Assembly (NCBI GenBank): GCA_015680685.1
Contig: MNCI01000406.1
Coordinates: 120,768 to 184,767, forward strand
Direction of reading: 5' to 3'
DNA: 64,000 bases
Source: Gnetum montanum
Lineage: Eukaryota; Plantae; Gnetophyta
A program made the translations under genes and the position numbers. Positions 1 to 64,000 of the stretch are shown here, one piece after another; positions within the stretch are counted from its first letter, which is position 1, and each line of letters opens with the position of its first letter. The notes beneath the pieces were generated by a model. The model did not search any database and was not told where the DNA came from. It worked only from the letters and a program-made list of their open reading frames with translations.

Positions 1-2302
1 CAAACGTTGGACATTAGGCCAGGGACTCCCACCGACATTTACCTTGGCATCCCCCTTTTTCGGTGGGGGCGGTCCACGACGTGGGGCCCCCTGCTGGAAA
101 AGATGGAACGCCGGGCTAGCCACTGGGCTAACAGGTTCCTGAGCCGCAAGGGACGTCTGCTGGTGGCCGTCGGGATCCTCATGGTCACCGCGCGTTTCGT
201 CGTTGCGGTGGCCGCCCCCCCTGGTAACGTCATCAATGTCGTTAACGCATTGGTTCGACACTTTGTTTGGGGGGGGCAAAGGGGGGAGCAAGCTGCACTT
301 GGTCCGTTGGGAGCAGGTGGCGCGCCCACGAGACGAGGGCGGCCTGGGAATCACGACTTTCGAGGATGAGTTAATGTTGGGGCGGCAACGGCTCGTCCTC
401 CGGCTCGCACGGCCGCATCGGGACCCGGCCCCCTGGATCGATGTCATTCATAATAAATACGTCCGCTGGGAGGCGACAACACGGGACTCCAAGTCCTGGA
501 AGGTGGTGGCCCGGCACGGGCGCGACATGCAGACCTCGGGCTGGGCGCATCTTGAGCCAAGAGCCATCATGGCGGCGAAATACCCCCGATGCGACACGTG
601 GCGGAAGATTTGGAAAGGAAGGCTGCCAGAAAAAATTAAATTTTTTCTCTGGCTGCTGCAGCACGACACGCTGCCAATCCGAAATTTATTGAGGCGGCGT
701 GGGGTGATCGAGGCGGACACGTGTCTGACATGCGGGGGTGCGGGGGAGACTATCGCACACTTTGTACGCGACTGTCCCCGCACGCGCGACGTGTGGCGCG
801 CGGCCGCTGTGCCCCCCCCCAGGCATGCGACTGGGGATTCATGGGCCGCCCTACTTCTGTGGACGGTATGGAAGGCCCGCAACAATCTTATCTTTCGGCA
901 GCAGCGGTGCCCCCCTCCGCAGCGGCTGGTCTGGCAGGCGTCCTGCGCGTGGAAGGAAATCGAGAACGCCATGGGACAAACGCCCACGTACGAGCCTAAC
1001 TGCGTTGTTTTTCAGGAATTCGAGGAGCTCTGGCAGCTGGTGATTCAATGTGGATGGGATGTTCCTCTGCAGTGGCTTGTGGGGGACCCAGATTTGGCTG
1101 ATGATGCCTTCTTTTCCAATTGGGTCAATGACTGCACCTTCTTCAGGGGGCGGGAAATCAGGGTCACGGAGGCGGCTATCGCCAGCTGTCTGGGAACCCC
1201 CATCGCTGGGGAAACCATCCTACCATCAACCCACGACCTCCAGGATGCAAAGATGTTCTTCAGTGGGACCATCCCCAGGACCAAAAGTCGGCAGGTGCCT
1301 AGATCTGCTCTCCCCCGCCTTTGGGCCCGCGGGGTGGACCTGGTGGAACGGTACTTTGTCCAGTCTGGCAACGGGTCCAAGCTGTAGGGCCTGCACTTCA
1401 CCTTCCTCCGTTGCCTAAAGACCGGTGGCCAGGTCAACCTCCCCCTCTATTTTAAGGAGGCCCTTCGCCTNNNNNNNNNNNNNNNNNNNNNNNNNNNNNN
1501 NNNNNNNNNNNNNNNNNNNNNNNNNNNNNNNNNNNNNNNNNNNNNNNNNNNNNNNNNNNNNNNNNNNNNNNNNNNNNNNNNNNNNNNNNNNNNNNNNNNN
1601 NNNNNNNNNNNNNNNNNNNNNNNNNNNNNNNNNNNNNNNNNNNNNNNNNNNNNNNNNNNNNNNNNNNNNNNNNNNNNNNNNNNNNNNNNNNNNNNNNNNN
1701 NNNNNNNNNNNNNNNNNNNNNNNNNNNNNNNNNNNNNNNNNNNNNNNNNNNNNNNNNNNNNNNNNNNNNNNNNNNNNNNNNNNNNNNNNNNNNNNNNNNN
1801 NNNNNNNNNNNNNNNNNNNNNNNNNNNNNNNNNNNNNNNNNNNNNNNNNNNNNNNNNNNNNNNNNNNNNNNNNNNNNNNNNNNNNNNNNNNNNNNNNNNN
1901 NNNNNNNNNNNNNNNNNNNNNNNNNNNNNNNNNNNNNNNNNNNNNNNNNNNNNNNNNNNNNNNNNNNNNNNNNNNNNNNNNNNNNNNNNNNNNNNNNNNN
2001 NNNNNNNNNNNNNNNNNNNNNNNNNNNNNNNNNNNNNNNNNNNNNNNNNNNNNNNNNNNNNNNNNNNNNNNNNNNNNNNNNNNNNNNNNNNNNNNNNNNN
2101 NNNNNNNNNNNNNNNNNNNNNNNNNNNNNNNNNNNNNNNNNNNNNNNTGAGTTTGCTGAGTTTTGCTGTTTCTTCTGGGGGGCACCCCCCCTGGGCCTCC
2201 CGCCCCCCGGTGGGGCCACCGCTGGCGACCCCGGTTGTAATCTTATGTAACATAATTTGATCTTTCATAATAGAATCCCGAATACTTTCTCAAAAAAAAA
2301 AA
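1..2302 (+). mobile_element. L1-clade LINE, 3' part: RT tail, zf-RVT, ATHILA-ORF1-like extension; spans an assembly gap; poly(A) end
   Basis: YLGIPL, W...LSRKGR, P..EGGLG, KIKFFLWLL, CLTCGGAGETIAHFVRDCP, W.VWKARNNLIF; in-frame extension from 971; A-tail at about 2292-2302. Linkage across the gap is inferred. Confidence 0.88.
1471..2147. other. Assembly gap (N run)
   Basis: Run of N. Confidence 0.99.
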
Positions 2303-2879
2303 TCATGGTGGCGCACAATAGTCAAATTGCAGAGTGCAAGGGTCAAATCATAGCTGCAGCAGAGGTCTAAACATCAACGCCTCTCAACAAGTAAATCACA
2401 GCAACAATAACAATGTCAAAAATTGTGGTGAGTACCAAAGAAATCGTAGCAATTGCAATGGACTACAACAGCTTTTTGATATATGCAGCAACGACATCAA
2501 AAATTTCAATGATGGATGACACAATTTAAACTCAAAGCACCCAGCCCGCACCCATTCACCACAAGCTGGGCCCCACACTCAACCCAAAACCCAAACCCAT
2601 CTGCCTCAACACCACCCAACCCAAGACCAACCCCCATCACCCCCAATGGTTGTGTCAACTCCCTTTCAATTTGTTGTGACTGCGACCTCCACTCTTGTTG
2701 CCTCTGGGAAATTTGCTTCAGTCTCTGGCCCTAGCCACCCTCTGCTACTTTTCAACTCTGTGCTATCTGTGCCACCACTCGAACCATCCACCTACCGATT
2801 TTTGCGCCACACACCCAAAAACCCCCCACCATGCTCACATTTAACTTTCTAGTTTCCTACCATCGACCAAAAATCTTAA

Positions 2880-5075
2880 GCACATGTTTTTTGCGTGTAA
2901 ATCTGTTTGCAAAATCAAAAATCACATATCAAATTTTACGATCCATAATTTTTCATTGTGCACTCTTTCCTCAAACAAAATTAAGGTTCTAGGCTACGAA
3001 TTAAAATTCATCCCTCAACCCCTCCCCATGGACCGCGCTTCTATTCTTAAAGAATTCACCACTTTTGCTAGGCTTCTTCATCTACGGAATTTCTTTAAAC
3101 ATAAACTTGAAGACATTCTCATCTTCACCATTTATTGCGGCAACTCAAATTGCTAAAATGAAACTTGACCATCGTAACAATTGGAATCCACCAACAAGCA
3201 GCTTCAATCCTAAGCTCAAAAACTACATTCGCAGTTGCCTCGCTTCCCTTAAAGCTGCACTCTCCTCCATTAATTTCAGCAGCCGACCTCTTCTTCCTCA
3301 ATGTCTTCTTGGAGCGCTTCACAAAATTCAAAAAGACACAAACATCGTCATTCGGCCTGCAGATTAAAATCTTGGAATTTGTGTCTTGGATTCCTCTTGG
3401 TATCTTCAAGAAGCCATGAGGCAACTATCTGATTCAAACATTTACCTTCATGTGGATTTTGTTCCATCATACTATCTCTATCGTCAACTATTCTCTATTG
3501 TCAACCGTTATGCTCAGGTGTTCAACAATTTTAAAGATTCACCTCTTAAATGCAAAGCTTTCAAACCTTGCAATTTTTATTTAATCCCGAAAATCCACAA
3601 AACTGTAATGGTTGGCTGACCAATCTACTCATACATGGGTTATGTTCTTGAACCCTCTTGCCTACTCCATTATCTATTGTTCCCCATTTTATGTTCTCAA
3701 CCATATCATCTTCAATATTCCTCTACCTTGATTCATGATGTACACAAAACAATTCTATCTCTTAGCGTACTTCTTTTTACATTTGATGTAGAAGCTCTCT
3801 ACCCTAGCATTCCCACAGACCATGGCATTGCTGCTCTCAAGGATATGGTTGAATCATACTTCTCTGCTAACCCTTTTCCTTTGCAGAATTTCTACAGCAA
3901 CGCCATTTTGGAGCTAGCTTCTTTGGTTCTCCAAGAACACTTTTTGGAATTCAATGGAGTTCATTATAAGCATATCAGAGACACTGCAATGGAGAGCAAC
4001 TTCGCTGTTGTTTACGCATGCCTCTTTTTGTGTCATCTTAAAAAACAAGTTTTCACTGCTCCAGACTCTCAAAATTTTTTGTATTTCAAAAGATTCATTG
4101 ATGATGCATTTGGCATTTGGAGTGATCCTGAAGATTCTCTCTCCCTCCTTCTCACTCAGTATGGTAATGTGTATCCATTAATCAACATTACCCCTACCAT
4201 TTTTGATTCCATAGCACATATCCTCGATATTACTTTTTTCAACGGTCCTCAATTTGCTAACACTGGTATTTTCAAAAACCCTTGAATGCCTACCAATACA
4301 TCTCTTTCTCCTCTTGGCATCCATTCCATCAAACAAAAGCATTCATTGTTACAGAACTCAAATGTTACCTCATCAGGGAATCTTGCCTTGGTGATCTTTA
4401 GTAGATTCGACTTCAGCTCTTCTGATGTCTTCGTGATCAAGGGTATGCTTCATGCCTACTGGTCAAATGTTTCAATCTTGTTCCTGCTTCTTCCCAACGA
4501 TCACTTCTTAATAGATTTCATCAGAGTCACGATGTTTGTGGTAGGAGACAAACCCCTCTCGTCTTCAAATTGCATTTCAATCTTTCTACTAAATCCTTGA
4601 ATGTGAGGGCCCTCCTAAACCCTATACTTGATCAGCTTCGCCAAAAAGATCCAACACTCCATAACATCATTCCAAACGTGGCTGCTTGCTGACGAAATCC
4701 TAGAAAGCTGCATTCTCTTCTTGTCAGAAACAAATTTGAGTGCTTTGTCCCACCCCCACTTTAGCCAAACTGAGTGGGGCTCGATTAAAATTTATTTTCT
4801 TGCTCAAATTTAAATTTGACAAAGCTGGGACCACTATAAATGCAAGCACTTGTGCTCATAGCATCCCACAACTTAGCTCAAGACATACTGATGAGGGGTG
4901 TGATTCCTCAAAAATGTTTTATGTTGTAGCTCTGCTTTGTTCTATGTCCATTTGAGCTTTTTCAATCTATTTTTTTTTTACATTTCTTTTTTGCTTTTCT
5001 TTGCTTTCCAATTCCAATTCTATATTTTTGTTAGCCGCACGAGATCCCATCAAATTTTTCAGCTAACCCTAAAAT
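2880..5075 (+). mobile_element. Degenerate Penelope-like element RT; no C-terminal GIY-YIG seen
   Basis: IVIRPAD(K)NLG, FYLIPKIHK, FTFDVEALYPSIP, YFKRFIDDAFGIW, KPLNAYQYISFSSWHP, RNPRKLHSLLVRNKF, then stop at 4762-4764; several frameshifts and stops. Confidence 0.85.
4883..4924 (+). ncRNA. Decayed minimal type-I hammerhead ribozyme at the PLE 3' end
   Basis: ACATA-CTGATGA-GGGG-tgtgatt-CCTC-(G>A)AAA-A-TG-T-T-T-TATGT; stem I ACATA/TATGT, stem II GGGG/CCTC. Confidence 0.65.
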
Positions 5076-5315
5076 TTTTTCAACTAAACATAAAAATTGT
5101 CACTGAATGCCTCATCCATTATTGTAGAAATTCTAATGGTTACAAATGTGAATCTACCAAACCAACTAAATAGTGAATTATCAAAGAAATTTCAAAGCTT
5201 TGTGCAAATTTTAGACTATTCTATGAATGAATGAGCCATTTTTAATTTTCTACAGAATCAAGAAGAAAAGATGATAATGAACTCAGAAGTTAGTAAACAA
5301 AACCAGGCAATTTAT

Positions 5316-5394
5316 GCAAGAAGCGACGCGGCCGCCATTCGGGGTTGATCCTAGCTTTGTGGACGGGAGCTGGGGGGCGCATAGCCCATCATCC

Positions 5395-5459
<65 letters not shown>

Positions 5460-6047
5460 NCCCCCCCCGGGGGGATCACCCTTGCCTGCCCCCCTGCTAC
5501 CCTCCCTAACCCCTCGGTCTCGCCCAACCGAGGCACCCGCTAGACCCTACCAATGACAACCTTCGCACTGCTAGCCTCATCAAGCCGGCTTCCCCCTTGC
5601 AGTGGCTCAAGGAAGGGGCGATGCCTGTACCTCTTCTTGGGCATCAGTTATGAGAGCTCCTGGGGAGAACTCCGGAGACATATCCGTCGAACCTCGGCGC
5701 GCTTTCACCCGGACACGGGGTATTTGCCGGCAGACCGAAGCAAGCGGGAGTCTGCTATGCAGGGTATCCAGCAGGCAGCAAATTTCATGGACACCAAGGA
5801 TCACCGCAACACTTTGGATATGCTCCATGAGCTGGAACACCCGCACTGTGCCTGCCGTCGTTTTCCGACTCACCCCTAGGGGATCAGGAACGGGGCCTGC
5901 CCCCCCCCCCCCCGCCCCCCCCCCCCTTCCCGCGGGGGTGCACCCCCCCTCCCCAGTGTGGTGTTACGCGTTGTTGGGGGACTGCTTGTTGCACACGCAC
6001 GTGGCTTTGGCTTGTTGTTTGTGGTGCCGGATTTTTGTATGGGCGTC

Positions 6048-6126
<79 letters not shown>

Positions 6127-6145
6127 NAAACATTTTCTCAAAAAT
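5316..6145 (+). mobile_element. 5'-truncated L1-type 3' end carrying a J-domain (intact HPD)
   Basis: Begins KKRRGRHSGLILALW (end of the extension domain); ORF 5553-5879 has [33 protein letters not shown]...[21 protein letters not shown]; ends TTTTCTC plus A-rich tail. Confidence 0.8.
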
Positions 6146-6149
6146 AAAA

Positions 6150-6760
6150 AAGGGACAAACTAGATACTAAGAAGCTCTCGAAAGAGTGAAATAATCAAAA
6201 TCAATGGAAGTGACATCCCCATTAGCAACAGCAAAGCAAGAAAGTTGGGAAGAAATGTTTTTAACTTGTGGAAGGGTTGACCATCTAGTGAAAGACTATT
6301 GGTTCAGCATAGGAATCCCAAAAATAGTGAGCATGAGAAAATTTTTGCTTTATTGAAGGACCAAAGGGCAAGAGAATAAGATAATTTTACCCCATCAACA
6401 TTTACAGTAATAGATAGTTAGGAATGTCAAAAGGATTTGCTAACGTCTTCTTAAAATAAAACATATCATGTTGATTCAGGCTGCTCAAAAAACCTTTTGG
6501 AGAACAAGTCATTATTTACTCACATAGAATATCATAATGATGAGAGTGCATAAACATCGACAGGGAATTCATGTTGATATGATCGAAGGGTGAAGTTGAA
6601 ATGGAATTTACCCGATTCCCAGATCAAGATTGCAAATTTTTGAAACTAGAAGGAAGAATGGTTATGATGTTATTTTTGAAACTAGAAGGAAGAAGGCAAT
6701 ATCAAATGGTAGAAAAGCATTGTAATATGACATCAATGCAAAGTTTGGAAAAAATGGGAA
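6150..6760 (+). mobile_element. Degenerate Ty1/Copia gag-knuckle/protease remnant
   Basis: KCF.CGRVDHLVKDYW knuckle at about 6253-6302; DSGCS at about 6472-6487. Confidence 0.55.
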
Positions 6761-6766
6761 ATCAAT

Positions 6767-7500
6767 TTTTTTTGTTGGAAAAAGATCAGGTAAAATTCAA
6801 TTAAAATTCAACATATGTACAGAAACAACCAAGATCGAAAAACTGAGGAGACCCCCCCTAGAAGGGGGCTCCCAAACCAACAACAATATAAAGCATCTTC
6901 AATGATCCACCAACCCTCACACCCCCCAGACCAACAGAGCAAATGAAACCAAGGGTGAGTAACCACACATATGGTAGGTCAACCCACCCCATAACCTAGA
7001 CAAATATAACTAACCACATACAAGCCAAGCCTTTCTCCACAAAGCAGGAAACAAAAAAACCAACCCCCTACATTTGGTGTGGTAGAGTGAAACATGGACA
7101 TCTAGGGTTCACTTTTGACCAAACTCAGTCTAGGATCCCCCATAAAGGTTTAAAGGCAACAAAGTTAGTAGCCTGCTGAAAGTCAAGGAAATCCTACTCC
7201 ACTTGTTGTCACTCATTGTCAAGTATATCGAATGGTATTTCACGACCGTTAATGGATATCTCGTCGTAGGGCAATCCATGATGCATCCTTATTAATGCCC
7301 ATAAGAATATACGGACAACAACATTTCCATAGCCATCGCTTAACCTCTACCTCATGCACCTAATCAAACCACTACTTCATTTGTTGTTCCTCAAATAACA
7401 CCCTGTCATCTTTCTCCTTTTCAGCTTCTTCACCCCTGACTTTCATCCGAGTCCGATTGTGTCTGAATCTATTGACGAAGCTCCTCTTCCTTTTCTTGCC
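6767..7500 (-). mobile_element. 5'-truncated LINE 3' end with coiled coil and degenerate J-domain
   Basis: KRWLWKCCCPYILMGINKDASWIALRRDIH..KYH..FQQATNFV...PRCPCFTLPHQM* (with frameshifts); T-run at about 6767. Confidence 0.7.
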
Positions 7501-7509
7501 ATCGCAGGA

Positions 7510-7826
7510 TGTGATTTTCTCAATGTAACAAAAGGTTGAAGAATGTAAGCATCTAAGACTGAATCATTTAAATAGTGTGTTAGGTAAAAAGGTCAGTGTT
7601 CTTTCCAAACCAAAATTGAAAGCCTTGCCATGTAGTGCTCTACATTTGCACATACGATCAAAATTTAATCCTATGTAAGGTGTGATTTTCTCAATGTAAG
7701 AGAAGGCTGAAGAATGTAAGCATCTAAGAATGAATCATTTAAATTGTGTGTTAGGTAAAAAGGTCAAAGTGTTGTTTCCAAACCAAAATTGAAGCCTTGC
7801 TGTGTAGTGCTCTGCATTTGCACATA
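7510..7826 (+). repeat. About 171-bp tandem duplication, possibly Copia pre-integrase derived
   Basis: tgtgattttctcaatgtaa...catttgcacata begins at 7510 and 7681. Confidence 0.85.
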
Positions 7827-9192
7827 TGACCTTAATATTTTATATGCTATGTTGTATTATTGCACAGTGATTAAACACAAAGACTTCAACTTACTTTGAA
7901 GCTAATATATATTTGGAGATGTGTCTTGTGTCTATAACTTAATGTGAAAATTTTTTGAATGGGTGGTTTAAGCAAATATACTATTTATTACCAATTTTTC
8001 CCTAATTATTTACAGAAAATATACTTTTATATTTGGATGAAGGGATAAAGTGTTGCATCATTTTAGAATAATACTCTAAATTTCATAAAAACATGTTCAA
8101 GGTTTATTTTCACAATTTGTTAAAATTAAAATCATATAAGTTTTCAAAGTTATTAGATTGCATTCAAACAAATTAAAATTATATAAGAATTCAAAGTTAT
8201 TAAATCGCAATCAAACTTGGTGAACTAACTTACCTTTGCATGTAGAGTATAGATCTATAATTAGTTTATTGATTTAATTCATAATTTCTGAAATTTTAAT
8301 GAGAAATTTTTTAGTACTGTACAAGCCTATAATCTTTGATCAAGCCTTGGGGTCTTATTGAGCCTAAAAATAGTGAGAGTTTTGCTCTTGTATTCAGCAT
8401 TTGCCAAGTGGGAGAGACCATGCTAATTTGACAAAAGAGTGCAAGGAAGAGAAGAGAATGTAAGTCTACTCTTTGCCACTTCCTTTGCGTGTCGTTTAAG
8501 GCTGAGCTTAGGTGCTCTTGAGAGGATAAGTGATACCTGTTGGCTGAGCTTCTTGTTGTTATTGAAGGATACTCATGAATAAACTTGGGCCTGTGTGGGG
8601 CTGATTTGGGAGGCTATTCAGAACTGAATGTTGGGGACAGTCTTGATCTGATCTTGTAACGAACCACTTCTCCTTGAGTGTTCTTGTCTAGGCTGTAAGA
8701 TGCTACAGGGTTGACGATACTTGGTGTGTGATAGTTGGATAGCCAAAGGTCCATTGAGTACTCATAAATTATAAGGAAATTATGCATATTGATGTTGGTT
8801 GCATCCATTTTGCATATTGGAAAAGTGAACTGCACATGGTTTGTTAAGCATTGAATAGTGATCAAGCTTCATTAGAGCATGTCATTCATTTATGTAATGC
8901 TTTGCTTTCTTGGTACATGGAATTTACATCTTCCTAAAACTCACTCTTGGATTTCTTGGATAATGATGATTTTGGATTAGTGATAGTAATATTATCATGG
9001 ATGTTGTTTTCTTATTTTCTATATTTTATTTTGTTATCATTGAAAACCTTGAGATTTATTTTTTTCTTAAAAAACAAAAATCAAAGCTCAAATTCGCTAG
9101 TTATAATATCAAGTCTTTTCATTTTAATGCCCTCTTTGGAGCTTGATGTAATTTTTATGCATACCAAAAATAAAATAAAATTGGAAGAGAAC

Positions 9193-9345
9193 CAGCATTT
9201 AGACTAATGGTAAGGTGCTTGTTTCTCAAGTCAAAAGACCTGGGTTTAAGCCTAGGTAAAGTCACTCAAAGAGGTTATGATTTTGCTCATCCATTGACCC
9301 TCCTGAGACCTGGCTTGGTAGGATGACCATTGAGGCTCCAGGTTA
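9193..9345 (+). mobile_element. tRNA-derived SINE (Au-like), degenerate
   Basis: A-box-like TAGACTAATGG and B-box-like GGTTTAAGCC with tRNA-like spacing; related copy at about 59815-59950. Confidence 0.55.
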
Positions 9346-9927
9346 TAAGGAAGAAAACCAAAAATAAATAGGGACTACAAGCAATAGGTTCAAATAGGGG
9401 TGCCTCACTGTGTAATCTTTGATACCTCTTTCATGCAAAACAAGGCTACTGTTTATGGATTTTGATTTCACTTATTGTTGCTACTATTTCCCTTGTGTAT
9501 CAGAAAATTTCGTTTGAGTAACACTACTAGTAGACTCATCGCATTTCTACAAGCATTCAGCAAGTTGCAAGTTGGATTGTCTTTGCCTAGTCATTCATCA
9601 GAGACTTGCCAAGACAGGTTTTATTTGTATTTCTAAAGGAAATTTATATGCCTTGCAGGTTCACGCAAGTTTTTAAAGCTCGCTTAAACCCATGGACACA
9701 ATACAAAAACTAATTCTTATCAGTACATACTCAAAATTGAAATTTTGCCCACTTGAAATCTGATCAAGCATACTTAAATACCTTGAAATAGTCAAATATA
9801 AGTATTTTTCCCTGCGCCCTCTACATTCCACTATCATCCAGTATAGTACAAATAATTGCCCTTTGAAAAATAATATCCATGTCTTAACTCAAATAGAACC
9901 ATTTAAAAGGAAAAAATTACCCCTTAC

Positions 9928-9998
9928 TTGGAATCATCAACATCTTCCATAACAAGATTCAGCTTCTGCCTAATGGGCTGCCAGTTACTTCTAGATTC
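9928..9998 (-). CDS. VPS33: VPS33 exon 17 (last exon found in window)
   Basis: [23 protein letters not shown]; AG/GTAAG borders. Confidence 0.92.
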
Positions 9999-12900
9999 CT
10001 GTATTAGAACGCGACATGAAATAAAAGACTATCAAAAGTGCACCATATAACCTTTCATCAAAAGAAGCATTTGAATAGCCCCAACCTGTCTTTTGATCAA
10101 CCCAGCTTTTTCCAAATTAATGAGAGTTGCCATATGCTCAAAGCCATAGCTATGTAAAATCTCTCTCCTGGAACACATTTAACATTGAATAAGATCAGAA
10201 AATGTAGCTCCTCTGATAACTTAAAGTAGGATGTTAAAAAATAAAAGGAAAAGGAAAAGGGGATTGTCAGAACGGAAACCATACCATATAGACCTTTAAG
10301 ATATACTGTCAGCACAACACTTTCATAGAACTTAGCTAATAACAGAATGACTTATGCCTCAAGCCTAACTCAAACTTGCAAATATTACTTGCAAAGCAAT
10401 AAGCCTACCAGTTGAATTATGCTTTCATTGATACGGTGGAAAAGAAGAAGAAAAAGAAGAATATAACAGATGCTGATGATGGAAAAGAAAAAAGAAAACA
10501 CATTTTAAACAATGTATCATCGTCACTGCCAATGTCTAAAAATAACAAGCTGAAATAGAACTTTGATCCTCAAAAAGAGTAAACAATTGAAGTTCCTTAG
10601 AAATTTATTTATCAGAAAAAATAATCCTGATGATAAAACTATTGCAGGTGAAATAAGTTTCACTGTACATTAGACGTTCACCTCAAAGGTGTAAAAGTAA
10701 AAACCATGCGCAACCAATCTAGAGGTGCCAAGGTTTATCCTCTCCGCATTTCTGGAGCAAATATATAACAATTTTTAGAAGAAACAAACTAAAAATCTAT
10801 TATCATACTTTAAATACCACTCACTGAAAATGGAAGAACGTAGGTATGATGGCCATAACTGAAACTTTTTATATTCACATCACACCATTATAGAAAATAC
10901 CAAAATTCCTGATCATATAGCTTACACTCATAAAATGGTCTTAAAAGTACGGTTACCTCAAGTAATCAAAATGTTTCTTAGGCAGTCCATTGTAGGTGAT
11001 TGACAATATCACAAGCAGACGCAATACAGTGATAAAAGGATCCTGTTTGTGTATCATCTCCTCAATATAATCAAAACACCTGCATGAAACAATGTTATAA
11101 AAGACACTGCATGCAGCACAAAGCATCAAAAACAAGAGAGGAAAGAGAGATACAACAAGAATGAGAAAAACACAATACCATATATTGGATATTATAAAGA
11201 TACCACTTTGCAACAAAATATATCAAAATTAATCACATTCATATAAGTTTTTGAAATCATATCAAGTACAAAAAATGATTATTCTTACACATCATAACTC
11301 TGACCCTCCACTAATGTCTGTTCAATAGAAAGCCGACTTAAAAAGGTTGCCTTCTCGGTAAAACTAGACAGATGTTGTGCTAGGTTTGTGTGCCTCTGCA
11401 AGGGCAAACAGAATATATGAAGAACTAAAAATTCATAAAACATTTGATGACTACTAAGTTAACAAAGTACCGTCATTTCAGGAAGTGAGTTAAGCCTCTT
11501 CACAAAATCCTTTAATTCTGAAACAGTTTGATTCTGCATCAACGTAATGATAAGAAAACAGACAACAACAATAAGAAAAACTAGTAAACAAATACATTGC
11601 TTTTCTATTAGATAAAGTCGAAATGTATAGCATAAGCAAATCCAACTGTATTATCACAAAATCTAAAGTGAACAAATATGAGTCCAACAAGAACTAAATA
11701 CTCAAACAACAAAGTTGCAACTAACCTTACAAAACAAGGCAAGATGGATAATCAAATGATTTTTTTATTTTTATTTTTTGAGAGAGAGAGAGCGAGAACG
11801 TTCTGGATTATATTAAGTAAATATCACAGAATATTTACCATCAAAATTGTGTTTGAGGTGGGATACCCCTATTGACAGACCCTCTCAACATACCGTACAC
11901 TGTATGTACTAGAGACTGTTGTTATTATTATTTATTTTATTATTTTTTCTACACCACACCAACTTCTTGCAATGCCTTACAAGGAGGAACATGACAAAGC
12001 CTTCTAGCCTTACCATGATGCTTTGCAACACTGCCAAGGCTTTTGCCAAGGACAAAGACCTCATTGGTTCTTTGTTTCCTTAAATACCGGATGCTCAAGG
12101 CTCGCTGTTCTTTATGAACATAGATATCACCAACATCGTCACCCAAAGGAGGGCGTGCATCATTAAGGAACTAACGCTGACCTTACAAGGGCAAAGAAGG
12201 GAACCGCCTTGCAGAACCAATCATAATGCATAGAGTATAAGCCAATAACGCCAACACTAATGTAGAGCCAACTGCAATGGATAAGCAGTTATTCAAGGCC
12301 AATCACAACGAACAACACCTGGAGGACCCCACAACACACCAACAGCAGGAGACTAGAGCTGGTACAAAGGCAACAATCATGGACTTACATGGTCAAGCTA
12401 CGGTGGAGAGGAAGAAGCAAGGCCTTGAGCAAAGTACACAAGGAAGCAAACCAGAAAAGATATTTATAAAGAACTTCATTGAGATTATTGTCGATGCTAC
12501 AGCTGATGCAAAAGGCAAAGGCTAGAACATAGAAGAAGAGGGAACAAGCTTGCAAGGATTCAGTCTTCTAGCATTTTCCCATTTAGGGGCTTGGCCTCAG
12601 TAAGAATTCTTACATGCAGGCCATCAAACTCAATTATAGAAAGCTGTCTACAAACCTGCACCAAGATAAAAACCCAAAAGGATTATTGGAATTCATGACA
12701 ATCAATGAGGCCTACAAAGTACCCCAAATGGAACTTCTAGGAAGTCTGTACTCCTACAACATGGAACATAATTAAGGATCGCCCAGCTTCCTCTGGCTGG
12801 TATTTCCTCTGGTCTAAGGGAGATTCCTACTTCCAGATCAGTATCCATTTACGACTTATCTTATGCAGTCTATTTTTTGATTGCTTCCGTCCCCAGTTTA

Positions 12901-15900
12901 ACTATGGGTAGACTCTCTTGGTTTTCATCTGTCTTTGAAGAGAAGTTTCAGCGCCTTTAGTCAGTTCCAGTCCAGCAAGCACAACCTATACCTAGGGACA
13001 ATGTTCCACTTTTGTAAATTTTGTGAACAGCTGGATCCATCCCTGTTTTCGTAAGCAGGCTGCTCAGATATTTTGTGCTAAACTCATAATTCTACAAATC
13101 CTCCTAATATAAAATCCCAAATTTTCCTCCCTACATTTCAAAAAGTATTTATTCCTTTGTTAAGCAATTTCCCCCACAAGAACGAAAAGAGTTATAACTA
13201 TAGCTTAGTAATAATAATTCAAAGGAAAAAATAACAATGTCAAGAAACAGAGACATGATGTTGCATCTAGATTTCACAAAAGATACAAAAGAAGCATAAT
13301 CATTTCACGTGGCAGTTTTGGCCTGCACTAATGAACCATCAATTGATGAAGCTATTAAATCTCCTATTTGAAAAGAATTCATGGTAAAGGAAATGAACTA
13401 AAGGTTCAATAATTACACTTAGGAGTTGGTGGATAAGCCAAAAGGGAAAACAGATGATTGATTTTAAATGAATTTCCGAAACTGAATTGAATCAGAATTA
13501 TATTGTTACAATTTGTAAAGCTATATTGGTGGCATGTGGCTACAAACAAAAGAAGTATAACAAGTGTAAACACATTGAGATAAAGCATTACTTCATCAAA
13601 GACAAGGTAAATAAGGGAGATTTCATACAAAATATATTTCTTTTGAGGATCAAATATTTGGCATAATAACCGAGAAGTTACAGCCATGGCCAATGAAAAA
13701 TTTTGTGTCGAAGATGAACATGAACAACGTCACGTATTCTACTTAAACCTTACATCATCCCACAGGAGAAACTGTTGTAATAAATGGTTTGATGTGGGAG
13801 CTTCAATAACCTTGTTGTTAAAGTAATTCTAGTTATGAGATCAAAAGCTCAATCATTAGCTATGCATCCAACTAAAAATTTAAACAATAAGCTTACTCAA
13901 TGTTAAATAACTTTGTTATATCTTCTTTGATGCAACGTCAAGCACCTTGGGAGATGGTTCTATGTTTTAATTTAAAAAATAAAGAAAAAATAAACATGAT
14001 TTCATTATTTTAAAGTTAAGTTCATGCCATGTTAATTTCAAAAAAAAATAACGTAAAAAATATCTAAGGGTTTGTGTCACATATTGTGAACGCAGAGGCG
14101 TTCCAGCTCCGACATTTATAAAAGCAAGGGTACATTGATGAGAGAAAAGTTTAAGAGAAGGTGTCATGGTGCTTGAATCCTAAATAAAGTCCTATTACCT
14201 CAATTTTAAGAAAAATGAATTGCTAAAGAATTAATGTCACATTTGCTAGACAAATTGCTTGAACTTCTTGCTTCTATTTTAGCCTGAATGTCTTTGCTTC
14301 AGGTAGCCTAAATTTTTAACTAGAAAATCCTTTCAATTCATGTTCTCACAACAAATTTGATTAAAAATGTGATTAAACGGTAGAATCAAATGTTGAAATT
14401 TCATATTGCTGAGTTTGCTTCAATTTTTGACGTTTTATTTCATTAGGGATTTTCTTTATTTCTTTATTTCTTTTTTGGCACAAATCCATTGCAACTGCCC
14501 CTACGAATCACAAGTAAGTTGAACTAGTTTTAAAATAGTGTCTAAATCGATCTCAATCAGGACTTGCAACCAAGTCACAATAACTTGCATTGACATTGCA
14601 GTCACACTGAATCAATATCTTTGGATTCCAACAGACCAGGTATTGCCAATACAAGTTGTAGATGTGGAACAAAATGTCAATGTCACAAGTAAAAACTGGA
14701 GTACCACACAAGAACTTAAAAATAACAATATTTAAAAGCCAATTAAAAACACTCGAGTTTCTTCATACTCACAGTCATTGTCATATCTGTATAGTCTTGC
14801 TTCATCATAATTGCTTTCTGACGAAGAATCTAGCATAATGTAAGAACACAAAATTAGTGAACAAAAACTTGCTTCTACACCTTGGTATTGTTAAATGCTT
14901 TCCAAATCCAAGATGACTATGGATATGAAACAATCAAAGCAATCAAACCTGTGGAACCACACCAAAATTGAGATCACGAATTTCCCTAAATAGCTTGTCA
15001 CTGCATCCAAAGTAATTGACAAGAAATATGGAAAAATGTTTAGAAATCAAAAACTATAATCTAAAGAAAAATGACACAACCAACTATAAGAAGTTACACC
15101 AATCCTTGTGAGAAAAGAGCCACACAATTTTTATTCATGCCACATTTCATAATTTATGTTTATTAAAAGGCCCAATTGTGGTGGCTGCAGGGCATATGTT
15201 TACTATAATTTCAGGAACCAAAGGTATCATAGGGGAGTTTGAAAGATGGTGGGCAGGAACGAGAGCGAGGGCGATGGTGGGATAGGCGAGCAGTGCAAGG
15301 CCAGCAAGTTGGTTAGATTTGCCTTCTTAACCGCCGAGGTGGGAGATCTCCACTCCAGGAATGAGTTCCTTTTGGCCCGGGATACCAACGATGGCAGTTG
15401 GCGCACGGCCATCATTGATTATGCGAGGTATTGGATGGTCGTGCGGCACAACAACGAGGCCACACGTGAAATAATAGAGCAGCGTATGCAAAGGGACTTG
15501 TTGGCCCAAAAGAACCAAGATTGGAAAGACTATAGTGCAAGTTTACGAGTGGGGGCAGTCACAGAAAAACCATAAGCATATGTATAAACTGGAACGTGCC
15601 ACCTACCGTAAACACTATTGGGATGCTTCTGTTAAGTTGTATATGCATGAAGTGTTCCTCGATGTCATTGTCGCTTCTGGGGCTTACGACAAGTTCATGC
15701 AACAAGTGACGGTCAATGAATCCCCTGAATGGGAAGTGAGTTTCACCGCGGGTGGGACCACCACTACCTCCTTTTCTCCAAGGCCACCAAGATGGACGGC
15801 TATTGAAAAGGAGAAAGTTGCAGCAAACATTGACTTGGGAGATAGGCACTGGGCGGACATTACTAAAGAGGAGGTCTTGCAGCGCCTCGGGGCCGGCCTC

Positions 15901-18900
15901 GATTGCATACCCCCTGAGACAAACGCGGGGCCGTCTCGGGTTAAGTCACTTTTTTGCGATGCAACGACTTATTTTATTTCAGTTTTTATTGTGACTCTAG
16001 CTGACTACTTTAATTTCTGTGATACAAAATCCGGATGAAGATACAAGGCCTTCTGAGGGAGGGAACGATGGTGCAGAGGAAGATTCATAGCATGACAGCA
16101 AGGGATTTTATTTGAATTTTTGAAAGAATATTGTAAACATTATTTGATTGAGACTTTAAATGGAAAATGAACTATGACAAGATTCCCTTTATTTTGGCTT
16201 GTGTATTATCTATGTTATCTATCTTTATCTTTTTTTCTTTTTTTGTCTTAGTTTTAAGCCATTTCGGGCCATTGTTAGGTGATAAGAAAAAGAATTTTTT
16301 TTTATTTGTTTTTTGAATAGCCAGTTTTAGGCCTTGGCGGGCCGCAGTGGTAGTTTAAGGCCATTCCGGGCCATCGCTAGTTTTAGGCCATTTCAGGCCA
16401 TCGCCGAGACACGGGGTAAAGAATTTTTCCAGTTTTAGGCCTTAGCGGGCCATGGAATACACGAACGAACTACACGACACAAACAGTGTAAATAAAGAGG
16501 ACGTTAAAGCCAACGATGAATGTAAAGCAAACAGTGCAAGTGAGGAGAAGTATGCGTAAAGGGTAATGTAGCTACGCTAACATGGACACGGTTCAATTTT
16601 GGAGTTGCTTTTTGACCCATCATGGGTTCGGCGATGTATAAGGCCGAGGGGCCTTGTTGTGGTATTCCTCTACGCTATCGTCTGCCGTCTGAAATGGCAG
16701 TTCAAACCACGTTGTGACTTCGTTGGTACCAGTTTTAGCTTGTTCAGGCACCTTCGTTTGAACAAAGGGTTGTTCATCAGAGACTTCGATCTCTGAACCT
16801 TGCTCTACCCCCACATTGTTTATGGTCCGAGGAGCTACTTCATCACCGTGTATCACCACTTCCCCTCCCGCATAGGGCAAATGGATCTCTTGATGTATCG
16901 GCGATGAAACGGCCCTCAGTTGGGCCAACCACGATCTCCTCAGAATCAAGTTGAATCCTGACATCTCCTCTACCACTATGAATGTTGCATTTCTGGGGAA
17001 CTGGTCCCTTGCCACAAAGTTGATCTGCACAATCCCTTTTACTTGCACTCGTGCCCCATTAAACGATTTTATGCAGGATGTCGTTGTAGGCTTGATTTGA
17101 TCCACTAGGCCCAACTTGTCCACAATGGGAAAAGGGATGACATTGGTCGCAGCACCATCATCAATGTGTACTCTTCGGATCCTGTGTTGGCCGACCCAAA
17201 TTGTGATGAACATCGGTGCTGTTGTCACCTGACCCTTTTCAAGGTCGTCTTTAATGGATCCGTCACAAAATGTTAACTGAGCCGGCCTCGGTTTTTCAAA
17301 TGCAGGAGGGAGGATAACTGCGGGAATTGCCTTTTCCTCCACCGGTATGCTTTCGTCCACTAGTATGGATGTCAACATATGAACCAAGGCCTCACGGTGT
17401 GCGATAGAGGTCATTACCAGGCCGTACAAGCTCAAAGTTGTATTCTTCTGTTTCAGAGCCTGCTTGACTTGAGTAAGGGCGTTTAGCAGGTCTTGTCCGC
17501 TCTCCTATTGCTTGCTACCCTTCTCTTCCTCCATTCGTCCTAGGAGACGAATTTCCCGAGGAGGAGCGGTTTCAGGTTTGGGATTGGACCTTTTTGGGCG
17601 GGCCGGCGATGATTGCTTGGGCGTAGCAGCATCAGCTGTTGATGACGAGGGGGGCGAAGGCATGGAAGACGAGGAGGTAGGCTTAGGGGGACTTGAGGCA
17701 GTATGTTGTTTAGCCACCTTGTCCATCGGATGCTCTTCCCTAATCTTTGAACAGGAAGGCTGTGAGGTTGTCTTGGCTTGGCTATGTATGGTGGGGGCAG
17801 TTGAATGTTTCGGCCCCCTGATGATAAACGGTGTTTCTAGTGTCAGCGCAGGCGGCGGTGTGGTTTTAAACACGAAAGGTGCAAGGGCGGATGTCCGAGA
17901 GGGAACTTTAAGGACAAATGGTTGTTGCGGCAACTTTTTGGCCGCTGCTGGTCTCGGTGCACTACGCTGAGGCACGCGAACCACAAACGGTTGCTGAGGC
18001 GGTTCAGGATTACTGTCTACGCCAATGGTGTTGATGATGTAGCCGGCATTGTTGGCATTAAGTGGGTCTTTGTAAACGTGCATAGATTGATTCTCGGGGC
18101 GCACAGGGTTGCTTTCATCTAGAACCAACTTCCCCTGATCAATCATTCGTTGAATGTCATCCTTTAACGCTAAACAGTAATCTGTGTCATGACCACAAAG
18201 TTGACAGTAGTCACAAAACCGCTCCAGCCTGAAATTCTTAGGAACTGGCGGCTCGTTGGGCATAGCCAAAGAGGGCTTCCTAAGGAGCTCACAGTACCGT
18301 TGATGCCTTTTGGTGGCCTGCTCCAGGGAGACCTTGAGCTTGAAGATGGGCCATTCTTCACGAACTAGCTTAGGGATATAACGCTATTCAGGGGGGTCCG
18401 AATAAAACTTACGAAGGAGGCTATCACCTAATATATGAATGTTCCGGCAAAAGGGGAGGAGGTTCCCCTGCAAAGGAGGGGGTTACAAGATGTGCATGAC
18501 TTCTTCTCAGGACCTGTGCCCAAAACGGGAAGTGGGTAGGTGCCCAAGTTGACGTTGGAGCCCCTCTAGCAAGACACAATGGTACTTGTGGACCACTCCG
18601 TTCACTTCGGCAACACGTGGAAGTTGCTCAGAGTGCATTTCAATTTCATGCGAAGCTTTTGGCAAGGGTATAAGGTGAATTTTCCCTATTACTTTCTAAC
18701 TATCCTATGTCGACGACAAAGGGGGACACATTTGGGTCTCATCTCGGCTCTCTAGCGATCGACAAGGGGTGGTTGCCACCGAGGGCTATTTTTGTTAGGG
18801 CCGTATATGGGCAATGTAGGTTGTGGTGTGTTCCACCCACGATGGTGGACATTTCAATGGATTCAAGTGACTCAAATAAGGAGGAGCCTTTGGGAGCGAT

Positions 18901-21900
18901 TTATGGTAGGGGAGTTTCGAGGGGTGTCATGAGGGGGGAGTCATCGCAACCCCAAGACCAAACTACTTCTACAGAGGCTAAGCCTAAGGGGTGGCCAAAC
19001 CTAGGGGTGTGGAGTGGGGGTTGGCTAGGGAAGAGGCAGAGTCGATAGCAATGGAGCATGCCCAGGCAACGAAGTGTACTTTTTGGGAAGAAAGACTCAA
19101 GAAGCAGGAGTAGTTCCAACAATAGCTAGAACAGTTGACCCAAAGATACAAGGAGACGGCTAAGGAGGAAAGAATCTATCATGATCTGGAGAAAACAACA
19201 ACTCAGCCGGTTCTGGAAGAGGACCTCAAACATAGGCTAAGAGACAAGTTGTAGGAAGAGGCATGGATCTAGGGGGAGTAGGCAAGGGAGGAACAAGCGC
19301 ATAGGGGGGAGGAGGCACGAGAGGAGGCACAAATGCAATAGCAACTTGATCGGGCTCATATGAGCAACGTGCGCTCATGGCTCCAAATGGGGCGTTGCCC
19401 CTATGTCATCATGTATATTGGGCACAATGCACCCTGGGGAGCGCTCAAGAGGCATATCCGAAGGCATGGAAAGGAACTACACCTGGATGGAGAAGGAAAT
19501 GTGAATGTGCAAAAGAAAAGAAGCCATTTGAAAGGAATTCCAGCAAGCAGCAACTTTTGTTGACACTGAACGGCACAAAGCAATGTTGGATATCGTTCAT
19601 GGCCAACAAGGCAGCCTTTGTCATTGCACAAGGCTGCCATTCCATTTATAGATTAGGTTTTGGGGTGGAGCAGGGTGGGCTGTTTCTATTTCTGTTTCTG
19701 CTTTTGCTTTTGTGTTTTGGTTGTTGATTCTTTTTGAAGTTACATTGTGTAGGAGATACTGAGTTGCAGGGGCCAGGGGGTAGCCTTGCCAACTCAATTT
19801 TGTACTGGGGACAATGACGGGGGGATGTTTTGAAACCCCCCATCGCAGATTGGGGGTGGTTCTCATCTGGGGGGTGAGGGGAGGTCTCTCCCCTCGTTTT
19901 TGGGATCGGCTAACTGATATACATGATTTCTGATTTTGATTAATATATACCCGAGTTTTTCCCAAAAAAAAAATTTGCGGTGGCTGCTATATGCTGTTTA
20001 GTATAAGGGTAAAAAGTAAGATTTTTATTAATTATAATATTTAGAGTGTAATAATGTTATTTCTGGGCAACAGCAATTCTCAGTTTAGCATCATACTCAC
20101 CGGCAATATTGTTCCATATTTATTAATTAAAATTTCAAACTGCATATCAATAAGATCAGTTGTTTGGATGTGTTTGTTTAATGTTTCACACATTAAACGT
20201 CATGTCACTGTGCCAATTTAAACTGCTGCAAAAATTTTACACTAAATTTAGTGTCAGAACAGCACAAGTTATAGCTCTGGCTCATGATCTCTAGCCTTAT
20301 GTTTGAGCTGTGGACAACATACACAGCTATCATGGCCTTTAGTAGTGGATTTCTGATAAACAGTTTGAGCTCAGTAGCAGAATTACATTTCACAGTTCAA
20401 CATTGTGACATGACCTTGTACTCATTCTCTTAATACAGAGGTCTGTTTGTATTTTTTAAATTATCAGCCTGTAATGTTAAAAAGAGTTTACCATGTTTAT
20501 TAAAAAAATAGAAAAGATCAATATCAATTGAAAATATAGCCTGCTTTACAGCTTTTCCTGAAGTTTCCAATGTTGAACTTTTGCCGACACTGTTTAAACA
20601 TGGTTTCATGCTATTTAAAGATAAAAGAAATGGGAAAAAAGTAATGAGCATTCATGTTCTTTGATTTGCTCCAACACACTCATACATAGAGACAGGAGTA
20701 ACAATTTTCTTTTGTACTAGATCTTGAATGACTTCTTGAATGTGAAGGCTTTTCAGCCTCCTTAGACAATAATAATAATAATATGGTCCTCATCCTATCT
20801 CAGAAATGTAAAAACAAACCTTGAATTGAGTGCTATCTTCAACTTTCTGTCAGTCTGCTTGGGATCCATGATGGATGCATCCACCTCTACGGCCCCATTA
20901 TTAATATGTACAAACTGCAAAAGAGGGGCATTTCACATTATTTTTTGGCACAATCAACGTACTTTTAATAATGATGAAAATTTCTCCCAAGAGTACAATG
21001 AAATAAGATATTGAAACTTTGAAAAACATAATTGGAAAAGGGAAAAAATTATGAACCAAGCTTGGTACTGATAACTTAATTTAGCTCTGTAACTAGGATT
21101 TCCTATAGTTTTAAACTATTTGGGACAGTCCAGATTAAAAAGTCCTAAATCCTAAAGTATAGGTGTAGAAAAGCAAAAACTATTTCATAAATGACACAAC
21201 TTTCATGGTTTTACATGTATTGATATCAAGAAAGATCATGGATTGTTTTAAAAATCATTTTCTCCTTGTATGTACTTTTTTAAATTTTTCCAATTTTATG
21301 TCCAAATCAATTCATTTATTGTCCAATGTCTGCAATCTGATTTAATAGAAGGGCATCCAATTTTGCAATTCACTCTTACATTTATAACAATGATCATGAA
21401 CATTTGTACTATCATGTAGATCTAACATTTGAAGTTTGTACAAGCAATGTGAATGACTGTCACTATATTAAGAAATACTTATTAGCAATATGTTAATTAA
21501 GTCGGCCAATCTGCCAATAAATACCACATATGTAGAAATAACATCTCCAGCACAATGATATTGGTTTAATGCTCATACCAAATGCCACCACCAAAGACTT
21601 TTGCAGGTAAGATGCTGAATTTTTGTCATGTTTTCTATTCATTTGGACTGTGTGTGTGTGTCAATTTGTGGTTTCACACCAGTTTCAAAGCCAAGAATGT
21701 AACCAAGGGGTAATGGTGAATCCTTTGGGTCCGTTATTCAATTGATTATGAATTCCTCAATGGGATAGCTATGCATTAACATAATGTTTCGATTAGGTTT
21801 TGCAGCAATTTAGAAATACAAACTTTCAATTTTTATAGGCAGTTCCCTGACACACTAATGCATTAGATCAGGATATGAGGACTAGCTTCGATTAATATAA

Positions 21901-24900
21901 TTTGCATATTTTCTCCAAAAAATATCTAATAATTCTTTGTTTCCTGCAAGTTTCTAGCACGATGAATTTTCATGTTGTGTGTATTCCTCAAGTTGGAAGA
22001 CATGGATTTGAGCCTAGGCATAGACACTTGAAAAGGTTAGGCTTTTGCTCACCCACCAACACTCCCAGGACCCCACTTGATAGGATAAGCATTGAAACTC
22101 AAGGTGATGATCTTTTTTTAGATAGTTGTGAGTATGATTATCTATGTTTCACAAATCTTCAAGACATGGGCATTGGGACACCAGGGCATATCCTGAAATG
22201 CATTCAGGAACATGAGGGCTTTTTGGGGACATGCTAGGGTTACATTAGTGACACAAAGCTTGAAAGTAGTATCCATCTTGTAGAGCAAAAAATATAACTG
22301 TATGCGCAAATTGTTGATGTAAATATTCCAAGTTCTTGTAATGGGAGGAAAGAAATATACTACTGCTACTAGGGAAATATTATTATTTTTTGAATTATTG
22401 ACATTGTTTGGTCTCATTTTGAGTTTCGAATTTTTTTGCTTCTACAACTGCTAGGGACATCCCAGAATCTTGGGGATGTGGTCAACCCAATACATCCTCG
22501 AAGGTTTGGGGACGCATCCACATCCCAAGGACATCCCAGACATTAAAATTATATTGGGGACACATCTTTGCAGAACAATAATGATAATCAATACAGTGTT
22601 TCAACCATTTCCTATTGCCTTTGGATATTCTACATAACTTAGCACTATCTAAGCTTCTTATATCATGTTTCATTCGCTGAGCTATTATAAATGTTGTATA
22701 ACACATCAAATATAAAAGCAAAAATCAGAGGGAAAAAGTTCCCATTTGAATAAACATAAATGCAAGGTTGAATCAAAGCACAAATTGATAAACAATTCAG
22801 TAAGTGTCACCTCATCCAGTAGGCCTTCATATGTCAGTTGTGTACACATTGGAGTAACCATATCCACCTATAATTAACCATAGACACATGTGAGTTCCAT
22901 GTACCAAAGAGCTTCTCAAATCCCATTTCAGAATTGTTACAAATTTTTTCTCAAGATTATATTTCAGAACACATTGGCAGTGGATAATATGCAATACTCA
23001 TTATACAGAAGTTAAAATAAAAATAATAACAGGATGAGTAACTAAAGTAAAATAAACTAATAAGTCTAGTTAATTTGGTGGTAAAATTAAATAAACAGTG
23101 GATATAACAGTAGATAATATCAATTTAGGAAACTTTTGAAAAAGAGAGCTAAATATAACATATTGAATAAACATGAAACATGAGAAAAGCATAGAAATGC
23201 TTCCTAATTCCATTCTAATTACAGTTTCCCCTCTTAAGATTAAACCAAAATCAACAATTTCAGGTAATCACCATTCTAGAATTCAGACTAACTATTCCAT
23301 GACAAGTGAAATTGATAGTTGAAGAAACTGACTATCCTGCCATAGAATTCAGAAGTCGAATACCATATGTTTATTTTTAGTCACTGGTGATCTCCTGCAG
23401 AAAAGAATTTTCTTTCTGGAACCAACTATTAGCGTCTGACCAATATAAGTAACAAAGGAGGTGTTCTACACTATTTTAAACTTTTTCTCACCTTCTTTGT
23501 ATCAATGTAGGTCAATAGAATAATGCTTGTCTTTACAGTAGTATTTTTTATTGTGCAAGAGAAAAACTTCAAGATGTGTACTAGAGTATTCCTCTTTTCA
23601 AAGTCTTCTTCTTTTTTTTCGAGAAACTGTCAGGTAATGTATTAAAAAAAGAAATGTAAACTGTACAAAAACTACACATCTCTGGGAGTCCTCTCCCTAT
23701 CGTCAGTGACCTGTTCCAAAATCGAGACTAAACCACCATAGTCCCAAACATGCCCCCCATTGTTCATACAAAAACCCAGTATGGAGCCGTAGGGTCCCCC
23801 TACACTCCCACCGCTACCTATCCCTAGCCAAGACACAGAGCAAGCCCAACTATCGCAGGCAAAAACACCCAGTCACCAAAACGACCAAGAGGTTGTCTGA
23901 GAGAAACCGAACAAAACAGCAACCCAAGAACCCACCATGCCCATCAGATATGTCGAGGTAGCTGGGAGCATCTACATATGGGCCACAACTAGGAGTGAAT
24001 ATCATCAAGCATGTCGCGATGTTGCTCAGTATCAACAAAAGCTACATCCTATTGAAAATTTTTAAAGGCCTCCGCCTTAGGTACGCGTGCAGCCACATCA
24101 CCCCTGCCATCAAGGTGCATCTTAGTTGAAGTCCGTCTAATGAACTGCATGAGGCCCTACCACGACAATAAATGATTAATGTTCATTATAATGTAGGGGC
24201 ATTGCCCCTCATGCAGCCAGGTAATTGCATTCTGTTCATGTGCATGATCTTGTTGACGTTGAAGTTGCTCATCCTCCAAACATTCATTCTCTCATTGTAT
24301 TTCTACCACTTGTTCCTACGCCTGTCATTCCAGCTCTTCCTACTGGATTTCTGCCTTGAGCTGCTTACGGAGCACATCCTCCAAAGTGGCCATGGTCATC
24401 ACATCCTCCATTTCTTTCTACCTCAAAATGTCCTTAATCATGTCTTGGTGTTGTAGCTCTGCCTACAACAACTATCGCTGAAAGGCATGTTCTTGTGCTT
24501 GCCACTTGGCCTCCCAAGCTTCCCGCTCCTCATCGTGTGACCTTAAGGTGGACTCTTGCATGGCTCTTTCAAGCACCCTTTACTAATACTCTTGTTCCAA
24601 CCACTTTGCTTCCTCCTTATCGACCTTAGCCAGAGGTTGAAATGGCACATGTTGCCATTGGCCAGGCGAAATAGTCTGCCCAGCATTAGTCAGAGGACTA
24701 GCAAGCATCATCCCTAGCAGTCTATCTTGAGGCCACCCAATTGCAATATCCTCCCCCCGCTGCCAACAAACATAAATGGAGTTGCATGACCCCACCTACA
24801 CCCACGGCACAGGCTTAGGCCATGCAACCCATGACAACGCAAGAATAGCCACCAAGGGCCACGTCAACCACTTTCGCTGCAACAAAGCCAAGAAAAATTT

Positions 24901-27900
24901 AGGCATGTTAATCGGTCGCCCTAAGTGCAAGCATTTCAAAAATGTGAAATGAACCCCCTACAACTTCCACATGTTCCCAAACTAAATGAAGAACCTGTCA
25001 ATCAGTTCCACCATGTCCTACTAGAAAGGTGACAGCCAAGATTTGGGCATCTACCCACTCGCAATCCATGGCACAAGCCCAGGAAAAAAGGCCTCCACAT
25101 CTTGTAGGCCTCTACCCATAGGTACAACCACCTCCCCACCAACCTACACCCCAAGAATGTGTGTAATCACCTCCTTAATGAGGCCAATCCTCACCCCCTA
25201 GAAGGTATTGATGTCCATACGCCAATTGTCAAAGAAGGCCTCATCCTGCAAATCTAGGTCCCCCACCAACATCGGGAGGAAATCAGCCCAACCCACACGT
25301 GTGATGAGGCCCCATAGCTCCATCATCTCATGATATCTAGTGCAAGAGGGCTCATAAGTTGGCTTCACTCCCATGCTAATAGTAGCTTCCTACCACAACC
25401 TCAGACCAACCGCAGCCACTTGCATAGGCTGCGAAGGAGGTAAATTCCTGAAGACTAAATGGTTGTGGGACCCACCACAAGCACCAAAGAATGGCCATTA
25501 CTTTGGAGTCCCCATCAACCTTAACAGGTGAGGAGATGTCAACCGCCTACCAAGTGGCGATAGCAAAGGTGTAGTGATAGGTAGAGTGTCTCCGCGTTTC
25601 AATCCTCTGAAAACAAGATGGGCATCTTTCACCAACATTTAACCCTCATGTGGTTAATTCAACCCTCACCAAGAGTGCCCCATGATTTATAAGCCAAAGA
25701 AAAACCTTTAACTTCTCAAGTAGTCACCCATGCCAAATCAACATCCATCCCAACATTGTCAAATATTTATGTTGAATGATAAGGTGGGAAGGGGCCTCCA
25801 TCACACCCTAGTACATCATCCTCAAAGCATGATTACATAGTGACCTCCAAATCAATGAATCATTGCTCCCTACTATCAATTGTTGATACTTATTGTTCAT
25901 AATTCAGATCCACTGCACCTAGGCAGTTCCCGTTTGTATCAACCGATGCCAAAGCTTCTACTGGCCAAGCCTAATACCATCTTCAAAACGTAGGACACCA
26001 AGTCCACCCACCTCTTTAGGTCAAGCAATGATATCCCAATTAACCAAGTGTAGACAGTTGTCCCCTTTGCCCCCACACCAAATAAACCGATGGATAAGCT
26101 GATCCACCTTGGCCACTACATCCTTCGGCAAGAAGGCAACCAATGCCGTGAATACACCCTTTCTTGCTCAAAAACCTAGTCTAGTGTTCAATTCGGCTCT
26201 GCAGTTGCTAAATCAACTTCATCCACACATGCTTCTTGTTCTAGGCAAAAATAGGGAAGTCTAAATATGAGTCGTGCTCCATCCACGGAGTGACCCAACA
26301 CCTGCATAATATGACCCCTGATGTACCCCTTAGTATTCGTAAGATACAACGTCGACTTCGCCTTATTAATTTTGAGCCCAATCTCCCAGGGCATTCTATG
26401 CACAGCTCTATCCATCTCTAGCACCTGCAATACATATGCCTTGATAAAAAGAATGGTGTTGTCGGCGTAATGTTCTGCCAGGCAGTCCACTCCATCAATC
26501 CACAACCCACAAACCCCTTGCATCCAGTAGTAAGTTTGCAAAGTATCCATAACTAGGATAAACAAATAGGGAGACAGAGGGTCCCCTTGTTTAAGGCCCC
26601 TTCCCAACAAGGAAAATCCCTAAAGCTTACCCTCATGATCAAAAGAATAAGTTGTGAACTATTGAATATGAATACAAAGATAAACAAAATCAGGGCAGAA
26701 ACCTTTTTTTGTGTCATTATCTCCCTCAATGCATCCCAACTACCAATGTCATAGGCTTTAGCGATATCCAACTTGAAGCAAAGGCTAGGAAAATGAGTGA
26801 TGTAAAGGGAGTGCAGAATTTCTTGAAACAGAATAACCTGAACCTACAAAAATCAACCACTGACAAAACCAGCCTAGTTGTTACTCACTAGTGCTAGCAT
26901 GAGAGGAGCCAAGCACCGCACTAGCATCTTAGTAAACCGATGTAGTAATGTATTACAGACACCGATGGGACAAAATTGTGAGGAATTAGCGGGTGCCATG
27001 GTTTTTGGTATGAGCACGATTCTAGAACAATTAATCTCTCAATGGACTTGTCGCCATATGAGCATAACATTGAAGGTGTCCAACAAATTCCTACCCAGAA
27101 CATCAACAAACTCCCTAAAAAATTCAATAAGCCACCCATTTGGACCTAGAGCCTTTCCAAGCTTAAGGTTAGCAATGGCTGCCTCCAACTCCCCCCAAGT
27201 GAAAGGTGTGAGCAGCAAACCGTTAGCCTCCTGCGATAGCACTGGATGAATAGGGATCAAAAGAGGAAGCTGATCCCCCATGCCAGACATAAGCTAAGTA
27301 GGAGTGGAAAGCCTGAATGATGGCTTGAGGCTGCACCACCTCCATCTCGTCCTGGATAAGCCAAGTGACCTTTTCCAAAGAGTTGTTCGCCTTCACAGCT
27401 ACGAAGAAAAAAACATGTGGGCTGATCCCCTTCCTTAAGCCAAGTGTTTCTAGATCGCTGCCACCAAGAATCAACCTCCTCCTTATCAAGCCCCTACAAC
27501 TCCACTAGAAGCTATTGCTCCTCTAGCATAAGAGACTTCCCTACCTCTTGTCTTGCCTAAATTTCTAGCAACTTCTTGTGAAGAAGCTACCAGTGCATCC
27601 TAGAAGTGTACTTCTCCTCCTTCTTCTTAGACCAAATCTCCTTCTTCTTAGACCAAATCTCCTTCTTCAGGATATTAGCACCATTTTTAAGGAAGTCATG
27701 AGGGTCCCCCTCTGTAAAGTACTCATCCCAGATCCTAGACATAATTGGTCTTAACTAAATCTTCTAGAGCCCAATCCTCTCAAATTTGAACTAAGATGAA
27801 GTAGGGATTGGCTGATCCCAAACCTAACAAATCAGAGAGTGGTGGTCAAAAGCGTGTCGCTCTTTCCCCATGACCTAGACCTCTTGCTGCAACAGGAGTG

Positions 27901-30900
27901 TTGAGCTAACCCAAACTCTGTCAATACAAGACATGACCCAATCTCTGCCCTATCACCTATTGCTCCACATGAACAGGCAACCCCCAACATCCATATCCAC
28001 CAGATCATTCTATTGGAGAAAAGACATGAATTGCTCACTTCTCAAAGGAGAAGCAAGGTTGCCACCTATCTTTTCCCATGCATGTAGTCGTTGATTGAAA
28101 TCCCCAACCAGGATCCACCGCCATCAATTAGGAATGATGCCCGCAAGCTGCTGGAGCTCTATTAGCCATCCCTCCCAATCCTAAGCTCCATTGTAGTTTG
28201 TAAGCCAATATCTTTTAGAAGGCAGCCAAACTGAAATACTCCAGTCCAAGGAATCCAAAAGTGAAATGACACTTTGAAAAGAATGGCCAAACCACCCGCC
28301 CTACCACAGCTCGCCACCAGGTGCATTTGCCACCCATCCCAATGCAGTAGCCTAGATTCTCTTTGCTGCAACTTTGTTTCATGCAAACACACCACATCAC
28401 ATTGTTCTCTACATACAATCTCCTTCAGGGTTTGTCATTTATAGGGGGTAGCCTAACCTTTGTAATTCCAAGACATTATCTCCATGGTCTACTTGTAGAC
28501 TGCTTCCTATAGACCTCTTTCAAGGTCGATTGTATTCCAAAATCTATTTCCAGTTGCATCTACCTATTGCAAACCAATGACATAGGTGATTGACCAATCT
28601 TCCCAACTTCTACAAAGACCTAGAACCCCCATCCATCTCAATAGTTGGCATCCTTGCATTCATGAAGACCTAGAGCCCCCCGTCCATCTCAACAGTTGGT
28701 AGGGGCACCTCCCTCAAGCTAGATTTAGTGAAACCACACACCATCGACACCCATCCCCAAGCAAGGGAAACTCTTTCCCACTTGCAATCCAAAGGCATGG
28801 AGAAACCCTCCTCTAGTAATATCCTAGGACTCATCGGCGACGACATCATGGAACCCCCCACCAAGTTCACACCCTCATGTTGGCCCTCGAAATCAACAAC
28901 ACTAGGAACACTCGAAGGCCTTGTGGCCCCCTGTGCTAGTTCTGCACTGGTCCCAGGCCCAAGCACCCCTTGGTGTCCCTATGGCCATGACACTTAACTT
29001 TTGTCCACCCATCCTTTTTAGCAAGGTGTTTGCTTTTATTTGACATGCCACCCGTAAGATGCCTAGGCTTCCCACAGACCATGCAATAATGTTGACTTGC
29101 AACAAGTATCGCCAAATCTATATCGTTCAAAAGGTTCTCATACTCCACTTGGGTATGCTCCTCCCCCGAAGGAAGATCCAAAATGACCTCTTTGACTAGG
29201 TCCTTTGGGGAAAGGGGCCACCAAACACAGAATCTAGCAAAACCCATATGTTCCATCGAAGAGGTGTATTTATCCAAGGCAATGAATTCACCGAAAAAAG
29301 CCACCAAGGACTTCAAGAAGGTTAGTGTCCAAAGCTCCAAAGGAACACCTGAAGCCCTATTCCAAATTGGTGCCTGAGAGAAAAGGTTAGTGTCCCTATG
29401 TGCCCTTGGCCGCCAAGGCATCAAGGCTAGGCCTCTGCACCAAAGAACCACAAACCCCTAGGGAGCACCCGATTCCTATCTTCAATACACTAAAACATAA
29501 AGAAAAAGAGATCTTCAATGAGGCTCCACACGTTGATATTTCCCAAATTCCATGTGGCAACAGCCCACTTCTAGATAAGTTCCATCTTTGGGTGCATGCC
29601 ACTCAACACAAAGTGACCACCCAAGCTTCGCTCAACTATACTAATGCCCTCTAAAGGAAGCTGTGTAACCTCCAATCTCAAGGATCCCTCAGCCCAAGAA
29701 GCTTTCCCAAAAACACTAGGTGCTCCATAATGTTTTTTATTAAAGATGTAGGAAAAGCTTAGTGCCTACTATAATTTTTAGAACCCCAAGGTCAATCATT
29801 GAAGACCAAAAGAGTTGAAGCATAACTTCATTTGATGTAAAAACAATGGAATCAAATGTTTGCAAATGTATAGCAGGAAGATATCTGTAGGCCCTAAGAA
29901 AACAAGAGTTTGGAACTCTTCTTTGCCTCTCTATTCTCCATATTTAACCAATCCATCCCTCAACTAATTATCTAGAACAGCTCCATAGTCCTTGCTGGTG
30001 ATCTCATTATTCAAATAATTCAAGGGCTAGCAAAGCAAGTCAAGATGTTACAAACAGAAATGGAAGGCAACACTATCCAACCGATAGACCTTTTCAAAGA
30101 TGATCCAACTAACACTTCAATACCACCAATTAGTTTTCCAAAAGGGCTTATCGTTTTGATTTTCACCAAGTGCAATGAAAGAGACAATCCAAACAATTAT
30201 CTTGTTATAAACAGGAATGCATGCTTAGTGTTGCATCCTATGTCACAAGCTATACTGTGTGTCTTCCCTACATTATAAACCGGCAAAGCGTAGGACTGGT
30301 ATCAAAGCTTACCTCATGGATCAATTTTGAGTCCAAAAGAAGTCACTAATCTTTTTGCCAATAGGTTTTATTACAGCATTCACAAAGACACTATGCTTAA
30401 CAATTTATCACAAGTAATCAAGCACTCAATAAGTGAATAGATACAATTGTCCTTAATAAATTGCCATAACCTCTTCACAAAAAACGTCTGCCCACTTTGT
30501 TTAATAATGTAGTCAATTACTTTATTAAGTCAAGATTTTCCTATGTCATATCTCAAAAATTAAATCATGATATCATTAACGAAAATAATAAGCCCCAAGA
30601 TCAAAAAGAAAATGATGAGCATGCTGCTACCACGTCCATAGTGAAACTGAAATATCAAAGTACATCAAGTCAAACATTCTTTCAAAATCAACAGCAATGA
30701 CAAGGAAAAACCAGCTCCAAAACTAAGATCATATGATATTTGACCCTTGTACATTCTTCGTAATTTCCCTCATCTTTTCATTAAGGTTAAAAAATACCAA
30801 AAGTGAGAAGAATTTCAAAAAGATTTTCATTTTCTTTCATTTCTTTTGAGTCATCTTCTTGAACATGAAATGTTTAAAATTACCCAAAAATATTTGCTAA

Positions 30901-33900
30901 ATTCAAATTATAAGAAAAAAATAAACTATAAGAAAATAAATTCAATCAATGGGCTTATTGATTAGCTAATATCTATGTCTTCATTCAATTAAAAGGAATC
31001 AATTATCAATTGAAGATATTGAGAGCAATGAAACAAACAAACTTGTCAGTGTGTGATCAATAAACATAGTAAGATTTTAAGGTTGTCACATTACATATGT
31101 CAATGTATGTATACATCTATCTTACAGCATCACTAATGCAACCAGTACCAGGCAAAGAAACAAGGTGAGAATCAAAGTTCTTACATCAGCCCACTCTATT
31201 CATCAATTTCCAAACAGAAGGCAGGTGGTGAATAATTAGTAAGATAATGGTTGAAATTAACCTAGTCCAATAGATCCATAGGATCTCCACATAGACATAA
31301 CAAAAGCAATTCAGTTTCAATTTCATAAATAGCAATCATCAATCAATTAATAAACAAGCCAATGAAACAATCACGCAGTCAAGAGATGGAACAGTCAAGA
31401 TCATTCTTCTTGATGACTGATTCCCATCATCCCCATGAACCTTTCATCACGTTGTTTATGAAACTCAAACCTAGGTTTACAGTAATCCCAGAAAAAATTT
31501 CTTTCCATTTCTTCTGTATTTTTAAATTGGTTGTTATTTATTTAAAAAAAACTGAAATCACTAAACTGAAAGATTTGTATCGTATGCACTTACAACTAAG
31601 TCATCTCCTTAAAGAGTGGCTTAGCTTCAAAGAGTGCATTCCTGTATCTTTGAATTTTATGCAGTTCATCGAACCTATCTGGCTATTACCATTGCTTAAA
31701 AATGCATTAAACTGTCATTTATCTTTCCTATAATTGAGCTATTTTTTTATCATATTACTGCAAAGATTACAACGTTTCTTTTTATCTGGACCACACTATT
31801 TTTCTGGTGTGCAATTGTAGTTTATTTAGATCATAGTCATAAAGTTCATATCAATTTTCTAAGCTACTCTTACAATAGTACTATCTATCTGCCTCGTACT
31901 ATTAAAGATCATAATGCTTTTCTTCCTTACAGTTACAATCATCCTGTCTTTTTGGATCATATTATTAAAGATACTATTGCATTTACTGTTAAGTCATTTT
32001 ATCTCAAAATTCTGGTCATCTTGATCCATCACTAATTTCTAAAGATATTAATCAAATACAACATATGTAGTTAACAAGATCCTTCTTCAATTTCAACTGT
32101 AAGACCATTCAAGGCTACTTAATTTACATGATGAAGTATGATATGGAACTACAAAATTGAATCATTAGTCACTATATTTTTGAAAAAAATATTAAATACA
32201 ATCTATAAGGTTAACAAAAGTCCTCCTTCAACTATAAGTGTGAAACCATTCAAAAATGCTTTATTCCCAAATCCATACAGGTACGAAACATAGCCAGGAA
32301 ATTTTCAACACTACAGGTAGGACCAACTTCCAAATTTATGGTGACTTTGGCATAACATATAATAAGCCTTGATCATTTACCTTGCAGCATTCTTCTCATG
32401 TTTCTTCAAGTACTTGCCATTTCTCTAATTTTGTCTTAATTTTTAGTACTCTTTGCTACAGCACTGCAGTTGAAAGAAATTAAGAGTGGAAAACCTTAAA
32501 TATAAACCTTCCACATTGCTTAAAATCTTTAGTGAGGGAAATAGGACAGAAGTAACACAAAATATATGAAATGCAATTTCAATAACAGCATAAACAGTGG
32601 TAAAATAGAAGTGACAATTCAAGGCCAAAAGGTCTCACAACGCACAAGTCACTCACTATAAACAAGTCCGCTAGATAGGATCAATCCTCCAATCATATGG
32701 TGAAAATGATAAAGATATAAGATATAGAATTGAGCCAGGATGGTCAAAATGGAGACATGCTAGTAGTCTTATATGTGATAAAAGAACACTAATAAAACTA
32801 AAGGGAAAATTTTATAACACAACAATCAAGCCTACCATTTTATATGGTGTTGAATGTTGGGCAGTACAAAAGAGGCATGAACAACAAATTAGTATGACAA
32901 AAATGTGAACGCTTAGATGGATGTTGAATGTTACCAAAGATATAAACTACATAATACAAATAGATATTAGAGGAAGACTTTTTTTTTTTTTTTTTGAGAA
33001 AATATTCAGGATTATATTACTGANNNNNNNNNNNNNNNNNNNNNNNNNNNNNNNNNNNNNNNNNNNNNNNNNNNNNNNNNNNNNNNNNNNNNNNNNNNNN
33101 NNNNNNNNNNNNNNNNNNNNNNNNNNNNNNNNNNNNNNNNNNNNNNNNNNNNNNNNNNNNNNNNNNNNNNNNNNNNNNNNNNNNNNNNNNNNNNNNNNNN
33201 NNNNNNNNNNNNNNNNNNNNNNNNNNNNNNNNNNNNNNNNNNNNNNNNNNNNNNNNNNNNNNNNNNNNNNNNNNNNNNNNTGGAGAAGATCCAGGGTGTT
33301 TCGGTGGTCTTCGGTGTCCATGAAACTGGCCGCCTGCTGGATACCCTGCATGGCCGACTCCTGCCTGTTCCGGTCCGCCGGCGAGGCACCCCCATCAGGA
33401 TGAAATCGCACCGAGGTTCGACGGATATGGCACCTGAGCTCACCCCAAGAGCTCTCGCAACTAATGCCAAGGATGAGGTACGGGCACCGCCCCCCTCTGA
33501 GCCACTGTCGGGCATTGTGCTCGTGAGCCCGATCGAGCTGCCGTTGCCATTGCTCCTCCTCCTCCTGAAATCGTTCCTACTCCGCCCGCTCTGCTTGCAC
33601 ATGTTCTCTTTGGGCCGCGTCCTCTTGAATCAGTTATAGAAAGACTTGGAGTACCTTCTATTTAAAATAAGTTATAGAAATGGAAGTTTAGAAGTTTTGG
33701 GCATGTGTAAAGAAGATAAGACAATGAGCCTATAAAAAAAGGTTATTACATCACTATTCTAGCAAAGCCACCAAAAGCAAGACCAAAAAAGATACAAAAA
33801 AAATGATCGAAGATGATTTGAAGAAACTACGAATAAACAAAGATCTAACTCTTCATAGAGGTAAATGGTGAAAAAGAACTCATATAGTAAACCCCATTTT

Positions 33901-36900
33901 ATTGAGACAAGGCTAGGATGATAATGAATGATTTGTTAGCAAATTAATAGTCATAATTAAAACAACCAAGTCAATCTCATACTCATTTATGGTAAATAGC
34001 CTTCAAGCAAGTGGGCTCACTTATCCCTAATACCAACCCATTCCTAAACTTGAAATACAACTGTTAAATCTTGCTAGTTTCACACTCGCATATTCAAATC
34101 CCATTCTACAAATCAAATTCTCTTTACCACCGTTTATTGCCTACCATCATTGACTTTTCAGCTTGAAATATATTTTCACCTAATCAACTTTCTTTTTAGT
34201 TATGAAAATAAGTTGTCATCTATGAATTTCCATATCTCCCAATCTCTCCCTCAACTAGCTTCAGTTAGCTAAAAGTAACTGAGAATACCTCAAGAAGTAT
34301 AAACTCCAAGCTGCTAAGCAGCAACCTAGAGAGAAAGAGAGAGAGAAAGTCTCATCTGAATGAGATAGAATGAAAAATAAGATTTTCATCATTTGTGGAT
34401 TTTTATCTTGTAGCCAATTTTTATGTCATAATGTGCCAATTAGCATGATAATCGAACAGAAGGAAAAGAAAACAGGTCGGCACAAAATAAGCAATGTAAC
34501 ACAGCAATATACTTACATGACGATCTAGCAAAATAAGTGTGTTGATTTCTGAACTCCCTCCCTGAATAAGAAACAATGGTAAAAATACAGATAGACTGAT
34601 ACCTGTTATAAATAATGACATCAAAGCTATAATGGTTTGACTCAAAAACTGCACAATTACGTTGTTTGAAACTATAGGTTGTTCTTGCTGCATCCGATTA
34701 AGAATATCTGCAACATTAACTGCTGACTTGCCCTTTGCCCTCACATTTGGTATGACACCAAAGCTCGACTAAAACATAAAATTGCAGATGTTATAGTAAT
34801 GCATCAATTTTTGGTGACAGCATAACGCTAGAAATGCATTTAAAAATTACAAAACGTTTCAGATGATTTCATTAATAATACAAAGAAATTAAATCAACGT
34901 TACAACTGCAACAAGAAGACATACTACAAACATCAGCAAAATGAGGGAAATTCAGATGCAAACAATGCTAAAATTAAATTTTTGATCAAAATCAAAAAGC
35001 CCCCAGTAAAATTGATACTGCATAGTAAGATAAGTTGTAACATCAAGACCTTTAAAGAAAGAGATTATTGACTTCTTGGGTAAAACCAACCTAATAAAAT
35101 GCAGAGCAGAAAGAAACTATGGAAAAATGTTACATTTGAAATGCATGTATTCAATGTTATCTTTAACAAAAAGAAGTGACATATGACTTCATGTTTTGAT
35201 GCATTTTTATGTTATAAGTATGAAGCTAAATCTTGTAGCTCTATTATTTAACTGGTAAATATGGTATTTTTGTAAAGGATGAGTAATTATAAGTTAATGG
35301 GTTCTTTCTAGATGATCCTGGGTGGTCCATTTTTAATCTAAAAGTGCTTTGGTGACATGTTCTACATTGTTGAGATCCTTCTGGAAGGATCACTTCCAGA
35401 TGTTTTTAGATTAAAGTCTGTAATATAGCTTTGGTTATTTAAGGGTTGGACCTCTTGATCATTGTATGCAAGCACCTCATTTGGATCCACTGAACAATAA
35501 AAGCTGAGGTTACACTTATGCAGGCTCTCTATTCTGGAGGGTGTTACCGCATAAATCCTATGTTTCTTATTTTCTGTTTTGCATCAGCTACTGTTATAGT
35601 TCTGGTTTCGGTTTTCAACTTCATTTATTATTTTCAGCATTTTTCAGTTGTATTCTCTCGCATGTTGTGTTGTGCATGGGCACAACTGTGCTGTTTTTCA
35701 TCCAACGTTTTGATTTTTCCTCAACTGGTAACCAAGTAAAGCAACTATTTGCTGATAATAGAGTTAATGCCCTTAATCACAATATAATTGATTGCTTGTT
35801 GGTCAAATAAGCAATTTTTTTCTTTTTTAAATAAATATCTGCAGATCAGATTGTAAAAGCAAAAGTTTGATGATCATGTTATTAGTCTCTCTTAAAACAC
35901 TTCCCAGATTCAGATTATTTAATTTGGTAATCTACTATCTAGTCGTACAGATGGTGAAACTGATGGTAGCCTGCGCAACTTCCTAAAATTGTCACCGTAT
36001 TAATAAAATTAACAGAAAGCAAGTTTCCATCATACCCTTCCTTTAATATATATCTTTCCTCTACTGTTTTCTGTTAAATTTTCCCTATGGAATGGCAAAT
36101 GAATATAAGATGCTAAAAAAACTAAACTAGACACTTTAAAAAGCTATTTCCAGCAACACTTTATTTGTCCAAAAATCTCCGATAGAAGTAAAACTATGCT
36201 CTTTTCTCCATTTACAAAATTCAAAAAAGTCGGATCTGGCAATTAGAAGGGACAACATATAGTAATTAAATCCCAAAACCATTTCCTACATAAAGAGGAA
36301 CTATTAATTGCAGGGAAACAGCTACTTTATCATTTATAATTTCTAAAATGTTTGCTACATAGAATGCTTTATAACCACATTGCATCTAATTAAGTTTTGC
36401 ATTTATAGACCTGCAAATTAAGCGCATTTAAATTCTTTACCCTGAATTATACAAATCACAACAGATACACAAACCATTTTATACAATAATGAGATTGCTA
36501 AGTAATATAATTTTCTTCATTGAATCTAGAAAAGTACAATACTTGCAAAGACCAACTTAAAAGAACTATACATTTAAGGGGAACTCTTAAGGATACAAAC
36601 CTGAAGTTTGTATAAAGCTTTGGCCACATGCCAGAGTGAACTTGTATCACCATCAACACAGCATTCCTATTAGTGCAATATTATCATTGATAACCAGAGA
36701 TAACGGAACTCCCATAGGAAAAGAAACCAGAAACTAAAAACCCTACCTTATAACTAAGCTCCAATTCAAATGACAGTATATCTTCATCTGTAGGAACCAT
36801 GTATAATGGGTACTCGCCAATAGTCACCATATCATGAACCTTCTCTTCTGCAAGGACCTACAAAAGCATCATAAGCTGATAATTCATCTTCAGAAGTGAC

Positions 36901-39900
36901 AGTCATTTGCTGATTAGTTTTACATTTTAAAAAATTATTAAAATTGTGTACACCTGTAAGACAGCAATGGACATGCTCTGTACAGTTCAAACTGAATAAA
37001 CCTGATATATTAAAATGGAGAAGAACTCTAGGAATTACTAACTTGTAACAATCAATTTACAATACAAATGTCCCTAACACTAATAATATTACTAATAATG
37101 CCTTTTTTAGAATTAATTTTAATTATGATAGGTATATCATCGTCATCATCCTAGCCTTGTCTCAATAATATGGGGTCAGCTACATAAATTCTCTTCACCA
37201 TGTGCCTCTATCAAGGGCTAAAACAATTATGACAGATAAGTGAAACTAATAAATATAGAAAAACAAAATTCAATTATTAATATATATTTATCCATGGACA
37301 TGGACTTTAAATTTGATTTACTTATCAATGTATGCATCCAAAAGACAACTCCAATAAGCGATTTTAAGCAAATTAGAAAACCTGTCTCATTTCATCATAA
37401 GCTACATTAACAACTCTTTTACTCCATGGTCAAGCTTAACTTTACTTGATTGAAACTTCAATAGTTTTACTAACACTTGCCCCAAATTCATTGATTCTAT
37501 GACCTTTTCCATTGCATTCTGTAGTGCTTCACATTTGTATATCAAATACTCTATCAAATATTTAGACTTGAAATTATTTTGAAGCCTATCATTGGAATAG
37601 ATAATAATGCCAACGATAATAGCCACTCAACTTTTCTAGAAATCTCTAGGCAATTGGAGAATATGGCTAGGTTCAATGAACCTTGGGTTAGCTTGATAGC
37701 AACCACAAGTATAAATTGAGATGAAGGTTAATGGAATTGAATGACTACGCATTCGCCCCAACTTGGTGGGCCTGGGGACTTGCTTTCAACCTCTCCCCTT
37801 TCATTATGGCTTCAAATTTGTGGTTAGTTTTGTTTCCAACGTGCTAATTTTTGTTTCCAATTGTAGAATCTGTTATTGTTAATAAGCCCTAATATTAGCA
37901 TCAGAGCTTGCAGAACTGAATAGCATGTTAGATGTAGCCGAATAGTGCTATTGGAGCACAACGAGAAAGAGGCTACAGAAAATAAGCCTGAAGAAACAAA
38001 TAAAACAAAAGGACATGCTACACTAATGTTTGTCTGTTTAAATTCACAAACAAACTTATCTGAAAATTCTGACAATGTATAGATTTCAGATAGTGGTGCT
38101 TCTATTCATATGTGTCCAAATCATAGATAGTTTACTTTATATAATGAATATTCATCGCATACTATTCATGTTGGAGATAACAGTAAGTTTCAGGTGCGTG
38201 GTATTGGACCTGTTGTGATAAAACAATAGGATGGACAACATCTTACTATTACAGGTATTCAACATGTTCCAGAAATTACAAAAACTTCTTTTCTTTTTCT
38301 ACTAGCACATGGAAAATCAGAAAAGAAGCAATAACTCTACCCAGTAGAACAAAGGAGGGTTCCTTGTACATTTTGCATGCTATTATCATCAGAAAACTAG
38401 GAGGGTTGCTGCTACTCCTACAAAAAAAAAAATGTTAATGTGTGGCATAGATACTTAGGACATATTCGGCAGATCGGGTTATAGGTACTGTAGCCTAAAT
38501 CTCTTATTCTCGTTTCTAGTTTTGTAATCCTGGATTTTTGTAGGGATTGTGAAGTTGGTAAATCTAGGCAAGTTAATTTACAAAGAAATAAATATCATAG
38601 CAAGCTAGATTTCATTCATTCATATATGGTTGGTCCTGTTACTCTATTATCTCTTAGTGGTTCACAGTATTTTGTTACATGATTATAGTTCTAAAATTTT
38701 AGTACGTCCAACTAAATCAAAGGATATGGTGTGAGGTGTTTTTAAGTGATTTGTTGCACTAGTGGAAACATATACAAGATTGAAAATTAAAAAATTTTAT
38801 TTCAAATAATGGATGGTAATACATCTCAGGTAACTTTTCTTACTTTTGTTTTGCAAAAGGAATAATTCATATATGCATACTACCCAAAAACACCACCAAA
38901 AAATGGAGTGGCAGAGAGGTGTAACAAATCATTATTAGAATGTGCTAGGAGTATGGTGACTAAAGAAAATTTACCAAAAACATTTTGGGCTTAAGCAATA
39001 AGCATCGTTGCATATCTTATTAACAGGTCACCTTTTTCAACTCTAGATGGTAAAACTCTAGAGATTGTATAGAGGGAAAAGGAGATCTCTTATAAGCACC
39101 TTCTAATTTTTGGCTGTAAAGCATATGTTCATGTGCATTTTAGTTGGATATGATAACAATCTTGCCTCTACATTTTGGGATCCTATTTCCAAGACAAGTA
39201 GTCAAATCTAGAGATGTAACCTTTAAAGAAGATTCTTTCTTGTACCCCAAGTAGGTTGAGAATCAAGTTAGGAAATAGTCTAATCCAAATGGTCCATAGA
39301 ATAAGTCCAAGAGATGTCCATATGACAGTTATGATGATCAACAACATGAAGCTATTGATGAGGACAAGACACCAATTTCACAATCTATATTAAATGATAA
39401 TGAAAATGAAGAACAAGAAGGGCATAGAACAAAAAGTGAAGAATTGGTTAAAAGTGAAGACAATGAAGTTCAAAACAACACTCCTTTGCATTGGGTAACG
39501 AAGTCTACACATGCAGCAAAGTAGCCTAACAGGTATTCTTCTTCTTTAAATTAAACATTGTTTACTGAGTGTGGAGAATCATAGACTTTTGCAGAAGCTA
39601 AACCATGTCCAAATGTACACAAATGGGATGCAACTATGAAAGCATAGTGGTGATCCTTAAAGAAAAATCATACATGGGATTTAGTGCCTTTGCCCAAGGG
39701 AAGTAAAGCTCTAAGCAACCACTGGATTTATAGATTTAAGGCTGATTCAAATGATTAGAAAATTTACAAGGAAAGACTGGTGATAAAAGGGTTTGCACAG
39801 AAACCTAGTATTGATTTTACAGAAAAAATTTTCACCAATTGTTAAACATTCCTGAATTAGAATTATTTATCTTTGGTTGCTTGCTTGGATTTGGTTAGTT

Positions 39901-42900
39901 TTTATGGCAGCCTTCTTGCATGGTGATTTTGATGAAAAGATATAAATGCAACAGCCTAAAGGATTTATAGATTAAAAATACCCAAATCTAGTGTGTAGGT
40001 GAATAGGAGTCTGTAGAGCCTGAAACAAGCTCTCAGACAGTGGTATAAGAAGTTTGATGTATTTATGAACAAGCTAAAATATAACAGAAGCAATTTTGAC
40101 CCCTGTATTTTTAAGGTAGTATGAAAGATAAGTTTTGAATTTTGCTGCTTTATGTTGATGACATGTTTATTGCTAGGAGATAAAATGATTAAAATTAAAA
40201 ATGGGAAAAGATTTGCAATGAAGGATTTGGGACCAACAAGGAAAATTCTTGGCATGAAAATTGAAAGGAATAGAAAGAGAAAGTTATTGTTGTTAAGTCA
40301 AGAAGAACACGTTTCCAAAGTGTTGGACAGGTTTGGTATGTCTAATGCAAATGTTTGTTGTGACTTGTTTTTTTTTTTTAATAATGATCGAGTATTATAC
40401 CTCAAAAAAATGTATGTGCAATAGCAAAAACGTCCAAGGACCCTTACTCCATCCAAGGAGTATGCCCAAGACAATGCCACCATCTCCCAAAATCCCCAAT
40501 ACCAAAATCTTCCTACCAAAGCCAAACCCTACAATCCCCTAAATGTTAAGAACAAAAGGCCATCTCGGGTCCTAACCATGGTTCTGCAAAAGTCAAGACC
40601 CATCACACCAAGAAAACCCATGCAACCCCATCCCCCCAGCTCAGTGTCATGAAACATTAATCATGTGTCCCATCCCCTGAAGCAACCCTAGTATCCACTG
40701 TAGTGTCTTGAACAGCCACAACCTTCAACGCCATCTCTGTCTAAAGCTCCCTTCTCACTTCCTCTTCCAATTTGAACCTCAGCTCCCATCTGTAGGCTTG
40801 TTCCAACCTTTGCCTCCTATGCTCACTCATTTGTTGCAGTTCTGCACGTTGTTGCTCAGCAAGGTATGCAATCCCCCAAACATCTTCTTCCCACTGCCTC
40901 CAACTCACTTCCCACTAAGCCCTCCCCTCAGCTCTGGCATTGTCGATGGCAACCTTACTTACCTTCTCAATCATCTCTTGGACCACCTCCAGTGTCGCAA
41001 GAGTCGTCCAACTCCCCAGCTCCTGCCTTTTCCTCAAATCAGTTGGTCCTATCCCCATCCTAGAAGCAGGGCGCTCCTACCTCTCCTATCCCGATGTCGA
41101 TGCATGCACTTCCAACGCAACCCTTATCCATCTTCAAAAATACACCCACATGAACAGTTTGCTTCCCTCAATCACCACCAACATCCTGCATCTCCACAAC
41201 GCAAGAATCAACCTCAGGTAACACCCCTTCCTCTTTCGCTTCAAGCAATCCAGCAAAAACCTCAGAAAATTCACCTACAGTCCATATTTCAGACATCACA
41301 GCAACACAAAGTGCATGCCCAATAGCTTATGTGCACATCCAAACTACACAAAATAACAACCAATAAGCACTACCGCTACCTGCCAAATTCAGGGCAATGC
41401 CAACTTCCTAATGTGCCCGCTAGCCATTCTAGGCACCCTTCCTTGGAAGAACTCCACGACAAATCTTTGAGAATGTAACGTAGGTGCTATGACTTCCTCC
41501 CCCTGCAGCAGTCCTAACACCGCTGCCATAGCTAACTCCGTAAGCCAAATTCTCAGTCCCCGGAAAATAGTTTCTTCCCCATGCGAATTAGCAAAAAAGG
41601 TTTCATCAACAACCCTCGGCTCCCCGACAATTGTGTGCAACATCCCTACCCATCCGACACGCTCAACAAGCTGCCAAAGCTCCATGTTGTCTTTAAACTC
41701 CTTGGGGGCCGGGTCATACCACTGTGCTACCCCATGCTAGTCGTGGCTTCCTCCCACAATCGCAGGCCCACCCTCATAGCCTCCACCAACACAAGCAACC
41801 GGGACCCCCTAAACACCAAATTATTTCAGCATTTCCAGGCCCCCCACAACACTAACAGCTCTTTAGAATCACAAAATAACTCAAAGTGGGCAAATCAGGC
41901 TTATCGCAATGTCGCACTTCCTAAGCATGCCCCTAACCACCAACGCTTTGTGCTTAATTACCAAAGCGAAAGCCTTAAGTTTTTCAGGCAACCACCCTTT
42001 CCAAATCTTCTACCATCTCTGATCTGGAGGATACATGACTCTGGTGAGCTCTGTAGGATCATGTCCCAAAAGCCCCTGCTCTATCATCTCATGTGCATGC
42101 TTGCATACATTCCTCCAAAGCTATGAACTCCCAACATCTGCCTCCCACATCTGATATTTCTGCCTTAACATCTTGATCCATTATATGCTTGTCTCTCACC
42201 CTGCCTAAGAAGTCTATTCGTCAATCTCTGCAACCCCAACTTAATCTCATCTTTAAAAGATAGAGTGCTGATCCCCCCAGCATTTCTAGGTCTTGCAACA
42301 TTTTCCCAACAGATCAAATGCATCTTTAGGCCACCCTTCCCCCAAGACCATATAAACCAACAAATGATCTCATCAATTTCTTGTGTTGCCCCAGCCGACG
42401 GAGCCACCATAGAAGCGGTGAACCACGCAATTACCATCAACACTGTTGATGTTAATAACATCTTACCCTTTCTCGAAAGGAACTTATTCACCCAACCTTT
42501 AGTTTTTTGCTGCAATCGTTGTATCAATCTCTTCTAGGTCTGCTGTCAGTGCCAACCAAAAAAGGGGATGCTCAAATACAAGTCATTATGGAGTCCTAGC
42601 AAAATTCCCAAAGCTTGTGAAATCCTCCCCTTAACCTAGTCCACCATGTTGACCATATAAAGCACCAATTTAGCTTTATTTATCTCCAATCCCACTTCAA
42701 GACCTAACTTCATCAGGGCCCTCTAAAGCACCACAACTTGCAGCATGGCCGCTCACGCAAAAAGGACTATGCCATCTACATGATGTTGGATTAAGCACTG
42801 CACCCCTGCAATTTCCACACCTCCCATTCCCTTAGCTGCACAGTATTGCTACAACAAGTCCATCATTAGAATGAACGGTAACGGAGATAACGAATCCCCT

Positions 42901-45900
42901 TGTCATAGCCCCCTCCCAATCCCATGAAAACCCCAAAATTTGCCATCAATATCAAACACATATCTACCGGAGCTTTGTAAATGTATGCAAAGCTTAACAA
43001 ATTCTACCCTGAAACCCTAACAAATCATTACCTCCCCCAGTGCCTCCCAACTAACAGTGTCTTAGGCTTTGGTGATGTCTAATTTGACGCACATCCTAGG
43101 GAAGCCCACACTCCCGAACGAATGTACTATTTCTTGTAGTAGAAGCACTTGATCCTAGAGATACCAACCTACCACGAAACCCGTCTGATTCTCCCCCACC
43201 AATTTCAGCATCAACAAGGCCAACCATTGCACAAGCATCTTAGTAAAAAGCTACAACAGGGTGTTGCAGACCTTGATCAACTGAAAGTGTGTCGAAGATG
43301 AAAGGCAAGGAACCTTCGAAATAAGAACAATACAAGAGTAATTAAGTTCCTTACGAACCTACTACCACTTTAGCATGTTGTTAAAGGCATCAAGAAGGTT
43401 CCCCTTGAGAACATCTGCAAACTCCTTGAAGAATTCTATTGGCCACCCATCAGGACCCAAGGCCTTATTGAGCTTCATCAACTGCATAGCTACATCCAGC
43501 TCCTGTCTCGAAAAAGGCTTTAGTAATGCCATGTTCTCAACAACCCCTAGCACTTGCTGAATTGGCAGTTAAATCTTCTGCGTATCACGACACTGCCAAA
43601 TATTTGTCTAGTATTTCTCAATCGCCTCCACCACTAAACTAGTGCCCCCCATCTGTGCGTCCTCCAGCGCCAAATGTAACTTTTGTTTCGCATGTCCATT
43701 CCCCTCTGCCATAGCAAAGAAAAACTACATATTGCGGTCCCCCTCCCTCAACCAATTCACATGCGCCCGTTGATGCCAATAACCTTCCTCTTCCAGATCA
43801 AGCTCTTGTAAACCCTACAACACCCCATTTTCCTTGTGTGTTAGATCCACCCCATTTTCTTGGCACCCCTAGATTTCCCGTAGTCTGTTTTGCAACTGCA
43901 AACAATAGGCTCTAAAACTACACTTGTCCTCAAAGGCCTTTTCCCTAATCCATTGTTTGAGGGTGCGCAGTCCTTGTTTCAAGAACTCTCTGGGATCCTG
44001 AGCCTGCACATATTCATACTAGATGTCCTAAACCAATGGTTGTAGCCATGCCTTTCCCAACCACATGTGTTCAAAACGGAATAGTCTAGGGAAAGACCTT
44101 CCTAACTACTCCAAATGACAAACAAGTCATCGATGATCAAACGCCTATCGTTCACACCCCACTACTTGAATATCAAGTTCAAGCACCACCATCCTCATAC
44201 CAACCCACACCCTATCAATCTGCGATTGGACCCCATCCTTCCCTTTCCTTCAATTACTCCAGGTGTACTAACAACCTGCAATCTCCAAGTCCACCAGCTC
44301 CTATTCCCGTAGAAACTCCATACATTTCAACCCCCTCAAGAGATCCGAGGTTTCCACTCCCGTCTTTTCCCATGAAAATAATCGTTGATTGAAATCCCCA
44401 ATCAACATCCAATGATGCTTATTAGAAACAACCCTCCCCAAATGCCACAGCTCTAACACTCGCACCTCCCAATTTTGGGCACCGTAGACATTGGTCAGCT
44501 AGAGATTTTCCTATATCACGTGCACGAGCTAGCTCCATTGCGACTCATCAATCAACGTGAACTTCAACTATGAAAGGATAGCAAGCCCACCAACCCTTCC
44601 TCAGCAAGGCACCATAAACTACCATCCCTTCCAATCCAACAAGCCATATTGCATTCAACTTCGTTTGTTGCAAGCAAATAACTTTACACCCTTCACTTCG
44701 CACAATCTTCTTTAAGGTATTTCTTTTGTAGGGGGTACCCTGTCCCCTGCAATTCCATGAGAGCAACATCAAATGACCCGACGATCATCGTTGGTAGACC
44801 TCTTTCAAGGTCCTCTACAAGCCCAAATCAATATCAAACTGTGTTTGCTTTTTCCTCACAATCTATGCCCCCAAGCGCATCATGGAATATCTTTCATTAG
44901 AGGTTTGCCTGATCCTTTGGCCACTTCAATCCAACTTCCCCATAGTGGGCACCCCCCTTCTGACGAACCTGTGCCTTCAACCCCCACCTTTAGCATGAAC
45001 AACATTGACTCGCCATGGGCAACCTCCCGTAGCGCATCCTGCTACTCCACCGGCAATGCTTGCTTCTACTCTGCCTCTAGGGTCTCCTTCTACTCCGCCT
45101 GTGATTCCGGCAACAGAACCAGCTCCACCACTTACACCTCCTACATCTCTGGCACAGCCTAGCCCTTCTTAATTCTGAACCAACCTAATTGTGCAAGCTG
45201 CACCATTGAGGTCAGCCCTTTCAACTTCTTGGTGCAGGCTTTGTAGTCTGCTGCCCAATGCCCTGCTTTGCCACATTTTGTGCATCCAATCCTCTTAACA
45301 ATCAAGGGTTGCACCACCCCAAAATTTGCATATTCAATCCAAATTTTTTCTGCTCCAAAGGGAAGGTCCAACGTAACCTCACTCACAAGCTCCTTTGAGG
45401 ATAGCGACCTCCAAATGCAGAAACGTGCAAAACCCATCCTCTCCATTGAGTGCGTGAAGGCATCAAACATGATGAAATCCCGAAAACCCCCCACAAATGT
45501 TTCTAGGAACTCCGGATTCCACCATTCCCATGGTATCCCCGTAGCTCAGATCCACACCAGCCCCCGATAATACAAGTCCTCACAATGGGCACCTGGTTGC
45601 CACTTGGTTAGGGCCAACCCCCGTGCCCTGTAGAACCACGAACCCCCCACCATGATCCAATCCTAATCCTCCACTATGCAGAAAGTGAAGAGTAGAAACT
45701 CCTCAATCAAACATCGCACCCCAACATTTGTCAGCCCCCTAGTATTCTATGCCCACTATTTGATCAAGTCCAAGAGAGGACACACTCCACTCAACACAAA
45801 TTTCCCAATAAGGCTAAGTTCCATCCTTCTGACACCCGCATCCAATGGCTTGCACACCTTCAAGGTCACGTTCCCACCCTACCTGGAGATTTCATCCAAA

Positions 45901-48900
45901 CCACCAGCTCCCAAGCCTGCTGCCTACCTGACTCCCTGGATCCAAATCAAGTCCTCCACGCTTCCTAACCCAACACCTGCCAAGGCTTCTCCCAAGCTGC
46001 CACTCGCCGCAGCACTGACCATGCCCGCCTCCCCATCTACCATGTCATCTGCTCCTACAACCCTAGCCTCACAAGACCCAACACTGCCAACCTTGCACAC
46101 CCTCATGCCCGTTCCCGCTCCTGTTCCCATTTCAAATCTCCACTTTTGATTCACAACTTTTGCCTAATGTGAATGTTGTTAGTACTTCTCTTGCCTCTCA
46201 TTTCAAGTTAAGCAAAAAAATAAGTGTCCAAAAACTTTAATAGAAATAGCACAAATGAAAACTATACCATATAACTCTATTGTTGGTTCAATACTATATG
46301 TCATGGTTTGCATTAGGCCTGATATTGGTGTTGTACGTAGATTCATGAGTAATCTAGGCTGGATACATTGGACTATAGTGAAATGGACTTCACGATATTG
46401 AAAGGGAACTCAATCCTAGAAGCTATAGTTTGAAGGAGGAGATCTACAAGGTAATAGGTTTTTTTAATGCAAATTTTTGTAGTGATTTAGACATTGGGTG
46501 GTCTACTACAAGTTATGCATTTATGTTTCATAGAGGTATTGTTAGTTGCTTGTCAAGGTTACAATTATGGGTTACTTTATCCAGCATTGAATCCTAGAAG
46601 CTACAGTTTGAAGGAGGAGATCTACAAGGTAATAGATTTTTTTATGCAAGTTTTTGTAGTGATTTAAACACTAGGCAGTCTACTACAAGTTATGCATTAT
46701 GTTTCGCAAAGGTATTGTTAGTTGGTTGTCAAGGTTACAGTTATGGGTTACTTTATCCAGCACAGAGCCTGAATGTGTAGCATTAGCAAAAGGCTTTAAA
46801 AAAAAGTTGGGGCTTCATAGTTTTCTAACTTCTTTAAGAATTATTAAACAAAAGAGTTATGATGTGATTTTTTATAGCCAAAGTGCAATCTTTCTAGCCA
46901 AAAATCTAGCCACCATGGAAGCACACAAGACATAGATATAAAGCATCATTTCATCAGAGACATCACAGAAGAGGAATTTGTAAATGTGCAAGAAGTTCAT
47001 ACTAAGAAGAATGTTGCTAACAGCCTAACAAAGACCATGGCAATGCAAAAACAAGTGTTTTACAGAGAGCAGCTTGCACTGGCAAAAACATGAGCTTTAG
47101 CAGGGTAGCTCTTGTTCTTGAAGATTAACCAAATTTGCTTTAAGGGGGAGAAATGTTAAAATGAAGCCAAATTCTGTATGCTTTTTAAAAGTCTTTGTTA
47201 GTTAGAAAAAAGGAGGTGTCATATTCCTTGTAATATTTAAAGTTACTTTTTACAATGTTAACTTTACGATGTAAAGGGAAATCTAGAAGGTTCTAGATAT
47301 ATCCGAAAAATAATTTTAGATAGTTCTAGATGGTCATAGAAACTATTATCAGGAACTTTAAAAGAAACCAAACCTAATAACGCTATCATCCAAAATCATG
47401 ACCTGAAGCATTTTAGTAGTTAATCATACGTAATTTTATCTCATGTGTATAATGGAAGTAAAATTAAGTAGTCACATTGCTCAATGCTCAATAATTTTGC
47501 ATTTGTACACTACAACTTAGTGCATGTGCCATGGCTTCTCAAACCAAAAGCCTTTGCATTGCAATAACATGGGACTGTCGTTGGGCTAATTGTTATTTTA
47601 GCCACATATATGCGAAAAAAACTTTTATATCTTCTACCTTGAGCCCTTCATGATATTGCAATGTTCTAGTAATAGATATGAACATTGCCATTATCAAAGA
47701 AGTCTGCAATGAATCTATATGATAACAAATATTGACCAAGCATGCCAAGCTAATATGCAATCTAGCTTTCAAAAAGGAGTATGATAAAAATTTTATTAAA
47801 AAGCTGAAATAATTAATAAAACACAAAATTTACATATAAAAAGAAATTATGCACAGTTGAAATATGGAATGAAGAGATATGACTCTCAATAAGAAAATTC
47901 ATCAATCTTAAATCATCATCACTACCACCATGATTGATGCCTCAATCTCATCTACATGCAATTGGCTTTTTGTGAATAAATGTAAAATTGGCACTCTGCC
48001 TAACACAAATATGAGCATTTACTCTTTTGGTAATGGCTACATTATCTTGTCAGTAAGCCAGGTCCTAGCACCATACAAGCACTATTGAAAAGATGAAACC
48101 AATTGTGCTTTCAAGAATATGTCCAAAATATACCAACTTCTAACAAATTATTGAAATTTATCCTTTCTTCCCTAAAGTTAAATGTTCAATAACTTGTGAA
48201 AATTCCATTTGATTAAGTGTATTCAACAATTATTGTAATTCTACCAATGGTAGTGCCAAACCTATAAAAAAAAAAAAGAGGCTTGATGTAATTAAAGACT
48301 GATTTTGAGAGAGAATGAATGGTTCTTTTCTTATTCTCAGAATGAAAAATAAAAACAATTATATAGGATTGCCACAAGCTGGTCAAATCCTCATAAGGTA
48401 AAAATAAATTGACAACTAATTAGGCAACTAATTGACAGAAAATCTGGCAACTAAATGCCTAAAGAAAAGGAAAGAATAAAACAGAAAATAACTCACACTA
48501 AATCTGGAGAAATTTTAGGAATTAACTCCTAGAATCATTCTACTCTACCCCTCAAGTTGAGTTGTATATGTTTATCAAACCCAACTTGGAGCTCAATTCT
48601 TCAAAGTTGATGCGTGGTAGAGGTTTTATCAAGATGTCAACAATCTGATGTCGTGTTGGTGTGTAGGACACAGAGATTAGATCTGGGTCAATGTTTTCCT
48701 TAATGAAATGTTGATTTATCTCGATATGCTTGGTGCGATCATGGTGCACAGGATTCTTTACAATACTTATAGCTGCTAGGTTATCACAGTAAACTTTCAT
48801 GCAATTTCCATAAGGTAGTTTAAGTTCTGAAAGTTACCTCTGTAGCCACATGATTTCACAAATACTTAGAGCCATTGCTCTAAATTCAGCTTATGCACTA

Positions 48901-51900
48901 CTCCTTACAACTTCCGATTGCTTCTTGCTCTGCCATGTGACCAAGTTCCCCGAATAATAGCAACAGTATCCACTAGTTGATCTTCTATCAATGGGAGATC
49001 CTGCCCAATCAACATCAGTGTAGATGCTGATATCTCTACTGTCAATTTTCTTAAATAACAACCCTTTCCCTGGTGTCATTTTGAGATATCTAAGAATGTG
49101 ATAGACTGCATCAAGATGATCTTCCCTTGGATTGTTCATAAACTAACTTACAACATTAGCAAAGAAACCTATATTTGGCCGAGTGTGGGAGAGATAGATC
49201 AATTTTCCTACAACACGGTAATATCTATCTTTATCAACTGGTGGGCTATCTTCACTTGCTCCTAATTTCTTTCTAGAATCCATAAGGGTTTCCACAGGTT
49301 TACAACCAAGCATTCATGTTTCCTTTAATAAGTCTAAAATGTACTTATGTTGAGAAACACAAATACCTTTTCTTCACGGAGCAATCTCCATCCCTAGGAA
49401 ATACTTCAGGGATCCTAGATCCTTGATTTCAAATTCTGTAGCTAGAAATTTCTTCAATATAAGAATTTCTTCCTGGTAGTCTCCTATCACAACTATATCA
49501 TCTACATAAACAATCAAAATTGCCCTTTTACCTCCAATTGACTCCTTAAGAAACAAGGTATGATATGCCTGGCATTGGTTGTAACCAAACTTCTTCATGG
49601 CCTTTGCAAACCTATCAAACCATGCTCTAGGAGATTGTTTTAGCCTGTAGAGTGACTTCTTGAGCTTGCAAACTTGTATTGGCTTTTTAGAACTTTCAAA
49701 CCCAAGAGGCATGTCCATGTAGACCTCTTCTTCAAGATCCCCATTGAGAAAAGCAGTCTTAACGTCAAGTTGGTATAGAGGCCAGTCAAGATTTGCAGCC
49801 ATTCAGATAAGAACTCTGATTGTGTTGAGTTTGGCTATCAGAGCGAATGTCTCCTGAGAATCTATCCCATATGATTGAGTAAATCCTCTAGCAACTAATC
49901 AGGCCTTGTACCTTTCTATGCTGCCATCAAGATTGTGTTTGATCGTAAAAATCCATTTGCACCCTACAGTTCTCTTATTGTCGGGTAGTGTAGTAACTTC
50001 CCATGTTCCATTCTTCTCAAGGGCTCTAATTTCCTCATTCATGGCCACTTTCCATTCTGGATGCTTCAAGGCTTCATGAATATTATTGGGAATCATAGTG
50101 GATACAAGATTAAGTGTGAAGGCCTTGAAAACTAGAGACAAACCTTCATAAGAAACAAAGTATGAAATAGGATGATGAGTGCATGAACGAACACCCTTTC
50201 AAAGAGCAATAAACTACCCAAGATCATCCGGCAACTCAACAGTATCAAAATTAACATCACTATTACCTGGTATTTCAAGATTCTTGGAGTTCGACTATGA
50301 GTCATGATTCAACAAAGGATGTGTACTTGTCTCTAGTTCGTCCTAAAATTTGGGAGAACCTAGAGGAACAACACCTGGATCAATTTCAACTTTAGACTCT
50401 GTAGGTTGAGTTGTGTTTGAGGTTTGAGGGTCTGATGGACTTTGAACCAAGGACACAAGAGAAGGTGGAGGCGAAGCAATAGTGGGTCCGATTTCAACAT
50501 TGGATTCCCAAAACTAATATTCTTCAACTGGCTCACTCTCCCCCTGAATAGTAGTTTTCGGGTAATAGGGTTGATCTTCCAAAAAGGTAACATCCATTGA
50601 AACAAAAAATCGATGTTTTGTGGACAATAGCACTTATACCCTTTCTGTGTGTGAGAATACCTAAGGAAAAGACACTTTTCTGATTTTGGGTCCAATTTGC
50701 TTCTGTGAGATTGATTTATGTGGACAAAGGCAGAACATCCAAACACCTTTAAAGGAATGTTGGAAATAAAGGTGGGAATTTGGAAAGGATTCAAGGAATA
50801 CTTGACACGGTGTTTTGAAGTTTAAAACTCGTGACAACATTCTATTTATGAGATAAGCAAATGTAAGAACAAGTTCCACCCAAAAATATGTTGGAGCATT
50901 TGGTGCAATCATGAGAGATCTTGCAACTTCTAACAGGTGTCTATTTTTCCTTTTTGAAACTCCATTTTGTTGGGAAGTTTCAACACAAGAGCCTTGATGA
51001 ACAATTCCCTAATCAAGAAGATATTTTCATAGATGAGAGGAGAAATATTCTTTGGCATTATCAGTTCTGAGAATTTGAATTTTGCTGTTAAACTGGGTAT
51101 TGACCATATTGCTGAAATTTTGGAAGATTGTCCCCACTTCGGACTTTGCTTTCATAAGGAATAGCCAAGTGACCTGAGTATGATCATCAATAAATAGAAC
51201 AAACCATCTAGAACCCATGATATTTTTTATTTTTGATGGACCCCAAACATCACTATGAACAAGAGCAAATGGTTGAGAAGATTTGTAAGGAACACTTTGA
51301 TATGAATTTCAAACATGTTTTGACAATTGACAAATCTCACAATGGAACAACTTTGGATTTTTATTAACAAATAATGATGGAAATAATTTTGCAAGGTATG
51401 GAAAATTTGCATGACCTAAACGGTAGTGCCATAACATGATTACACTATCTTTATTTTGAGAAGACATTAAGGATGAAACAAGACTCTAAGAAACAAACTT
51501 GATAGATTGATGTTGCCCCTTTTAGTGCTCTTCACTTTCCAAAAGATAGAGGCCCACAAACACCTTAGCTTTACCAATCATCATCCCTGATTCCAAGTCC
51601 TGAAATACACAATTTTGAGAAGTGAACTTAGTGATGCAATTCAAATCACTTGTGAGTTTACTAATAGATAGTAAGTTGCAGTCTAAATTGGGAACTAAGA
51701 GAACAGATTTCAATGTTATGTCCCTTGAGAGAGAGAGTGAACCATATAATGTCACTTTAGAGTAAGAACCATCAGCAATCTTAACAAAATAATTCTAAGT
51801 ACATGGAACAAAGTTCTCCAACAAGTTCGCATTCCCAGTCATGTGATTAGTTGCACCTGAGTCAATAATCCAACAATTTGATCCATCTTTATGAACTATT

Positions 51901-54900
51901 AGGGCTTTGGTAATATTACCTTTCTTAGCAATTGAACCTGTTCCAATTGTGGTACCCGATTGTTGAGATTGGATGGTCTGAGTCATCAATTTTTGAAGAG
52001 CATCAAGTTGTTCTTTGCTGAATGGAGACTTGGTGGAGGCCGGTTTTTCTTCCCCAAGGATCGCAGCAGTGTGTCCACTAGGCTAGTGATCTCTCTATCC
52101 TCAGGATTTATGATCTAGAGGGTATCCATGAAGAGCATAGCATTTGTCTTTCATGTGACCCAATTTCCAGCAATGTTCACACTTGGGTCTTCCTTTCTTT
52201 GACTAGTTCTCATCAGCATTGGCTGATTTCCCTTATACTACCATTGTTGAAGGCTCACCTACTTGCCCTCCAAGCATAAGTTTCCTCCTTCTCTCTTCAC
52301 AATGAACTTCAGAGAAAGCTTCTCAGAGAAAAGGTAGGGGTTTGGTTCCCAATATGTGACCACAAACCTCATCAAGACTAGGATTCAATCCCATTAGAAA
52401 CTTGAACACTCATTTCTTCTCAATGATAGACTTGACTCCATCATTTGGACTCTCCCAGTCATAAATCTCGTACGAATCTAATTGCTTCCATTGGTGTGAT
52501 AGGTGATTGAAATATTGAGTGAAATTGAGATCTCCTTGACAAAGCTCATTAAGGTTGCTCTCTATTGCAAATAATTCCGATGTATTTTCTTTATTGAAAA
52601 AAACTCCTTGGCAGCATCCCAAATCTCCTTTGCAATTTCGTAAAACATAAAGTTCTCGCCAATCTCTACCGTCATGGAATTGATCAACCATGACATCACC
52701 ATGTTGTTCTCTACATACCATGCTTTGAACTTTGGATCCTCCTTCGGTGGCGCAACTAAGACTCCGGTGACATAATCATCTTTCCTTTTCCCCCTCACAT
52801 ACATTAAAACCAAATGGGACCACTGGACATAATTAGGACCCAAAAGTTTGTGGACTGTGATAGGAGGAATAGAGGCATTTGAACTGCTTGAATTTGAGAG
52901 GGTAGCAGTTTCAGTGATGGGGGTAATTACAGAAGAAAAATGTTGGGTAGTATTTGCCAAGGACAAAGAATGGCAATAGAGGCTAGAATAGTGCAGGTGA
53001 AATCACAATAGTAAAATCTGAAACAGAAAAAACAGTGACAAAGAAAGAACAATCATGTCAGAGAAGAGCCTTTGAATAGGAACCCATCGGAAAAAATTGC
53101 CCCTAGGTATTAAACCTAAAGCTCCAATACCATAAAGACTGATTTTGAGAGAGAATGAATGGTTCTTCTCTTATTCTCAGAATGAATAATAACAACAATT
53201 ATATAGGATTGCCACAAGCTGGTCAAATCCTCATAAAAAGGGAAAAAATAAATTGACAACTGATTAGGCAACTAATTGACAGTAAATCTGACAACTAAAT
53301 GCCTAAAGAAAAGGAAAGAATAAAACAGGAAATAAATCACACTAAAGCTGGAAAATATAAATGGAGAAATTCTAGGAATTAACTCCTGGAATCATTCTGC
53401 AGTAATGTTTGCATCCAACTATAAAATCTTGTCAATCCATTTATGCAACAAGGGAGAATAACATTAAAAATAACAGTATAGAAGGAAGTTTAGAGGTTAT
53501 AATATAGTAATGAATATGAAGTAGAGCTGGCTAATATGGATTACCTACATTCAAAGAAAACCAAGGAAGGATGCATATTCTCCGATTTATCTCTTACTCC
53601 AAGTTGAATGAAATCAATGGAGACAGAACAAATAAGAGTTAGGATTAAATCATCAGAAAATGTCTATGAAAAATGGAGAAAGAGGACTCCTATAGTCAAC
53701 CCCAAATTGTTTGGTTAAGGCTATGAAAAAGAATCATATATAGCAATATGTGTGTAACATGGTAACAGAGGAATCTCCTCTTTATTAACATGCTTGAACA
53801 TATGTAACTTGTGGCTATTAGCTGTGTCCCTTAACATCCTACTGTTACATAAGATTATTGGGTGTCATTAGGACTCATAGGCTAAAGAATAGATGCCTAG
53901 GCAAAGAATAAAAGTACATAGCCATTTTATTAAAACAATTAACAATATTTCTGAGGAAGCAGCTATCATCAAAACCTTTATCACTATTCCTTTGCTTATT
54001 TAAAATTTAAAACACTTAAAATCAATTCAATAATTGAATACTCAAATTCTTCTACCTTCTCACAAACAACAGTGCGCCGAGGAACAAACACAACAATGTA
54101 TTCTCTCTGAATGTTTTGTCTGGTATCTTGCTGAATATGTGAGGCAATCAGCTTCATGAAATTCACTTGAGGCCTAACAAGGTACAAAACATTTTTGCAT
54201 TCTGTCTGAATGGGTTCAGCAGAAAGATGTCGCATATTTTCAATGCCATGTTCCTATACCCCAAAACAAGCACATGTGAGAATGGTACACTGAAAGCAGG
54301 CTCATTCATTCATATTTTAGAGTTAACTGGATTTACATCATACAGATAAAAGAGCTTATATTAAAGATAGCTTTATGATTACAAATCTTTGGACAGGAAA
54401 CACTTGCAAAATAATGAGATATATTAGAAATCAAGATGTTTGTGGTTTCTCATGTACACAATTAATACTCTAAAAATTATAATGTTTTGGTCTCTCAAGT
54501 TTCAAAAAAATTGTAAAACTAACTGTAGCTATATTTTTAAAAAAATAAAACAAATTTCCAAACTCTTTAGTACCAAAGAATCTGCCAAAGTCACATAGCC
54601 GTATACAAAACAATACATTGTCCTACTAAGATCAACTCAGCACCTTTTAATTGAAATTTGCTTAGGATTTGACAATGTTTTTATCGTTGGAAATGCTTCC
54701 ATACACCAAAATTGAACATAAACTTTTACCATACCCCAAGCTGCCATTTGAACCCACAATTTTGCCACTAAGCTATTTAAGCTTACACATTATGCCCCAC
54801 CATACTGCTAAGAGCATACAAGAGACTGATTTATAAGGTCAGCTTCTCAAGTCGATAGCTCAAACAAACTTGTAAATGAATTATTTTCAAGTATTTCAAT

Positions 54901-56363
54901 GTATCGTTAAAAATCCTATAAGAGAATCTATATATCAAATGCTTCAAAGAGAAAGTACGTTTTTAATCTGAGATTCCAAATAATCTGAAAAATGGGCATA
55001 GAACATACTCTGCATAATCACAAGATAAGCGTAAATAATGGGGCACCATTTATAAAATTTTTCTTAGTTTTCAAAGAACCATATTGTGAGGATGTGTGAT
55101 ACCACAGTAATTTTATCTTGGGAAAAGAAACGCTAAGTAATTTGCTTTGCATAAAATGACAATTTCACTGCCTATGAGGAAACATGATGACATACAGTCT
55201 CAACCGATTTAGATACCCCCAAATCAGTTCTTGGCATGTGAGAAAACAACTAAATATTCAGTATCAAGCTGAATATATGTTCATGATGAGATTTGTTTGT
55301 TTCCTAGAGAAGTATATTTCTGGCGATAGCATTGCCATTATTTCAAAGTGTGCATACTGTTTGTAATTCACATCATCCTTGCCTTCAAGACCGATGTCTG
55401 AATAACCAAAGAGAGAGTTCCACTAAGCTTTGGATCCAAAACAAGCATCTTCTTTCCCCGAATCTGTGATCAATACCAAATAATGAACAAATCAGCAGGC
55501 AAGAAGCATGTAATAAACGACGTTACAAAAATGCTGCTTTAAATCATTTTCAATATATCACAAACAGATTTTCTAGCATGCAACAACTGTTTAGATACCA
55601 AAATTCCCTCTGTTTCTCTTTGGATAAAAGTTCCATAAAAGCATGGGCTCCATGATTCTTGAATTGAAAAGTTGATCAACCACAATAGAATAAAGTTATA
55701 ACTACACTGTAATTGTAAAGATGACACATTTACCGCAGTTGATTTCCACTTCATTACAGAGACGAAAATTTTAAAAATTAAAATTGAAAACACATAACAC
55801 TCAAGACAAAAAATTTTAAAATTAAAATTGAAACTACATAACATTTGAATCAACGTCCAAAGTGCTTAATAACACACGAAAAACTATGAATTAAGAAATT
55901 GGTAAAAAAATTAAAAATATAATGAATTCAATTGCTTCATTCAACTAGACCAATAAATTCAAATTTTTTCGATATCAATATACCATTTTTATGAAACAGA
56001 AAAATGCAAAAGAAATCAAATCAATTCAATTCAACTAAATTGCAATCTGTCATTGCATATACACTAATAACTTGGACAGATAACGTAAATGGGTAGCAAT
56101 GTGACAACGAATTTTCAAAATGAGCTTTCATTTGGAAAAAAAAAAAAAACATGCCCAAATAATTTGCTCACCGTGTCAAGAATGTGAAGCAGCTCTTTCT
56201 TAGACTGTTCTCTGCGATTAAACAGATACGACATAACCAAAGAAACAAAAGGCTCTTACTAAAACATCACATTTTTTGTAGTTTTTATGAAATCAAATGT
56301 AAATATTTACCTGAGTAATGACAAGTTTAGTGGTGCATTATCCAAATTAGGTAGCTGCGCCAT
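9928..56363 (-). CDS. VPS33: VPS33, vacuolar protein sorting 33 (Sec1/Munc18 family); multi-exon, 3' exons not in window
   Basis: 17 phase-consistent exons: 56311-56363, 56172-56211, 55383-55463, 54056-54253, 36747-36857, 36601-36666, 34661-34768, 34517-34561, 22811-22867, 20820-20914, 14949-15000, 14773-14829, 11471-11533, 11289-11395, 10957-11079, 10086-10167, 9928-9998. Translation [14 protein letters not shown]...LVLDPKLSG...FVPRR...RAKGK...[25 protein letters not shown]...[22 protein letters not shown] matches recalled plant VPS33. Confidence 0.95.
10086..10167 (-). CDS. VPS33: VPS33 exon 16
   Basis: [27 protein letters not shown]; AG/GT borders. Confidence 0.94.
10957..11079 (-). CDS. 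VPS33: VPS33 exon 15
   Basis: [41 protein letters not shown]; AG/GT borders. Confidence 0.94.
11289..11395 (-). CDS. VPS33: VPS33 exon 14
   Basis: [35 protein letters not shown]; AG/GTAAG borders. Confidence 0.93.
11471..11533 (-). CDS. VPS33: VPS33 exon 13
   Basis: [21 protein letters not shown]; AG/GT borders. Confidence 0.94.
11760..12600 (-). mobile_element. Probable LINE 3' end
   Basis: T-rich tail with the AATATAATCCAGAA..TTCTC terminal motif shared with other LINE ends here; body not identified. Confidence 0.45.
14773..14829 (-). CDS. VPS33: VPS33 exon 12
   Basis: [19 protein letters not shown]; AG/GTGAG borders. Confidence 0.92.
14949..15000 (-). CDS. VPS33: VPS33 exon 11
   Basis: [17 protein letters not shown]; AG/GT borders. 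Confidence 0.92.
15189..18310 (-). mobile_element. Tat/Ogre-type Ty3/Gypsy fragment: Gag C-terminus and aspartic protease, no RT, with antisense extra ORF
   Basis: [31 protein letters not shown]; [14 protein letters not shown]...[20 protein letters not shown]; short TTTAGGCCATTTCGGGCCAT-type repeats at 16250-16450. Confidence 0.8.
18310..19973 (+). mobile_element. 5'-truncated LINE 3' end: ATHILA-like domain, coiled coil, J-domain, poly(A)
   Basis: [32 protein letters not shown]...; [49 protein letters not shown]...[18 protein letters not shown]...[10 protein letters not shown]; A-tail 19964-19973. Confidence 0.82.
20820..20914 (-). CDS. VPS33: VPS33 exon 10
   Basis: [32 protein letters not shown]; AG/GT borders. 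Confidence 0.92.
21100..22580. mobile_element. Possible hAT-derived non-autonomous DNA transposon remnant
   Basis: Clustered GGGACA/GACATCCC subterminal-type motifs (22450-22570); weak resemblance to a hAT dimerisation domain near 21715-21780. Confidence 0.3.
22811..22867 (-). CDS. VPS33: VPS33 exon 9
   Basis: [19 protein letters not shown]; AG/GT borders. Confidence 0.95.
23612..29720 (-). mobile_element. Near full-length degenerate L1 LINE: ORF1, then ORF2 with EN, RT, zf, ATHILA-like domain, coiled coil and J-domain
   Basis: ORF1 [24 protein letters not shown]; ORF2 starts MEIMSWN at 28485; VCLHETK; KALGPNGW; DIAKAYD; [13 protein letters not shown]; HYADN; extension MGVKPTYEP; J-domain 23944-24207; T-run 23612-23619. 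Confidence 0.92.
29850..30450 (+). mobile_element. Degenerate non-LTR RT fragment
   Basis: [24 protein letters not shown]-like RT N-terminal motif. Confidence 0.4.
32690..33930 (+). mobile_element. RTE-clade LINE 3' part, split by a J-domain LINE insertion
   Basis: [35 protein letters not shown]; 3' end AACCCC...GACAAGGCT followed by GAT-type repeats. Confidence 0.75.
32981..33633 (-). mobile_element. 5'-truncated J-domain LINE (intact HPD) with TSD
   Basis: [57 protein letters not shown]...[21 protein letters not shown]; poly(T) at left; TSD TTAGAGGAAGACTT (32967-32980) vs TTATAGAAAGACTT (33634-33647); spans N gap 33023-33280. Confidence 0.85.
34517..34561 (-). CDS. VPS33: VPS33 exon 8
   Basis: [15 protein letters not shown]; CAG/GTAAG borders. 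Confidence 0.9.
34661..34768 (-). CDS. VPS33: VPS33 exon 7
   Basis: [36 protein letters not shown]; AG/GT borders. Confidence 0.93.
36601..36666 (-). CDS. VPS33: VPS33 exon 6
   Basis: [22 protein letters not shown]; AG/GT borders. Confidence 0.93.
36747..36857 (-). CDS. VPS33: VPS33 exon 5
   Basis: [37 protein letters not shown]; AG/GT borders. Confidence 0.93.
37137..37225 (-). mobile_element. Short RTE 3'-end fragment
   Basis: Reverse complement closely matches the RTE tail at 33850-33925 (ATTGAGACAAGGCTAGGATGAT). Confidence 0.65.
40367..46163 (-). mobile_element. Full-length degenerate L1 LINE with ATHILA-like extension and coiled coil but no J-domain; TSD present
   Basis: ORF1 [18 protein letters not shown]; ORF2 starts MLLSWNCRG at 44769; KALGPDGW; KFLSRKGK; extension [11 protein letters not shown]...FFAN...FRG; poly(T) at 40368; TSD CTAATG(CA/TG)AATGTT. 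Confidence 0.92.
46412..46765 (+). repeat. About 178-bp tandem duplication inside the Copia RNase H region
   Basis: aatcctagaagct...ctttatccagca begins at 46412 and 46590. Confidence 0.88.
48293..53401 (-). mobile_element. Complete Ty1/Copia (Ale-like) LTR retrotransposon, pseudogenised
   Basis: LTRs 48293-48544 and 53133-53401; TSD GTAAT (48288-48292 and 53402-53406); PBS TGGTATTGGAGC; PPT; gag, DSGATNHM, integrase, RT YVDD, RNase H RTKHIEI. Confidence 0.95.
53440..53725 (+). mobile_element. Degenerate RTE 3' fragment
   Basis: [21 protein letters not shown] tail resembling the other RTE ends. Confidence 0.4.
54056..54253 (-). CDS. VPS33: VPS33 exon 4
   Basis: [28 protein letters not shown]...[11 protein letters not shown]; AG/GT borders. 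Confidence 0.93.
55383..55463 (-). CDS. VPS33: VPS33 exon 3 (GC donor)
   Basis: [27 protein letters not shown]; donor AAG|GCAAG. Confidence 0.88.
56172..56211 (-). CDS. VPS33: VPS33 exon 2
   Basis: [13 protein letters not shown]; flanked by CAG and GTGAG. Confidence 0.9.
56311..56363 (-). CDS. VPS33: VPS33 coding exon 1
   Basis: ATG at 56363; [18 protein letters not shown]; GT donor at 56309-56310. Confidence 0.92.
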
Positions 56364-56999
56364 ACTGCAAGGCTTGAGATCGTAGAATTTCTGTTGCAGA
56401 AAGGAAAGTATGCAAAGATTCAACTACGTTTCGCAAGGGCAATTAAATAAAAAGCCATGAAATGGCCCTAACGCTTACCATATGTTAAACCCGAAAAAGT
56501 TATATCAATGTAAGCTGTTAGATCTGCTTAGTGCTGGATTGAGCAACGCTATCGCATGTTTTTTTTTTTCTAAGAAAAAAATATTTAATTCTTCTTCTGT
56601 CCTCTCTTGCTTTGTTTTCTCACCAATTTACTCATCAGCGTGCATGCAATTATGTAAACTTCAGAACTATAACCCTGTTCTCTCTGTGTGTAATAGTAAA
56701 GGGGAGAAATTATTACGTTTTTGTTTGACCAAAATCGGCTTGTGAGCTTTCTTAACTTAAAATGGATACATAGAGGCCACCTTGGCACACCATTGTACGA
56801 ATAGCTTTTATGTATATGATATACTCGAAACTGTGTTTTATGGGGATCAAGTTCATAATATTTTATTATCTGAGTAAGTAATTCATGTAAGAAGTTGTTT
56901 ATTATTTGGGCAAGTTTTGTACTATTTTATTAGTGAAGCGAATAATTCATTTGAGAATTAAATTGGGAGGGGGAGAGGGAGGTGGTGGGGTCGGACTCC

Positions 57000-57620
57000 A
57001 AAACTAAATATATTTTAAAAAATTAGAGTTAAGAGTACAAAAGCAGAGAAGCATGGTAGAAACTCCAAAACAACAAAAAGGAAAGGCCTAACGATTTTGG
57101 CAATGGCTTTTCAGGTTTTCATCGTATCAACCAATCCTGAAAAACCTCCCCTCTAGGGTAGGAAAAGGATCAAACTTTGCACTCGTTCAAAAGCCAATTC
57201 CACAAAACCCATGACAACAAATCCAATAGCTGTTCTGAAACCAACTTTAATGACTTCTGCATTAAAAAGGGCAATCAAAACAAACCCATCTGCAATTAAA
57301 AAAATAGAAAGAAGGATTAAAAAATTGCTGAGAGTCTCACCTTTGCAATCAGGTTTGTGGCATCACTTAACTAGTCTAACACTATCCTTTGCAAAATCTT
57401 TTAAAGGCCTTACAACTGTATCTATAGGCTCCACGGTGCTGCCAAAGTCAAGGTTAAAACAAGTTTAAACACGGATCCAATACAGTTTATACTACAATCC
57501 TAGTTTCTTTTTCCTTTCCTTTTTTTTAAAAGAAAGCATTGCTCTGAACAGAACAATGGTGGATCTGACCAAGTTTCCAATGTTTCCATTTAAGGCCTTT
57601 TAATTGGACTTTCAACAATA
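57000..57620 (-). mobile_element. Degenerate non-LTR RT fragment upstream of the VPS33 start codon
   Basis: CVLDPCLNLF (QG..LSP.LF-like) and SIFLIADGFVLIA (FADD-like) on the minus strand. Confidence 0.45.
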
Positions 57621-59814
57621 AAGGCAGCGTCATCGTTGTCACCATTTTAAAAAAAAAATTATATAGACTTTTAAATAACACTCATAGTCTTAAAACACCT
57701 ACAGACTCATGGTCTTCGTACTGTAATTGAAATTTCATTAAAGCTTCTTCGCTTCATTTCATTCAAGCATTCATCTACATAAATACTTTAATAGCAGCAG
57801 AAACTTACGCCCAACACTAAAATCCAATAATATAACAATACAATGCAAACACAGAAAGTGAAATAAAAACAAGCCTCAACGGTTTTCTTATTTTTCATGT
57901 AGAATAGCAACGGGTAAATTCTAAAATTGGTTGAAGTATACGAAATTTCTTTAAAAAAATTATGACAACGGATCATCATCCTTTTGCCACCTTTATTCCC
58001 CGACATGGGCTAGGGTTAGCCAATGATTTAACGATAATTTTAGAACTGCCTAACAAAAATTGATGGTAAATATAGCGAATAATCCATAATCAATCCAGAT
58101 CCCCTTCCCCTTCATTTCTTTCGGTTATGTGCTATGTTGTCAGAAACGCAATGGATTCTTAAAGTTTTGAACAGTTACCGTCACTTGCTGGTCAAAACAT
58201 TTCATTGCATATTGAAACGTTTTTAACACGTTTCATTTCCTTCTATTTCATTTTTTAATTTTATGGCTTCAAATATATGATGGAAGGACACAAAGTGCTT
58301 TATTCTCAACTACTGCATCTGCTTCAAACTCTCTTGAATTAAATGCTGGTCTATTTCAAATTGAATGTGTGAAAGGGCAAACATGGAGGGGAAAAAAATT
58401 ACAGCCACTTCTATGGCAAGGACAACAATGAGAAACACATGTAGGTGAACCATTTGGGGCCTACGTTGTGAATGCTGCTACTACTGCCACTTCTGCGTCG
58501 CTCTCCATGGCCACAAATCATTCATCAACTCTGTCGTAAATCACTACCTCTGCAACAACCACTCCTCCTCCCTCTGCAAAATTGGCCAAACCGCCAATTC
58601 AAGGTCCATTTTTGTACATTATCTCTTCATTGGCCTTTCTTTTACTTACATGCTTCCCTTTGAGTTAGAGTTTCTTATTACAGTAAATACAAGCTCACCA
58701 CTGCATCATAGTGGATCTGAACTACTTGAATCTCAAGTCAAGCAAAAACAAATATGCCTGCATTTCTGCCTAAAATATAAAAATTGCTAGAGTTACCAGT
58801 TGGTTCTATGTTTAAAGCTCGTTTCTTTTTTAAATAAATTCTTTTACAACTTCTGCCTAAGTTTATTGATAGTTAATTGTTTTTAGATACCAATAAATAA
58901 AAATATTGTAAATTTATATATATATATATATCATTGTATTGTATTGGATTTTAAATTGTTGTTCTATGAACAATGTACACATAATTTTATTAAAATATAA
59001 AAATCGCTAGAGTTACTAGTTGGTTGTATGTTTAAAGCTCATTTCTTTTTTGCAACCTAATTTTTCGTTGCCTTACAGTTGCGGTCAAGTTGCCCCGTTT
59101 CCCATTTCTGGTAACTATGGTTATGTGTTATTGTTAATGTCTGGAGCTATGGGCCAACCAATTTAACTCTGAAATTCTGATTACATTCATCCTTGACTTG
59201 TATTCACAAACAAACACAAACCCAGCCCTCTGATCGCAATCAAAGACGCAAAACAAAGGCAGAATCAAGAGGATGAATATGCAAAGTAATGTTGCTGAAG
59301 GCCTAGCTACGAAACTCAAAACCTATAGTAAACCCCCTGACCATAAAATCATGGGCAGAATTTAACAAAAGTTTCAGAAAAATTTTGCGCAGATCCGAAT
59401 CTTATGCAACAGCAAAGACGGTGCTAGGCCATATCAAAGGTCGATTTAACACACAGTCGACAATTATCTTGTGCAACAGCAAAGACGGTCTTAACTATTT
59501 ATACGAACGACGAAGCAATGGAGAAAACTTACAAGAATGACAGATTCAACACTGCGATGCGATCTCAGCAGCAACCAAGCAACGAAAGTCGCTTGCGAAT
59601 GACACAGCTTATCGATTGATCCTGGCTCTTGCCTCCCCACTAATCCTTACTGTGTTTATTAACGTGGCGAATCATGCAAAATTCGGATAAATGTGTGCAA
59701 TTTGTTTTGGAAATTGGAAACTGAAGACTTTATGTTATAGCTACATATATATAAATATTGTATAGGGTTCATTATTTGGTGTGATAAATATTGTATAGGG
59801 TTCATTATTTGGTG

Positions 59815-59950
59815 TGATAGGAAAGTGTTTATTTCTTACGTCGTAAGACTTGGGTTTGAGAGATTAGGCTTCAAAAAGGTTAATCTTTTGTTCTTCCATG
59901 GATGTTTCTAAGACCTTGCCATGACAGAAAGAGTATTGAATTTCTAGGTG
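59815..59950 (+). mobile_element. Second degenerate SINE copy
   Basis: AAGACTTGGGTTTGAG...TCAAAAAGGTTA..TTTTG...AGACCTTG...TTGA..TCTAGG parallels 9193-9345. Confidence 0.45.
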
Positions 59951-59956
59951 ATGATA

Positions 59957-61560
59957 CTTTTTTTCTTTTTTTTCTTTTATTTTGAGGGGGAGATGATAAA
60001 AAGATTATATTAGTAAACACTTAAAGTACAATAAACATTCTTTTATTTTGAGGGGGAGATGATAAAAAGATTATATTAGTGTACTAGGCATCCTTGTGGG
60101 CCAAGGGGACAAAAGATAAAAAACAAATGATCCTCCCTTAGCCTTTGCACCCTAAACATGAGAACAAGGAGACCAACTTGTCCATATTAAAAAACAACCA
60201 AGAAACTTGATTAATTGTCAAAATCAAGTAACCCAATGACATTATTAGGATGCTTAGCAACAACATGAAAAAACATTTGAATAAAAAAACCATGTGTTGG
60301 AAAGCATGCATGCAAGACAACTAGACTAGAGTGAATAGCAATTGTATTAGTAGTTTGCATTGCCAAGAAAAAACCTTTGGTAGTGTTGACAATAAGGCCC
60401 TTATAAGGAACCATAAATAAGTGGGTTCTTGCTACTTTTGTGAGTCCACACCAAAGCTCCTTCACCAAGAAAGATGACATGCATAGTAAGTTTGATGGTG
60501 CACTTAGATGAAATTTGCATAGAAACTTGAAATGAATGCCAAATAAGGAGGTAAGTTGAGTGTGTAGGTGAAATATCTAATGAGATGCCTTGCAAGCTCA
60601 TCCCATAAGAAGGAAATGTTGGCATGAGGATATGTGTCATGTTTAGCCATTAAAAGCAATCCATCATCATAGAAGCATTGAACCTCTACAACTTCGAAGT
60701 GCTCTATGCATGAGAAAATTGTGCCTCTAAGAGGTAGACCCATCATTGAAGTAATTGACTCAAGAGTTACCTAAACCTCCAAAACCCTTGACTATGAAGG
60801 TATCCCCATTTCATGATTGAATTGCTTGATGCACCCAAGTGTGGAGGCATCTTGGTAGAGCCAAGTAGTATGCATTCCATCTAACTATCATAAAAAATGA
60901 AAGGGTCATTGATTGTCTCAAATCACCATGGGAGATGAGCTTATGTTTAATAGAGGACCTCACAAGTGAAGGCATGTTGTATTCTTTCATATCAACCCAC
61001 AAATCTACATAGCTCATCACTTTAATAGTTGTAGCCAATGGATTGCACACTCTATCTATCCTAAAAATTCTTTGATTGCGCTCCAAGCACACTTGCCATG
61101 TGGCCTTGAGCCAAATGGTGACATCTCTTGCATATGCTCCTATAACTATCTAAACATGACAACCATGTCTAGAAATCCAATTTAGGTGGGCCACCCAATC
61201 TTATAATTAAGGCACTAATAGCTTTCCAAAAAGAATAATTCTTAAATTGATGTTAAAAGTCTTAGGCAATGACAAAGGACACAACATGAGACCATGTGGT
61301 AGTCCCTAGGCTACAAATTGTCAGATGTCAAAATAGCATGATGTGCCAAAAGCCAATTGAAGAAATGAACCCTTGGGTTTCATAAAAGTTTTCAAAGCTA
61401 AGTTTATCTTCTTGTATATCCAAATGAGAGATTGAAAGGTGGCCAAGACTCATTTCTTTTTATTAGAAGGAAATGAAAGAAGATCCCTACTCTTTCCAAA
61501 TGGAGGATTCGACTGGGAGAGGGCTATTCAAAAAAACTTTTAACCCCTTCCCTAGGTAGT
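59957..61560 (-). mobile_element. Divergent L1 3' end, also carrying the ATHILA-like extension
   Basis: IWLKATWQVCLERNQRIFR, then VTLESITSMMGLPLRG...LWDELARHLIRYF; duplicated T-rich tail at 59957-60080. Confidence 0.65.
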
Positions 61561-61592
61561 GTAGAATGATGAATGAACCATTATCCATCCAT

Positions 61593-64000
61593 TGTAAAAT
61601 GGCCAAACTCGGTGATTGATGAGTCATGTTCTGACATGCTCCAATATCGGAGCCCAGGATGCATTATTAGATATCCGATATCGCAGGGTATATGCCAGCC
61701 TATAAATATAGCATTCAGGCTCACGATTTTCATATCAATTTTTGTCATAGTTAGCAAAGCTCTTGCATTTTGTTTTCTCCAAAGTTAGAATATTTACTTA
61801 GTGCCCGTAGCAGGAGTTTGAGTGTGTATGGATCTTTGTTCAAACACTGATGTACCTGAGCACAGCAGTTGGACGGGAATAAAAATGAACCCTTTTGATC
61901 ATCCTTGTAGCACTAAGAATAGATTAATGTTTCTTTAATGCATTTAATATTCATGCACTTTGCTTTAATGCACTTTAATTAAGCAATCAATTTTCAGTTA
62001 TTAATGAACACAAGCACGACCACCTCAAGCATACGTGTACCACTCGGTAACCCAAAAACGCTTAATGTTTGGTAACCCAATAGGGCTATATGTGTTCAGG
62101 ATGTGTCTAGGCAAGTGGGATGAGTACTTGTATTAGGCTAGTTAGGTAGTAGATAAATTAGATCCTAAATTACTCTACCTTTCATTATTGTTGTACACAC
62201 TTAAACTTATAAAACATAAAATGATAAAAATCATGTGCCTCAATTACACATCAATCATATCCTTAAGCTTTACAAGTGTAGTTGGGAAGACAATGAACAT
62301 TCTCAATGACCATCTCACTTCCTAGAGGAACTAGTACATTGAAGAACTACAGGTCCATGGAATTCGACCAGATCACTTGTGAATGCCATAGTGATTCGTA
62401 TGGTTGGGCATAGGGGTACCTTGTCACTCATCATTTGTGCCATTGTTGGGGACCTTTTGGTTGTTTCGTGCACTATCTAGGACTTAGTGAAAATTATTCA
62501 AATCATTGAAAAAAACCTTAAAGTCAGATCACATCTTAAGATTACTACAACAATTTTAAGAAGCACACTGTATTTTTATTTTTCTAACATAAAATGTCTT
62601 CTTTTCACAGGAGCAATTCTCTGCCCAAGTCTGACAAAGTACATCCACCAGTGCCTCAACAATATCAAGTGGTATATGCTCATCCTGATGAGTATGTACC
62701 AAATTTTAGCTTCATCCTACAACAGGATGAACAACTACGATACCGTGACATGGAGGGCAACATTATGTTGCCACCCAATTGATTTGTTCCTACAATGCTC
62801 CAACAAATACTTATACGATGGGATCTCTAGGAACTTCATGCTAAGTATATTATGCAAGATAGTGATGTTAGGGATTATTGTCCCACTAAGGCACAGCGTC
62901 TCAGGGATTGCCAATTAGAACAACATTATGAATCTGCAAATGGAAAAAGATTTAATGATTCTCCATTCTTGCTATACCAAAAATATGTTGAAGAGCCCTT
63001 CTTTGGGGGTTTTCCATTTAGTGAAATTCCTCTTTTTAACTTTGGTAAAGGAGGCCAAAATTAGAACTTGCAATCCATGATTCACAATCATGGTTCTGGT
63101 GAGAATGGATCCAATGACAAAGAAGGACCTAAAGAGGCAAGTTAAGGTAGGGTTACGAGCAAGAAACAAGATCGTGATCATGGTCATGATCATTGAAGAG
63201 GTGGTAGCAGGTACCATGATGGTGCTAGTCCTCCTTCCTCTTCACCTTCATTATCATCCTCTTCTTCTTCTAGCTTTGATTGCAACCGTAGGGTGCATGA
63301 CCATGATGAAGGTGACCGAGGGGACCAAAATGATCAAAGGGACTGTCGGGCAAGGCAAGACCAGGGGCATGAGCATTCAAGAGAGACGCAACACCATGAA
63401 CGAATGGGTAGTAGATGGCATCATAGGAACCAAAATCAAGGCCTTAATGAGCATTTGCTTACTACCCTAAGCATGCTAAACATTGTAGAGGCAATACTAA
63501 TTCCAACAAGGCATGTGAAGGATAGTTGGATCAAGAAGCTAGATATGGCTAATATCCCTAGATTCGAAGGGGGATATAACTTAGATCCGCAAAATCATCT
63601 CCAAGCTTTTCAAGATGCATGTGCCTTGCAGAACATAGAGAATGAATGACAAAAGCCTAAGTTATGTCCACAGACACTTATTAAAGAAGTAGAAAACTAG
63701 TATTGGTCCTTAGAATTAGAATTTATCAAACAATGAAGTACAATGCTTGAATTGTTCAATGATAAATATCAAATGTACTCTAGAGTGTCCAACTTGAGAA
63801 GGTAGATCCAGGGATGGAAACAAGGAACACACAAACCCTTGGATGCCACCATTGATCAATATTATTTCTTAATGCATAGATGTCTTGGCCATGGTTATTC
63901 TCAACTGGATCAACTTTGCCACATTGTAGACGAGCTTCGATTTAAAATGAGGAGAACCCTTGGCATCTATGCCTAAGGATGACTATCTAAATTAAGTGCT
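61593..64000 (+). mobile_element. Athila-type Ty3/Gypsy: 5' LTR, PBS and degenerate gag; truncated by window edge
   Basis: PBS-like TTTGTGCCATTGTTGGGGAC at about 62433; IPRFEG..DPQNHLQAF; RCLGHGY (CPHHG-like). LTR start is approximate. Confidence 0.7.

Follow-up and report, generated by a model that had tools for sequence, protein, structure and literature searches.

A predicted C-terminal J-domain in ORF2 of a plant L1-clade LINE lineage

Extra domains are rare in LINE ORF2 proteins, the RNase H of some plant elements and the helicase of insect R1 being examples. The 64,000-nucleotide stretch of Gnetum montanum DNA analyzed here (the window) raises the question of whether a LINE lineage has acquired a domain of quite another kind, since the original prediction held that ORF2 of a near-complete L1 in it ends in a J-domain. 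In our best explanation, this L1 is a dead member of an abundant plant L1-clade lineage in which ORF2 runs past its zf-RVT region into a conserved domain (domain X), a charged linker and a J-domain, the last of which would serve for Hsp70 docking in active elements. We consider this account probable.

The dead L1 and its relatives in the window

The main element, copy E, lies on the minus strand and is composed of the following pieces.

23590-29733 (ends approximate), minus: near full-length dead plant L1, from Pfam pieces and collinear tblastn
28939-29457, minus: ORF1 fragment with DUF4283, then a CCHC-like knuckle (PF14111, E 1.5e-11)
28165-28434, minus: putative ORF2 endonuclease fragment of 90 aa (PF03372, weak at E 0.026)
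26191-26619, minus: reverse transcriptase fragment (PF00078, E 1.3e-8)
25475-26128, minus: RT thumb and zf-RVT region, identified through its homology to copy A
24586-25389, minus: domain X, post-zf-RVT, ~270 aa, assigned by amino acid conservation in copies A, D, E and G
24220-24579, minus: charged linker, a putative long helix or coiled coil, assigned by composition
24004-24201, minus: predicted J-domain from alignments, 66 aa, HLD (codons CAC CTT GAT), two in-frame stops
23944-24003, minus: 19-codon Cys/His tail, C-x-C-x2-L-P-x-H, with the terminal stop
23590-23943, minus: 3' UTR and A-rich tail ending TTTCTC-G-A8

Decay of copy E is severe: stops and frameshifts are numerous in both ORF1 and ORF2. 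Its pieces match Pfam DUF4283, Exo_endo_phos and RVT_1, copies A and G are collinear with it in tblastn, and its endonuclease region is homologous to copy G at 44307-44428. The RT thumb and zf-RVT region aligns by tblastn to residues 4-223 of the 203-1384 ORF of copy A (joint E 2.5e-52). Among annotated proteins, plant L1 RT/zf-RVT proteins come nearest (~30% identity), and a homologue search with the 394-aa ORF of copy A returned only two weak zf-RVT hits. The one candidate for a target-site duplication around copy E is weak, gapped and ambiguous. A hairpin is present in the 3' UTR and is not significant relative to shuffled sequences; the 64-kb window has no Rfam match. Six other copies complete the picture.

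203-1384, plus: copy A, an intact ORF of 394 aa that spans the RT end and zf-RVT (572-796) and enters domain X; it is followed by an N gap (1471-2147), then the 3' UTR and poly(A) at ~2290
5622-5879, plus: copy B, stop-free, predicted J-domain with HPD (5622-5819; Pfam DnaJ E 4.3e-5), tail and stop
7068-7455, minus: copy C, old, 5'-truncated and frameshifted, with the linker end, a J-like module (7128-7317), tail and stop
18252-19975, plus: copy D, 5'-truncated, with domain X (18252-18929), linker (19021-19383), predicted J-domain with HLD (19396-19591), stop (19649-19651) and poly(A) at ~19966
33283-33576, minus: copy F, 5'-truncated and stop-free, with the linker end and a predicted J-domain with HPD (33289-33486), running into an N gap (33024-33280)
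40370-45700, minus: copy G, a related J-less L1 in which domain X and a charged linker are present and the 3' end is different

The J-like module had been predicted to recur at four LINE 3' ends besides that of copy E, and all five modules were indeed found in place. Each lies ~320 nt upstream of poly(A), with a shared TTTCTC-type terminal motif, and three of the copies are 5'-truncated; six copies (A, B, C, D, F and G) clearly show poly(A) and 5' truncation. The terminal stop and the length of the tail are the same in copies B, C, D and E. Copy G belongs to a J-less sister lineage. The region around copy B (5470-6040) is flanked by two poly-C runs of 70-85 nt containing N, which look like assembly artefacts.

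Two copies, with support from a third, connect the module to the reverse transcriptase, as the original prediction had proposed. In copy A, zf-RVT (Pfam E 4.6e-17) continues into domain X with zero stops between them. In copy E, the frame from the codon starting at 25299 to the stop at 23944-23946 spans domain X, the E/Q/R/K-rich linker and the J-domain over ~450 codons, with stops inside but zero frameshifts, so that the anticipated coding run beyond zf-RVT to a J-like end occupies one frame. Copy D is collinear with the same order of domain X, linker and J-domain. Because the 64-kb window has no uninterrupted ORF from endonuclease to J-domain, the fusion was pieced together from these three copies. 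The J module is part of the LINE element itself.

A different arrangement would be a separate third ORF, made up of linker and J-domain or of domain X, linker and J-domain, whose product is a small J-protein acting in trans. Consistent with this arrangement, every copy has stops between domain X, linker and J-domain, including a double stop in copy E at 24580-24585, between domain X and linker, and the frame changes between domain X and linker in copy D. However, the junction of zf-RVT and domain X in copy A is open, the three parts share a frame in copy E, and stops fall at different places in copies D, E and G, as random decay predicts. Neither a conserved start codon nor an intergenic spacer is visible. 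We thus regard a third ORF as unlikely, and prefer the reading in which a single ORF2 extends to the J-domain.

Domain X, the linker and the predicted J-domain

In the correct frame, the domain X sequences of copies A, D, E and G share 38-48% of their amino acids; shifted frames score much lower, and differences are far more frequent at synonymous than at nonsynonymous sites (pS 0.69-0.85 versus pN 0.33-0.43). Eight pieces from the four copies had no Pfam match up to E 10, an atlas search gave zero named clusters, and an AF2 model (pLDDT 50) was unusable. The suggestion that this middle domain is ATHILA-like thus found no backing; given the empty Pfam and atlas searches, kinship to ATHILA ORF1, plant-mobile-domain (PMD) or Transposase_28-like domains is unproven, not disproved. 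Domain X is in its own right a conserved 270-aa domain absent from protein databases. The linker that follows contains 42% E/Q/R/K and 0% Pro/Gly over 120 codons, and the linker of copy D has the same composition.

The claim that the final module is a J-domain was borne out by profile matches, a reverse profile search, language-model features and a predicted fold, all of which agree. The Pfam DnaJ profile (PF00226) matches copy F with 25.8 bits (E 1.1e-5) and copy B with 24.0 bits (E 4.3e-5), over profile positions 2-63 of 63. The expected Pfam match was therefore found over the full profile at E values of about 1e-5, but both scores, which come from sequences of dead copies, fall just under the gathering score of 27.8 bits. 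In the reverse direction, a profile built from the copies was searched against 1.84e9 proteins; its best hits have E ~1e-4, with no close cellular relative among them, and 9 of the 10 hits tested carry PF00226 at E 1e-19 to 1e-33. The same profile hit 37 PDB entries at E up to 1, every one a J protein, and DnaJ accounts for 25 of the 30 nearest ESM-Atlas clusters. An AF2 model of copy B from a family-only alignment (pLDDT 69, a moderate confidence) has the four-helix J topology, with helices at residues 8-12, 20-32, 42-62 and 65-78 and the HPD at residues 35-37, in the helix II-III loop directly after helix II. Foldseek with this model returned almost only J-domains from the PDB (best 2ctp, probability 1.00, TM 0.52/0.58), in line with what had been proposed; the E-values are weak, none better than 0.02, which is common for helical domains of 70 aa. 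By sequence signature and predicted fold, then, we assign the module as a J-domain, C-terminal and of class C type.

Within this assignment the copies differ at the HPD motif. HPD is present only in copies B and F (CAC CCG GAC and CAT CCT GAT), and copies D and E have HLD, each separated from HPD by one C-to-T change in a CG or CHG context. The HLD form would disable a J-domain. For the main element, the prediction of a J motif accordingly holds in that a J-like module is in place, but its motif is HLD rather than HPD and three in-frame stops lie within J-domain plus tail. Helix II is basic in copies B and F (R24, R25, H26, R28 and R29 of the model), and I-R-R occurs in all copies. Other features of the sequence are atypical, namely C-P-Y in place of D-Y-Y at helix I and S-W in the helix I-II loop.

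Selection on the module and its abundance

The original prediction also held that divergent copies retain the module under selection, and the substitution pattern bears this out. Copies B and F differ at 44 of 210 bases, distributed 9, 10 and 25 over the three codon positions (omega 0.15; Fisher 1e-8). In a permutation that keeps the mutational spectrum, 28.2 +/- 2.5 amino acid changes are expected and 14 are observed, with none of 20,000 trials as conservative. Family-wide, third positions account for 10 of the 15 best-supported variant sites, and among the best-supported variants the HPD codons have no major alternative. The four copies that share their stop position have only ~40% amino acid identity. 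These comparisons show that purifying selection acted on the J module in several diverged sublineages.

Selection of this kind could also have preserved a descendant of a J-domain that no longer drives Hsp70, kept for a structural or dimerization role like that of Pam16/Tim16-type pseudo-J proteins, or for some other task, with the Cys/His tail binding RNA or a partner, for example. The atypical helix I and loop sequences, the scores under the Pfam gathering threshold and the HLD of two copies are what such a history would leave, and the conserved C-x-C...H tail together with an N-terminal Cys suggests an added metal site. Nevertheless, the two least decayed copies still have HPD, the best-supported family variants include no major alternative at those codons, the basic face of helix II (R24, R25, R28 and R29 of the model) is kept, and purifying selection is strong over the whole J-domain. 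A role detached from Hsp70 is in our view quite unlikely, and we retain the interpretation of a J-domain that would be functional in active elements. A passenger origin of the module, from a processed host DnaJ pseudogene or a 3' transduction that one master copy spread as non-coding sequence, is highly improbable, as is a chance resemblance to J, even though LINEs do transduce 3' flanks and an intact protein is absent from the record. It is rejected because non-coding sequence would not show an omega of 0.15, a third-position excess and a positionally conserved stop, and because the module lies upstream, not downstream, of the 3' UTR and terminal motif that belong to the family itself, with five independent comparisons pointing to J-domains only.

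The lineage is abundant. In each of two species, ~3,500 contigs carry the module, and 1,027 and 675 oligo-dT RNA reads cover it. Family members are transcribed, and the RNA reads may derive from read-through or from intronic copies. No intact protein is on record, since a search of 15 billion predicted proteins turned up no family member; likewise, the J profile found no protein fusing RT and J among 1.84e9 proteins. Gene calling probably misses TE ORFs on short repeat contigs, so that an empty search of this kind is not proof of absence. A metagenome scan with copy F found no match.

Proposed role and comparison with known systems

If our interpretation is correct, ORF2 of this lineage would be ordered as zf-RVT, domain X, a long charged helical linker, the J-domain and a Cys/His tail. 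The J-domain would have been added after domain X and the linker, both of which also occur in the J-less sister lineage. In active elements, the HPD loop and the basic helix II would bind cytosolic or nuclear Hsp70 of the host and set off its ATP hydrolysis beside the ORF2 protein, so that the element's own protein or RNP would receive Hsp70 in cis. One possibility is that the loaded Hsp70 helps to fold the very long ORF2p. Alternatively, before target-primed reverse transcription begins, it could remodel the RNP or free it, for example from granules or from a coat of ORF1p. The original prediction also considered disassembly of host silencing complexes as a putative role. Recruitment of Hsp70 by the module is inferred. 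Hsp70 on L1 RNPs is itself a known theme, because complexes captured with human ORF2p contain HSPA8 and HSPA1A (PMC5821459).

As had been anticipated, no prior description of a J-domain tail on a LINE was found in the literature searched. On balance we lean toward the view that, in a plant genus, an L1 lineage with thousands of copies encodes an Hsp70 co-chaperone module of its own at the C-terminus of ORF2p; it would be the first retrotransposon known to have J-domain-driven recruitment of Hsp70 built in. Should this be true, a recruiter that the LINE carries itself, in thousands of copies and under purifying selection, would argue that Hsp70 loading limits LINE propagation. Chaperone capture would be a selectable step in LINE mobility, and the lineage would offer a natural system for asking what Hsp70 does for LINE RNPs.

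The element resembles other plant L1-clade LINEs, with which it shares an ORF1 with DUF4283, RVT_1 and zf-RVT, a poly(A) tail and frequent 5' truncation, along with a putative EN of the APE type. Some plant L1s carry an RNase H after zf-RVT; here, in contrast, a module of ~480 aa (domain X, linker, J-domain and Cys/His tail) replaces the ORF end or RNase H. Polyomavirus T antigens, which are class-C-like J proteins, have a J-domain within a multifunctional replication protein and harness host Hsp70 with it. They too are a case of a selfish element encoding its own J-domain as a module of a larger protein, but there the J-domain is N-terminal and belongs to an animal DNA virus, whereas here it is C-terminal and belongs to a plant retrotransposon polymerase. 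Among cellular proteins, the closest parallel is with class C (type III) J proteins, which likewise have HPD, lack the G/F region, the DnaJ zinc finger and DnaJ_C, and carry the J-domain away from the N-terminus; the plant module differs in being attached to EN-RT, in a helix I that starts C-P-Y and in its C-x-C-x2-[LF]-P-x-H tail.

Human L1 ORF2p co-purifies Hsp70s, and we know of no recruiter for them. The human association of Hsp70 with ORF2p (PMC5821459) would thus have a counterpart here, although in the human case the recruiter is unknown or consists of host factors, while here the element itself would carry it. Insect R1 LINEs have added a C-terminal SF1 helicase domain to ORF2 (PMC4686597), and so provide a precedent for an extra, non-canonical enzymatic or regulatory domain at the same end of the protein. 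These elements, however, belong to the site-specific R1 clade and carry a virus-like helicase, whereas the module described here is of the cellular co-chaperone type. The J-domain would represent a new class of LINE acquisition: a switch acting on the main chaperone of the host, neither a nucleic-acid enzyme nor a binding domain.

Architecture of the LINE copies and linkage of the J module

The main element of the window (copy E) is a decayed plant L1-type LINE, recognized by Pfam matches on its pieces and by its collinearity with two other L1 copies. The pieces comprise an ORF1 with DUF4283 (E 1.5e-11), a putative endonuclease with a weak Exo_endo_phos match (E 0.026) and a reverse transcriptase with RVT_1 (E 1.3e-8). 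The copy is dead, carrying many stops and several frameshifts. From 25299 to a stop at 23944-23946 it keeps to one frame, with stops present and no frameshifts, and this frame encodes four parts in order: a domain that follows zf-RVT, is conserved and spans about 270 aa (domain X), a charged linker of 120 codons (42% E/Q/R/K, Pro and Gly being absent), a 66-aa J-like domain and a 19-codon Cys/His tail. Downstream of the tail stop lie a 330-nt 3' UTR and then an A-rich tail. The original prediction placed the same J module at four further sites in the window, and copies B, C, D and F were located exactly there. The analysis compares natural copies, with in-frame stops passed over or translated as X:

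1-2300, plus strand: copy A, further L1 copy with an intact 394-aa ORF, zf-RVT into domain X
5622-5879, plus strand: copy B, J module, stop-free, with the His-Pro-Asp (HPD) tripeptide of J-domains
7068-7455, minus strand: copy C, J module, old and frameshifted
18252-19975, plus strand: copy D, with domain X, linker, J, stop, UTR and poly(A) collinear
23590-29733, minus strand: copy E, decayed plant L1-type LINE
33283-33576, minus strand: copy F, J module, stop-free, with HPD, interrupted by an N gap
40370-45700, minus strand: copy G, near full-length related L1 with RT, domain X and charged linker, without a J-domain

Truncation at the 5' end, which is usual for LINE copies, affects copies B, C, D and F, and no single copy in the window holds the whole ORF uninterrupted. 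The J module is tied to the LINE by three links, each shown by one or more copies. RT/zf-RVT is joined to domain X in copy A, where the 394-aa ORF runs from zf-RVT (E 4.6e-17) into domain X with no intervening stop. Domain X is joined through the linker to J in one frame in copy E and by order in copy D, and J is joined to the UTR and poly(A) in every copy. A TTTCTC-type terminus followed by poly(A) is common to copies A, B, D and E.

The shared terminus of the J-bearing copies, of TTTCTC / TTTTCCC plus poly(A) type, was seen at 2160-2300 (+), 19830-19975 (+), 23612-23750 (-) and 6815-6950 (-). About 100-130 nt upstream of it lies a short G-run/C-run hairpin whose arms vary between copies while complementarity is kept; folding z-scores for this hairpin were not significant. 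Poly-C runs of 70-85 nt with one N each flank copy B on both sides (5391-5467 and 6041-6126), and N gaps interrupt copy A (1471-2147) and copy F (33024-33280). Both the runs and the gaps probably arose in assembly or gap filling, so the local context of copy B is not trustworthy.

Copy G is a J-less sister lineage. It shares the RT (48-57% at the amino-acid level), domain X and a charged linker; its frame stops after the linker and is followed by a different 3' end, and no J motif was found in it in any frame. This suggests either that the J-domain was the latest addition, made once domain X and the linker were in place, or that the copy G lineage lost it.

Two other elements were noted in the window. 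A 221-aa stop-free piece at 3620-4282 (+) has RT-like motifs (the blocks F-D-V-x-x-L-Y-P-S-I-P and F-I-D-D) and no Pfam match; it may belong to a divergent retroelement outside L1, possibly one of the Penelope-like kind. A Copia LTR retrotransposon at 48293-53355 (-) retains gag, SH3-like and RVT_2 pieces between LTRs of about 220 bp that are 93-97% identical.

Identity of the J-domain and its terminal tail

Copies F and B align to the Pfam DnaJ profile (PF00226) across positions 2-63 of its 63 (E 1.1e-5 and 4.3e-5, respectively), with scores 2-4 bits below the gathering score. A profile of the window's copies gave only 11 matches among 1.84 billion representative proteins, and nine of the ten tested were true PF00226 proteins with an N-terminal J-domain. 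All 37 PDB chains matched by the same profile at E up to 1 are J proteins, and DnaJ accounts for 25 of the 30 clusters nearest to copy B in language-model features. An AlphaFold2 model (pLDDT 69), for which the input alignment consisted of the window's copies only, predicts four helices, at 8-12, 20-32, 42-62 and 65-78, and places the HPD at 35-37 directly after a basic helix II. In a Foldseek search of the PDB with this model nearly all matches were J-domains (probability up to 1.00, TM about 0.5-0.6); their E-values are weak, as expected because the domain is so small. Copies D and E carry HLD in place of HPD, which looks like post-insertion decay, since a single C-to-T change at a CG or CHG site would turn a Pro codon into the CTG and CTT present there.

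Copies B, C, D and E agree in the position of the terminal stop. In four copies the tail is exactly 19 codons followed by a stop (23944-24003 (-), 5820-5879 (+), 19592-19651 (+) and 7068-7127 (-)) and contains the motif C-x-C-x2-[L/F]-P-x-H. This motif could form a small metal site with the conserved Cys that immediately precedes helix I; model confidence is low over the tail.

Selective constraint, abundance and transcription

The J module has not evolved neutrally, in keeping with the selection originally proposed for it. Aligned without gaps over 210 bases, copies B and F share 79% identity, their 44 differences fall 9/10/25 at codon positions 1/2/3, and the Nei-Gojobori omega is 0.15 (Fisher p 1e-8). 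Random re-placement of the B/F substitutions, with the base and CpG context of each site kept, gives an expectation of 28.2 +/- 2.5 amino-acid changes and roughly one stop. The real pair has 14 changes and no stop, a degree of conservation reached in 0 of 20,000 trials. Remoter copy pairs (35-43% amino-acid identity) have saturated synonymous and unsaturated non-synonymous sites, and weigh less because their alignments were protein-guided. For domain X, too, conservation between copies A, D, E and G is confined to the correct frame.

Public sequencing data were matched to copy F at 80% likeness. About 3,500 contigs matched in each of two DNA runs representing two species, and 1,027 and 675 reads matched in two oligo-dT RNA runs from the window's species. 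Among variant sites that recur across the family within the J frame, 10 of the 15 with the best support are third positions, and three odd residues of copy F proved private, the majority letter there giving the copy B residue. Family members are thus transcribed, from which expression of an intact element does not follow. Immediately upstream of copy F, the AT-rich sequence at 33697-33760 is a separate, very high-copy repeat; its contig word depth exceeds 20,000 in two species, and RNA reads contain it as well.

A possible role for the J-domain and comparison with known systems

By analogy with known J-domains, we infer that ATP-bound Hsp70 would be contacted at its nucleotide-binding domain and linker by the HPD loop together with basic helix II. 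Hydrolysis would be triggered, and Hsp70 would be clamped onto whatever adjoins the J-domain. Since the domain closes ORF2p and follows a long, presumably rigid linker, it would direct the loading of host Hsp70 in cis, either to ORF2p or to its RNP. One plausible pay-off would be help in folding a polymerase that is very long and has many domains; another, also plausible, would be RNP remodelling and release ahead of target-primed reverse transcription. Human ORF2p complexes contain HSPA8 and HSPA1A (PMC5821459).

A full-text literature search found no description of a J-domain in any retrotransposon, and no relative of the module combining RT and J was found among the 1.84 billion representatives of predicted proteins searched. 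Viral J-domains occur in polyomavirus T antigens. The backbone of the element is that of an ordinary plant L1, and in some plant L1s RNase H is a C-terminal addition to ORF2. The ORF2 of insect R1 has likewise gained a C-terminal SF1 helicase (PMC4686597). Both additions are precedents for the gain of a C-terminal domain by a LINE ORF2.
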